Shown: one piece after another, positions 1 through 57,038 of the stretch
Layout of the letters: every line of letters begins with the position of its first letter
How positions within the stretch are numbered: position 1 is the first letter of the stretch
IMG/VR virus record: IMGVR_UViG_3300021197_000748
Span: 1 to 57,038 of that record
Source of the DNA: a virus
Taxonomy: Duplodnaviria > Caudoviricetes
Strand: one strand, 5' to 3'
DNA: 57,038 nucleotides
Made by a program: the position numbers and the translations under genes
Notes under the pieces: generated by a model
The model's input: only the letters and a program-made list of their open reading frames with translations
What the model was told of the DNA's origin: nothing
The model's database searches: none

Positions 1-3000
1 CCATCTTCCTCGGCGGTACGCGCCACAGGTCGAACGACGTCGCCCGTGCTGGCAGTACCTCGGTCCGCGCTCTTCGGCGGGGGAGGTCCCATCAGCGGGG
101 CAGTGGTTTCGGTCTTAGTGCCCGGCTTCACCGGGTCATCACCGATCGCCTTGGGTCGCTTCTTACCCTTGGTCTTAGGCTTCGGCTGCTCCGGAGTCAG
201 GATCTTATCCTGGAGCTCCGTGAGGAAGGCACGGCCACGCTTGGCGTTCTTGACGACATACGCAGCGTCTTCCTCAACCGTCTTCCCAGAGATACCGCGA
301 AACGGTGAGTTCTCGGGAACAGTGTAGTTAATAGCTTGGACTGAAACGTTGGGATCGTCCATAACGATCTCGGACTTGGTAGTCTCGCGTTCCAGCCATC
401 CCAGCTCGACAAGAGCGTCGAGCGCCAGCTCGGAATCCTCGGACTCATACTGCTTCTGCTTCATGGCTGCCATCTGCTTCGCAAAGTCTGCGCGCTGGGT
501 AGCCGAAAGCTTAGAGTTGAGGTTATGAGGAACGTACTTCCGGGGATCCATACCGTTCGAGTCCATGGACCCGTTACGCTTGGCATTCTCAAACACCCGC
601 TGGAAGTAATCAGTGAGCTGGTTGTTCATAGCGAACACATCATCCAGCATCCGGTCAGCATCCCCACCATACTTCTTAATAAGGTCGGGCATCTGCTCGG
701 TAATAGCCTTAGACAGTGCGGCTCGTGCTTCGGGCGTATCATTAACCAGAAGACCGCGCATACGGAGCTGCTGCACCGCTGACTGGAACTGCTGGTAAAC
801 CTTCGGCCCGAGCTTGGCTGCCATGTCTCGCGTAAGGCGACGCACGGCAACGGTTTCCATCATCGCCGCATTGGCGACACCTTCGATGCTCGAAAGGTCG
901 GAGCGACCACCGTAGCGCCGACGTCCGATGTGCTGGTTACCAATGAACTGGGCACCGGCACGGATCAGTCGGATGTTACTACGGAACAGTCGAGCCTGAC
1001 TCTGGGGAAACAGAGCCACCCGAGAGAACATCGCCTCAATCTTATCACCGATAGGAGTCTGCTCAAACATATGCTTGAGCATGTGCCGGTCAGCGCTTGC
1101 ACCAGTGGTGCTCACGAGCTCGGGGTCCACACGGTCAACCAGACGCGTCAGGGCGTTGGACATAAGCATCCGCCGCTCGATGGGCGTAAGGTTTTCATAG
1201 GTCTTAGTCTCGGCCTCAATCCGGTCAAGAGCAGTCTTGGCATCATAGTCATCGACACCGAGCGCCTTGTAGTCAGCACGAAGCTTCTCTTCCTGCTTGC
1301 GGATCTTGTTGAGTGCCTCGTTAAGGTCGGCCGCGCTGCGCTTAAAGCGGTTGCGGGCACCTTCGTATGCAGCCACGATACGCTTGCGCCGTGCGGCGAG
1401 ATCGCGAACCTTCTTGTAGGCTTCACTCTTACGGAACGCGGCGAAGTCGTACGAAGCGTTAGCCTCGTCAACCACCAGGTTCTTAGCAGAGCCTTCTTCC
1501 CACAGCTTGTTGATGATATCAGCACCTGCGGGGTTGTCGTTCAGGAGCTTGGCTCGGGCCGTGGCGTTGCCAGCGGTACCGATATAAGAGTCGATGAACC
1601 TAGCGATCTGCCGGGTGGTCATACCGAGACCACTCGCGGACTTAGTAGTCAAATCATTAGCCACGTTAGTCATGATCGCGCGGAGCTGGATAGCACGCTT
1701 GAGCGTGGGGTCAGCCGCGATAGCCTGACGGCCAGCGATCTTCATCTCAGCCAGGTCGGCAACAATACGGCCGATCTGATCTTCTGACATATAGGCTTTG
1801 AGATTATTATCAATAAGGAACTTAGTAAACTGGTCGAGAGCACGTCCATCGCGGACGGCCGTCATGATCTTAACGAGATCAGTGACATCCTCGGCCTTTA
1901 CGTCCTCGCCGCGCATCATCTTGGCCATAATGTTTTCGGCCTTGTTACGCGTGGTAGGCGACGGGTCGTTAGTGACCCGAGCGCTGGTGGCGAAGTTGTC
2001 GGCAGCCTCAGCATCACGCTGGGCCATCGCACGCTGGAGCCGCTCGGCTCGGGAAACAACCGCGGCCGGCTGAGGTCCTTCGACCTCGGGGCCACGCTTG
2101 CCTGCAGCAAGATCTTCGAGCGACACAGGACCGCGCTTGACGGGTCCCGGCGCCTGAGCGATCGAGCCACCGCGCGTTGCGATCTCTCGCTGAGCCACAT
2201 AGCCCTTCCACAGGGTATCGAGTTCAGCCTTGCCGATCTTACCGTCGACGCCGAGGTCAGATGCCACCGCGAACAGGAAGTTAACGACTTCCACGCGGGA
2301 CATACCGATCGAATCGAGCTCAGCAGAGTTGAGCATGGCCGCGGCGCCGTCCGACGCTTCCACCGGGCCATCATTTTCGACGTGCCGCTGGAAGAAGGTG
2401 TTAGCACTATCGAGTGCGGCCTGACTGCTCGCCTGTACACGGACAGCAACCTCGGGAGGCAGACTACCGTGGGACAGAGCGAATTCGAGTTCATCATTAT
2501 TAAGAGTTCGAGCAATATCATATGCCTCGGCTCGCATCTTCGCATCATCGCCGAACATACCCATACGGGCACCGGCGCGGGACGCGTTGCTACCGAGCTT
2601 GCCAATGCCGCCAACGGTCTTGGCGACACCGGTGAGACCAAGCGGGAGGGCCAGACTGAACCCGGCGCCCATGGCACCAGTGAACGCGGTATCCTCAGCC
2701 GCAAGGCTCGAGTCGAACTGAACGGAGGTACGGCCGCGCTGGTAGTTACCGAGCTGAGCGTCAATCGACGACACAAGCCCACTACCCGCAGACATAGTAC
2801 CTTCCATCACGGCGTTCTCAACAAGGAACCGGCCAGAGCTTCGCCAGAAGCCTGCACCAGCAACCTTGGCTGCCGTAAACCTAACTGCACCGGCCCCGCC
2901 AGTAAGCGGACCACCGATAGTCATATCAAACATAGCCATCGGATCATCAACCATGCCGCGGTACATATCACCGCCGAAGCGCATGGCACTACCGAACCAG

Positions 3001-4307
3001 GAGCCCTCGCCGTATTCACGGTCGATAGCCCGGGTACGCATCTTGTGGCCTACGATCTGGAGGATCTCGCGGTCGGCGAGCATGATGAGCGAAGCCTGGT
3101 TACGAACCATAGCCTGCGCATCATTGTCTGCCCCGTTCATGAAGACCTCGAACGTGATGCCGTTCTCTTCAAGAATATTCCGACGGTTTTCATCGAGCGC
3201 AGCCCAACCCTTTTCCGGGGTGAAGCCGTGCTCCTGCTGCATGGCCAGAGCTTCCGTAAAGAAGTCCTGCCCAAAGACTCGTGAGGCCGCAGCAACGCCA
3301 GCAAGGCCTTCTGCTCGCTCTTCAGGAGTCTTACCATTAATAAATTTATTAGCACCTTCCATACCGAGGTCCTGAACCTTGCGGATCATGAAGGCACCGG
3401 TGAGCTCGCTCTCCGCTGCATTCAAGTCCAGCCCAAGCTCACGAGCCTCGGCGAACCACTCCTGCGCCTCGGGGAGGGCAAGCGCGTTCTTGAGGTAACC
3501 CATGTCGTTTGCACCGAGCTGGAGCCGCTCGCCCGCCAGGCGGGTGTGCAACTGCTTGATCGCATCGACGTCACCTGCTTCAGCAGCCTGGACCACACGG
3601 TCGTTGGCGCCAAGCAGGGACTTACCGGCACGGATCATCTCGGGCAGAAGGCGATTGCGCACCGCTTCGCTGTCCATGTTCTCAACTCGCTCGGCGAGCA
3701 TACGGTCAGAGCCGGAGGCTCGGATCGCAATGCCCAGCACGGAGTTGTCGTACAGTCCGATAGCGCTAGCCGCGTCACTGATGGTATCGCCAGCCATCTG
3801 GAAGATGTTCTGTTCCATACCAACCTGTCCCGTGCTAAAGCCGGGGATGTTCTGCTCGCCGAAGACGCCCTCTCGCCCGCCAAGGCGGATACGCTCTTCT
3901 TCGCGCGTAGCTTCACCAGCGATCTGGTCGAACATAGCCATCGTCTCGATCTCACCGAGCTCATAGTGAGCAAAGATTGACCGGACACTGTTCTGATGTG
4001 AAGCCCAGCGGATGTTGTACTTAACTTCCTGCAAGTTCTCGTCCATACCCATGGTGATACGCGAGTTTGCGGTGTCAGTGTCCTCGGCAGCACCAAAGGC
4101 ACGAGCGCCGTAGTGGTCGGGGTTCTGCCACATCAGAGTATCAGCATCGATGCCAGACATCTTAGTTACCACGCCGTCGAGTCCTGGCATTTCAACCATC
4201 TCGTTATCGATACGGTACTGGTCAGCCTTGGCATCAAACATGTCATACTCGCCGTATGTCATCGGCTGGGCACGGGTGCCCATCAGCTTATCATAAGAAT
4301 TACTCAT
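1..4307 (-). CDS. Very large internal virion/ejection protein (T7 gp16-like), partial, runs off the left edge
   Basis: Not in the ORF track because it has no stop in the window. ATG at 4307 follows an AAAGG RBS and reads MSNSYDKLMGTRAQPMTYGEYD...; the frame is still open at position 3 (...DVVRPVARTAEED) and the track lists no terminated ORF in this frame. More than 1430 aa, Ala/Arg/Asp-rich, third of a gp14/15/16-like trio. Confidence 0.75.
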   Translation of the reverse strand, partial: MSNSYDKLMGTRAQPMTYGEYDMFDAKADQYRIDNEMVEMPGLDGVVTKMSGIDADTLMWQNPDHYGARAFGAAEDTDTANSRITMGMDENLQEVKYNIRWASHQNSVRSIFAHYELGEIETMAMFDQIAGEATREEERIRLGGREGVFGEQNIPGFSTGQVGMEQNIFQMAGDTISDAASAIGLYDNSVLGIAIRASGSDRMLAERVENMDSEAVRNRLLPEMIRAGKSLLGANDRVVQAAEAGDVDAIKQLHTRLAGERLQLGANDMGYLKNALALPEAQEWFAEARELGLDLNAAESELTGAFMIRKVQDLGMEGANKFINGKTPEERAEGLAGVAAASRVFGQDFFTEALAMQQEHGFTPEKGWAALDENRRNILEENGITFEVFMNGADNDAQAMVRNQASLIMLADREILQIVGHKMRTRAIDREYGEGSWFGSAMRFGGDMYRGMVDDPMAMFDMTIGGPLTGGAGAVRFTAAKVAGAGFWRSSGRFLVENAVMEGTMSAGSGLVSSIDAQLGNYQRGRTSVQFDSSLAAEDTAFTGAMGAGFSLALPLGLTGVAKTVGGIGKLGSNASRAGARMGMFGDDAKMRAEAYDIARTLNNDELEFALSHGSLPPEVAVRVQASSQAALDSANTFFQRHVENDGPVEASDGAAAMLNSAELDSIGMSRVEVVNFLFAVASDLGVDGKIGKAELDTLWKGYVAQREIATRGGSIAQAPGPVKRGPVSLEDLAAGKRGPEVEGPQPAAVVSRAERLQRAMAQRDAEAADNFATSARVTNDPSPTTRNKAENIMAKMMRGEDVKAEDVTDLVKIMTAVRDGRALDQFTKFLIDNNLKAYMSEDQIGRIVADLAEMKIAGRQAIAADPTLKRAIQLRAIMTNVANDLTTKSASGLGMTTRQIARFIDSYIGTAGNATARAKLLNDNPAGADIINKLWEEGSAKNLVVDEANASYDFAAFRKSEAYKKVRDLAARRKRIVAAYEGARNRFKRSAADLNEALNKIRKQEEKLRADYKALGVDDYDAKTALDRIEAETKTYENLTPIERRMLMSNALTRLVDRVDPELVSTTGASADRHMLKHMFEQTPIGDKIEAMFSRVALFPQSQARLFRSNIRLIRAGAQFIGNQHIGRRRYGGRSDLSSIEGVANAAMMETVAVRRLTRDMAAKLGPKVYQQFQSAVQQLRMRGLLVNDTPEARAALSKAITEQMPDLIKKYGGDADRMLDDVFAMNNQLTDYFQRVFENAKRNGSMDSNGMDPRKYVPHNLNSKLSATQRADFAKQMAAMKQKQYESEDSELALDALVELGWLERETTKSEIVMDDPNVSVQAINYTVPENSPFRGISGKTVEEDAAYVVKNAKRGRAFLTELQDKILTPEQPKPKTKGKKRPKAIGDDPVKPGTKTETTAPLMGPPPPKSADRGTASTGDVVRPVARTAEED

Positions 4308-4348
4308 TGTTAACCTTTCAGTTGGGGTTCATTCGAAGCCATACTTTT

Positions 4349-4386
4349 TAAAAGAAAGCCTACGGCCCCTGTTACGGGACCGTAGG
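4349..4386 (-). terminator. Intrinsic terminator
   Basis: Minus strand CCTACGGTCCC-GTAACA-GGGGCCGTAGG followed by CTTTCTTTTT, just after the stop at 4398. Confidence 0.8.
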
Positions 4387-4397
4387 TATAAGATGTA

Positions 4398-7300
4398 TTA
4401 ATCGCCAACACGGAATCTGCGAGGCTCTTCGTTCTCCTGCAGCTTACGTGCGTTCGCAGCCACGATAGCTCTACCTTCGAGCTCACCCGGGCTGGTCTTC
4501 TGGTTACTGGTACTAATAATACCACCACCAGCGACGGTGCTACCACGTCCACTTTGGGCCGCGACTGTTCGTCGTTGCTTCTCATTAGCAATCTGTACTC
4601 GTTGTTCCTCAGTAGCCGGCACGCGTACAACATTACCGCCGACGCCGACAAACAATTGAGCAGCACTTGAATGCTGGTCACTAGACTCGTAAGCAACTTG
4701 ACCACGGAAGTGCATCTGCTTGTCGCCCACGGGAAGATCGTTATTACGGCTAAGGCTCCACTTTGCGGAGACCTTTTCATTGAGTGCATCCTCAACAGCC
4801 TGCATAAACTTGCCACCAGCAAAGCCACCACCCATAGCCCAGGTTTCAATAACCTGTTCTGCTTCAGCAGGGTCCATGCCGTAGTCAGCGATATCGATAT
4901 CAAGAACCTCAAGCATACCGAGCGTAGCCGTAGCAGCGCTATCGGCAACTTGAGTACTATTCTCACCGCGACCGGCAGCGTTGAGCCACATCTGGCGGCC
5001 AACACTAACCTGCACGGTACCGCCAACGCCGTTGAGATCAACAGTTCCGGCATAAGCCGTCTCAATATCCATCGGCGGACGAACGCCATTAGAGGCACTC
5101 ATACCGCTGATAATTGTAACCATTGCTTCCTGAGCGCCAACTGGCGCCATGGCATCCTGGCTAGTCATCATAATATCCTCAAGACCACCACCAGCAAGGC
5201 TGCGGGCCCAAACCTCTTCGGTCTTGGCAAGAGCGAGGTTACGCTCAATCCACATGCGGGCACCAGCTGAGGTCTCCGGATCTAGCAGGCTCGCCTGAAG
5301 CGGCGCATTGCCGGGAGTCTTCTCCCACTGAGCGCCGAGTACCTGCATGATCGGATCACGCTCAAACTTCTCCAAGTTCTGCGCAAGGGTACGTTCGTCC
5401 AGCCCGGGGTTCAAGATCCCAGCAACGGGAGCCATGTAGTCCGTTTCAACCATAGCCTGCATAGCCTGGCTGGTCGCGGCACCGTAGGCTGCGTTCATCC
5501 ATTGGTCTCTACCCTCCGCGGGCAAACCCATGGCGTCGTAGAGCCCAGCGAGCTTCGTGCCCTGGGTGAGCTCCCAACCAAAGCGGCTAACGTTTTCCGG
5601 ATCAGCCGAGCCCGTCGCAATACGCATAGCGATATCACGGGTTTCGGTCCGGCTGTACAGCGCGGCAAGGTTATTAACCTTAACCTGTTCACTCTGAGCC
5701 AGGGTCCCGTTTCGCAGCGCCTCGATGCTCACCTCAGTAGGTCGCATAGTCTGGAGCACCTGCTCATGGTCGGGGCCTTCAAGCATCGCCGAGATGGCGA
5801 CGACTGAATCGGCCGGGGTGAACGGGCTCGCAAGAAGCATAGACAGCTCCTGCGCACTTTCGGGCCGCAACGGATCGAAGGTGTCGAGCAGCGTTTTTGC
5901 TGCGCGGTTCACCTGATCCGGGGTCGGTGCATTGGGGTCAAAAGCAACGGGCTCGTTCGGGTTTTGCATCTGCTCGAACCGAGCGTTCTGATAACCACGA
6001 ACCATTTCAACATTCTGCAGTTCCTTAACCTTCTGACGGTGGGCAGCGATTGCTGCACCCATACCGGCGGGCGGACGCTGGCCATCTGAGCCAACGTACA
6101 CGAGCGGGCTGTCACCGAGAGCGGACGCAAGCCCGTGCGTGTTTTCTCGGCCGTCGAAGTTAAGCCGTATGGCCCAACCAGAGTCGAGCATACCCGGGTT
6201 TTCGCCGAGCGCGCGATTAAGCTCGCTCATGGAGGTAAACTTATGCATCGCCTGGCCGTCGGCGCCTACGAGCGCGATGTCCATAGTGCCGTCGAGGCCA
6301 GATGCCGCAGTAGCCACATTACGCACAAGTGTGTTGGTCGCACCGCGGTATTGGCTGAGGCTCTGTATCTTAGGCACAGCGGCCGACCACTCGTCGACGT
6401 TGCTGGCAATACCAGTCATCATATTATCCTGTCGACCTTCCACCAGCTTCTTACGGAGGCTACCAATCGTACCATTCCAGTCTTCTTCACTCGTAAAGCC
6501 ATACTGGCTGTAGAAGTCTACATCACCGTTAAGGGCCACGAGCATTGAATCAAAAGCCTGGTTACGCTGGTTGATAGACATATCACCATGGATGATCGCA
6601 TCCGCGGCGCTACCGAGATAGTCAACCAGCGCCTTGCGCGACTTGGTTCTACCATCGTCGTCTTCCGTGGCAAAGGCGGCAGTAGTGCCAACCGAGCCAT
6701 CGATCACCGCGGCCATAGCCGTAAGATCGCCACCTGCGGCAGCGGTACGGACCAGCATCGCCGGATCGGTGGGACCAACCTTGGGAGCAGCAGCCTTACG
6801 CGTGGACGTGTGGTTCCGTGAGAACCCGCCGTGCGACATAACAGTTGCCAGCTCGTCAAATCTATTAGTATCAATCAAATCGGGGTTATCGAGGGGACCG
6901 GCAAACTCGCCGAGGTCCCTCGCCACCGCTTCAGCCATCTCTTCACCGATATTACCAGCGAAGTGACCCTGATGGACTACGCCTTGGTTATCTCGATACT
7001 GGATACCACCATCCGGAGAGATGACGATACGATCACCATTCTCACCACCGCCCATGAGCGAATACATTCGCGCCACGTCGTTGGCCTGTGGAGTCGAGAG
7101 ATCATAGGCGCTTACGCCAGCCTTGGTCAGGTTCTCACCGAGCTCGAAGCTCGTACCCTGAACCGTAGACTTGTACATCATGTTCTGGATCTGTCGGCCA
7201 GTACCAGCCACGGACCCGTTGAGCCGGATCCGCTGCTTGTTCAGCTCTGCGAAGTAGCGAGAGTCCGGGTCGGCCGTAGCCAGCATCCGGTTAACCTCGT

Positions 7301-7820
7301 CGAGCGCGTCGCTATCGTTCATCTTCGAGAGGATACCGAGGGAGTTGTTGAGCTTTTCATTCTCAAATACCATCTCCTCCTTACCCTCAATTTGCGCCAT
7401 GGCAGTATTGTACTTCTTAGCCGTCACGTCGTTAGGACGGTACGTGTGGCCTCGAGCCCACTCAGCCATCTTGCGGGCGTCTCCACCCGTCAAGCGCTGC
7501 TGCTCGGCCATCTCGCTTTCAAACTGAGCATACTCCTTTTCGGAGGTATACTGATACATCTTCTGATAGTTCTGGATACCCTGCTGGGCACCAACGGCCG
7601 CACCCTGAAGAATGGTGAACAGCTTGCTGCCGTCATCCTTGATACGAGCCTGCTGGCCGATCTGGATCTGAGACGGTGCGGACTCCTGGAGCTTGGAGAT
7701 CGCAGCACCAATGGCTGCTCCCTCTGCTCCAACAATTCCGCCTACACCTTCCGGGTTAACCGTCTGTCCTTGTAGCTGTGTCGCGCTGCCGCGAGCTCGC
7801 TTATTATCTGGTTGTGGCAT
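4398..7820 (-). CDS. Internal virion protein (gp15-like), 1140 aa
   Basis: Long Ala/Gln/Met-rich ORF with AAAGGA RBS between the gp14-like and gp16-like genes; assigned by size and position only. Confidence 0.6.
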   Translation of the reverse strand: MPQPDNKRARGSATQLQGQTVNPEGVGGIVGAEGAAIGAAISKLQESAPSQIQIGQQARIKDDGSKLFTILQGAAVGAQQGIQNYQKMYQYTSEKEYAQFESEMAEQQRLTGGDARKMAEWARGHTYRPNDVTAKKYNTAMAQIEGKEEMVFENEKLNNSLGILSKMNDSDALDEVNRMLATADPDSRYFAELNKQRIRLNGSVAGTGRQIQNMMYKSTVQGTSFELGENLTKAGVSAYDLSTPQANDVARMYSLMGGGENGDRIVISPDGGIQYRDNQGVVHQGHFAGNIGEEMAEAVARDLGEFAGPLDNPDLIDTNRFDELATVMSHGGFSRNHTSTRKAAAPKVGPTDPAMLVRTAAAGGDLTAMAAVIDGSVGTTAAFATEDDDGRTKSRKALVDYLGSAADAIIHGDMSINQRNQAFDSMLVALNGDVDFYSQYGFTSEEDWNGTIGSLRKKLVEGRQDNMMTGIASNVDEWSAAVPKIQSLSQYRGATNTLVRNVATAASGLDGTMDIALVGADGQAMHKFTSMSELNRALGENPGMLDSGWAIRLNFDGRENTHGLASALGDSPLVYVGSDGQRPPAGMGAAIAAHRQKVKELQNVEMVRGYQNARFEQMQNPNEPVAFDPNAPTPDQVNRAAKTLLDTFDPLRPESAQELSMLLASPFTPADSVVAISAMLEGPDHEQVLQTMRPTEVSIEALRNGTLAQSEQVKVNNLAALYSRTETRDIAMRIATGSADPENVSRFGWELTQGTKLAGLYDAMGLPAEGRDQWMNAAYGAATSQAMQAMVETDYMAPVAGILNPGLDERTLAQNLEKFERDPIMQVLGAQWEKTPGNAPLQASLLDPETSAGARMWIERNLALAKTEEVWARSLAGGGLEDIMMTSQDAMAPVGAQEAMVTIISGMSASNGVRPPMDIETAYAGTVDLNGVGGTVQVSVGRQMWLNAAGRGENSTQVADSAATATLGMLEVLDIDIADYGMDPAEAEQVIETWAMGGGFAGGKFMQAVEDALNEKVSAKWSLSRNNDLPVGDKQMHFRGQVAYESSDQHSSAAQLFVGVGGNVVRVPATEEQRVQIANEKQRRTVAAQSGRGSTVAGGGIISTSNQKTSPGELEGRAIVAANARKLQENEEPRRFRVGD

Positions 7821-7831
7821 AGTTAATCCTT

Positions 7832-8590
7832 TCAGCCTGTGTAGAACCGAGAAAGCCCGGCAAGGTTTGTCTGTGCCTGGCCGATGCTGTTTCCACCAGC
7901 GCCAAACATGCTAGACATATAGTCATTAGCGGAGGATGCCTCGAGTGCACCACCACCGCCCTGTGAGCCATCATACATACCGGCTGCGCCACCGATGACC
8001 TGACCCATAGCGCCAAGTGCGGTAGCCGCAAGCTGGCCGCTGGTATCGGGCATCGGGATCGGGCTGCTCGGGAAGTACGTCGGCGGCTTCGGCGTTGCCG
8101 AGCCGCTGAACAGCTGGGCCATAGCGGCATTACGCTTGTTCTCGAACTGGTCACGCTGGTTGCTGAAGTTCACCCGGATCCGGGCGGAGTCAGCAGCAGC
8201 ATCACGGTCGAGCTGAGCGCGGACCGCATCGGCGGTACCACCACGGCCAGCACCACGGCTGGTCATGGACATCTCCGCTCGAGCCTTCTGCTGGCGGAAG
8301 TTACGACTGAACTGGTTAGAGGCGTAGGCCTCCTGGTTACGCGACGCCCGCTTCTGGGCGAGCATCGTAGCCAGGCTTTCCTTCTGGCCTTGGCTCTGTC
8401 GCAGCACCTTCTGCATCTCAGCGAGACCCATCTGGCCACGCTGCTGCTCAAGGTTGTACTGCTTCTCAAACTCCTGGAGCTGGCGGTTCATTTCTGCCTG
8501 AGCTGCCTGAGCCTTCTGCTGCTGGCCCTGTGCGGCCGAACCCATAATGGACCCAACGGCACCGAGCGCCAAACCTGCAAGCATAATCAT
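7832..8590 (-). CDS. Internal virion protein (gp14-like)
   Basis: N-terminal Gly/Ala hydrophobic segment (LAGLALGAVGSIMGSAAQ), Gln/Ala coiled coil, then a second Gly-rich hydrophobic segment: typical podoviral ejection protein layout. Confidence 0.65.
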   Translation of the reverse strand: MIMLAGLALGAVGSIMGSAAQGQQQKAQAAQAEMNRQLQEFEKQYNLEQQRGQMGLAEMQKVLRQSQGQKESLATMLAQKRASRNQEAYASNQFSRNFRQQKARAEMSMTSRGAGRGGTADAVRAQLDRDAAADSARIRVNFSNQRDQFENKRNAAMAQLFSGSATPKPPTYFPSSPIPMPDTSGQLAATALGAMGQVIGGAAGMYDGSQGGGGALEASSANDYMSSMFGAGGNSIGQAQTNLAGLSRFYTG

Positions 8591-8593
8591 AAT

Positions 8594-10300
8594 TTATCTC
8601 CTTAAGAAACTTCCGCGCTTTGGGCGGTTGTTGCCAAAAATAGTTGTTACACGAGATGTACCACTGCCACCGCGAGCGTCGCTGATGACCTGGCCTCGAC
8701 GTGAGTCGTCGACCCACATCTGAATATAGTCTTCCTCGGCCTTCGCAATGTTACGAGCGGCCATCTCATCAACATCCACCTGCAGCCCGTCCCGCCAGTG
8801 ATCACAGGCAGCCGAGAGCACATCAACACGGTCATCGTGCTTGAGCGCTCCCTTCATGTCCGTGAGACGGGTGAGCTGGATCTGGTTCGGCTCCTCGCGG
8901 ATTGCCTTGGTGTTGAACACCAGACGATGAGCAGCCATAACAGGTTCGATATTACTAATCATTCGAGCCTCCTTCATACCGGAGACCCTATATTCCTCAA
9001 CGCCCACCTGGCCACAGATCCTGCCCACCACAGGGCGGAGCAGCGCAGCCACGGTACCATCACCGAAGTTGCTTTCAACGTGGATCTGGTTTGCGTTGTA
9101 CTGTAGAGCGTACTTGGCGATCTTCTCGAGTGTCGGCTCATCATAGCCACCCTCGAGTCCCACCAGCTCATGGACAACAATATATCCATTAACCAGTGAA
9201 GCCACGCACAGGCCCGTTTCATCCTTACCGCGGCCAGACGGGTCAACGAAGACGCACGTCTGGGTGTAGGGGATGTACTCGCCGGACACGTACATTGGCT
9301 TGTAGATCATATCACCGGACATCCCGAAGCTAGGCACCTTTCTGTGCGCCTCGCCGTTGGCCCAGACGATCTTGGCCGGGAACATCTCGGGGTCTACATC
9401 GAGCACGATCAGGTCAGCAAGCCGCAGTGGATACTTGTCCACATCAGCCAGCGAGCAGTCGAGCCTGTAGTGTAGGTCAAACTTGGCGGGGCCGATCTTG
9501 GCCCGTCGCTCATCGAGCAGCTCACTGCTGAACCGCTCGGGCTGGGTCGAGTCCCCGGGCTCCAGCGGCAGATCCTTGATCCACTGAGCCACGTTCTCGC
9601 TCTGCGACTTGATCGTAGGATCAGGCATGCAGGCAGGGAACTTGACCTGTGGGTAGCCAGCGGCAAGCTGGTTGTAGATAGAATCGCGCGTCTGAGGCGT
9701 TCCGAGCATGATAACTCGTCCACCGGGGTTACGGATCTGCTCGAGCTCATGGAGCCGTCCCAGCAGCTTCTCGCGCTGCTCAGCGGTGTCTGAGTTGCCT
9801 TCGATCTCGATATCATCGGTGATGACGATATCAGCATGGCTACCGGTAATCTGACTGGTAATACCACGGGCAAACACCGAGCTGTCCTGGCCCACCTTGG
9901 ACCGGGCGCCACTGTTAAACGCGAAGGCGTTGTCAGTCATGTGGTCACCCGGTGCTAGGTGCTGGCAGTAGGGTACGAGGTCACAGATCCGCCGGGTCAT
10001 GGAGATAAACTCCACAGCCTTCTGAGCCGTAGCCGACAGGACCATGATCGTGCAGTTGGGGTCTCGGAGCAAGAACCACGATACGAGGATCGAGGTCAGC
10101 ACCGACTTGCCGGCACCACGGCCGGCCTGGAGCTGCATGTCCTCGCCATGGTGCTGCAGCGATTCCATCATCGCGTACTGCAGGGGCGTGGGCTCAACTC
10201 CAAATAGATATTTAATACACGCATACAGATGGTTACGAGCATCCTCGACCATCTCCATGGGGACGTCATCTGGGATGTCGTCATGTGAAATTGGATTCAT
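8594..10300 (-). CDS. Terminase large subunit (T7 gp19-like)
   Basis: QAGRGAGKS Walker A, ITGSHADIVITDDIE, LGTPQ, VDPSGRGKDETG, ESNFGDG and HDDRVDVL nuclease motifs. Confidence 0.97.
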   Translation of the reverse strand: MNPISHDDIPDDVPMEMVEDARNHLYACIKYLFGVEPTPLQYAMMESLQHHGEDMQLQAGRGAGKSVLTSILVSWFLLRDPNCTIMVLSATAQKAVEFISMTRRICDLVPYCQHLAPGDHMTDNAFAFNSGARSKVGQDSSVFARGITSQITGSHADIVITDDIEIEGNSDTAEQREKLLGRLHELEQIRNPGGRVIMLGTPQTRDSIYNQLAAGYPQVKFPACMPDPTIKSQSENVAQWIKDLPLEPGDSTQPERFSSELLDERRAKIGPAKFDLHYRLDCSLADVDKYPLRLADLIVLDVDPEMFPAKIVWANGEAHRKVPSFGMSGDMIYKPMYVSGEYIPYTQTCVFVDPSGRGKDETGLCVASLVNGYIVVHELVGLEGGYDEPTLEKIAKYALQYNANQIHVESNFGDGTVAALLRPVVGRICGQVGVEEYRVSGMKEARMISNIEPVMAAHRLVFNTKAIREEPNQIQLTRLTDMKGALKHDDRVDVLSAACDHWRDGLQVDVDEMAARNIAKAEEDYIQMWVDDSRRGQVISDARGGSGTSRVTTIFGNNRPKRGSFLRR

Positions 10301-10340
10301 GTTGTACTCCTTAATTTAAAGGACGAACGAGGCGTTAGCC

Positions 10341-10559
10341 TCATCCGCCCGTGTTGAGTTTGAACGGGGCCGAGTCACGGAGGATATTCTTAATCTCCTC
10401 GGACTTGACGGTAGGCATGTCATCCATGTTCCCTCGGTAATCCGAGAGAAGACCACGAGCAACCTGCGCCCAGCCCGCGGTGGGCTCGCGCTCGAGCTCG
10501 TTGATGACAGCCGAGAACAGAACCTGTTCCAGCTGTTCAACCTTGTTATCTTTCATCAC
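10341..10559 (-). CDS. Probable terminase small subunit (gp18-like)
   Basis: 72-aa helical protein directly upstream of TerL; PTAGWAQVARGLLSD resembles the gp18 core helix. Confidence 0.55.
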   Translation of the reverse strand: MMKDNKVEQLEQVLFSAVINELEREPTAGWAQVARGLLSDYRGNMDDMPTVKSEEIKNILRDSAPFKLNTGG

Positions 10560-10837
10560 TTCTTCTTTCTGGCGGGAGCACGCTTAGGCTTGCCACCCGC
10601 TCCGTTGCGAGCCCTGTTCTTGGACGGGCTCTCGAGAAATGTCGAACCGTCAGCGCGATGGGAGACATCCTTGCCACCCTTGCCCATAATGCCACGCTTG
10701 CGGCGGTTACGGGCAGACTCGCGTCGCTTCTTCTTCTCTTCCGGTCGTCTGTTGATCTTGGCCTGAGCCTTCAGCCGGCGCTTGCGCGCCGCGGGGTTCG
10801 AGGCAAAATACTTAGCAGTTCTAGACTTTGCAGCCAT
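10556..10837 (-). CDS. Small basic phage protein with degenerate HNH-like motif
   Basis: Lys/Arg-rich; GKDVSH...ESPSKNRARN pattern; overlaps the next gene by ATGA. Confidence 0.65.
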   Translation of the reverse strand: MAAKSRTAKYFASNPAARKRRLKAQAKINRRPEEKKKRRESARNRRKRGIMGKGGKDVSHRADGSTFLESPSKNRARNGAGGKPKRAPARKKK

Positions 10838-11101
10838 TCAGCACCTCCATCGTTTGCGGGCAGCCTTGCCACGTTCACCAGTCCAGCCCTTCGAGCGGGC
10901 GCAGAACGACTTACGTCGACCCGCAGCCTTGCTACCGGGCTTGACCTTACCGGTGACGGCGGTCTTGAGCTTACTCCCGGGGTTAGCCTTACGGTACTTG
11001 GCGACACCCTTCTTGGTGAGGCCAGCGCCCTTCTTGACCGAGCGCTTCTCGCCACGGCCAACGGACATCTTAACGTTCTTGCTCTTTCTTTTTGCTGCCA
11101 T
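10838..11101 (-). CDS. Small basic phage protein (DUF6321-like)
   Basis: GLTKKGVAKYRKANPGSKLKTAVTG...RRKSFCARS...RWRC, a recurrent phage protein pattern; family name recalled, not searched. Confidence 0.7.
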   Translation of the reverse strand: MAAKRKSKNVKMSVGRGEKRSVKKGAGLTKKGVAKYRKANPGSKLKTAVTGKVKPGSKAAGRRKSFCARSKGWTGERGKAARKRWRC

Positions 11102-11208
11102 TACTTACCCTTTCGGTAAGACTTCTTCAGCTTCATAGTCTTAGACTTCATCGACTTCTTGGCGGGAGCCTTCTTAGCCTTAGTACTTCGTCCACATGAT
11201 TTAGCCAT
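11101..11208 (-). CDS. 35-aa Lys-rich peptide
   Basis: Hand translation MAKSCGRSTKAKKAPAKKSMKSKTMKLKKSYRKGK*; GAAAGGA RBS; TAATG coupling to the next gene; below the ORF-track cutoff. Confidence 0.7.
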   Translation of the reverse strand: MAKSCGRSTKAKKAPAKKSMKSKTMKLKKSYRKGK

Positions 11209-11279
11209 TGCGTTCCTTTCGCTTTTCTTCCTTTGCTTTCCGAGCTTCTGCTGGCCTCACTCGAGGCAGCCGCTTCGGG

Positions 11280-11489
11280 TTAGGAGTTTTCTTCTTTTGA
11301 CTTCTCAAGTAGGGTAATCCTTGTTTCATGGTGTTGAAGATGGTTGCGCATATCGTGGATACTACGTCGGTTGGTATCCGTTTCCTTAATCACATTATCC
11401 AGCTTATTTTCAATAGCCGGGATCTTCCATACCCTCATGAGCACAAAGCCAACCATCCCTGTAATAAGATACAGGAAATATTCAATCAT
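11280..11489 (-). CDS. Single-TM coiled-coil protein, holin-like lysis-region protein
   Basis: AGGAGG RBS before MIEYFLYLITGMVGFVLMRVW (TM), then a coiled coil ending HETRITLLEK. Confidence 0.55.
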   Translation of the reverse strand: MIEYFLYLITGMVGFVLMRVWKIPAIENKLDNVIKETDTNRRSIHDMRNHLQHHETRITLLEKSKEENS

Positions 11490-11507
11490 TACTTCCTCCT
11501 GCATCGT

Positions 11508-11915
11508 CTACCTCCCTCTGGCAATCGAAGAACCGCCAAGATAGAAGCCAACAGCGGCGAGCAAAGCAGCCCGCAGCTCAGGCAGTACAACGATACCAGT
11601 AAGACTCTCCCAGCCTCCAGTGAAGATTCCGAGGAAGTCCCAAGGGGCTCGCTCGGACTCGACGTAGGTGGGCATTCCAATGAGTCCACCGATGAAGGGG
11701 GCGATAGCCACGACCCAGAGTACCGTGAAGACGAGCACCCGACGACCGACATGAGAACCACGCACAGCAGCGCGATCAGCGGAATCGTCAGCCACAGCTT
11801 GCTTCTGTAGCAACATCTCTGTAGTCTTCTGCTGGTTCTCAATGGACGTAGCCATAAAACGAAAGATGAAGCCAGCAAGGCCACCACCTAACATACTAAT
11901 AAGTTCCATACTCAT
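11508..11915 (-). CDS. Holin, 3TM/GTA-holin-like
   Basis: MSMELISMLGGGLAGFIFRFM, central TM after GRR, C-terminal AAVGFYLGGSS motif; ATGA overlap with the upstream gene. Confidence 0.65.
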   Translation of the reverse strand: MSMELISMLGGGLAGFIFRFMATSIENQQKTTEMLLQKQAVADDSADRAAVRGSHVGRRVLVFTVLWVVAIAPFIGGLIGMPTYVESERAPWDFLGIFTGGWESLTGIVVLPELRAALLAAVGFYLGGSSIARGR

Positions 11916-12535
11916 CGCATAATCCAATCTTTATTAAAGGGCTTGAACCACCATTCTGTGGTGTCTCGCATCTGCCAGCCGTCATTGGTCACACCAATCC
12001 AGCCATCGGTTCCGTGTGCCTCCTGCACCAGGTTAAGCCAAGCGTTGAAGGCTTCCCCGTAGAACCCTGCGTTGTCGAGCACCATAACAAGGTGGCGTTG
12101 AAATTCAGACGTATCACATCCGATATTAGTGGGCGGCGTAGGATCCCAGCTGCAATAGGCAGCATGGAACCAGACCGCACCGTTGTTTGCAATGAGTTGG
12201 TGATCGCCTGCAGCCCACATAATAGCCGCTGCAGACCAAGCACCCACTCTATCTCCCGCGATAGTTACCAATCGAGGATGGGCTTCCATCTTCCAATAGA
12301 GACCCAAACCAGCATAGGCGTCACCGCCGCCGCTGTCAATGGTCAGGAGGATTACACGATTACCAGCCCGCGAGACAAGAAAGTCCCAGAGGTAGAGATC
12401 GATGCGCTCCACAGTACCAGTGTAATGAACGGAGATGGATACACCATCCTCGTCCTTCACCTCGAACCGTCCTGCACTTGCTGAGGAACACAGCGATGCG
12501 ACAAGCACCAGTGCTCCCATAATAAAGTTTCTCAT
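11912..12535 (-). CDS. ClpP/crotonase-fold serine peptidase with N-terminal signal peptide
   Basis: Start MRNFIMGALVLVASLCSSASA (Sec signal, AxA cleavage) after AAGGA; ClpP motifs LTIDSGGG, AWSAAAIMWAAG (catalytic Ser) and VWFH (catalytic His). Confidence 0.75.
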   Translation of the reverse strand: MRNFIMGALVLVASLCSSASAGRFEVKDEDGVSISVHYTGTVERIDLYLWDFLVSRAGNRVILLTIDSGGGDAYAGLGLYWKMEAHPRLVTIAGDRVGAWSAAAIMWAAGDHQLIANNGAVWFHAAYCSWDPTPPTNIGCDTSEFQRHLVMVLDNAGFYGEAFNAWLNLVQEAHGTDGWIGVTNDGWQMRDTTEWWFKPFNKDWIMR

Positions 12536-12585
12536 GGTAATATCCTTTTCATTTATGTAAACTACTTGTTGTGTTGTCATAATAA

Positions 12586-12617
12586 GGGGACACAGGCCAC
12601 AGCTGACCTGTGCCCCC
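12586..12617 (-). terminator. Terminator-like hairpin
   Basis: Minus strand GGGGGCACAGGTCA-GCTG-TGGCCTGTGTCCCC then TTATTAT; G-U pairs fit the minus strand; weak U-tract. Confidence 0.65.
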
Positions 12618-12621
12618 ACTA

Positions 12622-12773
12622 TGAGAAGTTCCGACGCTGCTGCCCTGGTATAATTGAAGGTTATACGTTAGGCTGCGGCACTGAATTAGGCGTAACATTT
12701 GGCGTTCGCACCACCATCCACGATTTGTGGGATACATTCTAATTACAGCTGCATCTGCAGCAGACGGTCCTAA
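12622..12773 (-). ncRNA. Candidate structured ncRNA (multi-branch)
   Basis: Manual pairing: closing stem CTGCTGC/GCAGCAG, long stem GCAGCTGTAATTAG/CTAATTCAGTGC enclosing hairpins CCAC-AAATC-GTGG and TGGTG-CGAA-CGCCA, and stem GTATAA/TTATAC. Confidence 0.45.
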
Positions 12774-12781
12774 GGTTCAAA

Positions 12782-15124
12782 TTAATCGGGATCCTTTGGT
12801 AGGTATCCCATTTGAGGTGAAGTATTACTTCTATGAATATCCTTACGATAGCTGCCGAGGCCAGGAGTATATCCTGAACCCGATTGCTCATAAGACCACG
12901 TGCCTGGGAAAGAGCCCTCGACCCCGACTGGAGTATATACCAGCGAGATTCGGTCAGCATCAGTAGCAGGACTAGAGAGTCGTACTACATCCTGTTCATC
13001 GAAAGACGGAACAGAAGAGCCAGAGCCCTGGTCGGCATCGAGACAACTAATCATACGAACGCCGGGAGGCAGCTTGTCAGTCTTGTAAACCATATCAAAG
13101 TTAAGCGGGTAGGTGGGGTCTGGGTTATCCCAGGCAGCACCCGCCGCCTCGCTACGAATAGCCTCAAAGACGCAATTACGTATGATAAAGTTCTTTGCAA
13201 TAAATGCCTGGTTGGGAAGAACAACTTCATTGTCGCCAGGCTTTCCGCTAGGATCAGAACTGTCCCAATGATCTCCTACATCTGCTCCCGGCTTAACCGA
13301 GCGCCAGGGAATGTACTCGTGGTATCTTCCATTAAGCTGATATTCAGAAGTTTGCATCCAAGGTTCCGGTCGCAGCCATTCGACAGCCTCATGAACACTG
13401 CTCAAAGGCTTAGGATGATCGAAGTCAGGACGGAAGACCGTAGACTGATCTAGGATCGTAAGATTCTCAAAGAGAATATGCCTAGCCCATGACGCATGTT
13501 GGGAAACCACAATAATTGTACCCTCGAGGTTCTCAAAGATGCAGTTAACAAATGCTTGGTTACTATGAGCCGAGTCCGTCTTACCGATGAGGATGTTCTG
13601 CACATCTCTATCTTCAGTAGCCTGGAAGCCGAAGTGAATAATATTATTACTCGGACGACCCTGGATCTGGAAGTGGTCACAATGCCACAGGTTTCGATTA
13701 TAAGGACTAGCAGCACTCCAGGTCTGATCGTCTTCAATCGACGCGCCAGTACCCAGAGTAAGCTGCGGGTTCCCTAGCTCGTAGGCTCCCGCTCCTCCGG
13801 GAAGAGATGGATCCCTAGTCGCGGGGTCATCATTAACCAGCTGATTCTGACGGCATGTACAGTCTACGCTAAAGGTAGTCCGCGCCATAGAATCATGAGT
13901 AATCGCTTCCTGATGGGTGTTTCGGACCATGTCCAAACCACAGGCACCGTAACGCACACCGAAGAATGTGGAGTTCTCAACAAAGTTTCCTCCACCATCA
14001 AAGGAGTCATTAGCGCGGATAGGATAGCTCTGGGACGTACGCAGCCAATCGCCACGTACCCAGTTCCACTTACTATCTTCGAATTTACAGTCAGAGAACA
14101 TCCAGATGGTTGCATCCTTTTCTGGGTGCACTCCTGGGTCGGTGTCTTCTGCTACCTCCCCGTACAGCTGACCGATATGCTCAATCATAAAGTGAATACC
14201 GGTGCAGTGGATTCTTCTATGCTGAGGTCGCCAATCAAAGCGCTCAGGGTCTCCTCCAATAGGAGTACCATCCTGAGGCTTCAGCTGTACGCCGACGCCG
14301 TCAGTCTGCTCGCTCCAGCTGAGACCAGGACCTGCTTCAATCTCTAGCGGATGAAGTGGGTTATCTCGCTTAAACGTGATCGGAGCCTCGTACACTCCAA
14401 GGTCGTTTATGATAATCTTCAAACCGGCGCTGCCGATAAGATCTAGATCAGTTGTATCTACGGCCTTTTGAGGATTGCGGTAAGGAGAGCCGATAGTACC
14501 ATCGCCCGTGGTATCGTCCCCGTTAACGGAAACATACTTGATAATTTTATCAGGCTTCGCAGGGAGCATCAGCAATGACTGCAGCCCTGAGCGGTTCGTT
14601 CTGTATCTGTAGGGCTCCGTATCCTCGTTGCCGGTCCACATAGGGGACTGAAGGACAAGAGGGATCCCCGAGCCTACGGGATAAACCCGAGCTCGGAGCT
14701 CTACGTAACCCTTAGCATCTACATTGTTGGCGTCAGTAAGGGTAAGCTTACCCCAATACTCTCGGTTACCGGTGCGAGGGTTGTTAACCAACCCCCGCGC
14801 CGTAACCCAAGTACCACCATTACAGGAGAACTCGACGCGATCAATACCGTTCATATGAAAAGCAATGACCCCGATCTCGTACTCCGTATTCAGCTCCCAC
14901 GTCTTATAGGGCATCTCTGCCCAGCGCGCAATCGCTGTTTCATCGTAGCCAGCGGCTGTGCCGTAGCCAGCGATCTCAGGAGTAACCGCGGTAAAGCCAG
15001 TTCCCACAGGGATCACCGGATGAACCGGATCAATGTCCCAATCACCGACACCAATTTCAATACCGTCAGCAATGACTGACCACATTGATGTGTCGTTAAT
15101 TGTGAATCTATTTTTATTAGTCAT
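12782..15124 (-). CDS. Tailspike/depolymerase-like protein (Ig-like domain + right-handed beta-helix), 780 aa
   Basis: N-terminus MTNKNRFTIND; GYDETAIARW...NGIDRVEF domain; YVSVNGDDTTGDGTIGSPY beta-helix cap; HCDHFQ motif. Confidence 0.65.
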   Translation of the reverse strand: MTNKNRFTINDTSMWSVIADGIEIGVGDWDIDPVHPVIPVGTGFTAVTPEIAGYGTAAGYDETAIARWAEMPYKTWELNTEYEIGVIAFHMNGIDRVEFSCNGGTWVTARGLVNNPRTGNREYWGKLTLTDANNVDAKGYVELRARVYPVGSGIPLVLQSPMWTGNEDTEPYRYRTNRSGLQSLLMLPAKPDKIIKYVSVNGDDTTGDGTIGSPYRNPQKAVDTTDLDLIGSAGLKIIINDLGVYEAPITFKRDNPLHPLEIEAGPGLSWSEQTDGVGVQLKPQDGTPIGGDPERFDWRPQHRRIHCTGIHFMIEHIGQLYGEVAEDTDPGVHPEKDATIWMFSDCKFEDSKWNWVRGDWLRTSQSYPIRANDSFDGGGNFVENSTFFGVRYGACGLDMVRNTHQEAITHDSMARTTFSVDCTCRQNQLVNDDPATRDPSLPGGAGAYELGNPQLTLGTGASIEDDQTWSAASPYNRNLWHCDHFQIQGRPSNNIIHFGFQATEDRDVQNILIGKTDSAHSNQAFVNCIFENLEGTIIVVSQHASWARHILFENLTILDQSTVFRPDFDHPKPLSSVHEAVEWLRPEPWMQTSEYQLNGRYHEYIPWRSVKPGADVGDHWDSSDPSGKPGDNEVVLPNQAFIAKNFIIRNCVFEAIRSEAAGAAWDNPDPTYPLNFDMVYKTDKLPPGVRMISCLDADQGSGSSVPSFDEQDVVRLSSPATDADRISLVYTPVGVEGSFPGTWSYEQSGSGYTPGLGSYRKDIHRSNTSPQMGYLPKDPD

Positions 15125-15137
15125 ATAGCTCTCCTAC

Positions 15138-17930
15138 TTAGCTGTAGTTAGACCAGCCGCTGATGTCACCTGGGTCTTGCGAAAGACCCACGACAACCAG
15201 GGTATCACCAGCGGTCGGAACCGTGCCGCCCAGAGTATACTGCTGAATCTGACCGGAGTCGGTCTGCCACGCATGCGTAGTCCACACACCAGTAGTAGCA
15301 TTCCAGACAGCGATGTACGGGACATCTGTCTCGTAGGCTGCGGTTACAGTCCCACTAAGATCTCGAACCTGAACCGCACTAGTAACTCGTAGTTGTGAAA
15401 TATCAAAGAGCTGACCGGTAGGAGTCATAGTCACTCCAGTTACCCAAGTACTGCCGTTGGAGACGATCGAACTCGTCTCGGCAATGGCGTAGGTATCCCA
15501 GTCATCGGCCACGCCCGGAGGAGCCATCTTAAAGCTAAACAGAGAGATACCTCGTCCGTTAACCAAACCAGAAGGCGCAAACCAACCGAAGTTGTTCCCG
15601 TGATCGGTCACAAGACTGCCGTCAAAACTTTGGTCACAGAACTGAGTTCCTGTATCATCATCGCCAACCCAGCCTTCCAGCGTGTAGTCCACCCCGTCGT
15701 AAGTAAGACGAAGGAACATGTGAGCTTCGGGATTCGCGGCAAGATCGCCGGGGAACATATCGAAAGTCTGATTGCTTTCTGAATTATTAGTATACATCGT
15801 AATAGCGGATGTATTAGTACCGGCCTTAGGGGCAATACCAATCACCGTATAATCACCGTCGGCTCGATCTCCACCATTGATAATAAAACCAAAGACTGCG
15901 CCAAGAGACGACTGCGCACCACGGGCAGCCTTACCTTCCATTACCCAGCCACCAGACGGGGGCGTGCCCAAGTCCGTGACAAAGGAGTCTTGCCATGTGG
16001 CATCGCCGATAACACTCTTAGAGATGTGTGTATCTAAATACCAACCATTACTGCTTGAGGAAGACTGCAGAGCCCACGTAGGTCCGCTAGTGTCCTGTAC
16101 GCCGTAGTTCTCAAAGACACGCCCACCGGATACCCCAAAATCGGTAGTAGTACTATTGTCAATAACCCCTGAGGCAGTCGCCATCGAAGTAAAATCGATA
16201 TCAAAGTACGGAACCTCAGGAGCTGGTTCAGGCCGCGAGGCAATAGCACCGGTCGAGAGATCAATTACATACTGATGGAACTCAGCAGCGGTTACTACCG
16301 TGCCTTCCCCGTCGGTCATAGACCCTACGGGATCTCCACCGGCTCCAACAATCAGACCAGCCTTGTGCATATCATACAGCACCTGCTTAAGAGTAAGCCA
16401 GTTAATATCCATAAAGGGCTGAACCTCTGTCTGATTGCCCCAACGTACGGTACAATGTACCTCGGTATCCGAACCAAACTGATCAGCACTTCCCGTTACA
16501 GCGGGGTTACCAATAGTAGCAGACGTAGCATTATCGCTAGCATCAGCATTAAACACCGTGAGATTCTTTTGGATGTTGAGAGCATTACCATTAGAGTCAA
16601 GTCCACTGTAGCCAATCACCGTACCGAACAAACCAAGACAGGCGCTAGTGGTATAGATACCCGCGTTGTCTCCTTTGTACATTTCAGTGGTAGCATTAAA
16701 ACCGGCCATAGGGATAGACTCAACCATGGGGCTAAACCCTAGTCCCGTGAAAACATTCGTCAAACGAGCGCTGCCCGGACGGGCGGCAATAGCGTTCTGA
16801 CCCGTACCTTCACGTACCATACCCTCGGAATTAAACCAAAGCCTTGCTCCGGTATCGAGGCCAATTTCATTAAAGCCCATGGAATACAGCCCAGCCGCCT
16901 CAACATCCCACCAGCCCTCAAACTTTTCGTTAGAGCTCGAGATGCCGGGGTTATTAGCATCAACGTAATCAAAACCAGGCTGGGGGTTATAAGAAGGATT
17001 ATTTCCACCTGCGTCCGGATCCCAGCCGTCGATATCACTAGGCGAAGACGTTCCGAGAAACGTGCGATCGTAGGTTGCCATATCGTTATTAGTATAATTA
17101 GGTCGATACCCGGAGTAAGATTGAATCTTGGGTGGTCCCGGTGCTGGGCCAACTCTAGCAGCAATGCGATCTTTAATCGCCGTGATTGCTGTAGTCCAAG
17201 CAGCTTCGGAGTCACCAATAGTACCATCTATGCCGTTAGGCGTGAAGGGGCTAGTAGTAGTTCCAGTACTAAAGTTACCAACCCAGGGCGCTGTGGACTG
17301 CGACAGACTACTATAGGGATTAGCTGGATATTCAGGGGCATAACCCCCGCTTCCGTTGTTCTGGTTGATGTAGCCAGCTGGGTTCCAGATTCCAACCCTG
17401 TCAAACCCAGCATCAATCGCCGGGTAGATCTTATTTTCTGTCCAAAGCAATCGCCCATTGGTTTGTGAATCAGTCATATCATTACCCGCTGCAGGGGTTT
17501 TACGATATTGCGTTTGGGGAACACCCCACGCTTCACCGTCTGAAACTCCGCCAGGGGCATTATTTGTAGCCGGGCCGTCAGTGCTTGTGGAAGTAGCAAA
17601 TCCAGAAACAAGCATTGGTCGTCGATCGGCCTGGAAAGTGATGCCAACGAACTCCACGTTAGTTCCCGACCAGGACGTAATGTCCGCGGGAGTGGTAAAG
17701 CCCGCATCGGAGTAAGCCTCGATGTCGTAGAGCTTACCCTGCTCCATCGAATCGTAATCAGTGATAGGATTCTCGGAGTCTCCGGTCTCGAAGACCTTGA
17801 GGTAAAGAGCACCGCCGGAAGCCGTGGTGAACGTAGCCATAAAAGCTGGGTCTTGACCCGCAGTTGCGGCGGTCAAGGTGAACGTCACGTTCTCGCCCGC
17901 AGGCGTAGTAAATGTAAGTGAATTAGCCAT
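15138..17930 (-). CDS. Large receptor-binding/glycan-active protein, 930 aa
   Basis: Gly/Thr/Asp/Trp-rich; possible TIM-barrel segment (AGFDRVGIWNPAG, GFNEIGLD, MVESIP), lectin-like beta region and C-terminal Trp-rich module; cassette RBS. Confidence 0.55.
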   Translation of the reverse strand: MANSLTFTTPAGENVTFTLTAATAGQDPAFMATFTTASGGALYLKVFETGDSENPITDYDSMEQGKLYDIEAYSDAGFTTPADITSWSGTNVEFVGITFQADRRPMLVSGFATSTSTDGPATNNAPGGVSDGEAWGVPQTQYRKTPAAGNDMTDSQTNGRLLWTENKIYPAIDAGFDRVGIWNPAGYINQNNGSGGYAPEYPANPYSSLSQSTAPWVGNFSTGTTTSPFTPNGIDGTIGDSEAAWTTAITAIKDRIAARVGPAPGPPKIQSYSGYRPNYTNNDMATYDRTFLGTSSPSDIDGWDPDAGGNNPSYNPQPGFDYVDANNPGISSSNEKFEGWWDVEAAGLYSMGFNEIGLDTGARLWFNSEGMVREGTGQNAIAARPGSARLTNVFTGLGFSPMVESIPMAGFNATTEMYKGDNAGIYTTSACLGLFGTVIGYSGLDSNGNALNIQKNLTVFNADASDNATSATIGNPAVTGSADQFGSDTEVHCTVRWGNQTEVQPFMDINWLTLKQVLYDMHKAGLIVGAGGDPVGSMTDGEGTVVTAAEFHQYVIDLSTGAIASRPEPAPEVPYFDIDFTSMATASGVIDNSTTTDFGVSGGRVFENYGVQDTSGPTWALQSSSSSNGWYLDTHISKSVIGDATWQDSFVTDLGTPPSGGWVMEGKAARGAQSSLGAVFGFIINGGDRADGDYTVIGIAPKAGTNTSAITMYTNNSESNQTFDMFPGDLAANPEAHMFLRLTYDGVDYTLEGWVGDDDTGTQFCDQSFDGSLVTDHGNNFGWFAPSGLVNGRGISLFSFKMAPPGVADDWDTYAIAETSSIVSNGSTWVTGVTMTPTGQLFDISQLRVTSAVQVRDLSGTVTAAYETDVPYIAVWNATTGVWTTHAWQTDSGQIQQYTLGGTVPTAGDTLVVVGLSQDPGDISGWSNYS

Positions 17931-17990
17931 TCGGCTCTCCTTGTAAAAGTTAAGTAAAGTCCCTGCTGCCCCGCTAAGAGCAGCAAGGGA
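17926..17990 (-). repeat. Intergenic cassette copy 1 (hairpin + U-rich spacer + AAGGAGAG RBS)
   Basis: Minus: TCCCTTGCTGCTC-TTAGCG-GGGCAGCAGGGA CTTTACTTAACTTTTACAAGGAGAGCCGAATGGC. Confidence 0.85.
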
Positions 17991-18001
17991 AGTGTTGGTT
18001 A

Positions 18002-20029
18002 TCAGCTAGGGGGAGTATTGTCTCCACCCCAGGCAGTGCTGTACGAAGTTGCTCTTGGCAGCGTCTGAGGAATGTGCGTATCAGTCCAATCGACCGTGAT
18101 GTTTTCCAGCTCGGCCTGAGTAGGAATACTTGACCAACGTACACCAATAGAACCTCCATCGGCTGCTGCCGTCGTGGCAACGCCCTGAGTGGTAAGAGTC
18201 AACCGATCAAATACATCCGAAGTTGTATTAAAGAACGGAAGGTCGGTAGAACCCCAAGAGGTAGTGCCGATTGCACTCCCGTTGATAGGAAGGAACAAGT
18301 TTGCAAATCGCTTAGAAGGTCCACCGAGACCGTTGTCGCTCTCAAAAGCAGTCATCATTCGACCAGCTACGTTTGACTCCAAGGTAAGCGAGGAGTTTAT
18401 AAGGTTGCTCATAATCGCACTAAATGATGTTGAGATACTGCCCGTAAGAATAGTATCATCAGCAAACAGAGTGTTATGTCGGAACTCCACTAGCTGAGAG
18501 GCGTTAAGCACCGTGTCCACACCGCCGTTAAATGCAAGAACTGTCTGACCGTTTAGAACCTCATTGTTAGGCTGTACGGTTGCGTTAGTTACGATAAGGT
18601 TATTATTAAACTTCATCGAACCTGTAGTCGTATGAGGATCACTATTGTAAGGCTGAAAGGACATAGCCCGTGCGCAGTTGAAGAAGATGCAGTTCTCGAC
18701 CGTGGCGTTAATCCAGGAATCTTGGTACAGAGAGATACCCTGACCGTGACCTGTGGTTGGAAGACTGAAGTAACATCCGCTAATAAGTGAGGGCTCGATA
18801 ACGGTCGTCCCGACCTGGTCACCCATATTACTAATAGCCGATTTATTCTCCATGCCTCTAAACGTACTGTTTACAATACGACATCCGGGTCCTGTGATAA
18901 TAGCCGAGGATTCCAGCCGATAAAAGGTACATCGCTCTACGTCGTTAGCCGTTCCATAGCACGCATACTTACCAAAGCTAAAGCTGCAGTTCTTAAGGGT
19001 ACTCTTACGAGTGCCGTCAGTACGAGCCGACAGCAGACTGGCGTTGTAGGTTCCCTGAGAGCCTCCGATGAAGGTAGTCCCGTAAAACTGAATGTCCGCC
19101 AGACCGCCACTAGAGACCTCAAAGATATGAGGCCGAAGCGGCATTGCGGCAGACTGCGGTACCCCATTAACGGGGTTGTAGTAAATCTTCCCGTTATTGA
19201 TATCGATAGAGTACTCACCGGGCGCTAGATCCTGACCACCATACATGCAGAAGGACAGGTAGCCATTATAAGTAATACCAAAGTCCTCCGCAAAGGTCAT
19301 AACACCGGTGTTTGAATCCCAGGCTGTAGGTATCCTGAACGCAGTCACGTTAGGTCCAGCGTGGATGTTAATACCAACGGAAGAAATACCTACCGCATTT
19401 ACGCGGGCAGTGATCTCATTTCTAAGGGTCGGGTCTGTCACAGTAAATCCGGTGATTAGCTCGCCCTGCGCGTCGTCTCCGCCATCCGTTTGGGCAGTAC
19501 CGTTGTTGATCCCGTTAGACGTCGAGTTGACCTTAAGCCAGTTGCTGTTCACGGAAAATCGATTATTTCCATAACCAGAAGGGACTGCCGGGTAAACCTT
19601 CAATGCTGGAGCATCGTCTTGGTCGGCATCTACTAGATAGTTTCTCATGTCGTCGAGCCAACTCAGGTTAATATCCGAGCTATATACCCCGCCGCCTAGA
19701 TCTGTCCAAGAGGACAAAGCCTTTGCTGCGGTGAGGTATCCTCCAACCACGATCAGATCCTTATTATTGTTAGTTGGAAATGGATCGGTATTGTCTTCAG
19801 GCTCGAAGCCTTGTCCACGAAGATCCAGGGATCCCCCGTCGGGCGTAGCGTCTAGAAGTGTCTGCAAGCTAGACCACGTTCCCATAGTTGCGGGTCGCGC
19901 TTCGCCGACACCGTTCGGTCCAGTCCCTTGGTCAGGGATACCACCTTGGATCTGCACGCTATCGTTCTCAGTCGCAGCCTCAATAGACCAGACGAGATCG
20001 GAGGTAGTAAATCGATTTCTATAAGCCAT
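18002..20029 (-). CDS. Right-handed beta-helix glycanase-like tailspike, 675 aa
   Basis: N-terminus MAYRNRFTTSD; WTDLGGGVY and PGEYSIDINNGKIYYNP motifs of beta-helix glycosidases; repeated NCxF/RCTF rungs; HGQGISL. Confidence 0.65.
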   Translation of the reverse strand: MAYRNRFTTSDLVWSIEAATENDSVQIQGGIPDQGTGPNGVGEARPATMGTWSSLQTLLDATPDGGSLDLRGQGFEPEDNTDPFPTNNNKDLIVVGGYLTAAKALSSWTDLGGGVYSSDINLSWLDDMRNYLVDADQDDAPALKVYPAVPSGYGNNRFSVNSNWLKVNSTSNGINNGTAQTDGGDDAQGELITGFTVTDPTLRNEITARVNAVGISSVGINIHAGPNVTAFRIPTAWDSNTGVMTFAEDFGITYNGYLSFCMYGGQDLAPGEYSIDINNGKIYYNPVNGVPQSAAMPLRPHIFEVSSGGLADIQFYGTTFIGGSQGTYNASLLSARTDGTRKSTLKNCSFSFGKYACYGTANDVERCTFYRLESSAIITGPGCRIVNSTFRGMENKSAISNMGDQVGTTVIEPSLISGCYFSLPTTGHGQGISLYQDSWINATVENCIFFNCARAMSFQPYNSDPHTTTGSMKFNNNLIVTNATVQPNNEVLNGQTVLAFNGGVDTVLNASQLVEFRHNTLFADDTILTGSISTSFSAIMSNLINSSLTLESNVAGRMMTAFESDNGLGGPSKRFANLFLPINGSAIGTTSWGSTDLPFFNTTSDVFDRLTLTTQGVATTAAADGGSIGVRWSSIPTQAELENITVDWTDTHIPQTLPRATSYSTAWGGDNTPPS

Positions 20030-20088
20030 GTGGCTCTCCTTGTAAAGTTAAGTAAAGTCCCCGCCTCTCCGGTAAGAGAAGCGAGGGA
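20025..20088 (-). repeat. Intergenic cassette copy 2
   Basis: Minus: TCCCTCGCTTCTC-TTACCG-GAGAGGCGGGGA CTTTACTTAACTTTACAAGGAGAGCCACATGGC. Confidence 0.85.
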
Positions 20089-20092
20089 AGGG

Positions 20093-23000
20093 TTAAGATG
20101 ATTTAATAAGACCGAAGGGAATAGCCTCTGTAACACCGTCTGCCGTAAGAAAGCAAGTCAAGGACTTACCCACGTCCTCAGCCTGAACAGTATAGCTAGA
20201 GGCTGTACTTACCACCGTACTTCCAAGCATCCACTTGTAAGATCTCGGGGCAGCATCGTTTTCTAGTAGTTCTCCTTCATACTCAAGAGCAACTACGTCA
20301 GTAGGAACCTTTCGAGTTGCGTTATTTGATGCAGGGGGAATACGAAAGCGATTAAAGGGAAGCAATGTGGTAATGGTTTCATTGCCAGTGCTTCCCGTTT
20401 CAATTGCATCAATAGGATGAGGCAACGAGTTGGCAGTTCGAGGGTTACCCTTAATATCATAAGGAAGAACCGAACCGAGATCCAGAGTAACTGGGTCGCT
20501 TACAAGTGATGTATGCAGCAGTCCTCCGTCTTCGATAGCCCCATACTTAGAAACGCCCCATTCCTTATTACCTGAATTAGAAACGTAGTTAGCCACCATA
20601 GTATTACTAGCGGCGGGGACTACGTTAGGGTTACCGAGCCAGGTCGTACTAAAAGTACCAACTGTACCCAGAGCCGAGTCCTTGAACTGAACGTCAAAAG
20701 CGCCAGGAGGGCTGGAGCTGTTTGAAGTACCATCAGTCTGCGAAATCGAGGAGCCTTCAATATGGAGATGGATATCCTCCGCATCTGCTTCTCGCGTTCC
20801 TGTACTCATGTTCACCCAGTTATCCATGTTTGTTCCCTTGATACCAAGCCGCATAGGAGCTGGCTTCTCAATCTTGAAGAGAGTATCAGCCCTGACATCC
20901 TTAGGATCCAAGAACAAAGCATTAGAGAAGACGCAGTCCGAAACTGCGCCGCTCGCTTGGAACAGGAACTGCTGTTCCATGACTGAAGTGTAGTCGTGAA
21001 ATAGCGTATTGTTCATTGTGGCGGGTGAGTTGGATGTTTGTACCCCATCCTGGTGAGCCCAGAATATTGGGCAGACTCGATCGCCTGCTTGCATATCCAT
21101 GGTAAGGATGTTGTCAATAAACGCTTGAGCGAGAAGACCGTTGGCAGGGGTGTCCGTCACTGGGTTTAAACCACCCGAGCTATAGTACGCCGCGACAGTA
21201 TCTGTGTTAATATCAAGACCTTCGGCGGCAAACAATGGAGCACCGTCTGGGTTGTCATACCGAGCAGGGCTGTACATTCGCATGTATGGTAGGGCCGGAT
21301 CGAGCGGGTCGACGCCTTCTCCAATAGGAAAGGACGGCCTGCTGTTAGACCAAGACATTAGGGCCTTTCCGTTGCCATCAATAACTCGGTTACCAACAGT
21401 AGCGGGGTATGGGTTTCTTCCCCAGTCAGCATCGTCAACATACGTAAGACAGGCCGAAGATGAGACATACGACTTGGCAGCAAACGTCCTGCCAGCTGGG
21501 GTCAGAGGCTGACCGCTCTTCCACACAAAGAAATCAAAGTCGTAAAAGCGAGTACCGGCGGTGCAGTCGCCGTAAGTGCCGTCAATGTCTGAGCTCTGCT
21601 TATATCTAGCAGGCCATGTCGTAGGGGGCGTAACAAGATATGCGCGCCACTCTAGGATGTTCTTACCAGCATTAATTACATCAGTATCAGTAGCGTAAAA
21701 CGTACCGTCCTCAGCTACCCACGTAATCCGACTGATTTCGCAAGTACCGCGCGCGATGCTATCGTTACCAACGGAGTCAGCATAGTCGTAATAGTACTTA
21801 CCATTTACATCAATTCCTCCAGTACTGAGACCAAAGCCGTTCGATACATAGCGTTCGGTATCGAGGTCAGTCCCTGAGGCATTAGGCCCATAGGAGGTAA
21901 TGTGTCGGAAGTTGTTTACGCCAGCCTCAGCTGCGGTCGTTAGGAAGTAAAGCGTATCCCACCAAATAGCACCATCGCAATTAAAGATGGAGCTTGGGCC
22001 GCCGCAGACGATTGTATTGATGAAGGTATTATAGAGTCCTACATTAAGACGAGCGTTAGCATCCGAGCCTCTAAACAACGTCTGCTCGTATGGGTTCTTA
22101 GTGGAGGCTCCTGGGTCATCCGCCTGGTCTGACCTAATAGCCGGGTTCTGGCGTCCAGTAGGCGACTTGCCATAACTCATGCTCGAATCTTTAATAGTAC
22201 ATTCATTAAAGACCAGAGGAATAAAACCCTCAGATCCAAGAGTAAAGGCCAAATTGTTATACATATCAAGCGTGATATTTTCAAACAGAATAGGATCCCC
22301 GTTACGCAGAGAACAAGTAGTCCACGTAGGATCAAAACTGTCTGCATCCTCCTCGGTAGTACCTGGGAAGTCACTCGATAAGATAATAGTCACATCATTC
22401 TTGTCCCCCGTCGACGACCTAATTCTCCGGTAACCCGCAGTAAGAGGATCCGTTGAGTCTAGAGCAGGGAAGGTAGAAACACTTTGAATCGTATATAGCC
22501 CAGGGGTAAGAACAAAATCAATCGCCTTATACTGGGTACTGTTATCTTGGTTGTACCTACAGATGTTCGAGTGAAGGTTAGGTGAGTACAAGGTACCATC
22601 AGGCTCCACATAGTCAATTCTTGTGTTCTTAGTTAGGTCAAGGTCTGCAGCGTTAAGATTAACCGTGTGAATCTTCGTAGCATCTTCCATGACTCGAATC
22701 GTCCGTGAGACAACACGAGCAGGAATAACCGATGGGGATCGTGGGATAGCCTCGGCGTACAGAGTACGATCTTCGTAGTCCGTAGGGGCTGTATTAGAGT
22801 TGTCAATGCGAACCCAGTATCCCTGTACCTTTGTTCCATCGGGCATAATGCGCTGAGTAATCTCAGTGACAGTTTGTGCCGAAGAACCACCGTAGTAGAA
22901 GTTTACCTGTTCAATGCCAGTAGAGTCGTAAGTATCCGCAGAAGCGCAGGCATACAGTGCATCGTCGTCTGCCACGTAGAATGTTTCAGCAAGGAACAGA

Positions 23001-23170
23001 TGTACAATCGTAGCTTGCTCATCTTCAGTAAGCGTAGGGGAAGACTTAGTATAGTTAGCATCCCCATTCCAGACTACAGCGCTTACAGGCGCTGAGACAC
23101 CAATAGTCTCTCCATTGGCACTTACCTGCCAAAACGTATCTGTAATAGTAAATCTATTTTTATTAGCCAT
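20093..23170 (-). CDS. Tailspike/depolymerase-like protein, 1025 aa
   Basis: N-terminus MANKNRFTITD; TGIEQVNFY Ig-like domain; LTPGLY and FENITLD beta-helix start; HQDGVQ; C-terminal Ig module YKW...SYTVQAEDVGKSLTC. Confidence 0.65.
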   Translation of the reverse strand: MANKNRFTITDTFWQVSANGETIGVSAPVSAVVWNGDANYTKSSPTLTEDEQATIVHLFLAETFYVADDDALYACASADTYDSTGIEQVNFYYGGSSAQTVTEITQRIMPDGTKVQGYWVRIDNSNTAPTDYEDRTLYAEAIPRSPSVIPARVVSRTIRVMEDATKIHTVNLNAADLDLTKNTRIDYVEPDGTLYSPNLHSNICRYNQDNSTQYKAIDFVLTPGLYTIQSVSTFPALDSTDPLTAGYRRIRSSTGDKNDVTIILSSDFPGTTEEDADSFDPTWTTCSLRNGDPILFENITLDMYNNLAFTLGSEGFIPLVFNECTIKDSSMSYGKSPTGRQNPAIRSDQADDPGASTKNPYEQTLFRGSDANARLNVGLYNTFINTIVCGGPSSIFNCDGAIWWDTLYFLTTAAEAGVNNFRHITSYGPNASGTDLDTERYVSNGFGLSTGGIDVNGKYYYDYADSVGNDSIARGTCEISRITWVAEDGTFYATDTDVINAGKNILEWRAYLVTPPTTWPARYKQSSDIDGTYGDCTAGTRFYDFDFFVWKSGQPLTPAGRTFAAKSYVSSSACLTYVDDADWGRNPYPATVGNRVIDGNGKALMSWSNSRPSFPIGEGVDPLDPALPYMRMYSPARYDNPDGAPLFAAEGLDINTDTVAAYYSSGGLNPVTDTPANGLLAQAFIDNILTMDMQAGDRVCPIFWAHQDGVQTSNSPATMNNTLFHDYTSVMEQQFLFQASGAVSDCVFSNALFLDPKDVRADTLFKIEKPAPMRLGIKGTNMDNWVNMSTGTREADAEDIHLHIEGSSISQTDGTSNSSSPPGAFDVQFKDSALGTVGTFSTTWLGNPNVVPAASNTMVANYVSNSGNKEWGVSKYGAIEDGGLLHTSLVSDPVTLDLGSVLPYDIKGNPRTANSLPHPIDAIETGSTGNETITTLLPFNRFRIPPASNNATRKVPTDVVALEYEGELLENDAAPRSYKWMLGSTVVSTASSYTVQAEDVGKSLTCFLTADGVTEAIPFGLIKSS

Positions 23171-23227
23171 GTGGCTCTCCTTGTAAAGTTAAGTAAAAGC
23201 TCCGCCTCCCCGGTAGGGGAGACGAAG
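23166..23227 (-). repeat. Intergenic cassette copy 3
   Basis: Minus: CTTCGTCTCCC-CTACCG-GGGAGGCGGAG CTTTTACTTAACTTTACAAGGAGAGCCACATGGC; 33 bp identical to copy 2 (23165-23197 vs 20024-20056). Confidence 0.85.
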
Positions 23228-23239
23228 ATTAGAGGTTAA

Positions 23240-26200
23240 TTACGGGAATAGTACTGTGGGCTCAGTCCATCCATCGGTACCACCGTTGCCGGTAGCTCCG
23301 GTGTAGTCAGACAAATATACAACACCAATACTGTAGACGTCGGAGTTGTTCCAGAGACCGCCGTTAGTTCCGTCAGAGCCGCCCGTAGGCCACGCATGCG
23401 GGACCCAGTTGCTGTGGCCGTTTGCACCAGGATTCTCGTCGACCTTCGGTCCGAAGACGTACCAGCCTGCGTTATCTGCATGTCCAAACGCACCAGCTGC
23501 AGCTTCTTCAGCCGTGATGTAGATGCCCATGTATTCAGGCATCTTGTCTCGGTTAGCTGAGGTCGCGAAATAGCTTCTGGTGTTGTTCGTGTATCCGCTG
23601 AAGGTGTTCAATGCTACTTCGGTGTTTGCATCCAGAGGGAAGTTAGCGTCAAAGGTAGGGTTCAACTGACCGCTGCCATATCCGGGAGCCGTACCAGCAC
23701 CGAGCTGATACGTATCCCAGTCATCAGCCGAAGAAGGAGAAACAAAGTCCTCCCAGACACTAACGTCACCGTCGTACTGCGTAAGAGCAATGACACCCAT
23801 GTCGTTTACTACATAAGAACCTGACGACGGGAAGGAATATCCATCGACAAGTACATAGCGATTGCCAGAGCTGGTTACACCATTCCACTCAAGGATAGAC
23901 CATCCAAGCCCGTCAACCCAAGTTGCAAGGTATGCAGGGTATTGACTTGGATCGTTTGGCGGCCAGTTACCACCGTTGACACGAAGTCTCAAGTTTCCAC
24001 TCGAACTGTCTACCTGAGTAATCTCGAAGTAGGTTGTTGGCGCGGTTGTGGTAACCATAGTCGAAGAAGTGGAAGGCGGAGTACCATAATACTCACCATC
24101 TGCGTAAGTAGTGTAATCTACCGGAGGAACATTACTATATAGCAGGTTATTTAGATTGTACGTATTCCAAGAAGGAATCACCGTAGATACTGCATCAATA
24201 GCAATTGTCTCGTCATCAAACTCCTGACCGTTGGTAACAAGTCCGCTAGAGAACTGGACCGTAGACTGAGCAACACCAGGCTGAATAGCTCCGGTGTCCT
24301 TGTCCATGTCTTCACCAAACCACCAGAACGAATTCTTCCGAGTAAAGCTATAGGTATCGCTATCGTCCTTAGAACTATTCCTTGCAGACGGCGTAGTAAC
24401 GCTATCAATATGAACATTATGCGTCACAAGATCCAAAGCCGCTGGCGTCGAAGGTGGAACATATCCAGGAGCCAAAGCTGCTGGGTCGTTTAGGTCACTC
24501 GACCAAGAGCCTGCGGTAAAGCCGTACTGTCCCAGAATAGTGTTATTAATCACAATATCCTTAAAGACGCAATCAAAGACGCGGCAAGGTCTGTCACCAC
24601 CAGCAACATCAATGACGTTATTATTAGAAATAAACACACCCTGTGATGCGTTCAGGCCCTGATAATCTTCCGTTCCCAGGTATCGGTAGATAACACCGTT
24701 ACCTAGTACCGCTATCTGGATCTGCGTGAAGTCCTTATGGACATCGTGGAGAGGGTCACTCTCCGGGATAGCGCCAAAGTCAAAGTCTGAGGCACTATTA
24801 GAAATATCATTTGCGTTAGGAACACAAACCACTGAGAGATCAACGCCCTGCGGCTTGCCCGTAGAGGCATCTACGGTATATGACGTCTCGGCATAGAACG
24901 AATTCAATACACCATTGTTGTAATCCTGAAGAATTTGCTGATCACTTGCCTTGTTAAAGTAAGCGATGGACCCAATGGGCCACACAAACTCAGCAACATT
25001 CTTAACCGTAGCGTTAACACACAGGCCACGGGCATTCATACAATCACGAGTAAGACCATTCTCAACCGTGCAGTTTACGGACTCGTTAATAGAAAGTCCC
25101 CAGTCGGCCCATTCTGCTGTGCAGTTAAACATACAAAGAGCTGCACCACCGCCCGCAGAGTTATCAGAGGGAACAAACGTACCCAAAGCACTCTGACCAT
25201 TTACAGGCGTCGTGTTAGGGTCCATAAAGTGAGCGGCAGCAGCCGCTGCGTTATCGTCAGTAATATAACCAGTTCGACAATTTTCAATCTGGAAATAGCT
25301 ACTGTAGTTAGGATCCTTCATTTGCCAGAGGTAACTAGGGTCGGTAGTTTCTGTGGTAATCGTAAGATTATCAAAGATCGTACCCGTAATTTTTCCGGTG
25401 GCTCCTGAGGTACCAGTCGATTGGATAGTCTGATCCTGAGTAGTACCAATTAGCTTGCCGGGAAGAATTACATCACTGCCGGAATAACCACGCGGCCATA
25501 CTCCAACTGATCCGTTAGTAGAATCAGCGGGGTACTGAGGAAGACCATCCGGGGCACTACCTCCGAGAAGATACCTAGTACCCGCGAATGAGGTACCCAT
25601 GAGATAAACCTTCATGTTACGGAAGTATAGCTCCCCACTTGCCCCGACGATGCTGAACATCGTCTCCTTAGGTGTAGATGAACTAAGCCCATCATTGGCA
25701 TCACTTCCATTGACCGGATCTAAGTAGTATTGCTTAGTCCAGCGGCACAGGTTCACACCTCGGTTATTGAATTCTTCCGCGTGAGCTACCAATTCTGCGG
25801 TAGTAGGTGTACCCTCTATTCGGCCGTTGTTTGATTCAAACTCTGGCCCTTGAAGAATACGAGTCTTTCCAAGTGTCGGGTAAACAACGGCTCGAACCTC
25901 AAAGCCCCGCGAATCAGTCGTAATATCTGTGGGGTTAAAGGGGCACACGTAGACTTCGTTGCCTTCAGCATCAATAGTAGTTGATGTCACTGAATAGGCG
26001 GGACCATCGTTAATATAGAAATCAACGCGCTCAACGCCATTTCGAGTATACGTGTTGTTTTCGGTGTCAATCGCTGAAACACCACCAGCGTAAGCAAAGA
26101 CGCTTACAGAGCTTTCGTTTTCTACGTCAGTAAACAAAGGACTAATAAAGCGAGCAATCACTCGCTCGTCGTACATACGTTCATTAGGATCGGATCCCTG

Positions 26201-27673
26201 CTGTTCAGTAATAGTACCACCGTCGCCGGTAAAGGCGAGGGGAGTCCAGTCTGCAGGCGCGGTAGATCCCACCTCAGCAAGGATAGTAGGACCAACCCAC
26301 GTAACCGTAGCATCAATCAGTACACCCTTATCAGTATAAGCATAAGCATACAGCTGAGTATTCGCCGGGGGATTATTGGTCACCTCAGTACCTGAAGGAC
26401 CGATGCCCGTAAAGAGCCTAATCTCAGCAACATCTGCGGACGGAGGAGGCTCAACAATAATGACCGGAGGTGCAGCGTCTTGAGTGCTCTGGTAAAGCTG
26501 ACCATTGAACGCCTGAATAGCAGTGACCTCGCAGGTATAAGTACCCGGATCACCGTTGAAGTTATAGAAGGCATCTGCGTTGTTCTGAACCGTAGCATTA
26601 TTCTTCATAAACTCATTTTGATAGATCAAGCTACCGCCCTGACCGGTTCCGGTGGACTGGAAGCTAGCGTCAAACGTAGGAGTAACCTGAATGGTCTGTC
26701 CCACAGTGGATTCAAACAATCCCGGATCGCTAGTCCACGTCCAGATCTGTCCAATAACGCCGGTAGCTTCGGAGCTAGTGATCCCGGTGGAAGTGCTATC
26801 GAGATAGAAGAGCTCGACTTCACAGCGAAGCCGAAGACCTGCGTAGCTTTCGGGAGGGGTATACGAGCTAGAAGAACCAGTCTGCCGCTCAGTCCAGTTA
26901 AGACCGCCATCAGAGCTAGTCGACCACGTATACACCGTATTGACGGGGATACGAGAATCAAGACCATCAACGGTGAAGTCAGCTTCGTACGCAACACCAA
27001 CCAAGGGTGTCTGCTTAGGGAAGCTGAGGTTTTCGTTGGTCAGTGCCGGGATAACCTCGGCGGGCAAGCTGATCGCATTCGGCAAAGGCTTATCAGTACG
27101 AACCTCAAAGCTGTAGCTAGTATCGTACCGCGCCGGGACCACAATGGTCTGCAGCGGATCGGCAAGCAGAAGCTGTTCCGTAACATTCCCAACAACAAGT
27201 AGGTCTTGCTGCATCGAGTTCGTGGTACCAGCCCACAGATCCTTGTTAAAGTTACGAAGTGTACCGATGAACTCACCGTTCTGGATCTTCTGAGACATGA
27301 GGTTATCCCCATCCTCGTCGATCTGCCCGAGGCCATCCTGCACCAGTTCGCTGATCATAAACTCGAGGCCGTCCTGCGTAGCACCCGCGTGGATAAAGCA
27401 TCCAACGAGAGCACCAAGAGCGGTGGCCTGCGAGGGGAAACGACCGACAAGATTATACTGATTGATAATCAAGGTCCAGTCGTCTCCGGCATCGTTCGCG
27501 ATAACAGAGAACGAGTTCACAGCGCGGAGGTCACCTCGATGAGAAGCGATACCCGCAGTGGAAAGCTCCACCGGATATTCCGATGTTGCGTTTACAATAA
27601 GGTTGTCGGTACCGTCAAGAAGGTAGTTACCTGCACCATCCTTGAGGTATTGAAATACTAAGAGTCTGTCCAT
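23240..27673 (-). CDS. Multidomain receptor-binding/depolymerase-like protein, about 1477 aa
   Basis: Likely start MDRLLVFQ after AAGGAG; Ig modules; YDERVIARF...NGVERVDF domain; YYLDPVNGSDANDG beta-helix cap; HKDFTQ; two C-terminal Trp-rich modules. Confidence 0.7.
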   Translation of the reverse strand: MDRLLVFQYLKDGAGNYLLDGTDNLIVNATSEYPVELSTAGIASHRGDLRAVNSFSVIANDAGDDWTLIINQYNLVGRFPSQATALGALVGCFIHAGATQDGLEFMISELVQDGLGQIDEDGDNLMSQKIQNGEFIGTLRNFNKDLWAGTTNSMQQDLLVVGNVTEQLLLADPLQTIVVPARYDTSYSFEVRTDKPLPNAISLPAEVIPALTNENLSFPKQTPLVGVAYEADFTVDGLDSRIPVNTVYTWSTSSDGGLNWTERQTGSSSSYTPPESYAGLRLRCEVELFYLDSTSTGITSSEATGVIGQIWTWTSDPGLFESTVGQTIQVTPTFDASFQSTGTGQGGSLIYQNEFMKNNATVQNNADAFYNFNGDPGTYTCEVTAIQAFNGQLYQSTQDAAPPVIIVEPPPSADVAEIRLFTGIGPSGTEVTNNPPANTQLYAYAYTDKGVLIDATVTWVGPTILAEVGSTAPADWTPLAFTGDGGTITEQQGSDPNERMYDERVIARFISPLFTDVENESSVSVFAYAGGVSAIDTENNTYTRNGVERVDFYINDGPAYSVTSTTIDAEGNEVYVCPFNPTDITTDSRGFEVRAVVYPTLGKTRILQGPEFESNNGRIEGTPTTAELVAHAEEFNNRGVNLCRWTKQYYLDPVNGSDANDGLSSSTPKETMFSIVGASGELYFRNMKVYLMGTSFAGTRYLLGGSAPDGLPQYPADSTNGSVGVWPRGYSGSDVILPGKLIGTTQDQTIQSTGTSGATGKITGTIFDNLTITTETTDPSYLWQMKDPNYSSYFQIENCRTGYITDDNAAAAAAHFMDPNTTPVNGQSALGTFVPSDNSAGGGAALCMFNCTAEWADWGLSINESVNCTVENGLTRDCMNARGLCVNATVKNVAEFVWPIGSIAYFNKASDQQILQDYNNGVLNSFYAETSYTVDASTGKPQGVDLSVVCVPNANDISNSASDFDFGAIPESDPLHDVHKDFTQIQIAVLGNGVIYRYLGTEDYQGLNASQGVFISNNNVIDVAGGDRPCRVFDCVFKDIVINNTILGQYGFTAGSWSSDLNDPAALAPGYVPPSTPAALDLVTHNVHIDSVTTPSARNSSKDDSDTYSFTRKNSFWWFGEDMDKDTGAIQPGVAQSTVQFSSGLVTNGQEFDDETIAIDAVSTVIPSWNTYNLNNLLYSNVPPVDYTTYADGEYYGTPPSTSSTMVTTTAPTTYFEITQVDSSSGNLRLRVNGGNWPPNDPSQYPAYLATWVDGLGWSILEWNGVTSSGNRYVLVDGYSFPSSGSYVVNDMGVIALTQYDGDVSVWEDFVSPSSADDWDTYQLGAGTAPGYGSGQLNPTFDANFPLDANTEVALNTFSGYTNNTRSYFATSANRDKMPEYMGIYITAEEAAAGAFGHADNAGWYVFGPKVDENPGANGHSNWVPHAWPTGGSDGTNGGLWNNSDVYSIGVVYLSDYTGATGNGGTDGWTEPTVLFP

Positions 27674-27697
27674 TATGGATCTCCTTGTAGAATTAAT

Positions 27698-27736
27698 AAA
27701 GTAAAAGACCCTCACCCCATCTCTGGGATGAGGGCC
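27698..27736 (-). terminator. Terminator-like hairpin (diverged cassette copy)
   Basis: Minus GGCCCTCATCCCA-GAGA-TGGGGTGAGGGTC then TTTTACTTT...TACAAGGAG. Confidence 0.75.
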
Positions 27737-27761
27737 GGTCGTCAGCTCGTGCTGAGAAGTG

Positions 27762-28325
27762 TCATCGGGGGAACTTGAGGAGATACTCCTGAAGATCCTG
27801 CGTGATGGTCGCGGTGAACGCCTCGTCCCCAGGAGGGATAGAGCCGGTACCGGCCATGAGCAGTAGAGCTTCGAGGCAACCCTCGACGGACCCTGCAGTA
27901 GCCATGTTGAGCGCGTTACCGTAGGCAACGAGCGAGGCAGCACGACCAGCAGCGTCCTGGTCCTTAGCGTAGAAGTACGAGATCGCACCTCGCCGCACGT
28001 CGGTCAAGATACCCTCGTCACGAAGCATCATAGGCTTCACGATCGAGATAACCTGATCAGGAGTCATAGACGAGTAGTTGTTAAAGAGGTGTGAGAGCAC
28101 CGCGTCAGCTGCTTCGTCGTCCGTGAGGTTAGCAACGACCGCAAGAGGACCGTAGTCCGTAGCATCGTTGCCCGTAAGATTCGGTCGATGATCCTTAACC
28201 ATAGTCCATCGAACGTTACCGTTCATGCTATCGGTCGTGTCATGAATGATATAAAGCGCGGGATCGGTGATACCGGCGTCGAGATTCTGAATCATCTTAT
28301 ATGTATGTTCTTCAAACAATGCCAT
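27762..28325 (-). CDS. Hypothetical tail-region protein, 187 aa (possible adaptor or chaperone)
   Basis: TGATG-coupled to the upstream fibre gene; globular sequence with no recognised motif. Confidence 0.6.
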   Translation of the reverse strand: MALFEEHTYKMIQNLDAGITDPALYIIHDTTDSMNGNVRWTMVKDHRPNLTGNDATDYGPLAVVANLTDDEAADAVLSHLFNNYSSMTPDQVISIVKPMMLRDEGILTDVRRGAISYFYAKDQDAAGRAASLVAYGNALNMATAGSVEGCLEALLLMAGTGSIPPGDEAFTATITQDLQEYLLKFPR

Positions 28326-31180
28326 CAGTCGATCCCTTCAATAGCGGCATCGAAGCCGTTGCCTGAGTAGTCCTTGATCACGCCAGTGCTGAGGTCATCA
28401 GCCATGGGGTAATAGAGGCGCATCGTAGCGCCGTCAACAGTGTCCAGCCAAGTCCGCAGGTCGACCGCGGAGTTCATGGCCGTGTGCAGAGTAGCAATCG
28501 CGTCACCTTCGAGAGGGGACGTAAGAGTCCACTCATTCATCGACGTACCACCACCGTAGTAAGTGTTGGAGAAGTCAGCGTTGTACGAGCGCATACCAAT
28601 GAAAGCATCCGAGCCATCACTGAGCCAGTTCACGGGATTGTTACCTGTGTTCGTCTTGGAGCCAACATGTTCACCGTTAATGTGGAACGACCAACCAGAT
28701 TGGGGAACAATATGCCCGTGAGGGAATCGCTCGCCGTCGATCAGAGTACCAGCGCCGGGGCCGTACTCCGGGGAGTTAATGATTGTCTGGTTGTAGACGT
28801 TAGCGCCACCGCTGTTGAGAGCATGCCAGTTCGACAGGAACCGGGTCCAGTTACCAGCGGCATTCATTGCAAGCGACCAGCTATTGCCGGGGTACGCGGC
28901 GTACTGCCACAGGTAGGCACCGTTGTCATCAGGGGTGAAGATCTTGGTGGTTTCGTCATAGAACCCCTTGAGGTCCGTGCGAAGCCACTTCTGAGTACCA
29001 CTCGTACCAAACGTACCATGGCGGGGAAGAACGCTAGCGCTCTTACCAGTCCAGGTGTACGTCATGGCATTGACGCTGCCGTTGTAAGCCTTGTCGTACG
29101 AATCGTACCAGACGTCTGAGCTGGTGTTCCACGTTGCGTCGTGAGAGAACGTCTGCATATATCCGTAGTAGCCAGTGGAAGCGATGTCGAAGGACATCTC
29201 AGCCGTGGTGTACAGGGGATACCGCTTCGAGATCGAGCCATCAAACTGGAACTGCGCCGACACGGAGAAGGCGGAGTTGTCATCCGGGTGGTAAGCCTCA
29301 GCATTGATCGCAGCGCCGGGGATCCGGATGCGGTTGTTCACCGAGTCAAAGTCCACGCCAGACGTATGAGGACCGGGCCAGGTGTCGCCAACCGGAGGGT
29401 TGGGATCATTGACGGCTGCGCCCGAGGGCTGCGGCCAGACCTGATGCCTCTTGGAGAGAATATAAATATCAATACCATTAGTAGCAAAGCCATCAACCAG
29501 CGCTCGAAGGGAGCGACAGATAATGACGCCGTCTACCAGCATTTCCAGGCGGAGGTCACCAGCACCCATGTCCGCGATACGCCACGTCAGGTCGACGTTG
29601 GTGAGATCAGCGGGAGTGTAGTTGCTGCCGGGGGTAACCGGGGTCATGCCACTGGCGTACGACGAGGTACCGATGTACGGTCGAACGTAGCAGTTGTGGC
29701 CGAAGACCTTGGTCGTGTCGGCAGTTCCTTCGACGTAGTAGTTGTAGCCCGAGCCCACATCAGTGTAGACGTAATCCTCGAAGTCCACGGTGTAGCCACC
29801 CTGAGCGTAGAAGAACGCGGCACGGTAGTAGTACGATCCGAAGCTATCGAAGTCCACGCCCTGCAGGGTCACAGCATCACCAGCGCTCTTGAGCGTAGCG
29901 AACTTGACCGTAGCATCGGTGGGCTTAAACGAGCCGCCATTAGCCTGGAGGTTGCCGTTAGGCAGTGCGTCCCAGATAGCGGAGTCAGCATTCATCCAGC
30001 CGTAGCCAGTCTGAGTGCCGTTGTCGTCACCGTAGGAGTAGACGTAAGGAACGTCAGCGACCGGAGCCGCGTCTTCGCCCTTAGCCTCAACCCAGTCAGA
30101 CGTATCACCGTCATAGATCCAGATCGAATCAGTATCATCGTTGATCGCCCACTGCCCAGCCGTAGCGGCGGGGAGCGCAGCCTCGTTGGCGAAGTTGCCC
30201 TTGAAGCTAGCGCTGAACAGGGGGTCGGCCTCAACCACATCAGGGAACTCAGGCACGCCGACGAGATCCATCGTGTGCTTCTGAGTACCGAACTGATAAC
30301 CAACCTCTTCGACCGTGAACTCGTTGTGTCCCTCGGCGAAGCCCGAGCTGGTGGACAGAGCCAGCAGCCAGATGTCTTCGTCAGTTCCCTTGGTTCCGTC
30401 CGAGAAGGAGGTAGACTCAGGGAGCTGGATACGCTGAGCCTCAGCGATCTCAGGGTGGACTGCCGCAGTGTGCTCGGCATCGCCAGTGTAGACGAGGTAT
30501 CGACCGTCAGGCTTGTTCTGGAGAAGCTGACCGGAGTCATCATCCCAGTTGATGCGAGACTTGTACCACGAAGCGTCACCGCTGCCGGTGGGCTTGGTGT
30601 AAGCCTGCATGTAGAAGTAACCGTTCACCAGGTTAACCACGGCCCACATCGTAGCGAGGTTGCCATAGTTGGTTTCGGTGAATACACCGGTGCCTCCGTA
30701 GAAGTACCAGTTGATCTTGTTGTTAGTCGTATTCTTGTAGTACCAGCCGGGGTTCTGCCCGGTGGGGTCAGCTCCGCCAAGCTCCGAGCCAGCAGCGATG
30801 CTGACGTTGGTGCTGAGCAGGGTCTGCCGGGAGTTAGCCGCTGCAGCAATGCTGCGAGGGACTCGATCCCAAGAGGTGCCATTGTACTTAACGATATCGT
30901 GAACGTCAACGTCAAGACCCTCGATCGTACCAGCCACATCAACGAAGAACCAGTCTCCGTTAGCGGGGCTAGGAAGAACGATGCTCGAGTTAAGATTAGC
31001 ATCAAGCGTACCGTTGTAGTTACCGCCGGTCATCCCAAAGTCAAGGACATCCTGACGATACTGAGAGACGGCGAACTTGCATGATTGACCAGTCGACTCA
31101 TCCCATACAAGGAAGTAGTCGCCCGTCGTGAAGTTTGGATTAGTGAGCGTAGGAAGCTCATTCACTGTAATTTTAGACAT
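28325..31180 (-). CDS. Tail fibre/adhesin-like protein with C-terminal LamG-like domain, 951 aa
   Basis: MSKITVNELPTL anchor; two Mtd-N-like modules (YNGTLDA...NGDWFFV...YNGTSW; FKGNFA...GQWAI...YDGDTSDW); FSVSAQF...FHINGE...LYYPM LamG pattern. Confidence 0.65.
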   Translation of the reverse strand: MSKITVNELPTLTNPNFTTGDYFLVWDESTGQSCKFAVSQYRQDVLDFGMTGGNYNGTLDANLNSSIVLPSPANGDWFFVDVAGTIEGLDVDVHDIVKYNGTSWDRVPRSIAAAANSRQTLLSTNVSIAAGSELGGADPTGQNPGWYYKNTTNNKINWYFYGGTGVFTETNYGNLATMWAVVNLVNGYFYMQAYTKPTGSGDASWYKSRINWDDDSGQLLQNKPDGRYLVYTGDAEHTAAVHPEIAEAQRIQLPESTSFSDGTKGTDEDIWLLALSTSSGFAEGHNEFTVEEVGYQFGTQKHTMDLVGVPEFPDVVEADPLFSASFKGNFANEAALPAATAGQWAINDDTDSIWIYDGDTSDWVEAKGEDAAPVADVPYVYSYGDDNGTQTGYGWMNADSAIWDALPNGNLQANGGSFKPTDATVKFATLKSAGDAVTLQGVDFDSFGSYYYRAAFFYAQGGYTVDFEDYVYTDVGSGYNYYVEGTADTTKVFGHNCYVRPYIGTSSYASGMTPVTPGSNYTPADLTNVDLTWRIADMGAGDLRLEMLVDGVIICRSLRALVDGFATNGIDIYILSKRHQVWPQPSGAAVNDPNPPVGDTWPGPHTSGVDFDSVNNRIRIPGAAINAEAYHPDDNSAFSVSAQFQFDGSISKRYPLYTTAEMSFDIASTGYYGYMQTFSHDATWNTSSDVWYDSYDKAYNGSVNAMTYTWTGKSASVLPRHGTFGTSGTQKWLRTDLKGFYDETTKIFTPDDNGAYLWQYAAYPGNSWSLAMNAAGNWTRFLSNWHALNSGGANVYNQTIINSPEYGPGAGTLIDGERFPHGHIVPQSGWSFHINGEHVGSKTNTGNNPVNWLSDGSDAFIGMRSYNADFSNTYYGGGTSMNEWTLTSPLEGDAIATLHTAMNSAVDLRTWLDTVDGATMRLYYPMADDLSTGVIKDYSGNGFDAAIEGID

Positions 31181-31192
31181 CTAGTTTTCCTT

Positions 31193-33211
31193 TCAACCAG
31201 CGCCAAGGCCGGGGAGGTCAAGTACAGGGGGATCAGGCATAGTGCCGGGAGCAGGTCCAGGAGTTCCATTCTCAAGAGCCGCGATACGATCGTTAAGGTT
31301 CGTGAGGAACGGGGTCAGATCATTAATAAGATAATCGTCAAGCGCCTCAATAGCGGTAAACGAATCATCGCTAAGATCCTTAAGCTCTGCAGCAGCCTTG
31401 GTCAGAAGACCTGTCATCGAAAGAGTCTCAAGGGTCTGCGTAGCAGTCGTAGCAGCGGTGCCGCTAGAAGCATCGGTTTCATCCGTGGCTTCTTCAGTAG
31501 GACCAGCAGGCAGCTGGTTATCAACGCCCTTCGCAATGTCCAGACCGACAGCCGCGAGATCCTGAGTAGTGGGACCGTAGTGGTACACACCAGGATTATC
31601 CTTATACTCCCAAGCACCGAGAGTCGAGAGGCTCTGAACCTTGTCGATAACCGAACCGGAAGGATCCTGTCCAGGGACGTAGTCCTTGATAGTCGCATCA
31701 GAGCCTTCGGTCACAGTACCGTCGACCGTAAGGTTACCGCGGAAGTAGGCATTGCCGTCATTGTCGATTTTAGCAATATTCGTTTTCGTCCCGCTAATAA
31801 GCTTCGTAGCAGAGAAGACCTCTCCGCCAATGTCGCCTGGGGACATAACATAGGTATATGTATTTGCATCATCTCGCCACATACTGCGGTTCGAGTGATC
31901 GTTAATGACATAATGATTTTGATAGCTGTCACCTCGGTTCCAGTTCAGTACACGAGAGTAATTCTCACCGGAACTAGACTGCGTAGCACGGGGATCAATA
32001 AGAATCGCCCCGTCTTGACGCCAGGTGGACGTATCAGTGAAGTCGTTACCAGCCTGATAGAACCACTCATAGCCAGAGGCGTTGGTGTTACGGATAACAC
32101 TGCCATCCTGGTTTCGAGTAACGTATGAACCACCGCCGGTGTCAGTACCGGGGATGTTCAGCTGAACGTTGTTGTAAGTACCATTGGTGGTATTGTCGAA
32201 CGTAAGGTTCGGCGGGGTTGCGTCTCCGTTGTCGAGCACATACTTGACAGCTGAGATATCACCAGTAGCTGAGATATCGCCAGTCGCTGAGATATCACCA
32301 CCGCCTTGTTGGGGATGAGACACTGTGGAAATATCACCAGTGAACGTAGTGGTAGGCACACCTCCAGGCTGGTCGTAGTCTTGCTTCTGGGTTACCGACT
32401 CTACAGCGCTTACGCGGCTACCAAGATTGGCATTCTCCGCGAACAGCGGTGCAACGACCTCACCCTGGATATCAAACCATTCGGTGTCACCGTTGGCCGC
32501 ACTTGCCTTGGCAAGCACGAACCCGTCCGCTCCGCCAGTCGGCACAAGGCTTCCGCCTGCGCCAATGACGATATTCGTTCCATCATACTCGAGAATACCG
32601 TTGCCAGCTGGGATGCTGACGTTGCCAATGTCCCAGAGGACGTTACCCGAGAGATCGAGAGGTCCGGTGTTTCCGCCACCACTACCACTACTAGAGGAGC
32701 CACCGCCAGAGAAGGCAGAGAGTTCCTGAGAGGCGTGCAGCAGCTGGGTCGCGCTCGCGTTCAGCATGCCTGACGTAAGTCGAGCGCCCGGCGCAAACGT
32801 GACAACCGCGGAGTTAATATCAGTTGATCGTCGAATAACGATCGGTGTACTCGAGGAGGCGTCAGCCACCTGAGGCCGGTAGTAGATCGTACTTACGCCG
32901 GGAATACTAATCGCAGTATCACCAAGAGGCGAGACCGTGACGGTGTTCTGATCAGTGTCAACAGAGTACAGAGTGCCAGGCAGGACAATAATCGCCTCCT
33001 GAATCTTAGGAGTCAGGCTGGAAACCTCAACCGACGTGCCGCCACCGCCCTGGGTATTATCAGCATACACGATCGTAGGGTTGAATCGAATCTCAACCTG
33101 GCTAGCTTCCGGAAGACTGTCCGAAAGAGGCATGCCACTGTAGCTATAGACGGAGCCATTAGCGTTAGTGACATAGGTGATTTGAATATTCGTTGAATCA
33201 AAAGTGGCCAT
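31193..33211 (-). CDS. Tail fibre with T7 gp17-type N-terminus and S74 intramolecular chaperone
   Basis: IRRSTD...VTFAPGARLTSGMLN...QLLHASQE (gp17 anchor); SDATIK...WEYKD...HYGPTTQDL (S74-like); directly follows tubular B. Confidence 0.85.
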   Translation of the reverse strand: MATFDSTNIQITYVTNANGSVYSYSGMPLSDSLPEASQVEIRFNPTIVYADNTQGGGGTSVEVSSLTPKIQEAIIVLPGTLYSVDTDQNTVTVSPLGDTAISIPGVSTIYYRPQVADASSSTPIVIRRSTDINSAVVTFAPGARLTSGMLNASATQLLHASQELSAFSGGGSSSSGSGGGNTGPLDLSGNVLWDIGNVSIPAGNGILEYDGTNIVIGAGGSLVPTGGADGFVLAKASAANGDTEWFDIQGEVVAPLFAENANLGSRVSAVESVTQKQDYDQPGGVPTTTFTGDISTVSHPQQGGGDISATGDISATGDISAVKYVLDNGDATPPNLTFDNTTNGTYNNVQLNIPGTDTGGGSYVTRNQDGSVIRNTNASGYEWFYQAGNDFTDTSTWRQDGAILIDPRATQSSSGENYSRVLNWNRGDSYQNHYVINDHSNRSMWRDDANTYTYVMSPGDIGGEVFSATKLISGTKTNIAKIDNDGNAYFRGNLTVDGTVTEGSDATIKDYVPGQDPSGSVIDKVQSLSTLGAWEYKDNPGVYHYGPTTQDLAAVGLDIAKGVDNQLPAGPTEEATDETDASSGTAATTATQTLETLSMTGLLTKAAAELKDLSDDSFTAIEALDDYLINDLTPFLTNLNDRIAALENGTPGPAPGTMPDPPVLDLPGLGAG
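32250..32300. repeat. Three tandem 18-bp coding repeats (GDISAT)
   Basis: gctgagatatc(a/g)ccagt x3, encoding GDISATGDISATGDISA. Confidence 0.8.
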
Positions 33212-33233
33212 TGTAGGCTCCTTATGTTAGATG

Positions 33234-33268
33234 TTAAAGCCCCCGATTACCTTTCGATAATCGAAGGC
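33234..33268 (-). terminator. Weak terminator-like hairpin
   Basis: Minus GCCTTCGATTATC-GAAA-GGTAATCGGGGGC then TTTAA. Confidence 0.65.
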
Positions 33269-33283
33269 CAGAGGAGGAGAACA

Positions 33284-36211
33284 CTACAACACGGAGGAAG
33301 AGGTTTGCTTAAACTTACCTCGTATTGTGATGTTCGTAATGTTCATTGGGGTCCAGTAATCACTGGCAATAAAAACGTTTGTCTTGTCTGAGAACCCGAG
33401 GATCTTACTCGTGAGCTCGCCTTGGTACTCGAGATTCGGCACCGAGAGATACGAGTTGACGGACGTGTCAGCCTGACGCGCCGCAAACGAGGTCATGGCA
33501 GTCCGCAGAGCGACGTTGCCGGCTCGATCATTATAGTCTTCGATAATCATCTGAGTAGGCCGTCCGCGCCGCTGGGCGATGACGTCATAGTTGCCGGTAT
33601 CGAAGTGACGAGTAATCATGGACGCGAGATTAAGCACGCCCTCCTGAGGGTTGTTCTCACCATCGCGAACGAACTGCTGACTGAGCTCGGCGTAGGCCGT
33701 GTAGTCAGTACCGATCCAGATACGAGAGCCGTCAGCCGGAGCTTCAGTGATGATCGCATTCTTGACCACGATCTCGGTATAGCCTGAGTTCTGCGTAACA
33801 GTACCCGGCACCAATGTCGCAGAGATGAATGCTGCGTTATCGAAGTCTGGTGAGGTAACGATAGTAAGCTTGTCCTCGTCGTAGCGGTAGGGCACTCGAA
33901 TCGTAGTCTCGCCGGCCGCGGCGTCGAAGTGAGCATTGTAGCCAACAGCGAGGGCCGGGTCGACGATATCAGTGCTATCGAGCGGAGTGTCCTTGAAGTA
34001 CAACGCCACAGACTGGCGGTTGTCAAGTCGAGGAACCTGCTCTTCAGGCTGTCGCATGTTAAGACGTTGAATAGTATATTCATCATCCAGCTTGTTAACC
34101 ATATACAGATCATTCTCCCACACGTTCATAGACAGAGGGTCACCAGTGACCATGTACTCATAGAATGCGTTCTGAAGAACCTGATCACCCTGATAGCGAG
34201 TCGTGTACATCACGAGCCGGCCGGGGATATCAGCGTCTGCGGCGATCATGGTATCCTGAGCGGTAGCAACCGCTACGGCACCGTAGTTTACGGGCAGATA
34301 GTTCGGGCAGTGCTGTGACAGCTCAACGGCCGTCGACAGCGAGCCACCGCGACCAAGGTAAAGATACAGCCTCTGTCTATCGTAGAAGAAGATGTTGTTA
34401 CCAAGAGTACGCGGCTTTACCAGGGGTGCGGTCGAGTAGAACGTCATCGGCTGAAGCTCAGCAGTGAACGGAGTGATCTGGTTCTCAGATCCCATCAGCT
34501 CGTACTGAGTATCAGCATTAGTGTTGACGAACATATACTCGTTAAACGGCACCATGGCGGTGATCGGGGTATACTTGTTAGACGAGGCCGCGATGTCGAT
34601 AGGATCGCTATCGATGATCAGACCGGGATCGTCAAGCCACAGATCAGTGTAGTCACCGGCTCGAGACGAGAACACGACGTCGCTCGCGGAGAACCAGAGG
34701 CGATCTCGGAAGAAGGCCACGGTCTTGAGAGCAGCAGTCTTGCCGTCCTTGAACGGTGATGGTCCAGGGTTAGTCTCGACAGTGCCCGAGGTACGGTGCT
34801 CCCATTCGAGAGTAGACCATTCCCACAGCGTCTTGCCGTTGTCCACGCCTGCGAACTCGAGCTCAACCGGCATGCGGTTAGGATCAAGTACAGAGTAGGC
34901 GTCAGGGGTACGAACCTTCATAGTGTGCGGAGAATCCACAGACTTCATAAGGTAGTAGCCTGGAGGGTTGCCTTGATACCCGGCGTTCACGTAGTAGATC
35001 TTACCTTCAGCACTGTTAGTAGTGCTTGATAGCTCGAGACCATACAGCGCGGCCAACATGTCTTCAGCACCATTGTTACCAGTAGTTACGTCGACCTCCG
35101 GCGGAGGGAACTTGATGTCAGCAAACGTAGGCACGGACTGGCCGTACTGAGGCTTGCTTGAGTCTGGGTAGATCCAGTCTTTGACATTGATTTCGATCGG
35201 AGTACGAGCTGGATCAAGAGCCGGCAGCGGTTCGGTGTAAGACGGTAGAACAAAGTTCGAGTCAGTGGTAGCAACCACAACCCAGTTGCCCTTGTCTCCC
35301 AGCTCTGCATTAGGGGCAACTACGGCCGCAACAGCCTGTAGAATGTAATAATCCACATTAGGAATTGGCCCATTCGAGTGCAGACCGTTGTCGCTGGACG
35401 TTGGCCCGGTGGTATCTGTATGCTGACCAGGCAGCACGAGCACCTCGGTACCACGAGCGTACGAGGAGTATGAGTCCCAGTAGACCGCGATACCCTGAGG
35501 GTCAACCTTGGTAGCCGTGGTGTAGGCAACCTCGAGTCCCTTGGGATCACGAACGTAGTCCTTAGGATCACCAGGATTATTAGTAGTCTTGAACTGACCA
35601 TCGAGCCCGAGCATACACCATTCGGTGTCTCCGACCTCGGTGTCAGCGCCGTCAAGCTTCTCGTCGGCCGTGAACGTGTGGAGGCGGCTAGTGTAGCCAG
35701 CCTGCACCATGGTGTTCAGGAAGACGAGGTTCTGACCCTTGGCTACGAACTCGAGCGGAGTGTCCGGCTCGTACACAAGGTACGCCCAGAGATCCGCATC
35801 GATCGAGCTCTGATCTTCTTGAGTATGATTCTCGAAGATGTCAGTGTTCTGATTAAAGAAGTAAACGTAGAACAGTTTATCTACGCCAGACACAGCAGCC
35901 CTGTCCACGACGATCAGATAGCGAGCGTCGTCAGACAGCGAGTGCCAGAAGAAGTCGGGCTTAGCCGTGGTAGGCAAGCCGAGCTTCTCGAAGTTGTAGT
36001 CGTTGGGGTTTTCACCGTCAAGATTCTGAAGCTTCATAACCTCCACACCGGGTCGCTTTTCCATGGACCGCTCAACGGTCACCATCATATTGGAGAGCTC
36101 CTGTGCTTCGGTAGGCAGACGCTTCGACGGGGCCTGACGGCCAACACCGCCAGAAAGAGTGTTGATAGGAATATTAGTGGACAACATCCGTCCCCGCTGG
36201 TTGTTAATCAT
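33284..36211 (-). CDS. Tail tubular protein B / nozzle (gp12-like)
   Basis: INTLSGGVGRQA, EKRPG, WEHRTSG...NPGPSPF, FFRDRLWF, DSDPIDI; start chosen at the ATGA overlap with tubular A. Confidence 0.92.
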   Translation of the reverse strand: MINNQRGRMLSTNIPINTLSGGVGRQAPSKRLPTEAQELSNMMVTVERSMEKRPGVEVMKLQNLDGENPNDYNFEKLGLPTTAKPDFFWHSLSDDARYLIVVDRAAVSGVDKLFYVYFFNQNTDIFENHTQEDQSSIDADLWAYLVYEPDTPLEFVAKGQNLVFLNTMVQAGYTSRLHTFTADEKLDGADTEVGDTEWCMLGLDGQFKTTNNPGDPKDYVRDPKGLEVAYTTATKVDPQGIAVYWDSYSSYARGTEVLVLPGQHTDTTGPTSSDNGLHSNGPIPNVDYYILQAVAAVVAPNAELGDKGNWVVVATTDSNFVLPSYTEPLPALDPARTPIEINVKDWIYPDSSKPQYGQSVPTFADIKFPPPEVDVTTGNNGAEDMLAALYGLELSSTTNSAEGKIYYVNAGYQGNPPGYYLMKSVDSPHTMKVRTPDAYSVLDPNRMPVELEFAGVDNGKTLWEWSTLEWEHRTSGTVETNPGPSPFKDGKTAALKTVAFFRDRLWFSASDVVFSSRAGDYTDLWLDDPGLIIDSDPIDIAASSNKYTPITAMVPFNEYMFVNTNADTQYELMGSENQITPFTAELQPMTFYSTAPLVKPRTLGNNIFFYDRQRLYLYLGRGGSLSTAVELSQHCPNYLPVNYGAVAVATAQDTMIAADADIPGRLVMYTTRYQGDQVLQNAFYEYMVTGDPLSMNVWENDLYMVNKLDDEYTIQRLNMRQPEEQVPRLDNRQSVALYFKDTPLDSTDIVDPALAVGYNAHFDAAAGETTIRVPYRYDEDKLTIVTSPDFDNAAFISATLVPGTVTQNSGYTEIVVKNAIITEAPADGSRIWIGTDYTAYAELSQQFVRDGENNPQEGVLNLASMITRHFDTGNYDVIAQRRGRPTQMIIEDYNDRAGNVALRTAMTSFAARQADTSVNSYLSVPNLEYQGELTSKILGFSDKTNVFIASDYWTPMNITNITIRGKFKQTSSSVL

Positions 36212-36867
36212 GACGTTGTGCCTCTCCATCGACGGAAGTCGGGCGAGCTCGAGTTGCCGCGGAACACGGCGCGCTGGGTCTGAGCTGAGCTCGAGTCCCA
36301 GATGGTCTTGCGCTTGCTGTCCACGTCACGAGCCTTGCCCTTCATGTTATACATAGCCTCATCCTGAGCGAGGTACGCATCTGCACCTTGGTCACCCTGG
36401 GTCAGCATTTGATATCGACGAGCAGCAGAGGCTACGATTGCTCGCTGCCCAGGCGTATCGATATCTTCCCACTCAACAGACACGATGAGCGTAGCCTTGA
36501 TCTCTTCGGTCGAGTAGGCCGAGAAGTCAGACGTCTGATCGGTCACGTTCCAGAGGTAGAAGGATCCATTATTATTCTTAATGGAGACTCGTACCACATT
36601 GCCTTCGGCATTGGTGAGGAGCGAGTTAAAGTCGAGGCTGATGATGGTTGCCGGAAGTCGGACAAGCCCATCAGCATCGAGAGTAAGAGTCTTGCTGTAT
36701 CGGTTGTTTGCCAGCCCGCGGAACTGGTAGTCGTCCGTGAACTGGTTCAAAAGGTATTCAGCGATGGACGTATCAACGCCACTTTGGTTTTCCAAGTCTG
36801 AGACGATAGCTTCGCCTGCAGCGAGGAGACACTGGTTGACAGCATCAATTCTAGTCATAGCACCCAT
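36208..36867 (-). CDS. Tail tubular protein A (gp11-like)
   Basis: TRIDAVNQCLLAAGEAIVSDL...EWEDI...AARRYQ; follows the capsid gene. Confidence 0.92.
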   Translation of the reverse strand: MGAMTRIDAVNQCLLAAGEAIVSDLENQSGVDTSIAEYLLNQFTDDYQFRGLANNRYSKTLTLDADGLVRLPATIISLDFNSLLTNAEGNVVRVSIKNNNGSFYLWNVTDQTSDFSAYSTEEIKATLIVSVEWEDIDTPGQRAIVASAARRYQMLTQGDQGADAYLAQDEAMYNMKGKARDVDSKRKTIWDSSSAQTQRAVFRGNSSSPDFRRWRGTTS

Positions 36868-36897
36868 GATAGTCTCCTTTCAAATGAGATTAGGGTT

Positions 36898-36929
36898 AAA
36901 AAACCGGTAGCCCCGCTAGGAGCTACCGG
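36898..36929 (-). terminator. Intrinsic terminator (second after capsid)
   Basis: Minus CCGGTAGCTC-CTAGCG-GGGCTACCGG TTTTTT. Confidence 0.85.
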
Positions 36930-36982
36930 CTACGGGGGCGTCATCACCGCTAGATAGCGCGGCGACTGTCATGGAAGACAGC

Positions 36983-37016
36983 ACAAAACCGACGACCCCA
37001 GTTAAGGGGCCGCCGG
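36983..37016 (-). terminator. Intrinsic terminator (first after capsid, T-phi equivalent)
   Basis: Minus CCGGCGGCCCC-TTAACT-GGGGTCGTCGG TTTTGT. Confidence 0.75.
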
Positions 37017-37116
37017 CGTGTAGATCGTTAGATCAGTAGATACACCTGCTCATGTATGATCACCTGCTCTCTGTTTGTAATGAAGTTAAAAACCATCATC
37101 CTTACAGAGAGTAGTG

Positions 37117-38286
37117 TCACGCAGAGACGTACCCGAACTGGCCGGCGCTGGTGTCCAGGAGACCGAGGTAAGTCGAGCGACTAACGACGGCGCCCTTGGC
37201 GTCACCAACGAGAACCTTAGCGAGCTCAGGCTTCAGGATACCGGTACCGGAGAACATCGAAGCCACGGTAAACGTGGTGTTACGACGGATGTCGTCTTCG
37301 GTGTCAACGACGAGGCCAGTCTTGCGGATCGAAGCAACGGCTTCGGAGCAGAAGATGAGGCCACGGACCTTGGCGGTCAAACCATTGACGGTGTAGCGGT
37401 CCTGACCAACGACTTCGCCGTCAGTCACGGGGATGTGGTTGCTCTTGAGGATCGTGACACCCATGTAGGTGAGACGGTCGCTGAGCGAGTTCATGCCCTG
37501 GGTGAACTGAGCACCGAGGCCACCGGCGGCGGCAACGCCACCGAACATCGGCTGCATGTTCATCGCCGTATCCGCGCCGTCGGCAACGCCGAGACGACGG
37601 ATCTGCTGGAAGAGCTTCGGCGGGACAATGCAGTAGCAGCCCTGGACCGGAACGTCGTTCTCCTGGAGCTCGACGCAGAACTCTTCGATGCCTTCGAGAA
37701 CCGCGAGGGCCTCGTCAGCGGTGTTGCCCGAACCGATCGCGAACGGCGCAGCGTAGCTGAGGCCGATACGGGGATCGTCGATGAGCTTATCAACGCCGGC
37801 AGCGCCAGCGAGGAACGCAGCGATCTGCTTGTCTCGCGCGTTGGCGAGGGTCTGACCAGCCTGGCGGGCGAGTTCCTGACGGTACTCCCACTGGGTGATC
37901 ATGAGGTCGATGTTGTCGAGCTCGAAGTGAGCGGCCATCGGTCGCTTGTCGAGTTCCACGGAGAAGGTGGTGGCCTTCGAGTTGTTGTCACCCATGAGGT
38001 ACTCACCAGCGTCCCACGCCGGCTTGAGGCTGACGGTACCCGTGATCGGGAATTCCATCAGACGACCGGAGGAGATGGTCTTCGAGGTGACCATCGGCTC
38101 GAACATGCGGTACTCGTCGTACGCGTGGAGGACTTCGCCGCTCCAGATGGGCAGCCAAAGCTTACCAGCACCGGCAATGCCGGACTGGTCGCCGTCGGGG
38201 GCGACGCCAGGGTTGACGCCAGAGGTGGCGGCAGTGTTATCAATACGGTAAGCCATATCAGTGTTAGTCAGATCGGGGTAAGCCAT
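37117..38286 (-). CDS. Major capsid protein (gp10-like)
   Basis: LWLPIWSGEVLHAY, KTISSGRLMEFPITG, YRQELARQAGQTLANARDKQI, MGVTILKSNHIP, GTGILKPE; AAGGAG RBS. Confidence 0.97.
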   Translation of the reverse strand: MAYPDLTNTDMAYRIDNTAATSGVNPGVAPDGDQSGIAGAGKLWLPIWSGEVLHAYDEYRMFEPMVTSKTISSGRLMEFPITGTVSLKPAWDAGEYLMGDNNSKATTFSVELDKRPMAAHFELDNIDLMITQWEYRQELARQAGQTLANARDKQIAAFLAGAAGVDKLIDDPRIGLSYAAPFAIGSGNTADEALAVLEGIEEFCVELQENDVPVQGCYCIVPPKLFQQIRRLGVADGADTAMNMQPMFGGVAAAGGLGAQFTQGMNSLSDRLTYMGVTILKSNHIPVTDGEVVGQDRYTVNGLTAKVRGLIFCSEAVASIRKTGLVVDTEDDIRRNTTFTVASMFSGTGILKPELAKVLVGDAKGAVVSRSTYLGLLDTSAGQFGYVSA

Positions 38287-38454
38287 TGTTAGGCTCCTTT
38301 TGTTTATGAATCATTATTAAATCGAACAAGTAAGTGAACACGTTGCTTAGACTGAGCTTGATACTTCCGGAAGAGGTTGCTCCTGCTGAGGGAATCACAT
38401 CCGTTAGATCAATGAGTCAGGTGAGAGCCAGCTCTAAAGAGGGGATCACCGTTA

Positions 38455-39441
38455 TCACTGAAGCGTACGCCAATCAGTATAGGCAGCCCGCTGGTCCACG
38501 GCCATTCGGAACTTCTCGTCCCGAGCGTACCGCGGGTTGGACTTGTCCATGCTGTATTCAGCCATAGACTTATAGCCCGGGAGTCGCACAGGTTGGGCGG
38601 TTGCGGGAGTAACCGTATCAACCTTACGTGCGGGTTCAGCGTCAGCGTTAGCCGCATCAAACGCCGAGGTAAGTCCTCGAAGAGTCAGCTCCGACGAGGG
38701 GCCAGCGAGTCCCGTCTGGAGAGCTTGAAGTTGCTCGCCAGAGAAATTGTTCGCGGCCCATCGCAGGATCTTCGAGAGCTTGGCTCCGTCTCCAACCACG
38801 GCCGCTGCCTTGTTGAATGCCTGCTGGCGCTTGGCCTGCTGTGCTTCAAGAAAGTCATCGACCATGGCTTCAGTGAAGCCAGTCTTTGCGCGAAGCTCGG
38901 TGCGGCTCTCGGGTGAGAGCTTACCGGACGTCGCGACTTCTACATTCCACTTTTCGTAGTCCGCTTCAGACACGGGACCGCTGACAGGAGCTTCCGGTGC
39001 GGGAGCTGCTTCAGTGGTCTCGGGAATACGAAGCTCATCAAGCATAGGCTCGGCCGGGGTAATGGCCGGGGCTGCTTCAGGAGCCGGTTCAGCGGGAGCA
39101 GTATGGTTCGGGTTGTTAGTTGACCCGGACATTTCGTACTGCCTCTTGAGATCAGCGATCTCCTGCTGAGTCTGGGTGTACTTAGCCTGAGCTCCCTTGA
39201 GGGAGTCGAACCAAGCACCAGCATCAGCGAAGTTCTCGGGAATCTTAGAACCCTGGTCTGCGACGTGTCGCTCGAACATGGCTCGCTCGTGGGCAGCCTG
39301 AACAGCGGCGGGATCCGCCAGCGGGTCAGCCTTAACCTCAGCGAGACCAGCCATAGCTTCGGTCGTCATAGGTGCATCAGCACCAGGAGTGGTAGATTCA
39401 ACGGGAGCTTCTTCACGGTAATCGGGATTTTCTTCTGACAT
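38455..39441 (-). CDS. Capsid scaffolding protein (gp9-like)
   Basis: GKLSPES, LRWAANN, GYKSMAEY..DKSNPRYARDEKFRMAV; between portal and capsid. Confidence 0.9.
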   Translation of the reverse strand: MSEENPDYREEAPVESTTPGADAPMTTEAMAGLAEVKADPLADPAAVQAAHERAMFERHVADQGSKIPENFADAGAWFDSLKGAQAKYTQTQQEIADLKRQYEMSGSTNNPNHTAPAEPAPEAAPAITPAEPMLDELRIPETTEAAPAPEAPVSGPVSEADYEKWNVEVATSGKLSPESRTELRAKTGFTEAMVDDFLEAQQAKRQQAFNKAAAVVGDGAKLSKILRWAANNFSGEQLQALQTGLAGPSSELTLRGLTSAFDAANADAEPARKVDTVTPATAQPVRLPGYKSMAEYSMDKSNPRYARDEKFRMAVDQRAAYTDWRTLQ

Positions 39442-39457
39442 AGTGTTCTCCTAAAAA

Positions 39458-41086
39458 TCACATAGGCGGAGCGGCCGGGTTGGCCTGTCCACCCATCATT
39501 TGCATTGCAGCTTCAGTGATACCAGTCTGTGCAGCCTGGCCGACACCCTGCGCGACTCCCTGGGAGACGGCGCCCTGTGCCTGCATCTGCATCTGCTGTT
39601 GCATCTGTTGCTGTTGCGCAGCTTGCTGCTCCTCCTCAGAAGCAACCCAGTTGCGCGGGTCAAAACCAATGGCGGAGATAAGCGATGATGCATACTCCGT
39701 CCACTTGAACGACTGAATAGCTTCGGGCGGGAGGTTACGAACCATCTCACCCATCTGCATCAGCTTGGTTAGATCCGAGTCACGGCTAAGAGCCTGCAGA
39801 CCGGTAACCACGTTCACTGAGAGCTGACCATCCGAGGTAAGCTCGGCGGCCAGGCGTTCATCAATCGCACCTTCCTTAATCATAAGGGTGATAGTACGGC
39901 GGATGATCGGCTGGAGCATAGCACGAGCGATCGAGCTGAAGGCACCGCCGAGAACGTTCTCGATCTCCATGCCCATCATTCGAACTTCCGTAGCCGTAAC
40001 GCGCTCAGCCGAGCGGACGCCTGCCGAACCGAGGAGGAAGGCGTTGCCAACCTCGCGGCGCATCTGTTCAACGGCCGTCTGACAGGCGCTCAGCTGTGGG
40101 CTGATCGTCTGGGCAGGCGAGACCGTGAACACATCCTGCTGTCGGGCACCGACGAAAGCTCCGTTGGGAGACTCCGCGATGTCGTCCAGCTCGGTGATAC
40201 CGGCGGGATCCACGGCCACCCAGAAGGTGGACGCAGCCGTCATACCATCAATCATCGACTTGGTATACGCTTCGAGCGTTTCCATATCGCCGAGGATTTC
40301 CTCACAGTGGCTTCGACCGTAGTCTTCACCGGTGACGCCCATCCATCGCATCGCCATGAAAGGCGAGGCGGCGAAGACGCCAGAATCAATCTTATTTCCT
40401 TCTGCGTCCTCAGACCAGAAGTCCCAGGTTCCTTCCTTGTCGTTCCACACCACGCGGTTGAAGTACGCCTCGTAGTCAGGCATAGCCGACATAGCGTTCC
40501 ATGAGCTGGGGAAGAACTGGTTATCAAATGCCTCGTACGCCGGGTTGTTGGGATCCTTGGGCTTCCAGTCGAGATAGATAATCTCAACAACGGAGCCGTC
40601 GATGTCCCGTCGGACCACGTACTGGTCGAGGCGGTAGATACGGAAAGAATAATCATCATCCATAACGACAAGCACATCACCAGAAACGATAAGATGCTGG
40701 AGCGCCATGAAGATGGACTCACGCATGTTGTTCGCGGTAAGCTTAGCGTACACCTGGTGTGCCAGGCTTTCCATGTAGCCATACGCCTCGCTTGAAGGCT
40801 CAGTCCCATCATTCAAGTCAAACTTAAAGAATGGAAGATCGTTGAGCGGGATCAGAGCGGACAGCATACGGCTGGCCATGTTGGTAACGCCTCGGGCTGC
40901 AACAGAGCTATAAGGCTTGGGCAGTTCCGAGGTGTTGGTGATGCCGTTGGGCGGCAACAGAGTGGGAAGCGTGAGGGATGCCATGTATCGGGATCGCTCG
41001 AGCTTCATGTCACGCACACTGTCAAGGTGATTAAACCGAGCAGCGATCGTAGTATCTTCAGTAGGCTTGGCCAGGTTCTTAGGCAT
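39458..41086 (-). CDS. Portal / head-tail connector (gp8-like)
   Basis: LTLPTLLP, YSSVAARGVTNMASRMLSAL, GEDYGRSHCEE, RSAERVTATEVR, VTGLQALSR. Confidence 0.97.
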   Translation of the reverse strand: MPKNLAKPTEDTTIAARFNHLDSVRDMKLERSRYMASLTLPTLLPPNGITNTSELPKPYSSVAARGVTNMASRMLSALIPLNDLPFFKFDLNDGTEPSSEAYGYMESLAHQVYAKLTANNMRESIFMALQHLIVSGDVLVVMDDDYSFRIYRLDQYVVRRDIDGSVVEIIYLDWKPKDPNNPAYEAFDNQFFPSSWNAMSAMPDYEAYFNRVVWNDKEGTWDFWSEDAEGNKIDSGVFAASPFMAMRWMGVTGEDYGRSHCEEILGDMETLEAYTKSMIDGMTAASTFWVAVDPAGITELDDIAESPNGAFVGARQQDVFTVSPAQTISPQLSACQTAVEQMRREVGNAFLLGSAGVRSAERVTATEVRMMGMEIENVLGGAFSSIARAMLQPIIRRTITLMIKEGAIDERLAAELTSDGQLSVNVVTGLQALSRDSDLTKLMQMGEMVRNLPPEAIQSFKWTEYASSLISAIGFDPRNWVASEEEQQAAQQQQMQQQMQMQAQGAVSQGVAQGVGQAAQTGITEAAMQMMGGQANPAAPPM

Positions 41087-41094
41087 AGATCACC

Positions 41095-41487
41095 TCAAAC
41101 CGGCCGGGTGTTAGCACCAGTGGTGCCGCGACCGAGGCCTGTTGCGAGAGCAGCTTCGAGCTTGCCGAAGTCTGCCTCTAGGTCATCTTCTTCATCCACA
41201 TCCTGCTGGGCATCGAGCTCGACGTCAAGCGCCTTCTGAGCCTTGGCGAGGTCCTGCTGAGTGCGGCGTTCCTGCTGTTCCATAATCAGCTTCATTTCGT
41301 CGTCCTTCTGGGCGAGCTTGTCCTGAAGCGCGGCTGCCTCATCGGCAGCGTTGGCCAGCATACGATCGTTGTCAAGCGCTTGGCGCTCGAGCATGGCGGT
41401 CATCTCAGCCTGAGACATACCGCCTTGAATGACAGGCGAACCTCCAAAGAAGAGAGGCCCACCCTTGAATGCTCTATAGTGGTGCAT
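41095..41487 (-). CDS. Hypothetical protein, gp7.3-like position
   Basis: 130 aa with GGAGG RBS; FFGGSP N-terminus and coiled coil; just upstream of portal. Confidence 0.55.
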   Translation of the reverse strand: MHHYRAFKGGPLFFGGSPVIQGGMSQAEMTAMLERQALDNDRMLANAADEAAALQDKLAQKDDEMKLIMEQQERRTQQDLAKAQKALDVELDAQQDVDEEDDLEADFGKLEAALATGLGRGTTGANTRPV

Positions 41488-41498
41488 TGTAGTACCTC

Positions 41499-42899
41499 CT
41501 ATTGGGGTCGAATGTTACTAAATGAAATGCTACCGGCTTCATCTTCAGAAGCACCGTAGCTCGAGAGAGTTGACGCGTACTCCTGCTTCTGCTGTTCCAG
41601 CGTCATCTCGTACTTACGCTTTTCCTCAAGCAGCGTCTGCTGCCTATCCTTGTTCATCTGGTTACGACGCTCAACGTCAAGAGCGGTTGACTCCGCGAGA
41701 CTCTTGCGACGATTGAACTCATCACGAGTACGATTGATATCCTGCAGATCCCCGATTTCAAATCGAGCATGGGTATCAAACGCCATGTCTTCGAGTACCT
41801 TGTTGATATCATAATCCTGAGCTCTCATGAGAGCTTGAGTACCGCTGACTGCCGTACCTTCGCCCTGGTAGGTGTTGCCGAAGTAACCCTCGGTACCACC
41901 GCTGAGCTCGGCCAGAGTACGATACTCTGCGAACTTCGTAACTTCGTCATAAGATTCAATAAAACGCTTAGCATCGTTATAGCTATCGTTAGTAAAGCCA
42001 GTGTCACCGAGCTTAACGTAGCCCTTACCAATACCGCCTTTGTCCTTGTACAGAGCATCGGCCGAGTTGAACGCGGACATGAAGTCTGAATCAGCATCAA
42101 AGTCCTCGACGCTAAAGCCCTTATCTGAGGCCATTTTACCATAGAGGTCTGACGTGATCTCATCACGGCGCGTCGTGTACTTGGTGTTAACGAAGTTACG
42201 AGCGTCGTCAAGAGTAGCCATGCTGTTGTAAGCGCCGGCTTCGTCGAACTCATCAGTAAAGCTACGCGTGGCACCAGTGACAGGATCCTTAAAAGTAAGA
42301 TCAGACTGCATTGCCTGCGGTGCCGTTGCACCACCAAGCTCAGCAATAGTCCGCTGTGTAGCCTGCATCTGCCGCTTGGCAGCCTGCGAGTAAGCACCCA
42401 TGGATGAGGTCTTACTAGGACCACTGGCAAGCCCAGCTCGAGCCTTATCAAGATCGGCCTGCATGCTCATGTAGGCTTCGTCCTGTAGACCAGCCGTCTG
42501 CATTATGCTTTCAACCTGAGCTTGGTATGTGGAACCCTGACGAGCCCAGTCTTCATACTTCTCCATATCCTCGGCACCACGCTCGGCCATGAAGCGCTGA
42601 GCTCCGTAGCTGGCCACGCGAGCGCCGGTCGACTCGAACAGATTCTGTGAGAACACAGGACCTGTTGCTTCTCCGAACATACCACCAGAAGCCTGCGGTC
42701 CAGTAGCGCCGGCCCACTTCTGATGCTGAAACGAGTAGCGGCCGGGGGTGCCCTGCTGAGAGTCACCCATATACTTGAAATCCTTAACCCAACCGAGATC
42801 ACTGTAGCCGCTCTCATTAAGAGTGTCGCCTACATTGATCCCGGTCGTGGCAAGGAAGTCGTTATACATATTATCAAAATTATAGATGCTGGCACTCAT
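41499..42899 (-). CDS. Hypothetical protein, 466 aa, probably virion-associated
   Basis: Long ORF with GGAGG RBS and ATGA coupling; C-terminal coiled coil; ends in RPQ like the neighbour's RPV. Confidence 0.6.
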   Translation of the reverse strand: MSASIYNFDNMYNDFLATTGINVGDTLNESGYSDLGWVKDFKYMGDSQQGTPGRYSFQHQKWAGATGPQASGGMFGEATGPVFSQNLFESTGARVASYGAQRFMAERGAEDMEKYEDWARQGSTYQAQVESIMQTAGLQDEAYMSMQADLDKARAGLASGPSKTSSMGAYSQAAKRQMQATQRTIAELGGATAPQAMQSDLTFKDPVTGATRSFTDEFDEAGAYNSMATLDDARNFVNTKYTTRRDEITSDLYGKMASDKGFSVEDFDADSDFMSAFNSADALYKDKGGIGKGYVKLGDTGFTNDSYNDAKRFIESYDEVTKFAEYRTLAELSGGTEGYFGNTYQGEGTAVSGTQALMRAQDYDINKVLEDMAFDTHARFEIGDLQDINRTRDEFNRRKSLAESTALDVERRNQMNKDRQQTLLEEKRKYEMTLEQQKQEYASTLSSYGASEDEAGSISFSNIRPQ

Positions 42900-43072
42900 T
42901 TGGTGCCCTCCTTCCAGCGGAACTCAAGAGACTCGAGCTTCTGCATAGCCCAAAGCTGTCCCGCATAAAAGGCCTGCTCACGTGCAATGTCCTCAGCGCT
43001 CTTCGTCGAGCTGTACTTTGGAACTGTCAGCAGTTTTCTTAGATCCGCGATTCCCTCCTCGAGGGAGGGCAT
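42896..43072 (-). CDS. Small hypothetical protein (T7 gp6.5-like position)
   Basis: IAREQAFYAGQLWAMQKL resembles the 'xxxAGQxxVxxxL' motif of podoviral pre-portal proteins; start uncertain. Confidence 0.55.
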   Translation of the reverse strand: MPSLEEGIADLRKLLTVPKYSSTKSAEDIAREQAFYAGQLWAMQKLESLEFRWKEGTK

Positions 43073-43217
43073 CGAGCTTACTGTTGAGTGCTTCAAGTTG
43101 AGCCTCCATTTCCTCGATGAGGGTTAGAATATCACCAATAACGAGGGACATTTCCCCCGCCCCAAGGCTAGCTCCACGGCGGAGCTTAGCCTTGAGGATC
43201 ATTTTAATATCAGTCAT
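42993..43217 (-). CDS. Small coiled-coil hypothetical protein
   Basis: GGAG RBS; overlaps the RNR stop; LIEEMEAQLEALNSKL heptads. Confidence 0.55.
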   Translation of the reverse strand: MTDIKMILKAKLRRGASLGAGEMSLVIGDILTLIEEMEAQLEALNSKLDALPRGGNRGSKKTADSSKVQLDEER

Positions 43218-45099
43218 CGTTGTTCTCCGTGATGTCTACGACTTCGCAGGAGTTGCCCGAACAGGCGAACGTCTGCGAGCCCTTAGTGTTATCCTCAGCT
43301 TCATATTCAGACAGCCGGTCCCAGTCAATGACAGGGAAGGCGGCCACGCGGCGCGCGTATTCTTCGTGGCTGATCTCCTCGTAGGGAGCTTGCTTGTACA
43401 CATGCTCGCTCCGGGGAAGGAACGACAAACCCTGGGCAATATCCCAGTGAGTATCGTACAGATCAGCGCCTAGCGCCATAAATTCTTCAGACTTGTATTC
43501 GATCGTGACCGACGGGTTATGGTCGGTCCAAAATCGCTTGATGACGGACCAGTCGTCCATCATGTCCTTGGCCGTGCCTCGAGTCTTCGGGCCGTCATAG
43601 CCGACGACGAAGTCGAACACGTAGGTGTTGGTGGGGTTGTTGACACAATCCTCACCTGGCACACCAGAGTCGAACATGAGCTGGAACAGTGGGTCCTTCT
43701 TGTCGATGCGGACTCGCCGGATATAGAACGGTGCGTAGCGGTGGTGGATACCAGACGCTGAGTCCACGAGGCAGGACACGGTGCCCGAAGGCTTGACCGT
43801 GGTGACAGCGCGGCTTGACTCGATGCCGAGCTTGTGAGCCCAGATATCGTTGGTCTGCACGGCCACGAGACGGGCGTCGCGCAGGGCCGTAGTGTCGAGA
43901 GCGAGGTCGCGGTTGTCCTGGATGCCCGTAAGCGAGACGCCGAGCAGTCGTTCCTCTTCAGAGTTACGCTGCCAAGCCTTCCGCAGGTACGGGAAGTGGG
44001 TACACATGGACTGTACCGTGCCGATGATCGTAGCGATCTCGACGCGGCGGTTGAGCTCGACCGTACTCATGCCCGGCCGGACCACGACCTCGGTGAGGTT
44101 GCAGAACTGCATTGGGCGGAGCGTAATCTCACCACAGGGGTTAGTCCCGAAGTGATGATCACCGTCTCGATCAATCTCCTTGGAGCAGTTCTGTGCAGCT
44201 TCACGATTGAAGATGCCACGCTCGCCGGAGTACGACCGGTAGATGCTGAGCCACTCTTCCATGAACACGTCCATCTCAGGACGGTGAGTGTAAACAGCCG
44301 AGTTGTTAGCCAGGGAACGGTAGGAGTGCTTCTCCCACCAGTTCCCTGACTTCGCTCGGGCCATCTCATGGTCATCCAGATCGGACAACGAGATCATGGC
44401 CGAGCGGCGCACGCCGCCAACGATTACAGAGTTAGCAATGACACACGCAATGTCATGCACCTCAATGGGGCGGAAAGCGCGGCCGCGGGCGTTGTACACT
44501 GCGTTGGTAATAAACCGAAGGCAGTCTTCCAACGGACCCGGGCCACTTGCACGCCCTCCGAAGGTCTTAAGACGAGCACCAGCCGGGCGAACCCCGCTGA
44601 TGTCCCAGGTGGGGTGTACGCCATCCATAAGGTTGGTGAGCAGTGCCTTGACGGCATCAGCCCAGCCAGCCTTTGAGTCTGCCACCTTGATCACGACGGA
44701 CTCGTCGCGGGTGATATCCTCGGGGATGGTACCCCACTTATCGATGACCCGTTTCTCCACCGAGTAGCCTACGCCGGTACCATTCATCAGAATGTACAGG
44801 AGCTCGGCCATAGCGATGGGGGAATCGAGATCGATATATGAACAATTATAAACAGAGGTGTTGTCGCGGTCGGCTGCATTGCCTGCGGTCATGAGAGCAC
44901 GCATGCTCGGCATCACCTCAAGATTATATACAGCTTCCCGGATCTCAGGTCGGTCGCTGAGAGCTGGCGCTTTGGTAAGCATCCAGCCCCACCAGCGGTC
45001 GACGGTCTCGCCCCAGTTCTCGCGGCGACCGAGGTCGTCCCGCCAGCGGGCGTACTTGGACTGGTGGATGAAGGTCTGAAACGGGGACATGTCCATCAT
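43210..45099 (-). CDS. nrdJ: Class II (B12-dependent) ribonucleotide reductase
   Basis: MPSMRALMTAG, YNCSY, GTGVGYSV, FGGRASGP, GGVRRSA, TNPCGEI, FCNLTEV, TTVKPSGT, C-terminal CSGNSC; no beta-subunit gene nearby. Confidence 0.93.
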   Translation of the reverse strand: MMDMSPFQTFIHQSKYARWRDDLGRRENWGETVDRWWGWMLTKAPALSDRPEIREAVYNLEVMPSMRALMTAGNAADRDNTSVYNCSYIDLDSPIAMAELLYILMNGTGVGYSVEKRVIDKWGTIPEDITRDESVVIKVADSKAGWADAVKALLTNLMDGVHPTWDISGVRPAGARLKTFGGRASGPGPLEDCLRFITNAVYNARGRAFRPIEVHDIACVIANSVIVGGVRRSAMISLSDLDDHEMARAKSGNWWEKHSYRSLANNSAVYTHRPEMDVFMEEWLSIYRSYSGERGIFNREAAQNCSKEIDRDGDHHFGTNPCGEITLRPMQFCNLTEVVVRPGMSTVELNRRVEIATIIGTVQSMCTHFPYLRKAWQRNSEEERLLGVSLTGIQDNRDLALDTTALRDARLVAVQTNDIWAHKLGIESSRAVTTVKPSGTVSCLVDSASGIHHRYAPFYIRRVRIDKKDPLFQLMFDSGVPGEDCVNNPTNTYVFDFVVGYDGPKTRGTAKDMMDDWSVIKRFWTDHNPSVTIEYKSEEFMALGADLYDTHWDIAQGLSFLPRSEHVYKQAPYEEISHEEYARRVAAFPVIDWDRLSEYEAEDNTKGSQTFACSGNSCEVVDITENNDD

Positions 45100-45518
45100 G
45101 CACCGCCAGTCGAACCGAAGCCACCAGCACCCCGCTCGGTGACCGTCAGGTCCTCGAGTGAGGTAACTTCCTCAGCCATGGTGTCGCAACGGACGACCAC
45201 GAGCTGAACAATACGATCGCCAGGCCTGATAGCCATCCACCCCTTGGTGGTATCGCGGCGGGCCTTAACGATAATCTCTCCCCTATAATCAGAGTCAATG
45301 ACCCCGACCGTGTTGGCAAGCGTCCAGCCGCTTGACCCCCAGCTCGAGCGGGGTAGGAGCAAGCCCACCCAGCCCTTAGGGATCTCCACGTGGATGCCAG
45401 TCTTCACGGTAGATTCATGGCCATTGTTGGTAACCTCGTTAGCGCAGAGGTCGAAACCCGCCGAGCCATCAGTGGCAACGATCGGGTTGTAGTTTCCATT
45501 ATTATAATACTTAATCAT
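45096..45518 (-). CDS. dut: Trimeric dUTPase
   Basis: SAGFDL, PRSS, GVIDSDYRGEI, GDRIVQLV, RGAGGFGSTG. Confidence 0.97.
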   Translation of the reverse strand: MIKYYNNGNYNPIVATDGSAGFDLCANEVTNNGHESTVKTGIHVEIPKGWVGLLLPRSSWGSSGWTLANTVGVIDSDYRGEIIVKARRDTTKGWMAIRPGDRIVQLVVVRCDTMAEEVTSLEDLTVTERGAGGFGSTGGA

Positions 45519-45553
45519 GATAGTGTTTCCTCAGGTTAGTAGATCTTAACGTC

Positions 45554-45578
45554 TTCTCTTATTACTTCCAGTTAAGAG
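45554..45578 (-). promoter_or_regulatory. Putative phage RNAP promoter, copy 2
   Basis: Minus CTCTTAACTGGAAGTAATAAGAGAA; 24/25 identical to 56002-56026; intergenic, upstream of dut. Confidence 0.65.
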
Positions 45579-45586
45579 TAGGCCCC

Positions 45587-46354
45587 TCAGAAGGGGTCAT
45601 AGAGCGCCACTCCGCCCTCTCGGGACCACTCGCCGGCCCGCAGAATGCGAGCACAACGAGCCATTGCGAGACAGTATTCCAGGTCGAAGCCCTTGGCCTC
45701 GTACGTAGCCAGGACTAGAGCGTCCCAGTTTTCGCGTCTGTTAGCCCGCAATAATTTTTCAGCAGTTTTTGGGCCCACCCTAGGGAGGCCAGGGTAGTTA
45801 TCAGTCATGTCGCCCATGAGCCACTGCTTGAAGAACAGCTCATCGGCTCGCCACTCGGGCTGATAGATAATCTCAGCCTCATGTGTGACCTTGCCCTGCT
45901 TGCCATTCTCATCCCGCTTGCCGGTGTGAGAATACTGTGGGCGGTAGTGCCACCCCGGGCAGGACAACAGGTCCTTGTCCAGGGTGACCGCCACGGCCTT
46001 GCCTGAGGAGCAAGCGATGCCCATCAGGTCGTCGGCCTCGAGGGTCGGGACGTACTTCTTGTGGAAGTCGTCCTCCTCGAGTTGCTCTCTAGCGTAGCTC
46101 AGCTTGGCCGCGAGGTCTTCGTCGACCTCGAGCTTATCACGCTGAGCCTTGTAGTCCGAGTACACCGTGCGACGGTAGTTGTTGGATCGGCTGTCCGAGA
46201 GCGCTACGAGCACGTGAGTACACCCAGGAGGCGTCCACGCGCGCAGAGTCTGATTGAGGACCATCGGCAGGTCCTCGATATCGTTAGTAATATAAGCCGT
46301 GCGGTGGGCGACCATGTCGCCATCAAGCAGGGCCGTCGTCGGCATCGTCATCAT
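45587..46354 (-). CDS. 5'-3' exonuclease (gp6-like)
   Basis: LLDGDMVA, NYR..VYSDYKAQR, LEADDLMGI, DKDL, GDMTDNYPGLPRVGPKTA. Confidence 0.95.
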   Translation of the reverse strand: MMTMPTTALLDGDMVAHRTAYITNDIEDLPMVLNQTLRAWTPPGCTHVLVALSDSRSNNYRRTVYSDYKAQRDKLEVDEDLAAKLSYAREQLEEDDFHKKYVPTLEADDLMGIACSSGKAVAVTLDKDLLSCPGWHYRPQYSHTGKRDENGKQGKVTHEAEIIYQPEWRADELFFKQWLMGDMTDNYPGLPRVGPKTAEKLLRANRRENWDALVLATYEAKGFDLEYCLAMARCARILRAGEWSREGGVALYDPF

Positions 46355-47219
46355 CTTCTAGATCCTCCTTGAATGTGGTCCACCAGTCTTGGGCGAACAT
46401 ATCCTGTACGGACATCTCGCCACTCTCGATCTTAGCAACAAGCTCATCAAAGTGTTCGATGATCTTATCCTTCATCTCCTGGCTCATCTCTTCGTCTTCC
46501 AGCACCTGACGCTTGGCTTCGTTAAAGCCTTCGATCAGTTCATCTGGCTGGACGTCGAACTGGAATGCCCGGCACTCGGCACAGTCGCATGGGTTAGCGA
46601 ACCTAGACGGGTGATCTCCCACGAAGTGAGGCATACGCTCCTCGATCTTTTCCTCGAGCTCTTCGACACTCTTATCATTAACGATGGCCCAGTTGAATAG
46701 GCTCTCGTAGTCAGGATCGCCACCTTCGACCTTCTGGGCGAGCCACTCGGATTCGTGAGCACGCCACGCGGCATCAGCCTCGTCGACCTCACGCTTGCCC
46801 TTAAAGATAAAGAGGCGGATAGCCTCGAACTGCTTGACAGCGTTGAGCTCGTTGTGGTAGCGGCAGTCGTCACAGATGATGACGGTTTCCTTCCAGTCAC
46901 CATCAACCACTGGCTGCTCAGTTTCCTTACACTGTTCTTCCGCCACCATCTCGAGCCACAGGTTGACCCAGTGGTCCTCGTTCTGCTCTCGCTTGCCCGC
47001 GCCGAGCTCCTGGCATTCCTTGCGGTATACATCAGGCATCTCGGCCTTGAACTTGCGGGCATCCTTATAGCCGTGCTTCTCAGCGCACGCCTGCTTGAGT
47101 GGGGTGGAGAATGAGATACGCTTGGGGTTCTTCCCCAGCATGGCTGCTTCCATCTCGATGATGTCTGCAACCTCAGTCTTACCGACTCGGGCGATTCCGC
47201 CCAGTACGATTACTTGCAT
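46323..47219 (-). CDS. Deoxynucleoside monophosphate kinase-like protein with C-terminal extension
   Basis: P-loop GGIARVGKT, FSTPLK, WVN, IICDDCRYHNE, HESE, IVND; extra CDCAEC plus acidic helical tail. Confidence 0.8.
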   Translation of the reverse strand: MQVIVLGGIARVGKTEVADIIEMEAAMLGKNPKRISFSTPLKQACAEKHGYKDARKFKAEMPDVYRKECQELGAGKREQNEDHWVNLWLEMVAEEQCKETEQPVVDGDWKETVIICDDCRYHNELNAVKQFEAIRLFIFKGKREVDEADAAWRAHESEWLAQKVEGGDPDYESLFNWAIVNDKSVEELEEKIEERMPHFVGDHPSRFANPCDCAECRAFQFDVQPDELIEGFNEAKRQVLEDEEMSQEMKDKIIEHFDELVAKIESGEMSVQDMFAQDWWTTFKEDLEDDDDADDGPA

Positions 47220-47644
47220 GTGTAGAACTCCTTCATCAGTTTGTTTGGTAGGAACCGCTCGTTGACATCTAGTCCGATAATCTTCAGGCAGCGCCAGACG
47301 AGATCGGTACAGGACTTAGGCGTAGGCAGAAACCGACCGGTGAAGTTATAGAGATAGAGATACGGCCTGTTGATCGAGCCGTAGTCATTGAGAAGCTGAG
47401 AGATAGCAGGCATAGCACCCTGCGGTAGTGGTCTCGTGCACGTCAGCACATTGGGTGCACAGTACACCTTCTCGAGCACTCGAGTCTGACGCCAGTAGGC
47501 GCCATACTGGTTAACGAAGGTTTCAAATGGCCCAATGCGAAGAGCAACATGGTTGATCTTGGCTTTGGACCAGTATGATACCTGCTTATTTTCCCAGTGG
47601 AACTTGGACCAGTCGTATCCTACGATTCGGTATGTCAGTGGCAT
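47210..47644 (-). CDS. Permuted papain-like (NlpC/P60, YiiX-like) peptidase/amidase
   Basis: His before Cys: SKAKINHVAL ... Y ... KSCTDLVWRCL ... LPNKL. Confidence 0.55.
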   Translation of the reverse strand: MPLTYRIVGYDWSKFHWENKQVSYWSKAKINHVALRIGPFETFVNQYGAYWRQTRVLEKVYCAPNVLTCTRPLPQGAMPAISQLLNDYGSINRPYLYLYNFTGRFLPTPKSCTDLVWRCLKIIGLDVNERFLPNKLMKEFYTCK

Positions 47645-49326
47645 TCGGACCAATCCTTTCCAATCTGGTATTCAGCATCAACAGGCATGGCAAAACCGAG
47701 GCGGTCACCGGCATCAAGAGCCGACTGCACCAACAGCTTGCCAACCTCATCAGCATACTCAGGCGGGCATGAAACCTGAAGCTCATCGTGGACCCACGCC
47801 ATCATCTCGTGCGGAATATCCTTGAGGTACTCCGTAGCGATAACGAGCCACGCCTTGCTGATAACGGCGCCCGCACCCTGCAGGAGGGTGTTGAGTGCCT
47901 TGTGATCCGAGCGGATCAGCACTTCCCGACCATCGAGAAGCTTGAGCTTGCCGGTACGCTTAGCCTTGAACTGCGCAGCCTCGATCAGCTTCTGCAGTGC
48001 GGGGATAGCCTTGAAGAATGATGCCTTCAGTGCCTTACCCTGCTTAGCCTTACCACCGGTGATCGAGCCGATCTTAGCGTCGCCTGCGCCGTAGATGAGG
48101 GCGTAGATGAACGTCTTAGCGTTGGCTCGAGTCGGCAGCCCAGCAGCGTGCTGGTTGGTGGTATGGATATCACCGTTGAGGATCTCGTTAGCATAGGCGC
48201 CCTTATCGTAAGGAGCCATGTAGTGAGCGAGGCAACGGAGCTCGATACCACTGAGGTCGCAGCCGACCTGCACCCAACCATCGGGAGCGGGACCGAACAA
48301 CGCGCGGCAACGCGGGTCGGACGGTACCTGCGCGAGGTTAGGCTGTGAGTGTGAAGCACGGCCGGTAGCCGTACCCTGAGCGTTGGTACGCCCACGGACA
48401 CGACCATCGACAGTACGCTTGATCCAATCGGTAACCATGCCGATCTTCTTGTTGATGTCACGGTACTCGAGCCCGAGCTTCGCCTCGGGGTATGAGAGAG
48501 ACTTGAGCGTCTCTTCATCCACGATGGCGTTACCGCTGTCGGTAACCTCAGGCTTCCATCCGTACTTCTCAGTGAGCCGCTCGGCCCACTGCTTGCTCGA
48601 GCCGGGGTTGAACTCCTCAACCTTAGACTTGAGCTCCTTGCCGGTCTTATCACTGAACCGGCGATGGACCTTAGTTGGGAACACCTCGCGAAGCGTATCC
48701 TCGAGCTCGGCACGGCGTGCCGTCATCTCATACTCGAGCTTCTCGGCGGCATCGGTATCAAACCCGAAGCCAGTGTTACCCATCTTAGCACAGAGCACAG
48801 CAACCTGCTGCTCGAAGTTAACCAGCTTGTGGTTCTCCACGATCCAGCGTTCCTGTGCCTTGAAGATCGAGATGTTGGCAGCGACATCCTGCACGCAGTA
48901 CGTGAGCATATCCTGGCTGAAGATTTCCCAGCCACCATCATAGTCGATCTTGTAGTCACCGACGAACTGTGCCCAGTTGGCGAGCGAGTGGCCCTTCAAC
49001 CCCTTCGGCAGGTTCGTACGGTCGGGGTGCATCAGCCGCCCCACGATCAGCGTGTCGATCAGCTTGCAGGTGGGAGTCCACCCACAGAGCTTCTCGAGCA
49101 CGCGGTTATCATAGTCAATGATGTTGTGGCCGATGATCACATCAGCCTGCTTGAGCAGCTCGACGGCTGCCATGTGCTGTCCGGGCGTGAACTTGAACAC
49201 CTCGTTAGTGTCCACGTCGATGACCACGATACAGTGGATCGTATCCACAGTGGTCTTCATGTTGCCCTTCTTGTCCAGCTCATTGTTCACGAGTCCGTTA
49301 GCTTCGATATCATAGCATAGTCTCAT
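47635..49326 (-). CDS. DNA polymerase, family A (gp5-like)
   Basis: DIEANGL exonuclease, GHNIIDYD, YCVQDV, TGRASHSQPNLAQVP, DLSGIELRCLAHY, RANAKTFIYALIYGAG, VHDE. Confidence 0.98.
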   Translation of the reverse strand: MRLCYDIEANGLVNNELDKKGNMKTTVDTIHCIVVIDVDTNEVFKFTPGQHMAAVELLKQADVIIGHNIIDYDNRVLEKLCGWTPTCKLIDTLIVGRLMHPDRTNLPKGLKGHSLANWAQFVGDYKIDYDGGWEIFSQDMLTYCVQDVAANISIFKAQERWIVENHKLVNFEQQVAVLCAKMGNTGFGFDTDAAEKLEYEMTARRAELEDTLREVFPTKVHRRFSDKTGKELKSKVEEFNPGSSKQWAERLTEKYGWKPEVTDSGNAIVDEETLKSLSYPEAKLGLEYRDINKKIGMVTDWIKRTVDGRVRGRTNAQGTATGRASHSQPNLAQVPSDPRCRALFGPAPDGWVQVGCDLSGIELRCLAHYMAPYDKGAYANEILNGDIHTTNQHAAGLPTRANAKTFIYALIYGAGDAKIGSITGGKAKQGKALKASFFKAIPALQKLIEAAQFKAKRTGKLKLLDGREVLIRSDHKALNTLLQGAGAVISKAWLVIATEYLKDIPHEMMAWVHDELQVSCPPEYADEVGKLLVQSALDAGDRLGFAMPVDAEYQIGKDWSECH

Positions 49327-49338
49327 GATTACTCCTTT

Positions 49339-51078
49339 CTAGAATCCGCCTTCAACCTCTGGGCTGAAGCCAATTGTACCATCATCACCAACCACGAACT
49401 CAGTTTCTTCCATGCGGCCTGATTCGTGATTGAAGAAGATAGCGCTTGCTACACCGGATCGACCATCGAGCCGGTTCTTGAGGACGCGTACGGTCGTGGT
49501 GTTCGCCGTCTTAACGTCAGGGTTCTGACGGTCACGCTCGAGAGCGACAACCGTGTTGGGCACCGACGCGAGAGCGCCGGAACCGCGAAGGTCCTGCATG
49601 GTGATGCGGGAGCCTTCTTCGAAGGACTTGTCAGTCTTCTTGAGCTGGGAGACCACGTCGATGTGGACACCAGTTCGGACCGACAGTGCGCGCATGTCAC
49701 GCATCATGGCATCGATGATGAGCCGCTCTGAAGCGCCACCCTCGACATCCTTGCCCGTCGTATTCATCAGGCCAGCCGCAGCTGCCGTGATGTGGTCGAG
49801 CATGATGACGTCAACACCGAGGCTGACCGCCATATACTCCATGCGAGCCATGAGGTTAGCCATGGCATTGTTACCAAGGTGATCGTAGATGTAGAGGCTC
49901 GTGTCACCGAGCTCCTTACGAGCATTGGCATACTCCTCATCGGTCAGGTCGTCGATGACGTCCATCTCGATCGTGGGCTCACCCATCGACTCGAGCAGCT
50001 GGTTCATCATACGCGTGGACCTGATCTTACGCACCGGCTTGTTGAGGATGAGTGAGATCATGTCATCCATGGTCTCCTCAGGTGATTCCTCGAGCATGAT
50101 CATGCCGACACTGCGACCGGACTTGAGGTGGTGGTGGGTGAGCTCACGCAGGAACGTGGACTTACCGGAACCAGTACCCGAAGCGTAGAGCGTGATCTCG
50201 CCACTACGCTGGCCGGTGAGGAACTTCGTGAGATCCTTGAACGGGAACGGCCACACCTTGCCGGCCGACATATCAGTCGGGCGCTCGGTGATGCTGCTCA
50301 CGTGAAGGATCTCATCAGGTGAGTAAACCTTGGCCTGCCAGATCGCATCAATGATGGATCTGCTGCTGCCCTTGGTCAGACACTCGTTGGCGTCCTTGAA
50401 GGGCAGCGAGGCGATCTTCGCCTTACCGGGCGGGAGGATGTCACAGACAGCCTTCGCCGCAGCTTGACCAGGTTCATCCATATCAAACATCAAGATCACC
50501 TCACCGAACGAGCTCACGAACTCGAGGTTGTTCTTGATATCACGCACCGCGCCGGCCGCACCGTTAGGGAGCGACACGACGGGCCACTTACAATCCTGCA
50601 TCTGCGCCACGGTCAGCGTATCGATCTCACCTTCAGTGATGACGATCTTTTTACCGCCGTTGCCCCACAAGTGCTGCCCGAACAGCTCGCAGCCGCGCGG
50701 GCTGCCTGCCCAGTGGAACGTCTTGTCAGGACCGCGCATGTGCTGTGCGACCAGCGTGCCGTCCTTGAAGTAGTTGGCGATCTCGATATCCTTGTTACGG
50801 ATGTTCGCAGTCTGATAGCCGTACACGCGGCACGCCTTGGTGTCGATGCTACGGTGGTCAAGACTCTTGATCGACCCGCGGTACGTCTTGAACGAGGAAG
50901 GGGGCGGCTCAGAGACCGAGCCGTCCCCCTTTTCGTAGTACTCGCAGGAGAAGCAATAGGCACCACCGTTGCTGTAACGGGCCAGATTATCCTTGGAATT
51001 ATCTCGGCCGGCAGCAGCGCACTTAGGGCACTGCTCTCGACCAACGACCACGCTCTCAGCTTCGGTAATATCGCTCAT
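49339..51078 (-). CDS. Primase-helicase (gp4-like)
   Basis: CPKC...CFSC zinc finger, TEGEID and FDMDEPG TOPRIM, SGTGSGKST, LEES, LDHI, DLRGSG, LERDRQ, VLKNR; start at ATGA overlap. Confidence 0.98.
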   Translation of the reverse strand: MSDITEAESVVVGREQCPKCAAAGRDNSKDNLARYSNGGAYCFSCEYYEKGDGSVSEPPPSSFKTYRGSIKSLDHRSIDTKACRVYGYQTANIRNKDIEIANYFKDGTLVAQHMRGPDKTFHWAGSPRGCELFGQHLWGNGGKKIVITEGEIDTLTVAQMQDCKWPVVSLPNGAAGAVRDIKNNLEFVSSFGEVILMFDMDEPGQAAAKAVCDILPPGKAKIASLPFKDANECLTKGSSRSIIDAIWQAKVYSPDEILHVSSITERPTDMSAGKVWPFPFKDLTKFLTGQRSGEITLYASGTGSGKSTFLRELTHHHLKSGRSVGMIMLEESPEETMDDMISLILNKPVRKIRSTRMMNQLLESMGEPTIEMDVIDDLTDEEYANARKELGDTSLYIYDHLGNNAMANLMARMEYMAVSLGVDVIMLDHITAAAAGLMNTTGKDVEGGASERLIIDAMMRDMRALSVRTGVHIDVVSQLKKTDKSFEEGSRITMQDLRGSGALASVPNTVVALERDRQNPDVKTANTTTVRVLKNRLDGRSGVASAIFFNHESGRMEETEFVVGDDGTIGFSPEVEGGF

Positions 51079-51296
51079 CGCAATCCTTTCTGCACAGCCT
51101 TCCGCCATGCCTTCAGTGTCTCTTCATACTCGGGCGTACCGTGCTCGAGCGATCCCAGTTTGATGCCTAGCTGGTAGGCTTCGCTCTGGGTATTCGTTCG
51201 TGGCACGTCGCCCTTACCACCTTGGCCAGAAACAATCTGGCGCCGGCGTCGATCCGCTTTGGCCTGCTTGTTGTCAGACCATCTATCATCATCCAT
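51075..51296 (-). CDS. Small hypothetical protein
   Basis: MDDDRWSD...GGKGDVPR; GGAG RBS; coupled to primase. Confidence 0.6.
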   Translation of the reverse strand: MDDDRWSDNKQAKADRRRRQIVSGQGGKGDVPRTNTQSEAYQLGIKLGSLEHGTPEYEETLKAWRKAVQKGLR

Positions 51297-51747
51297 CTGC
51301 CATCTCCTTTCCGAGCTTGCGCTCCTTGAAGATTGGGGCATCCGCATACTCAGGGACGACCTTCCAGGCTACGCTGAAGTAGCTGTCTTCCAGAGAGTCG
51401 TTCCATCGCTTGTTGATCGTCTCAGACTGGATCTGCCAGTCATCGATCCACAGGATGTCCGTGCAAGCATCGAGGATAGCCTTACTAAAGTTATCCACGT
51501 CACCTTGCGGGAATGGGAACTTCGACTTCTTGGGGGACGCCGGACGTACCTCTACGGTAATGTCCAGCGGCTCCCACAGGATGTCAAAGTCGGCACACGC
51601 AGCCTCGAGAGGTGCTACCACCTCCTTGCGGAACTGCGTGTACGTCTTCGATCCCCAGCTACCACCGTGCCCGCGGAAGGTTGGCTTCCAGACTGGCTTC
51701 GTAATTGGTTTGATAGGGATCACAATCTTGCCTTCAGGGCGATACAT
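51289..51747 (-). CDS. rusA: RusA-family Holliday junction resolvase
   Basis: GDVDNFSKAILDA...ILWIDDWQI catalytic signature. Confidence 0.9.
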   Translation of the reverse strand: MYRPEGKIVIPIKPITKPVWKPTFRGHGGSWGSKTYTQFRKEVVAPLEAACADFDILWEPLDITVEVRPASPKKSKFPFPQGDVDNFSKAILDACTDILWIDDWQIQSETINKRWNDSLEDSYFSVAWKVVPEYADAPIFKERKLGKEMADG

Positions 51748-52304
51748 CAGAAGGGCAGATCGTCATCACCACCGTCGGTGGCAGGGACGTCCGGTTCTTC
51801 GTCAGCGTCAAACGCCGTGTCAGCAGCAGGCGCAGCAGGAGCTGCGTCAGCCACGTAACCACCCTCGACCACGTCGAAGCCGCTGCCGGCTCCGCCACCG
51901 AAGGTGCTGTTCTTCTCGATGATCTGCACGCCATCGAGGTAGATGCTCAGCGAGTTGTCCCGCTTGATGAGGCACGGACTGAGCAGGAGCCGGACGATGT
52001 CGCCGCTTGCCGCGGTGACGTCAGTGGGCTTGTTCTGCGAGTCCACGCAGGGGAACTTGGTTGCGCCGTTCTTAACCATGATACGGTTCTTGAACTTGAT
52101 GCGCTTGACACCTTCGTCGTTCTCCCAGACGCCGTTAACCTTCTTGGCGCCAGTCTGCTGAACAGCATCCTTGACCTGCTTCTGCAGTTCAGGGGTGATG
52201 TCAACACTGACGTTGAAGTTAGCGCTGTCCTCGCCGAACTTGTCGTCGGGCTTGTGGAGGGTGGAGAAACCGAGGGTGAGCTTTTCAGTAACGAACTTGG
52301 CCAT
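51747..52304 (-). CDS. Single-stranded DNA-binding protein (gp2.5-like)
   Basis: LHKPDDKF, IKFK, SIYLDGVQIIE, GFDVVEGGY, acidic tail DDDLPF; AAGGA RBS before MAKF. Confidence 0.9.
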   Translation of the reverse strand: MAKFVTEKLTLGFSTLHKPDDKFGEDSANFNVSVDITPELQKQVKDAVQQTGAKKVNGVWENDEGVKRIKFKNRIMVKNGATKFPCVDSQNKPTDVTAASGDIVRLLLSPCLIKRDNSLSIYLDGVQIIEKNSTFGGGAGSGFDVVEGGYVADAAPAAPAADTAFDADEEPDVPATDGGDDDLPF

Positions 52305-52352
52305 AGTATTATTCCTTATACTGGGTTTAGTCATCTGACTAGTGGGTGTGAA

Positions 52353-53042
52353 TCAGTACTTCTCGAGCGGCATAGGCTCGAAGATGGGGTACTCTCCGTC
52401 GAGTACCACACCGCAGCCGACAATCGGCTTGCCCGCGTAGATCTTGCTGTAACGCATATACGGGCTGTTGGTTTCGGTTCCGCAGCCTACCTGCATACCG
52501 AACCAACGGTGCTTCTGGTTGGCACCGAAGCTTACTCCTCCTTGTGCGTGGTAGTGTCCACAGACAACCGAGCGATGCTCAGCGTCAGCCTGAGAGCGAG
52601 CAGCGTTGAACACGTTGCTCTTACCCTTGTCGCCGTGTCTGTAGAACACATCATCAATTTCAAGATCCGCGAACCGAGGGTGGACCGTCCAACCCTCCGG
52701 CATATCGAGGATCTCGCCAAGCGTTCGCATGAGCTTGGCAGGGATGCCGACGCCAGTTGCCTGACGGTTCGGCAGGTCTGAGTGATTACCAGTCATATAA
52801 TCAACAACTGGGAACCGCTCATACAGCTCAGTGAGCTGCTCGACCGCCAACTCGATCTCATTCTCGATGTTGGGCAGGTCAGTGTGCTTGAGGTGATAGC
52901 TGATACCATGGAAGTCCACGGCATCTCCGATGTGAACCACACGGTCGCAGTCCCAAGCTGCATAGATATCCTCAAGAAAGTCAGGGTAGTTCTCACGCAT
53001 GGCTGGGGCGTGCGTGTCGCCGATCACGAGTACTCTACTCAT
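52353..53042 (-). CDS. Calcineurin-like metallophosphoesterase
   Basis: IGDTH, HIGDAVD, GNH, HGD, GHYH. Confidence 0.92.
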   Translation of the reverse strand: MSRVLVIGDTHAPAMRENYPDFLEDIYAAWDCDRVVHIGDAVDFHGISYHLKHTDLPNIENEIELAVEQLTELYERFPVVDYMTGNHSDLPNRQATGVGIPAKLMRTLGEILDMPEGWTVHPRFADLEIDDVFYRHGDKGKSNVFNAARSQADAEHRSVVCGHYHAQGGVSFGANQKHRWFGMQVGCGTETNSPYMRYSKIYAGKPIVGCGVVLDGEYPIFEPMPLEKY

Positions 53043-53200
53043 CAGTCGTTCTCCTTGTTAGGGCAGTCCTCGCAGGGTGCGTCACAGCCGTCACACGGCT
53101 TGTTAGGACAGTCGTCACAGATCTCTTCGCAACCTTCACAGGGAAGATTGAGAGCGAAGCGGTCGTAGTTATCGAGGTCAGTCAGTTTGCAGCATCGCAT
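53042..53200 (-). CDS. 52-aa Cys-rich mini-protein
   Basis: Hand translation MRCCKLTDLDNYDRFALNLPCEGCEEICDDCPNKPCDGCDAPCEDCPNKEND*; GGAG RBS; TGATG coupling; fills the gap exactly. Confidence 0.75.
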   Translation of the reverse strand: MRCCKLTDLDNYDRFALNLPCEGCEEICDDCPNKPCDGCDAPCEDCPNKEND

Positions 53201-53442
53201 GGGAGCATCTCCAAAGAGCGGATCATACAGGAAGGGATCTTGTGAACACTAGAACATTCGTCACCACCGATAGTATCGGTCATGGTGATCCAGCCTTCGG
53301 GTTCAGGATCGTAGTAAAGAACGTAGCCAACCGTCTTCATGATCGGTGGCTCGCCAGTGGCGAACTCTCGAGCGTCGTCGAGGTCAACCCAGCCGGGACC
53401 ACCGTGGCTGGAAGCGTCAACCCAAGACACTCGGGCGAACAC
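53182..53442 (-). CDS. Conserved phage hypothetical protein
   Basis: VSWVDA...GW...TVGY...IP..MI pattern; start uncertain (GTG at 53442 assumed). Confidence 0.65.
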   Translation of the reverse strand: MFARVSWVDASSHGGPGWVDLDDAREFATGEPPIMKTVGYVLYYDPEPEGWITMTDTIGGDECSSVHKIPSCMIRSLEMLPCDAAN

Positions 53443-53449
53443 AGGCTCG

Positions 53450-55975
53450 TCAACCGAATAGGTACTCGGATTCGAGGACTCCTCGGATGTCGAGGGTGCC
53501 GCGCTGTGAGTGTGAATGGGCGGGGTGCTCGGCAGGGAGTTGTTCTCCCATGATGACTTCGGCACGGTCCTGAAGTCTCGCGAGCTGGTCGATTTCGTGA
53601 ATCGCATAGAAGGTTTCCTTGATAGAGTCGCGCATCATGGGCACGTAAGGTGCCATGACGCCGTAGGAATCATGAATCATAGAGAAGAACTCGATGCCCT
53701 TAGAAGCAAGGTCATCCACACAGAGGCTCATGTGAGCCGCATCGAGCGAGTGAACGAAGTTGGGCGGCATGGCCGAAGCCGCTGCCTTGGTATCGTGGCC
53801 GTCAACGTAGTATTGGAACCGCAGATCGAACTGCTTGTTCCATATTGTAACGGTGTTGCGCGAGACAACACTAGGCACATACTTGTTGATAACCTTGAAA
53901 CCACTCGGCGTAACCCACGAGAGCGGGGTATCACCGAGCCAACCTGCGAGCAAGGTAACAAACTCCTTGCCATGAGCACAGTGTGCCATCTGCACGGCCT
54001 TTGCCTTACAGATGAGCTTGCCCATCTCAGTACCGGCCGTACGTCGGCTTCCAGCATCAACCCAGTTCATATGCCCTTCGCTGAGCACGTACTTGGTGAC
54101 GCTGTGGTCTGAGATACCATATGGGTCGCACATGACGGATCGCTTGCAGACCTTACGAGGAATGCCGCCGTCCCAGTGCTCGAGAAACTTGATGCGCCAC
54201 GGATTAGGATCATCCGCACACATCTCAGTACAACCATCTGCCACAAGTTGGTAGACATCAGCCGGCTTGGGAGACGGAGTGAGGTTAACCTCGGGGCCAA
54301 CCTTCTCGTCCCGCGTGAGCGCTGCCCAATGCTGGACACCGTTGCACGCACCATCGAGCTGGACAGGAACTTGCGATCTGCCAGTATCGATAGCCATGAT
54401 AAGATCGAAGATCGCTGCCAACCGTTGGAAGGAAGCGTTCTTCTTGGGCGAGTCGTCTTCCCACACATCGGTAGTACCATGTGGGTCAGCGACCACTGCT
54501 CGCCAGTCATCCATGTGATCGTCAACATACTTGACACGATCATCGAACGACACCTTGTCCACACCCATGAGGTTGGCGAGGTTGACCTTGATCCAGTAGA
54601 TGTCCTTAGGTTGGACACTAACTGGCTCGGCTGCCATCAGCAGAGCTTTATCAAGATCGCCACCTTGCGGGTGCAGCAGGTATGAGTCGCTGTAGTAGCG
54701 ACCACGGAAGTCACAGAAGTAAGCGTGCCACAAGGTAAACGACCTGAGCTTGTTGGCTTCCTTGGAGCGGATAATCATCTGCAGGCGCGATGCCTGACCT
54801 TTCGACCATTCACCCCAGCGTACTGCCTTTTCCGCCATCCATGCGGACTTCTCTTGACCATCACCGTCTTCGGGGTAGGGCGGCATCTCTTCGAGTACCG
54901 ACGAATCATAGGCGGGGATAGTGCCGGTTTGGCGGCCGGCTTTCCAAAGGTCATCCATAACCTCGAGCACACGAGCGTTAACTCGCCACTCGCTACGTTG
55001 CAGGGTGTTGATAACTCGACGTGTCTGATCGGACATGCACGAGGGATCAACATCCTGTTCAGTGAACATCTCGTCAGTAGCACGAGCCTTCACCTGAGCG
55101 GTCTTCCGCATCTTGCGGATTGACCAGTCCATCAACCCACCTGCTTCGCCGGGGATGTGATCGACAGGGCGACACACCATTGGCAGACGGTTGGGCAGCA
55201 GCTGAACCATGTACTCGTCGATACGAGTCATTAGATGCTGTACGAGCTCGGGAGCTGGCATGACATACAGTGATACCTTGCGGTTGCGCTTAGTACCCTT
55301 TGCGGTTCGCTTTTCAAGCTCGTCCTTGGACATTTGCTCTTGGATCGGCTCGACCGTAACGAGGTTTGCTTCTCGCGCGAGCCGGAAGATACCATGAGCA
55401 AAAGTGTCCTTCTGCTTTGCAGAAAGCTTAGGAAGGGAATTAACCTTTTCGGCGAAACCATTACGCCGCTTGTTATTCCACTGCTTGAAGAATCTGCTCT
55501 GTTTTCTATACCACTCATACTCTTCTTCCTTAGCCGCCAAGAAGCGGCAAACATCCCAGCAGTTCTCAACAAAACTCCGGCATACCTGCTGTACCTTAGG
55601 AAGCGCCCACGTGTTAGACAGTGGATCATTATCCTTGAATATAGCGCTGGAATAGGTTGATTCCATTAGAGAACGTACGAAGATATATGAGATACGGTCA
55701 GGGCCGAGGTTCCATAGCATATAAGTCCACTGAGGCAAACGGTGCTTAGTGCTATCGCCCTCGCGTTCCTTCATCATCTCTTCAAGAGCGGTATGAAGCC
55801 ACTTAGAAAAGTAGCCGGACCACTCATCGACAACATCGTTGAAAGGCTGTAGATGATCGGTTGGTGTCTCTCTAGTCTTATCCATGATGTCCTGCTTCCA
55901 CTGCTCTTCACGAGCGAGCTGGAGGTTACGCAGCTTGTGTTGTTCTTGCGAACTCATTTTATCCCATTGGTACAT
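53450..55975 (-). CDS. Single-subunit DNA-directed RNA polymerase (T7 gp1-like)
   Basis: PMVCRPVD, DFRGRYY, QLDGACNGVQH, RKVCKRSVMCDPYG, WVTPSGF, PPNFVHSLDA, IHDSYG, SEYLFG; start MYQWD after AAGGAG. Confidence 0.98.
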   Translation of the reverse strand: MYQWDKMSSQEQHKLRNLQLAREEQWKQDIMDKTRETPTDHLQPFNDVVDEWSGYFSKWLHTALEEMMKEREGDSTKHRLPQWTYMLWNLGPDRISYIFVRSLMESTYSSAIFKDNDPLSNTWALPKVQQVCRSFVENCWDVCRFLAAKEEEYEWYRKQSRFFKQWNNKRRNGFAEKVNSLPKLSAKQKDTFAHGIFRLAREANLVTVEPIQEQMSKDELEKRTAKGTKRNRKVSLYVMPAPELVQHLMTRIDEYMVQLLPNRLPMVCRPVDHIPGEAGGLMDWSIRKMRKTAQVKARATDEMFTEQDVDPSCMSDQTRRVINTLQRSEWRVNARVLEVMDDLWKAGRQTGTIPAYDSSVLEEMPPYPEDGDGQEKSAWMAEKAVRWGEWSKGQASRLQMIIRSKEANKLRSFTLWHAYFCDFRGRYYSDSYLLHPQGGDLDKALLMAAEPVSVQPKDIYWIKVNLANLMGVDKVSFDDRVKYVDDHMDDWRAVVADPHGTTDVWEDDSPKKNASFQRLAAIFDLIMAIDTGRSQVPVQLDGACNGVQHWAALTRDEKVGPEVNLTPSPKPADVYQLVADGCTEMCADDPNPWRIKFLEHWDGGIPRKVCKRSVMCDPYGISDHSVTKYVLSEGHMNWVDAGSRRTAGTEMGKLICKAKAVQMAHCAHGKEFVTLLAGWLGDTPLSWVTPSGFKVINKYVPSVVSRNTVTIWNKQFDLRFQYYVDGHDTKAAASAMPPNFVHSLDAAHMSLCVDDLASKGIEFFSMIHDSYGVMAPYVPMMRDSIKETFYAIHEIDQLARLQDRAEVIMGEQLPAEHPAHSHSQRGTLDIRGVLESEYLFG

Positions 55976-56001
55976 GTAGTCTCCTTGTAGCAACAATGAT
56001 A

Positions 56002-56026
56002 TTCTCTTATTACTTCCAGTTGAGAG
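56002..56026 (-). promoter_or_regulatory. Putative phage RNAP promoter, copy 1
   Basis: Minus CTCTCAACTGGAAGTAATAAGAGAA, directly upstream of the RNAP RBS. Confidence 0.65.
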
Positions 56027-56027
56027 A

Positions 56028-56303
56028 TCAGCCTGCCTCCCATGGGTGGATAAAGGTACTGAGCGTCGAGCCATTCCACTTAGGTGGGTTGGCTTTGTTG
56101 CTCGGAGCGCCAGTAAGCTCGAGGAACGACGTCAGCACCTGCTGAGCTCGATCCTTGAACTGAGCCTCACGTCCGCGCAGCCGCAGCGTCACCGAGACGC
56201 CGTTGCCGCTCGTCGCAAACTTGGTGGCCTGCTTGGCCTTTCGCTCCATGTCACGGTCGTCAATACGAGCTGACAGCTGTACATTCTTAGTCTTCGTCTT
56301 CAT
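56028..56303 (-). CDS. infC: Translation initiation factor IF3 C-terminal domain protein
   Basis: KNVQLSARIDDRDMERKAKQATKFATSGNGVSVTLRLRGRE...PKWNGSTLSTFIHP follows the IF3-C pattern (KExxxxxxIxxxDxxxKxxxxxxFLxxGxxVKVxxRFRGRE...PxxEG..xxxxLxP). Confidence 0.88.
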   Translation of the reverse strand: MKTKTKNVQLSARIDDRDMERKAKQATKFATSGNGVSVTLRLRGREAQFKDRAQQVLTSFLELTGAPSNKANPPKWNGSTLSTFIHPWEAG

Positions 56304-56538
56304 CATCATCTCCGTTGAGGTCATCGATCAACTTACGGATCTGCTCTTCGTCGAGATTCTCGAGCATGTCCTGCATGAGGTTGTCATGCCAGTTAGGATC
56401 TTTCTGGTCAAGCACTGCTACGATAGCAGTTAGTGCCGTGTCTTCCTCGAGTGACGTAGTGTCAGTACCGAGAGACTGGAGCATAGCTACAGAGTCATAG
56501 AGATCAAACCAGATATCACCGATTGCGCTTCGAGTCAT
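56287..56538 (-). CDS. Small acidic hypothetical early protein
   Basis: GGAGG RBS; very Asp/Glu-rich; overlaps both neighbours. Confidence 0.65.
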   Translation of the reverse strand: MTRSAIGDIWFDLYDSVAMLQSLGTDTTSLEEDTALTAIVAVLDQKDPNWHDNLMQDMLENLDEEQIRKLIDDLNGDDDEDED

Positions 56539-56908
56539 TCATTGCCTCCTGTATGTGGCGTAGGAAGGTGGAGTCAACGTGCTCCACCATGTAATCATTG
56601 GTCAGCCCGCCTTCTTGCGAGCCTGCATTCTTGATCGAGTGGTAGTAAAAGGCTACCTCGAGCATCGTGTGGGCAATAATCTTCTTGCCACTCATTACCA
56701 CGACCAGCATGAGATCGTCGTCTGACATCTCCTTGCCGGTCATCTCGTATGCCGCTTGCATAGGAGCGGGGATACGCTTGCGGTACTCTTTAACCTCGAG
56801 CTTAGCGCCAAGCAACTTGAACTTGTCAATGTTACTCTTGAGGCAGCGCTCGTAACTGTTGGCCAGTGTACCGCCGAACTTATGGATACGCTTGTTCTTT
56901 TTCTTCAC
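56516..56908 (-). CDS. Hypothetical early protein
   Basis: Probable GTG start at 56908 after GGAG (MKKKNKRIHKFGG...). Confidence 0.65.
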   Translation of the reverse strand: MKKKNKRIHKFGGTLANSYERCLKSNIDKFKLLGAKLEVKEYRKRIPAPMQAAYEMTGKEMSDDDLMLVVVMSGKKIIAHTMLEVAFYYHSIKNAGSQEGGLTNDYMVEHVDSTFLRHIQEAMNDSKRNR

Positions 56909-56909
56909 G

Positions 56910-57038
56910 TTAGCTCCATGCGTTAGGATCCTCATCGCCGGGATCGTGGCCGGAAGGTGTGAGTGTAACTGAGCGGTTAAGCTCGGCCAGCTGCTCACGG
57001 ATCCGCTCGAGTAGCGCAGCACAGTGCTCGCTGATAGG
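56910..57038 (-). CDS. 3' end of a hypothetical gene (partial)
   Basis: Open frame ...PISEHCAALLERIREQLAELNRSVTLTPSGHDPGDEDPNAWS* ending just before the next start. Confidence 0.5.
   Translation of the reverse strand, partial: PISEHCAALLERIREQLAELNRSVTLTPSGHDPGDEDPNAWS

Follow-up and report, generated by a model that had tools for sequence, protein, structure and literature searches.

The window, by which we mean the whole 57,038-nucleotide stretch that was analysed, comprises the entire virus record IMGVR_UViG_3300021197_000748, whose completeness is estimated at 85%. It stems from an uncultured marine T7-like phage, whose terminase shares no more than about 40% identity with that of any cultured phage. 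A gene for a ClpP-like protein, P0001, lies at a late position, with fibre-like genes on one side and the terminase on the other, next to a cassette of membrane protein genes. The features of the locus are given below in the direction of transcription.

12586-12617, minus strand: strong hairpin of 14 pairs (9 G-C) with a loop of 4, followed by TTATTATGAC, found in a scan for terminator-like structures.
11912-12535, minus strand: gene for the ClpP-like, predicted exported hydrolase P0001 (207 aa), assigned from its open reading frame, weak matches to CLP_protease and ClpP-type head proteases, the ClpP fold and the alignment of Ser and His.
12473-12535, minus strand: predicted Sec-type signal peptide of P0001, MRNFIMGALVLVASLCSSASA, codons 1-21, probably cleaved by signal peptidase I behind A-S-A.
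11508-11915, minus strand: gene for the 3-TM membrane protein P0002 (135 aa), which resembles a holin in shape only; its ATG and the TGA of P0001 overlap as ATGA.
11489-11887, minus strand: open reading frame embedded in the +1 frame of the 3-TM gene, a candidate spanin-type lipoprotein.
11280-11504, minus strand: gene P0003 (74 aa), encoding an N-terminal TM segment and a coiled coil, i-spanin-like in shape.

The P0001 gene starts with ATG, preceded by AAGGA. Its signal peptide was called by sequence rules together with conservation among homologues. The N-terminus, MRNFIMGALVLVASLCSSASA followed by GRF, has a single basic residue and a hydrophobic core of 12 residues, with A-S-A just before the likely cleavage site, and the segment is rich in Gly, Ala and Ser. 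A hydrophobic N-terminal run with a small-x-small site was present in 43 of 47 distinct homologues, the actual residues being variable. Among 46 non-overlapping minus-strand reading frames of the window, hydrophobic N-termini were limited to the three cassette proteins, the gp14-like protein and one 74-aa reading frame. To judge from these sequences, P0001 would be the sole recognised candidate for an exported soluble protein in the window. The preliminary description of this locus had listed a Sec-type signal, DSGGG, a Ser in AWSAAA and a His in WFH, and all of these were present on the minus strand: IDSGGG occupies residues 66-71, GAWSAAA residues 98-104 (Ser101 codon, 12233-12235) and VWFH residues 121-124 (His124 codon, 12164-12166). 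Ser101 and His124 were invariant in all 47 distinct complete homologues, as were G40, D46, G70, G71 and G175. Two cysteines in the loop following His124, Cys128 and Cys140, were kept in 40 and 41 of the 47, respectively.

The AlphaFold model of P0001 showed an alpha/beta fold of the ClpP/crotonase type (pLDDT 90.9, pTM 0.85). Comparison of the model with the PDB by Foldseek returned only ClpP among the top matches listed (E about 1e-5, TM 0.45-0.60), and the BFVD neighbours were phage ClpP-like proteins with TM values up to 0.61. A profile built from 19 homologues matched solved ClpP chains with E = 3.3e-8. In this alignment the catalytic residues coincided, GAwSAAA falling on the Ser motif of ClpP and vgfH on its His motif, and the xSxGG loop was aligned as well. 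Because this profile match came with Ser and His in register, and the model matched ClpP alone among the top PDB matches listed, the likeness goes beyond chance, and the ClpP fold proposed in the preliminary description is confirmed. In Pfam, P0001 scored 19.6 bits against PF00574 (CLP_protease), below the gathering cut-off of 20.2, which was exceeded by two distant relatives (P0024, 31.8; P0029, 21.5). Its best named HMM matches were ClpP-type head maturation proteases (phrog_1684, E = 1.7e-6; NF045542, 29.1 bits). No match to Peptidase_S49, SDH_protease or NfeD was obtained in Pfam at E ≤ 1, and neither Pfam nor PHROG nor NCBIfam yielded a muralytic or peptidoglycan-peptidase domain.

P0001 thus shares with ClpP (MEROPS S14, PF00574), the core of the cytoplasmic ATP-dependent Clp protease, the fold, the aligned Ser and His and the xSxGG loop, whereas P0001 has in addition a Sec-type signal and two conserved cysteines, and the window is without a partner ATPase. 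The stretch after His124, the place of the handle in ClpP, was modelled as a coil of ~18 residues bearing both cysteines. The third triad residue of ClpP is Asp171 (E. coli numbering). No equivalent Asp was identified in P0001; an invariant acidic residue past His124 was absent among the homologues, and the HMM alignments to ClpP ended before that region. To our knowledge, proteins of the SppA/SohB/NfeD type (S49 and relatives) are the sole well-known case of ClpP-fold peptidases that are exported, and they resemble P0001 in combining the fold with an active site outside the cytoplasm. These proteases use a Ser-Lys dyad. P0001, in contrast, is predicted to be a small soluble single-domain protein, neither membrane-anchored nor multi-domain, and across its homologues the His was invariant and no Lys was. 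The ClpP-type head maturation proteases (NF045542, phrog_1684) are phage-borne like P0001, and three to four P0001 homologues are indeed encoded between portal and scaffold. Unlike these cytoplasmic enzymes, P0001 is predicted to be exported, and most copies of its gene neighbour the membrane cassette rather than capsid genes.

Within the cassette, P0002 has three hydrophobic segments. It matched phrog_38283 (function unknown) with E = 1.1e-30 and no Pfam holin family, and none of its 173 relatives bears a functional name (e.g. 'hypothetical'). The embedded reading frame encodes, in this order, a basic stretch, a hydrophobic stretch, a lipobox-like VVGC, a Ser/Pro-rich stretch and a hydrophobic C-terminal stretch with a basic tail; its start codon is uncertain, as translation may begin at GTG 11887 or at a TTG within the frame. 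This +1 frame was open in 35/35 distinct homologous sequences, and 34 of these 35 had the lipobox-like motif at the matching place. When the 3-TM gene was shuffled among synonymous codons, frame and lipobox were retained together in just 0.3-8.5% of shuffles per sequence. A free-standing counterpart of the embedded frame was found at locus L054. Dual coding explains part of the strong conservation seen in the 3-TM gene. P0003 has a hydrophobic segment at residues 5-21 and matched phrog_739 ('Rz-like spanin') weakly (E = 0.022); in relatives, the P0003-type gene was invariably located downstream of the 3-TM gene. In view of the i-spanin-like shape of P0003, its phrog_739 match and the conserved embedded lipoprotein frame, the earlier statement that the window contains no spanin is probably wrong.

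The spanin architectures described in PMC6139136 (lambda Rz/Rz1; the unimolecular T1 gp11) involve a TM plus coiled-coil protein and a lipoprotein in an overlapping frame. Measured against these, the cassette is alike in having a TM plus coiled-coil protein and a candidate lipoprotein in an overlapping frame, and the hydrophobic C-terminal stretch of the embedded frame recalls a unimolecular spanin. It differs from the described architectures in that the lipoprotein frame lies inside the 3-TM gene, which precedes the i-spanin-like gene, rather than within or after the i-spanin. P0003 is also short, at 74 aa.

The hairpin at 12586-12617 is situated between the upstream fibre-like gene and the P0001 gene. 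The 255-nt intergenic RNA that contains it folded with z = -2.97, and 0/200 shuffles folded equally well. It is possible that this element is a terminator or an RNA-processing site that sets off the cassette. A sigma-70 promoter scan of the cassette region gave 3 sites against 1.9 expected, which is uninformative in a phage that encodes an RNA polymerase itself.

Homologous loci were collected with the 9 closest sequences as queries. The start of the 3-TM gene lay between -11 and +11 nt from the P0001 homologue in 28/34 determinable distinct loci, so that the coupling to a holin-like gene claimed previously proved to be tight. The ATGA overlap onto the 3-TM gene, with the TM coiled-coil gene next in line, was likewise real, and the stop/start overlap recurred in 17 of the 34, all of them among the 28 linked loci. 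Other arrangements were found as well. In L005, L006 and L066 (and probably L065) the protease gene was located between portal and scaffold, distant from any 3-TM gene; these portal-linked homologues also had export-type N-termini and the conserved Cys pair. L054 showed a third arrangement, the protease gene following directly after a lipoprotein gene and a P0003-like gene. The expected linkage of homologues to the holin-like gene, then, held for the 28 loci and failed in L005, L006, L066 and L054, and part of what the preliminary description had named as evidence against its reading was thereby found. In L036 and L037, 1.38 kb encoding another signal-peptide protein, with dockerin-like repeats, separated the protease gene from the 3-TM gene; the site beside the cassette may be a hot spot for accessory exported-protein genes.

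Viewed from the 3-TM gene, no protease gene was present upstream in 10 of 15 determinable loci. Two complete related genomes, G001 (69.5 kb) and G003 (57.3 kb, with terminal repeats), kept the 3-TM/TM-coiled-coil cassette and had no ClpP-like gene. P0001 is thus an accessory gene by its distribution. Because phages that lack the gene evidently complete their cycle, any role of P0001 in lysis is dispensable.

The preliminary description had recognised no amidase or muramidase and had called for an endolysin search of the rest of the genome. PHROG and Pfam searches of 38 submitted minus-strand reading frames of the window gave no lysis match, and none of 9 Pfam lysin or peptidoglycan-binding families was matched in a six-frame search of the window, the results for PF00182 and PF05838 being uninformative since control genomes gave no match to them either. 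Apart from these two families the negative finding was upheld, and throughout the virus record (estimated 85% complete) no known endolysin family was found. Pfam lysin-family searches of G001 and G003 likewise revealed no recognisable endolysin. As these genomes are without P0001 as well, the absence of a recognisable endolysin is a trait of the lineage for which P0001 does not compensate, and the lineage must possess some other means of degrading the wall that has escaped recognition. The notion that P0001 replaces the endolysin was therefore not borne out. A role as the essential wall-degrading enzyme is not supported, and P0001, an accessory and predicted exported enzyme, is probably a helper in late envelope breakdown. 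Nothing was found in favour of the atypical or protein-rich host envelope that had been suggested; the Sec signal, the conserved disulfide pair and the lipoprotein gene fit an ordinary diderm host.

We tentatively propose that P0001 is a Sec-exported accessory serine peptidase of the late phase, made together with the cassette, that helps or tunes the breakdown of the envelope. The protein, probably stabilised by a disulfide, would belong to the ClpP superfamily, consist of a single domain and use Ser101 and His124 as its active site. It would be produced along with the 3-TM holin-like protein, the embedded lipoprotein and the TM plus coiled-coil protein and, after removal of its signal peptide, would build up in the periplasm late in infection. 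There it may cleave proteins or peptides in the envelope, the candidate substrates being tether proteins between outer membrane and wall, or periplasmic lysis proteins of the phage itself. The peptidase would in this way aid or tune the final breakdown of the envelope, the essential wall-degrading enzyme being something else. Signal-peptide and signal-arrest-release endolysins and mycobacteriophage LysB are exported or outside-membrane enzymes encoded beside a holin. LysB, a serine hydrolase that the phage can do without, severs the connection of the wall with the outer layer and hastens the final step of lysis. P0001 resembles them in its accessory pattern; there is no relation in sequence or fold, the analogy being one of gene position and distribution only.

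A somewhat less probable explanation is that P0001 is a periplasmic protease with a role outside lysis, directed at a host receptor or an envelope defence or stress protein, or serving to block superinfection, and that its site in the late operon is merely permissive. Its patchy, accessory distribution, the varied genomic positions of its homologues and the second signal-peptide protein in the L036/L037 slot would agree with this. P0001 also diverged far beyond its neighbours: between L007 and the window it was 34% identical, compared with 76% for the terminase and 86% for the 3-TM protein. This contrast in rate is weakened, however, since the conservation of the 3-TM protein stems partly from dual coding. 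Moreover, the close spacing and the frequent codon overlap with the 3-TM gene exceed what a random site would predict, and even the third arrangement, in L054, is again beside cassette-type genes.

In a bolder version of the lysis hypothesis, which we regard as improbable, the lineage lyses its hosts without a classical endolysin, and in carriers the exported ClpP-fold peptidase would be a new lysis enzyme, sent by the Sec pathway and released by the 3-TM protein, that cuts the peptides of peptidoglycan or the proteins tethering the wall to the outer membrane, in concert with a spanin-type lipoprotein dual-coded within the holin-like gene. Somewhat more doubtful still is that P0001 itself is the functional endolysin, a Sec-exported or signal-arrest-release peptidase that cuts peptidoglycan stems or cross-links once the 3-TM holin has depolarised the membrane. 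P0001 does occupy the slot that is usual for the endolysin in many cassettes, and its translation is coupled to that of the holin-like gene, in a window that matched no known endolysin family. Its Gly/Ala/Ser-rich N-terminal segment presumably resembles signal-arrest-release domains, and a distant bacterial relative, P0041, had a sub-threshold match to PG_binding_1 (21.6 bits; cut-off 23). Against these points stand the complete genomes G001 and G003, which lack the P0001 gene and are equally without a recognisable endolysin, and the homologues encoded far from the cassette. We also know of no ClpP-fold enzyme that cuts peptidoglycan peptides containing D-amino acids.

It is very unlikely that P0001 is a catalytically dead or non-peptidase protein of the ClpP/crotonase fold, used for example in periplasmic binding or scaffolding. 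The third triad residue was not identified, the CLP_protease score fell short of its cut-off, and one BFVD neighbour bears the name crotonase; yet Ser101 and His124 lie at the catalytic positions of ClpP without exception in the 47 homologues, and the GG of the oxyanion-type loop motif (D/N)SxGG is invariant too. A function as prohead (head maturation) protease, suggested by the best named HMM matches and by the copies between portal and scaffold in L005, L006 and L066, is already largely refuted, because the export signal and Cys pair extend to those portal-linked copies, the NF045542 score is far under the curated cut-off of 120, T7-like phages need no prohead protease and their capsids mature without one, complete relatives do without the gene, and P0001 has no C-terminal extension of the kind typical for capsid targeting. 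On sequence grounds, the earlier reading appears sound that P0001 is a ClpP-fold Ser/His hydrolase predicted to be exported rather than a prohead protease of the cytoplasm.

For a ClpP-type enzyme, the placement and the address of P0001 are unusual. Phage ClpP-fold proteases are known as cytoplasmic enzymes of capsid maturation, and a conserved, export-type form which, in a T7-like phage, is linked to a membrane cassette of the lysis type represents a new use of the fold. If the accessory peptidase proposed here acts on the envelope, a protease would join the short list of phage enzyme types that open Gram-negative cells. A lineage without a recognisable endolysin, whose holin-like gene seemingly also encodes a lipoprotein, would further point to a lysis system overlooked by present annotation pipelines.

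The P0001 family is small, with 48 cluster representatives among 1.84 billion, and its homologues came from marine viral and metagenome contigs only. A tblastn search with P0001 against 50,697 annotated phage records gave zero matches. A scan of 185,579 species genomes for the family motif returned 35 pattern matches and 0 relatives, with a narrow pattern (GAWS[AG]AAx[FML]W) and a sample that did not include the distant bacterial relatives P0026, P0031, P0039 and P0041. The name COG3904 presumably applies to these distant bacterial relatives. SPOR or peptidoglycan-binding domains in them were considered and set aside as too weak, the PG_binding_1 match of P0041 being sub-threshold and P0026 giving nothing. 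A fusion protein, P0020 (673 aa), has a C-terminal part weakly similar to fibre-like proteins of the window (E = 0.002 and 0.019); with no Pfam match and no viral locus, it was treated as an anecdote. Among the papers listed by full-text literature searches, none dealt with an exported ClpP-like phage protein or with this phage lineage. In ocean metagenomes, the phage lineage that carries P0001 is common.

The window is linear, 57,038 bases long and one entire IMG/VR virus record, estimated to be 85% complete. Every gene recognised is encoded on the minus strand, and the gene order resembles that of T7:

Features of the window
53450-56074 (-): RNA polymerase
49339-51108 (-): primase/helicase
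47635-49326 (-): DNA polymerase
43210-45099 (-): ribonucleotide reductase
39458-41086 (-): portal
38455-39441 (-): scaffold
37117-38286 (-): major capsid protein
36208-36867 (-): tail tube A
33284-36229 (-): tail tube B
12782-31180 (-): series of very large proteins without family match
12586-12617 (-): strong hairpin of 14 base pairs (9 G-C) with a T-rich tail, ~50 nt before the start codon of the ClpP-like gene
11280-12535 (-): three-gene set P0001 (predicted exported ClpP-like protein), P0002 (3-TM protein) and P0003 (TM and coiled-coil protein)
11489-11887 (-): ORF embedded in the 3-TM gene (+1 frame), ending inside the start of the P0003 gene
10341-11101 (-): small basic proteins
8594-10300 (-): large terminase
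7832-8590 (-): T7 gp14-family protein (Pfam T7_gp14, 40.1 bits)

No cultured phage had a large terminase more than ~40% identical to that of the window, which is a member of an uncultured lineage.

The putative exported peptidase, the overlapping membrane-protein gene and the coiled-coil gene described from the sequence beforehand were all found at the coordinates given, with their features in place. P0001 (207 aa; ORF 11912-12535, minus strand) begins with a textbook Sec signal by sequence rules (MRNFIMGALVLVASLCSSASA, followed by GRF), carries the motifs IDSGGG (66-71), GAWSAAA (98-104) and VWFH (121-124), and has a gene whose TGA stop overlaps the ATG of P0002 as ATGA. Single-sequence HMM matches were weak yet mutually consistent: Pfam CLP_protease at 19.6 bits (below the cut-off of 20.2), phrog_1684 (head maturation protease) at E = 1.7e-6, and the NCBIfam ClpP-related head maturation protease at 29.1 bits, far under its cut-off of 120. 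A profile built from A1, an alignment of 19 family members, matched solved ClpP chains at E = 3.3e-8, with GAwSAAA aligned on the catalytic-Ser motif of ClpP and vgfH on its catalytic His. No third triad residue was identified in A1 or in the profile-to-ClpP alignments. The AlphaFold model built on A1 (mean pLDDT 90.9, pTM 0.85) retrieved ClpP throughout from the PDB among the matches listed (E ~1e-5, TM 0.45-0.60), and phage proteins resembling ClpP headed its viral fold matches, with TM values of up to 0.61. A 688-aa 'putative tail protein' of a Cellulophaga phage was also among the fold matches.

Conservation was scored in 56 complete sequences from fetched loci and representatives, 47 of them distinct; a start-codon rule excluded L007, L062 and L063, which share one sequence. 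Ser101, His124, G40, D46, G70, G71 and G175 were invariant in 47/47, Cys128 was kept in 40 and Cys140 in 41, and 43 had a hydrophobic N-terminal run with a small-x-small site after it, the residues themselves varying widely. This pattern is the signature of a predicted working, exported, disulfide-bearing Ser/His hydrolase. The Cys pair sits in a coil of ~18 residues modelled in the place of the ClpP handle. P0001 is related to ClpP and appears to work like it. It differs from MEROPS S14 proper in several respects, being under the Pfam cut-off, having no visible Asp and being exported. Exported S49 proteases use a Ser-Lys dyad, which is not present in P0001.

The family is small. Among 1.84 billion cluster representatives searched exhaustively with HMMER, 48 proteins matched at E <= 1e-3, of which 15 reached E <= 1e-10 and 4 reached E <= 1e-30; 6 family loci came from IMG/VR and 42 from marine metagenome contigs. 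No match was obtained in 50,697 annotated phage records, and a scan with the family motif found no relative in 185,579 prokaryote species represented by one genome each. More distant bacterial proteins, among them P0026, P0031, P0039 and P0041, shared the Ser and His motifs and had N-termini resembling signals, some of them with long C-terminal extensions; the only peptidoglycan-binding match among the distant bacterial relatives was a single sub-threshold one. One of the 48, P0015 (1272 aa, E = 6e-18), was set aside, as its tandem repeats and 17 matched stretches looked like a low-complexity artefact. P0020 (673 aa) is a fusion of a signal peptide and a ClpP-like domain with ~470 aa of C-terminal sequence, the latter weakly similar to fibre-like proteins of the window (E = 0.002 and 0.019). 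Among the papers listed by full-text literature searches, none dealt with a ClpP-like phage protein that is exported, and the finding should interest phage lysis specialists.

P0002 (11508-11915, minus strand; 135 aa) has three hydrophobic segments, and P0003 (11280-11504, minus strand; 74 aa) a single one, at its N-terminus, with a helical tail of heptad-like pattern behind it. The context of P0001 homologues was surveyed in 49 rows, i.e. the window and 48 loci with a match; after removal of 9 duplicates, 4 rows off the contig end and 2 with <=100 nt of contig left, 34 were determinable. The coupling to a holin-like gene proposed in the preliminary description held at 28/34 loci, where the 3-TM gene started -11 to +11 nt from the stop of the P0001 homologue (17 of the 28 with the same ATGA overlap as the window), but not at the four loci lacking a downstream 3-TM gene or at the two, L036 and L037, where 1.38 kb separated the genes. 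The ClpP-like gene lay between portal and scaffold at L005, L006 and L066, and probably also at L065. At L054, the fourth locus without a 3-TM gene, it directly followed a free-standing lipoprotein gene and a P0003-like gene. There (1040-2161), the small lipoprotein gene (internal start MKFVCILLLALLGAC...), whose product has a C-terminal hydrophobic stretch, precedes a 62-aa P0003-like TM and coiled-coil gene and then the ClpP-like gene, with no 3-TM gene within the following 553 nt. The insert of L036 (1865-3244; same place in L037) encodes a 261-aa signal-peptide protein with dockerin-like DxDxDG repeats and two small ORFs. The slot between the ClpP-like and 3-TM genes seems to collect genes for exported proteins.

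Seen from the 3-TM gene, the ClpP-like gene was missing upstream at 10/15 determinable viral loci. Taken together, these counts describe a linkage that is strong one way but not the other: a protease gene nearly always has the cassette with it, but the cassette usually occurs without the protease. The 3-TM protein was far commoner than the ClpP-like one: at E <= 0.001 it had 173 relatives, of which the best 120 shared >=73% identity; none bore a name other than 'hypothetical', and many came from contigs of 57-71 kb. Only two cultured or named phages had one, each annotated hypothetical: Verrucomicrobia phage P8625 (KP792622.1, 20402-20779; 44.5% identity) and Phage C75C1 (OQ984151.1, 35061-35444; 42%).

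The embedded ORF encodes a basic and then hydrophobic segment, a lipobox-like VVGC, a Ser/Pro-rich part and a C-terminal hydrophobic stretch with a basic tail; its start in the window is not certain and may be GTG at 11887 or a TTG further inside. Among 37 distinct homologous nucleotide sequences, 35 were full-length (the short L021 and L044 were excluded), and in 35/35 the +1 frame was open for 94-135 codons to its end, with a lipobox-like motif at the same position in 34. The most divergent sequences (53-58% identity in the 3-TM frame) had an ATG immediately before the +1-frame hydrophobic stretch. When, as a control, the synonymous codons of each sequence were shuffled 1000 times, 0.9-19% of the shuffles had a tail no shorter than the observed one and 0.3-8.5% had a tail of >=90 codons together with a lipobox. 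At the sequence level, a single +1 frame is not decisive; its recurrence over many diverged lineages is, and it suggests that the 3-TM gene is dual-coding, the second product being a candidate spanin-type lipoprotein. By locus, the 3-TM protein was 79-99% identical where the protease was only 34-90% identical, a better conservation that we attribute to the dual coding. P0003 weakly matched an Rz-like PHROG (E = 0.022) and, with the embedded candidate lipoprotein, probably forms a spanin-type pair. Embedded, overlapped, separated and unimolecular spanin gene architectures have been described (PMC6139136); the order found here matches none of these types.

The functional claim for P0001 is circumstantial. 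The analysis shows its fold, the conserved Ser, His and Cys pair, the export-type N-terminus, a late genomic position, close coupling to the cassette and an accessory distribution; the mode of action is inferred. Tentatively, we favor a helper rather than a core lysis enzyme, since other phages in this lineage lack it; mycobacteriophage LysB is a comparable dispensable helper. P0001 would be made late, together with the cassette, the strong hairpin, which may be a terminator or RNA-processing site, separating the three genes from the upstream fibre-like gene. It would cross the inner membrane via Sec, fold in the periplasm with a disulfide and cleave peptide bonds there, candidate targets being proteins that tether the wall to the outer membrane, or periplasmic lysis proteins of the phage itself. 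The fast divergence of P0001, the alternative genomic positions of its homologues and the other exported protein in the slot of L036 and L037 speak for a periplasmic protease with a non-lysis role, such as degradation of receptors or defence proteins or superinfection exclusion, a reading that we consider possible yet rather unlikely.

A true protease-type endolysin is improbable. The lack of a recognisable endolysin, noticed at the outset, proved real for the window and extended to related records. No lysis-category PHROG or lysin Pfam match was obtained among the 38 minus-strand ORFs submitted, and a six-frame search of the window and four related records with nine Pfam families (Phage_lysozyme, Amidase_2, SLT, Peptidase_M15_4, Glyco_hydro_19, Peptidase_M23, PG_binding_1, Glyco_hydro_108 and Amidase_3) found nothing; two of these tests, Glyco_hydro_19 and Glyco_hydro_108, are uninformative, as they drew no match in the control genomes either. 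Two relatives rated 100% complete, G001 (69,509 bases) and G003 (57,266 bases, direct terminal repeats), both contain the 3-TM/TM-coiled-coil cassette, and neither contains the ClpP-like gene. Judged against them, the ~15% estimated to be missing from the window's genome is mainly early region; ten early G003 ORFs without blastp match in the window or the related record G002, among them one thymidylate synthase and one DNA-binding protein, gave no lysis match. Absence of a recognisable endolysin therefore characterises the whole lineage and does not track the protease; that relatives without the protease share it is the main argument against a replacement endolysin. An inactive protein is a very unlikely reading of a family with invariant Ser101 and His124, and a head maturation protease is scarcely credible at the score obtained.

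Near the three-gene set, two small, very basic proteins of 93 and 87 aa (10556-11101, minus strand; phrog_6437 and phrog_10346, families of unknown function) shared 90% and 96% identity with their counterparts in L007, where the terminase was only 76% identical. After the terminase (3-8590, minus strand) lie the gp14-family gene, which in T7 precedes the fibre genes, and two very large ORFs of 1140 aa and >1435 aa, the latter running off the record; in the complete relatives this place holds ORFs of 5014 aa (G001) and 3489 aa (G003).

Follow-up and report, generated by a model that had tools for sequence, protein, structure and literature searches.

Three spike-like proteins of an uncultured T7-like podovirus begin with one type of N-terminal peptide of about 25 residues, which, to judge from its conservation and from analogy to cultured phages, probably acts as a virion-attachment module, that is, as a 'conserved docking peptide' of secondary receptor-binding proteins. 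The earlier note on this DNA had read the peptide as a plug that docks interchangeable enzymes on a hub. This reading is the best supported, through selection on the peptide, module boundaries, recurrence of the tag, a natural swap of tag for anchor in the protein P0033 and published precedent, all of which support it indirectly. We infer the binding of the tag, its beta-hairpin shape and the identity of its hub from sequence. For now, the finding serves as a sound lead for annotation and comes as no surprise.

A common N-terminal peptide and its relatives

The 57-kb window (the whole stretch of DNA that was analysed, 57,038 nucleotides) is the whole record of the phage. Between the tail genes and the terminase, five large genes form a block; they have no family matches and are probably receptor-binding genes (Table 1). 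Three minus-strand ORFs inside this block, of 1025, 675 and 780 aa, share the consensus start M-x-x-[KR]-N-R-F-T...W...A; their N-termini read MANKNRFTITDTFWQVSANGETIGV (w1025), MAYRNRFTTSDLVWSIEA (w675) and MTNKNRFTINDTSMWSVIADGIEIGV (w780). The NRFT start that had been reported for three divergent proteins was thus confirmed, at residues 5-8 of all three ORFs. NRFT occurs three times in the 114,072 six-frame residues of the window, each time at these very residues; 0.40 occurrences are expected from composition, and shuffled sequences (n = 200) gave a mean of 0.55, with three or more in 4/200. By itself the count is only mildly unusual, but chance is excluded because the motif stands at the same position after the start Met in three long neighbouring ORFs.

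The identity of 16 bp at the DNA level, claimed in the earlier note, was also found: one 16-mer, AATCTATTTTTATTAG on the plus strand, occurs at both 15105-15120 and 23151-23166. It lies at the core of a repeat that is longer (46-80 nt, with 67-86% identity) and extends into a 5' untranslated cassette common to the w1025, w675 and w930 genes. The start of w930, MANSLTFT, is a degenerate copy of the tag start at the DNA level.

Table 1. Positions of the tags, genes, cassettes and conserved block in the window
Feature	Position	Strand	Remarks
w235, secreted ClpP/S49-like protease	11912-12619		weak protease-family matches
w780, tagged spike-like protein	12782..15124	-	780 aa
Tag of w780, codons 1-26	15047..15124	-	MTNKNRFTINDTSMWSVIADGIEIGV
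w930, MANSLTFT start (degenerate, tag-like)	15138..17930	-	hub candidate or fourth docked protein
5' cassette of w930	17931..17996	-	
w675, tagged spike-like protein	18002..20029	-	675 aa
Tag of w675, codons 1-25	19955..20029	-	MAYRNRFTTSDLVWSIEAATENDSV, then Gly/Pro-rich linker
5' cassette of w675	20030..20094	-	same intergenic sequence 5' of r711 in G001
w1025, tagged spike-like protein	20093..23170	-	1025 aa
Tag of w1025, codons 1-25	23096..23170	-	MANKNRFTITDTFWQVSANGETIGV
5' cassette of w1025	23171..23235	-	12-bp hairpin, then CTTTTACTTAACTTTACAAGGAGAGCCAC, then ATG
w1477, large fibre/spike with family-specific N-terminal anchor	23240..27673	-	leading hub candidate
Conserved block of w1477, residues ~409-483	26225..26449	-	DV..IRLFT...NPPANTQLYAYAY
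Related 5' cassette of w1477	27674..27744	-	hairpin 27707-27736, then T-rich run and AAGGAGA
w672, T7 gp17-type tail fibre	31193..33211	-	alternative hub

Past about residue 35, the three tagged proteins show no pairwise BLAST similarity, and a Gly/Pro-rich linker follows the tag in w675 and w780. As the earlier note had stated, they lack a gp17 anchor: none matched Pfam Phage_T7_tail (PF03906) even at E <= 5. At this threshold the Pfam search of the tagged proteins returned chance-level matches only, and PDB sequence searches with the five large proteins yielded nothing significant. The protein w780 weakly matched PHROG 4577 'tail protein' (E = 3e-4), and its residues 60-166 resemble residues 501-615 of w1477. 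From size, position and this one weak PHROG match, we infer that the passengers may be glycan-degrading tailspikes; since they match no family or PDB sequence, 'tailspike enzyme' is a putative label.

A profile of the N-termini, the check that had been proposed, showed that the tag recurs on bodies of three types and also in a distant, second phage lineage. Among 1946 candidates from 5.8 billion proteins, the profile found eight proteins at E <= 10, all from the same phage group and with three body types. A word-based search with residues 1-40 of w1025 returned only the query itself (1 of 13 candidates at E <= 10). In viral contigs, a degenerate DNA pattern, which lets Ser stand at the R position, gave 13 matches and no relatives, the matches lying in short ORFs or non-spike contexts. 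The profile-derived scans gave 36 pattern matches in viral contigs, of which one was confirmed (the phage G001); 65 in metagenome contigs, representing one distinct locus of the same phage type; and 46 in genome contigs, none of them confirmed. Scans with the w1477 anchor, w235, the conserved block of w1477 and w951 led to G001 and the locus L002 only. Searching a cultured-phage collection by tblastn with w1025, w675 and residues 1-520 of w1477 gave no match, and the tail-tube B protein reached at most about 25% identity there. Across the protein profile and the viral, metagenome and genome contig scans, the motif therefore appears narrow in spread, being found only in a small phage group.

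The second tag-bearing phage, G001, is 93% complete, and its tail-tube proteins are 42% and 33% identical to those of the window. Among its proteins are one of the 1025 type, 90% identical to w1025 (tag 23/25), and one with a 675-type body, r701, whose body is 27% identical to that of w675. With 16/25 identities, the tag of r701 is closer to the 780 tag than to the 675 tag, with which it has 9/25. In a further relative, P0033 (1482 aa), residues 1-437 match residues 1-448 of w1477 at 57%, and residues 462-1149 match residues 52-652 of w675 and 38-531 of r701. P0033 thus appears to be a natural swap, in which a 675-type body sits on an anchored w1477-type N-module instead of a tag.

Selection on the peptide and the 5' cassette

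The tag family comprises nine tags, six of them distinct, with DNA from two phage lineages. M1, N5, R6, F7, W14 and A18 are invariant in 9/9 tags. In nine paralogous tag pairs, compared over the 24 codons 2-25, the proportion of synonymous differences was 0.54-0.93, versus 0.24-0.55 for non-synonymous differences. Synonymous sites are near saturation between the copies, with the key residues retained, and codons differ at conserved residues, for example AGA/CGA at R6 and TTT/TTC at F7. The conservation therefore concerns the peptide, beyond the DNA alone, and these counts suggest that the tag is under purifying selection.

The 5' cassette offers another account of the shared start. It could be the by-product of a repeated regulatory or recombination cassette, consisting of a hairpin, a T-rich tract, a Shine-Dalgarno sequence, the ATG and the first A-rich codons, which is copied with each spike gene and kept for expression and shuffling, the peptide having no docking role. 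Cassettes precede w1477, w1025, w675 and w930, as well as r1025 and r711 among the relatives. The pairing of the 12-bp stem is kept by compensatory changes at 8/12 stem pairs (14 pairs are predicted in all), and the cassettes fold better than shuffled sequences (two copies reached z = -3.8 and -4.1, the third -1.9). Behind the 1025 gene, the same intergenic cassette is followed by w675 in the window and by the w930 homologue in G001, and therefore one gene gain or loss was bounded by cassettes. The by-product account also fits w930, which has the same first codons (MAN...FT) before the protein diverges, and it has a precedent in the PeSL promoter/stem-loop cassettes of T4-type phages, as described in PMC2839356 and PMC4122927.

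However, the tag is kept where the cassette is missing. The start of w780 lies 13 nt past the stop of the 930-aa gene, and w780 and r701 are tagged without a cassette, since their translation is coupled to that of the gene upstream. In addition, the conserved W14 and A18 lie far past any initiation region, and the amino acids are retained between copies with near-saturated synonymous sites. We therefore consider it unlikely that the peptide is only a by-product. The hairpin and ribosome-binding site form a separate feature at the DNA or RNA level, which accounts for some of the nucleotide identity and is probably a source of homology for spike gene gain and loss. The cassette was also considered as a phage promoter, which is unsupported; its motif (two matches in the window at <=3 mismatches, plus looser copies) is confined to the spike block.

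Orthologue pairs suggest where the module ends. P0002 and w1025 are identical at 19/25 tag residues, at 99/100 of the next residues and at 945/1000 overall (Fisher p = 0.0025 and 0.0002), which points to a module boundary at about residue 25, right behind the tag. In P0031 the tag is identical at 11/25 residues, versus 53/100 for the body in an ungapped comparison and 73% by BLAST. That the tag is less conserved than the body in these two pairs could reflect relaxed constraint rather than co-adaptation. In P0002, 6/25 tag residues are changed against one in the next 100. Its partner is presumed to be P0032, as the longest contig has the same length (33,385 nt) for both, and among the family members only P0032 has a NPPANTQLYAYAY block that is altered. 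On this sequence comparison, tag and candidate platform seem to vary together.

The peptide might instead act within its own chain or oligomer, as a trimerisation cap, as the opening strands of an Ig-like domain at the N-terminus or as a chaperone or assembly-factor site, with the virion contact elsewhere. In phmmer, residues 11-103 of w1025 matched immunoglobulin VH domains weakly and without significance (E = 0.013-0.4), which hints that in this protein the tag could lie within a beta-sandwich. A hairpin of 25 residues is too small to fold by itself, and the hubs proposed for the tag are candidates only. On the other hand, the post-tag regions are unrelated among the three proteins and begin with linkers in w675, w780 and r701, so that a common packing partner in the same chain is unlikely. 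Moreover, the 675-type body in the P0033 fusion is tagless when it sits on an anchored module. We give this intramolecular role little credence.

A targeting or processing signal, for example for head packaging or for removal by the neighbouring protease w235, seems highly improbable. The gene for w235 adjoins the spike cassette, its product is 80% identical between the window phage and G001, and its weak matches are to protease families. Nevertheless, direct reading of the tag revealed neither a hydrophobic core nor a twin-arginine motif, and proteins of 675-1025 aa encoded between tail genes and terminase are better suited to external spikes. To our knowledge, there is no prohead protease in T7-like phages.

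Candidate platforms on the tail

The tail presumably bears anchored primary fibres, w672 with a gp17-type anchor and w1477 with a family-specific one. If the peptide is a docking module, the anchorless tagged proteins would hang on this tail with the tag plugged into a platform of an anchored protein, and the Gly/Pro-rich linker would tether the tag to the body.

The earlier note had listed the 187-, 951-, 930- and 1477-aa proteins as possible hubs and had overlooked w672, the bearer of the gp17-type anchor. The 1477- and 930-aa proteins stay on this list, as they co-occur with tags; the 187- and 951-aa proteins are disfavoured because they have no homologue in G001, yet are present in a tagless relative. 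The N-terminus of w672 gave a sub-threshold match to PF03906 (E = 8e-4, 19.6 bits versus a cut-off of 25.2), and its AF2 model (pLDDT 81.6) matched the T7 gp17 N-terminus chains 7boz, 7ey9 and 7ey7, as well as other podovirus tail-fibre chains, with probability 1.00 and TMt of 0.5-0.63. The N-terminal anchor of w1477 (residues 1-~125) differs from the gp17 type and is common to r628, G001, L002 and P0032-P0034. On the basis of these models and alignments, w672 and w1477 are presumably anchored fibres attached to the tail.

The conserved block of w1477 occurs in all 5 family members that were aligned, and the L002 fibre lacks it. The block looks Ig-like, both by eye and from an ESM Atlas lead: residues 400-625 gave bacterial Ig/PKD/Big_7 leads, all below 0.9. 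The Ig-like block and a w930-type gene occur in both tag-bearing phages, and L002 has the w1477-type anchor without the block and without a tagged gene; this co-occurrence argument covers three loci. The Ig-like block, residues ~410-485 in the w1477 family, is a tentative first choice for the docking platform, with the N-region of w930/r711 and w672 as alternative candidates. Residues 1-570 of w930 are 45% identical to r711, residues 1-90 being best conserved, and the ESM Atlas leads for w930 were glycoside-hydrolase or lectin-like, again all below 0.9.

The AF2 model of w1477 residues 1-640 (5 sequences) had a mean pLDDT of 35.8, with only residues 1-121 at about 70, and a fold search against the PDB with this poor model returned no matches at E <= 0.001. 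Predicted 1:1 complexes of the tags (7 rows, 45 aa) with w1477 residues 395-620 (5 rows) scored ipSAE values of 0.03 and 0.08 against a mark of 0.32, which speak neither for nor against binding. As for a T4gp10-like branching domain, there was no Pfam match at E <= 5 in w672, w1477, w930 or w951, nor did gp10 turn up in the fold search with w672 residues 1-290. Against KP32 gp37 residues 1-340, hhalign aligned only the gp17-type anchor in the w672 family and nothing in the w1477 family.

Three spikes with one tag type in one genome are unusual, since the secondary proteins of published systems each bear a peptide of their own, and the sharing of one tag therefore poses a stoichiometry problem. 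One tag type might serve three (perhaps four) spikes per virion through a non-T4gp10-like platform, for which the candidate is the Ig-like block in the w1477 family, perhaps joined by the w930-type protein, forming a multivalent or chained tail 'rack'. We regard this arrangement as rather doubtful. It would fit the observation that the tag subtype follows gene position and not body type, r701 combining a 780-like tag with a 675-type body, and also the apparent co-variation of the P0002 tag with the block of P0032.

Comparison with known docking systems

Docking peptides let phages, and phage engineers, exchange host-recognition spikes with the tail left as built, and the present case would take this principle beyond cultured phages of the Klebsiella and coli groups, into an uncultured lineage of T7-like type. 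The case adds natural observations: one tagged spike, 90% identical, shared by two phages with tail tubes of only 33-42% identity; one body type that is either tagged or anchor-fused; and a mosaic boundary directly behind the tag. If the hub is not gp10-like, a second docking solution would be added. If the tail 'rack' exists, podovirus tails would have a new branching chemistry, and distant phages would have a natural plug-and-play standard in common.

The PeSL cassettes of T4-type phages resemble the present cassette in being repeated stem-loops with expression signals beside variable genes, at insertion/deletion boundaries (PMC2839356 and PMC4122927). They differ in phage family and sequence, and the motif in the window occurs only in the spike block. 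Phages of the CBA120/G7C/Menlow type also encode four to five receptor-binding proteins side by side, in which the N-termini are conserved and the bodies vary (PMC6872550). Unlike the window phage, they are myoviruses or N4-like, their further spikes are held by recognisable gp10-like (XD) domains, and every spike brings an N-terminal module of its own.

Conserved N-terminal peptides of at least 7 residues are described for K1E/K1-5/SP6 and several Klebsiella phage groups, and peptide docking has been experimentally validated in earlier systems (PMC6872550 and PMC13352976). In K1E/K1-5/SP6, an adaptor (gp37) holds two tailspikes by N-terminal peptides of 7 and 11 residues. The likeness to the window lies in several interchangeable spikes, very short N-terminal peptides and a protein with a gp17-like N-domain (PMC6872550). 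A 316-aa protein of G001, r316, has little beyond the gp17-like N-region, and by analogy only, r316 and residues 1-243 of w672 may be equivalent to the SP6 adaptor. The tag of the window is longer, about 25 aa, and of one type on all spikes.

Podophages KP32, K11 and KP34 of Klebsiella are organised around a primary protein, gp37, with an anchor and a T4gp10-like branching domain, and a secondary protein, gp38, with an N-terminal conserved docking peptide. In contrast to these phages, no T4gp10-like domain was found in the candidates of the window, its tag has no sequence similarity to the KP32 gp38 N-terminus (MLDNFNQPKG...), it has three secondary proteins that share one type of tag and a fourth whose start is degenerate, and it has two anchored kinds, w672 (gp17-type) and the w1477 type. 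The shared features are a T7-like podovirus, anchorless secondary spike-like proteins with a short conserved N-terminal peptide, an anchored primary fibre encoded upstream and a passenger in either position, as in P0033 here and in the engineered primary/secondary exchanges there (PMC13352976). The tag system thus resembles the published design in which a conserved peptide docks on a branching domain (KP32, K1-5/SP6; Latka et al. 2019, 2026), and the principle is therefore already known.

The shared N-terminal peptide and its genomic setting

The earlier note had claimed that three proteins, w1025, w675 and w780 (w, window protein, with its length in amino acids), share an NRFT start, and this was borne out: NRFT occurs three times in the six frames, each time at residues 5-8 of one of these proteins. 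The count was expected to be 0.4 from composition and reached at least three in 4 of 200 shuffles; the decisive point is the position in the ORFs, not the count. The 16 bp described as identical at the DNA level indeed are (15105-15120 and 23151-23166), none of the three proteins matches the gp17 anchor family, and they are as divergent as proposed, with no pairwise similarity past ~residue 35. Two features had been overlooked: w930 (start MANSLTFT) opens, in its nucleotide sequence, with the start region of the tagged genes, and the nucleotide identity of the tagged starts extends upstream into a repeated cassette. After the tag (~25 residues), w675, w780 and r701 continue with Gly/Pro-rich or short linkers; r701 is a protein of G001, a second tag-bearing phage (its proteins, r). 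Residues 11-103 of w1025 (22862-23140) gave weak, non-significant phmmer matches to antibody VH/nanobody domains (E = 0.013-0.4), which may point to an Ig-like domain at the N-terminus or may be due to chance.

The window corresponds to an entire IMG/VR virus record, linear and 57,038 nt long (CheckV, 85%), and its long genes all lie on the minus strand. The phage is remote from cultured phages, with a tail-tube B identity of at most ~25% (703 records). In transcription order, w672, w951, w187, w1477, w1025, w675, w930, w780 and w235 lie between tail-tube B and the terminase, and the G+C content is 47-52% in the spike block versus 54-60% in the rest of the window. Since the T7 gp14-like protein and two large ORFs, of 1140 and at least 1435 a.a. 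(together 3-8590, minus strand), all follow the terminase, the gene order apparently departs from that of T7 in where the internal core (ejection) proteins lie. In both phages the spike block is immediately followed by w235 (window) or its counterpart r207 (G001); in w235, a signal-like hydrophobic stretch is predicted at the N-terminus, and the matches to ClpP/S49 and "head maturation protease" are weak.

Features of the window and of G001; window gene identities are from PHROG and Pfam matches where so marked
Feature	Position	Strand	Remark
T7-type RNA polymerase	53450-56074	-	PHROG/Pfam
Portal	39458-41086	-	PHROG/Pfam
Scaffold		-	PHROG/Pfam
Major capsid protein	37117-38286	-	PHROG/Pfam
Tail-tube A	36208-36867	-	PHROG/Pfam
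Tail-tube B	33284-36229	-	PHROG/Pfam
w672	31193-33211	-	
Cassette before w1477	27674-27744	-	
w1477	23240-27673	-	
Cassette before w1025	23171-23235	-	
w1025	20093-23170	-	tagged
Cassette before w675	20030-20094	-	
w675	18002-20029	-	tagged
Cassette before w930	17931-17996	-	
w930	15138-17930	-	
w780	12782-15124	-	tagged
w235	11912-12619	-	
Large terminase	8594-10300	-	PHROG/Pfam
T7 gp14-like protein	7832-8590	-	PHROG/Pfam; after terminase
r628 (G001)			w1477-type anchor
r1025 (G001)	L016 10001-13078		90% identity to w1025; start MANKNRFS
r711 (G001)			45% identity to w930 over 570 a.a.; start MANSLTFT
r701 (G001)			675-type body, 27% identity; start MTNRNRFT
r207 (G001)			80% identity to w235

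Conservation of the peptide and of the upstream cassette

Conservation in the tag region acts at both the protein and the DNA level, and the two are separable. The tag is under peptide-level constraint: for the nine paralogous pairs of tags, the differences are 0.54-0.93 at synonymous and 0.24-0.55 at non-synonymous sites, and the invariant residues are encoded by different codons. In the cassette, a hairpin of 12 bp closed by a tetraloop is followed by a T-rich stretch and a strong Shine-Dalgarno, TTTACAAGGAGAGCC, ahead of the ATG; the cassette is confined to the spike block. The genes w780 and r701, its counterpart, bear the tag but lack the cassette, because their translation is coupled to that of the preceding gene. 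In six copies, drawn from two phages, 8 of the 12 stem pairs (14 pairs are predicted in total) show compensatory changes that keep the hairpin paired, and two of the three copies in the window fold better than shuffled sequences. The cassette may act in termination, RNA stability or processing, and is akin to the PeSL concept known from T4-type phages (PMC2839356, PMC4122927). The copy after the 1025-aa gene is near-identical in the window (w675 with its cassette, 18002-20094) and G001 (L016 13080-13150), and the next gene is w675 in the former and the w930 homologue in the latter. Since the same cassette precedes different genes, w675 is an insertion or deletion with a cassette on either side, which points to recombination mediated by the cassettes.

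Relatives and exchange of the tag

The tag is rare. A profile search with the N-termini against 5.8 billion proteins yielded 8 proteins at E ≤ 10 among 1946 candidates, scans of viral, metagenome and genome contigs found only one other tag-bearing phage type, and a degenerate DNA pattern returned 13 chance matches and no relatives. G001 (62 kb, 93% complete; loci L016-L019 and L021) is distant from the window, with identities of 42% in tail-tube A and 33% in tail-tube B, yet the spike block is common to both; set against these values, the similarity of w1025 and r1025 suggests a recent horizontal transfer of the whole spike gene with its tag. L002, a third relative, carries genes resembling w951 and w187 together with one fibre that bears the w1477-type anchor; two small unannotated ORFs and then the terminase come directly after this fibre, and no gene is tagged. 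One public assembly contains an apparently split 1025-type gene (P0028, 170 a.a., and P0005, 693 a.a., both with a longest contig of 15,467 nt); the N-terminal piece is out of frame past ~residue 128, which a frameshift or an assembly error could explain.

The tag is borne by three unrelated bodies. That of r701 matches the w780 tag at 16 of 25 positions, versus 9 of 25 for the tag of w675, its relative by body type. Between the database protein P0002 and w1025, 6 of the 25 residues in the tag are different, as against 1 in the following 100 and 55 in 1000 overall; a mosaic boundary therefore lies directly behind the tag. In P0033, another database protein, the w1477 family contributes its first ~440 residues (anchor, middle domains and Ig-like block), joined to a 675-type body, which begins at ~residue 38-52 of the tagged versions (modules: w1477-type N-module, 1-437; 675-type body, 462-1149; w1477-type C-terminus, 1323-1480). 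Given this fusion, either the tag or the anchored N-module can naturally stand before the same body, and P0033 directly exemplifies an exchange of primary and secondary positions. Judging from these sequences, the docking-tag reading is probable: the tag would be a separate exchangeable attachment module, with a putative binding partner and fold, on spikes that may be enzymes.

Candidate hubs and known architectures

Among the hubs proposed in the earlier note, w187 and w951 are disfavoured, since G001 yielded no homologue of either at E ≤ 1 (searches without a positive control in that record), yet both are present in the tagless L002. The other two, w1477 and w930, both co-occur with tags (as w1477/r628 and w930/r711). 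The w1477 family has a block, DV..IRLFT...NPPANTQLYAYAY (residues ~410-485), which is conserved in 5 of 5 aligned members and missing from the L002 fibre. The block looks Ig-like by eye, has no Pfam match, and gave only a sub-threshold lead to bacterial Ig/PKD/Big_7 in Atlas. P0032, the family member with an altered block, has a longest contig of equal length to that of P0002 and is the presumed partner of that 1025-type protein with its fast-diverged tag, a single case that gives a weak hint of tag/block co-variation. We regard this block as a possible, tentative hub. Conservation between w930 and r711 is highest at the N-terminus (22/30 and 25/30 identities), and a coupled tagged gene always comes next; this protein type might serve as a second hub or be docked itself as the fourth protein, and w930 as the hub is rather unlikely.

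The true gp17 equivalent is w672: its Pfam PF03906 match is sub-threshold, and its AF2 model (pLDDT 81.6) matches the T7 gp17 N-terminus and fibre chains of Kp7, Kp9, PhiM1 and cyanophage tails. The C-termini of its 111 relatives vary, and the w672 shaft contains three tandem 6-residue repeats from three tandem 18-nt units (32249-32302). G001 has two gp17-like N-region proteins (L016 3616-4566 and 6656-8035) versus this one in the window; r316 is almost the anchor region alone, and r459 combines a gp17-like N-region with a collagen-repeat match. As a hub, w672 is less probable than the w1477 block or w930, and a hub other than these three is slightly more plausible than the w1477 block. No T4gp10-like domain was found in the candidates tested by Pfam, fold matches and hhalign.

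In Latka et al. 2019 (PMC6872550), an "anchor / branching domain / conserved peptide" layout is inferred for KP32-, KP34-, Menlow- and PhiK64-1-type phages, with conserved peptides down to seven residues and a precedent in K1E/K1-5/SP6. The genome engineering study of Latka et al. 2026 (PMC13352976) showed that incorporation of the secondary receptor-binding protein needs the peptide and the branching domain, and that a foreign enzyme can be carried by the peptide. Because the arrangement of tag and spikes fits this architecture, the tag would be a further case of a known kind; in sequence it is unrelated to the peptide of KP32 gp38. What is unusual, within a very small tag family, is the lack of a detectable gp10-like domain, the use of one tag type on three spikes, and a tagged spike common to two distant phages at 90% identity.

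Follow-up and report, generated by a model that had tools for sequence, protein, structure and literature searches.

The hallmarks of a cellular IF3 gene are its infC context and an atypical AUU start codon that serves autoregulation. With respect to the protein, the account in PMC9723500 places the C-terminal domain (CTD) near h44, h24 and h45, where it clashes with H69 of the 50S subunit, and states that anti-association activity resides in the CTD, which alone sustains growth of E. coli. The same source credits the N-terminal domain (NTD) with added fidelity and with helping to evict the CTD, and describes the isolated CTD as less efficient than whole IF3, P-site eviction being dependent on the NTD (PMC9723500). 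[quoted passage not shown]

Phage-encoded translation factors have so far been regarded chiefly as belonging to very large phages. In T7, the gene directly ahead of that for the polymerase (gene 1) is gene 0.7. As described in PMC6375957, the early kinase of T7 phosphorylates IF1, IF2 and IF3; for jumbo phages, IF3 is mentioned in PMC7824862 and presumed there to support phage translation. When we screened an isolate collection, 7 of the 50,697 records matched IF3. Four of these are jumbo-phage records of 349–490 kb with the annotation IF-3, representing three phages (Atu_ph07 is filed twice), and the IF3 gene of the Vibrio jumbo phage encodes 173 aa and sits beside S21- and L7/L12-like genes; for IF3, the presumption that phage translation factors come mostly from large phages is thus borne out by the isolates. 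The other three matches are unverified faecal contigs; two of them, the ‘Bacteriophage sp.’ entries H3 and H4, were rejected as stand-alone C-domains, both being full-length two-domain frames. The viral fold library BFVD gave only two matches at E ≤ 0.001, both of 172–173 aa. Our literature search returned no description of a stand-alone phage IF3 C-domain, although one may be mentioned in supplementary gene tables or subscription journals.

Here we report that an uncultured, mid-sized, T7-like marine phage encodes a complete IF3 C-terminal domain as a separate gene. The window, by which we mean the whole 57,038-bp stretch that was analysed, had been proposed in a preliminary description to carry a 91-aa, RLRGRE-containing ORF that starts with ATG and represents IF3-C without the N-domain. 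That reading holds in each of its parts, and we can add that the gene lies on the minus strand, for which no strand had been given, and has its own Shine–Dalgarno (SD) sequence (Table 1). The protein matches Pfam PF00707 (IF3_C) with 62.9 bits (E 2.8e-17; profile positions 2–85 of 86), well over the gathering cut-off of 34.8 bits, and a six-frame search of the contig agrees with the protein search at 62.3 bits. Profiles of whole IF3 align with the C-terminal half only: TIGR00168, the equivalog for entire infC, scores 45.4 bits against a cut-off of 60 and covers positions 83–167 of 170, and the 168-position phage IF3 profile phrog_9787 scores 42.3 bits over positions 82–163, short of a full-length match. 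IF3_N has no match at E ≤ 1 in the six frames of the contig, and by profile search it is likewise absent from the complete relative G001 and from G002. By comparison, all 10 control genomes above the IF3_C cut-off were also above that of IF3_N. The protein thus departs from the layout of a bona fide IF3, in which IF3_N and a Lys-rich linker precede IF3_C, and the gene from the cellular pattern of infC context and AUU start, as it begins with ATG and has phage early genes and a phage RNA polymerase as neighbours.

The predicted fold is likewise that of an IF3 C-domain. An AlphaFold2 model of the 91-aa protein (mean pLDDT 91; 70-row alignment) has the elements E5–10, H16–31, E35–41, H44–64, E75–77 and E80–85, that is, the beta-alpha-beta-alpha-beta-beta order of the two-layer fold in solved IF3-C structures. 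In a Foldseek search of the PDB with this model, ranks 1–21 were all bacterial or mitochondrial IF3 C-domains (TMq 0.67–0.86), including 1TIG with a TMq of 0.78 and an rmsd of 2.2 for the predicted query.

The frame is also open from an in-frame ATG at 56324, which would yield 98 aa. We favour the 91-aa form because GGAG is positioned 6 nt before ATG 56303, because the closest relative, L001, lacks an earlier ATG, and because independent gene calls are 91–94 aa. Among the aligned loci L001–L008, an equivalent of the SD (GGAG, GGAGG or GAGG) occurs in L002, L003/L004, L005/L006 and L007, and none of these three is present at the corresponding place in L001 or L008. Two antisense ORFs on the plus strand (56046–56273 and 56203–56433) were rejected, given that the minus strand carries every long gene of the contig and that the sequence variants are synonymous in the minus-strand frame.

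Table 1. Features of the IF3-C locus and its surroundings (positions are those of the window).
Feature	Coordinates	Strand	Details
T7-type single-subunit RNA polymerase, 841 aa	53450..55975	minus	Pfam RNA_pol 242 bits; phrog_414 468 bits
Spacer, 52 nt	55976..56027	minus	IF3-C stop to polymerase start; holds the polymerase AAGGAG at 55986–55981
IF3-C gene, stand-alone	56028..56303	minus	ATG 56303–56301, TGA 56030–56028; 91 aa with TLRLRGRE
Acidic 83-aa protein gene	56287..56538	minus	ORF; pI 4.05, Asp/Glu tail; last 17 nt overlap the IF3-C start
Shine–Dalgarno-like GGAG	56310..56313	minus	6 nt 5′ of IF3-C ATG 56303; read from the sequence
Basic protein gene, ~139 aa	56516..56935	minus	ATG 56935 picked by homology; frame open to 57022

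Profile alignment to the E. coli chain allows residue numbers to be converted for residues 4–60, the E. coli number being the phage number plus 88. Retained in the window protein are D18, K22, K24, K28, R41, R43, G44, R45 and E46, where D18 corresponds to D106, K22 to K110, K24 to R112, K28 to R116, R41 to R129 and R43-G44-R45-E46 to R131–E134. PMC3401457 presents D106 as universally conserved and connects it, like K110, with ribosome interaction; R112 is linked there with binding of the 30S and dissociation of the subunits, and R131 with contacting mRNA and discriminating between start codons. D18 and K22 are found in 18/18 phage rows of our alignment and are nearly invariant in the 106 other rows; a basic residue (K or R) occupies position 24 in 13 of the 18 phage rows and position 28 in 16. 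The RGRE segment is mostly retained in the phage clade, with PRY replacing RGR in three rows, namely the sequence shared by L005 and P0006 (counted twice) and L008. Residues most conserved over all IF3 C-domains (K6, D18, K22, F29, G33, G44, R45, F60) are retained as well. Two residues mark the clade, R21 and W76, both present in 18/18 phage rows and in 0/106 others. Conversely, the clade has mostly lost a basic residue of the last hairpin, next after the conserved Gly: R or K stands there in 72/106 other rows and in only 1/18 phage rows, the latter counted by reading the sequences because the automatic tally for the clade covers the five commonest residues only; the window protein is among those that lack it. 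We take this lost residue to be the equivalent of E. coli R168, which belongs to a group of arginines with a suggested part in 30S binding. The proteins are strongly basic throughout, with a pI of about 10 (9.6–11.0 in all 14 phage proteins measured).

The genome that carries this gene is linear, has no terminal repeat in the present record and is 85% complete by CheckV estimate; all of its long genes are on the minus strand. Its content is that of a T7-like podovirus, with a single-subunit RNA polymerase, a gp2.5-like SSB, endonuclease, primase-helicase, DNA polymerase, exonuclease, ribonucleotide reductase, portal, scaffold, capsid, tail tube proteins and terminase. No close isolated phage was found, identities being at most ~29% for the polymerase, at most ~41% for the primase-helicase and ~25% for the capsid. 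The contig is present in sequencing runs labelled seawater or marine metagenome from several studies, and among the runs containing the region there is no RNA run. An SD-like motif, often AAGGAG, precedes 27/35 genes against a background of 18%, and ATG is the start in 32/35 by first-start calls. Pfam and PHROG searches identified no hibernation-related or other translation gene among the contig genes searched.

Certain features elsewhere in the contig deserve mention in their own right. A T7_gp14-like internal virion protein (7832–8590) and two giant ORFs without a Pfam match (4398–7820, 1140 aa; 3–4307, at least 1435 aa and running off the contig) come after the terminase (8594–10300, minus), an unusual order for a T7-like phage. 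Three consecutive ORFs of 930, 675 and 1025 aa at 15138–23170 (minus) each follow a nearly identical 22-nt AAGGAG leader, and this may be an expression signal repeated in front of a group of genes for the tail or for host recognition; none has a family match, 15138–17930 and 20093–23170 having been searched in Pfam only and 18002–20029 in PHROGs only. G+C is 0.47–0.52 at 12000–28000 and 0.54–0.60 elsewhere in the contig, which could mark a module of different origin.

Immediately around the IF3-C gene, the order is a basic ORF of ~120–139 aa, an acidic ORF of 74–95 aa, IF3-C and the polymerase. It had been suggested that the gene lies directly upstream of the polymerase; this is correct, the gene being in the early block and separated from the polymerase by the short spacer listed in Table 1 once the polymerase start is placed at ATG 55975. 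The longer polymerase frame originally listed (53450–56074), which would overlap IF3-C, was rejected in favour of this ATG, which has AAGGAG before it and opens the conserved MYQWDK. The latter is the polymerase start in L001–L008 and L028 (MYQWTT in L027), and AAGGAG is conserved along with it in eight metagenome loci. Overlap of the acidic ORF with the IF3-C start suggests that the two are probably translationally coupled, and in L001, L002, L003, L005, L007, L008 and L028 homologues of the acidic ORF likewise adjoin the IF3-C start or run into it; none was found in L027, where IF3-C persists. The acidic protein has no Pfam match above cut-off and no PHROG match, and complex prediction with IF3-C returned a score of 0.00 and no verdict. 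Its basic neighbour is conserved within the cassette ahead of the polymerase, with tblastn matches in 10/10 related loci; it has no Pfam or PHROG match and no usable Atlas match, and its AlphaFold2 model (pLDDT 74) gave no PDB fold match at E ≤ 0.001. Scanning of 55300–57038 detected no sigma-70-like promoter, the contig ending 0.7 kb upstream of the gene, and only two terminator-like sites, a number expected by chance and both on the non-coding strand. At the contig end, a partial ORF (56910–57038, minus, running off the contig) terminates in HDPGDEDxxAW, a motif shared with small early ORFs of L027 and L028.

Throughout the phage lineage the IF3-C gene is a conserved core feature, and purifying selection acts on it. 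A protein search restricted to near-length sequences gave 4 clusters among 5 candidates, all of 91–94 aa and all PF00707. Of 316 pattern matches in a metagenome scan with IF3-C, 13 were confirmed as loci. Eight of these loci (L001–L008) have short frames of 86–91 aa that amount to six distinct sequences (L003 = L004, L005 = L006); L009–L012 are ordinary two-domain IF3 and L013 is cut by the contig end. In 8/8 short-frame loci, the gene follows a homologue of the basic ORF and directly precedes a polymerase with 46–83% identity to that of the window. Since these eight had been found through IF3-C itself, viral contigs were also searched with a polymerase alignment, by which two loci (L027 and L028) were confirmed among 11 pattern matches; in both, the polymerase is directly preceded by an IF3-C gene (82 and 88 aa). 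Viral-contig scans with the IF3-C protein, with its alignments or with a single RNA polymerase protein confirmed no locus. Taken together, the position is the same in 10/10 related metagenomic or viral loci, with homologues of 82–94 aa, and one of the polymerase-found records, 57,266 bp long with direct terminal repeats, is a genome rated 100% complete in which there is exactly one IF3_C match and no IF3_N.

The frame is intact in 11/11 lineage members seen, at identities of 37–96%, and Nei–Gojobori dN/dS is 0.086–0.476 in 8 of 21 pairs, the other 13 being saturated at synonymous sites. When contigs of four other marine runs were compared over 55900–56600, nine differences fell inside the gene, 8/9 of them synonymous and the single nonsynonymous one changing residue 90, in the tail, while all four indels fell at 55988–56017 within the 52-nt spacer and none in the gene. 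Because these are assembled contigs of mixed strains, we regard the variants as supporting evidence only.

The early regions of the related loci contain genes of separate interest. L027 encodes at 337–2517 proteins with a dATP/dGTP diphosphohydrolase N-domain and with a 5-hmdU DNA kinase helical domain, as well as one thymidylate-synthase-like protein, a set that suggests thymidine hypermodification of phage DNA and has no equivalent in the present part of the window. L028 (626–3055), as well as L002, L003, L005 and L008, carry ThyX, a DUF4406 protein and a conserved 168–172-aa protein with an N-terminal match to Pyr_excise (pyrimidine dimer glycosylase), all just upstream of the basic–acidic–IF3-C cassette.

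With respect to other IF3, a HMMER scan of 1.84 billion representatives gave 536 matches at E ≤ 0.001, of which the best four are 88–93 aa; the best full-length match, P0009 (180 aa), has 41% identity (E 7.9e-10). A C-domain tree was computed from 124 rows, comprising 112 of 154 library proteins (those with at least 70 profile positions; 42 were dropped), nine phage loci, two cellular loci and one jumbo-phage IF3 (Vibrio phage). All 18 stand-alone phage sequences fall into a single clade with SH-aLRT support of 95, or 93 after the addition of five Patescibacteria sequences, and this clade sits on a long stem apart from cellular IF3 and from the jumbo-phage sequence. Phylogeny had been put forward as a possible indicator of the host, but no donor or host can be named from the tree, because support for the sister group is only 67 and an 85-aa domain cannot settle the matter. 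Ten two-domain IF3 of Patescibacteria-type MAGs (L014–L023), retrieved by scanning genome contigs with the clade alignment, were rejected as donor or host as they do not group with the phage clade. They do share with it the helix-1 motif D-L-L-R-K-A-R-Q-A-A, probably by convergence, and have KGRYKY instead of RGRE. Six short, cellular-looking proteins (P0008, P0038, P0072, P0076, P0119 and P0125) keep the cellular EGR-type hairpin and were not counted as stand-alone, as fragmentation or a wrongly called start of ordinary infC may account for them.

What, then, might a phage gain from half of an initiation factor? Our preferred, though still tentative, proposal is that the protein acts early at the IF3-C site of the host 30S subunit, adding anti-association and checkpoint activity outside infC autoregulation and so favouring phage mRNAs with AUG and a strong SD. 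Gene order suggests that it would be expressed early, along with the other pre-polymerase genes, and its own ATG and SD would put it beyond the host infC feedback. Binding at h24/h44/h45 on the subunit interface would be through the conserved helix-1 surface and the RxRGRE loop. Such binding would raise IF3-C activity in the cell, keeping 30S apart from 50S and available for initiation, and would thereby enlarge the pool of initiation-ready 30S subunits. At the same time, the kinetic checkpoint for start sites could be strengthened; phage messages, mostly AUG with a strong SD, would pass it easily, while weak, non-canonical or leaderless host starts would be placed at a disadvantage. In favour of this proposal are the profile and fold identity, the retained functional residues, the conserved position and purifying selection, the published abilities of the CTD and of raised IF3, the canonical phage starts and, as a precedent, the T7 kinase. 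Several observations weigh against it. No sigma-70-like promoter was detected in 55300–57038, and three phage rows have PRY where RGR is expected. Identity to the best full-length (~180 aa) cellular IF3 match does not exceed 41%. As CTD eviction is NTD-dependent and the isolated CTD less efficient, an excess could slow initiation rather than help it. Moreover, the long stem, the fixation of R21 and W76 and the loss of the basic hairpin residue mean that the binding mode or the target could have shifted. A bolder form of the idea, which we put forward as rather doubtful, is that an N-domain-less IF3, made early and in excess, loads 30S subunits with a checkpoint lacking tRNA-coupled release, such that only phage messages with AUG and a strong SD reach 70S efficiently and leaderless or weak-start host messages are shut out. 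If true, host shut-off would operate at the level of start-site selection, by means of a borrowed half of a host factor.

Other roles can be envisaged for an IF3 C-domain in this position. In slow-growing marine hosts, its main task may be to release ribosomes that are idle or in hibernation, displacing HPF-type factors, competing with RMF and holding the split subunits apart, so that ribosomes are made ready for the flood of mRNA from the phage polymerase. The contig's occurrence in seawater and marine runs of several studies and the placement of the gene ahead of the polymerase fit this picture, as do descriptions of IF3 releasing HPF from E. coli ribosomes and of RMF competing with IF3 for post-recycling ribosomes (PMC8778775) and the assignment of anti-association activity to the CTD (PMC9723500). 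We nevertheless consider it unlikely: the contig genes searched include no hibernation-related or other translation gene, and the idea differs from our preferred proposal only in which ribosome pool matters most, a point on which no computed result separates the two. The opposite effect on fidelity, in which the protein occupies the IF3-C site without an N-domain, displaces full-length IF3 and thus lowers fidelity or shuts off initiation, permitting starts that are otherwise rejected, would suit a protein devoid of N-domain and linker, and E. coli living on the CTD alone (infC delta-55) is described as slow-growing with compromised fidelity (PMC9723500). Yet phage starts are canonical (32/35 ATG, 27/35 with SD) and reveal no visible need for relaxed fidelity, and displacement would require a large excess if the isolated CTD is less efficient than whole IF3, as PMC9723500 has it; for these reasons competition with host IF3 appears quite unlikely.

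Alternatively, a domain captured long ago may have been re-purposed and now bind phage RNA, the polymerase, the acidic neighbour or a host defence or sensor protein. The long stem, the clade-specific R21 and W76, the lost hairpin arginine and the conserved cassette with basic and acidic proteins, the gene for the latter overlapping the IF3-C start, are all compatible with a new partner. On the other hand, the residues that the phage protein retains are those most conserved over IF3 C-domains, L027 has IF3-C and no acidic gene, and the neighbours offer no fold or family clue linking them to IF3-C, which together make re-purposing distinctly unlikely in our judgement. As for a role in defence, to which the preliminary description had alluded, nothing in the analysis points to one. 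Finally, the sole sign that the gene might be a decaying, functionless remnant of a chance-acquired host infC fragment is that it equals half of a cellular gene. This explanation is highly improbable in view of a frame kept intact in every one of the 11 lineage members over a wide range of identities, dN/dS well under 1, the gene's own SD and ATG, and the single phage clade (SH-aLRT 95 and 93).

Phage-borne translation factors and IF3-C itself are already known; what is new, as far as our literature search goes, is a single-domain IF3 among the core early genes of a T7-like lineage of medium genome size. The retention of one factor domain as a conserved core early gene throughout a T7-like marine lineage with genomes of ~57 kb implies that altering initiation brings a strong and specific benefit. 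This domain also offers a natural experiment on why the IF3 N-domain is conserved if, as PMC9723500 describes, the C-domain does most of the work, since here the C-domain has been kept alone and tuned by evolution, R21 and W76 becoming fixed and the hairpin Arg being lost. The effect of the protein on SD-led, leaderless and non-AUG initiation could reveal a new viral bias of host translation.

Set against known systems, the phage protein most resembles the C-domain of bacterial IF3, both in fold (TMq 0.78–0.86 to 1TIG of B. stearothermophilus, 30S-bound 5LMN of T. thermophilus and 9A5A) and in its equivalents of D106, K110 and the RxRGRE loop. In the E. coli infC delta-55 strain, the CTD alone is described as functional (PMC9723500). 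Unlike cellular IF3, the phage gene is naturally without N-domain or linker, starts with ATG and has no thrS-infC-rpmI-rplT context, and its clade differs further in the fixed R21 and W76 and the missing hairpin Arg. IF3 homologues are likewise phage-encoded in Vibrio phage 2.275.O, Agrobacterium phage Atu_ph07 and Sinorhizobium phage Phosso; however, those are two-domain proteins of about 170 aa from genomes of 349–490 kb, one of them beside ribosomal-protein-like genes, whereas here a 91-aa single domain is borne by a T7-like genome of ~57 kb. Virus-encoded ribosomal proteins such as bS21 (PMC6375957) are likewise small phage-borne parts of the core translation machinery and are presumed to bias initiation, but bS21 belongs to a different protein family and is a ribosomal constituent, while IF3 is a dissociable factor. 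Comparable in strategy, if our preferred proposal is right, would be the gp0.7 kinase of T7, an early product of a T7-type phage aimed at the host initiation machinery; the two have no sequence or fold relation, and where the kinase modifies host factors, the phage described here supplies a factor domain of its own.
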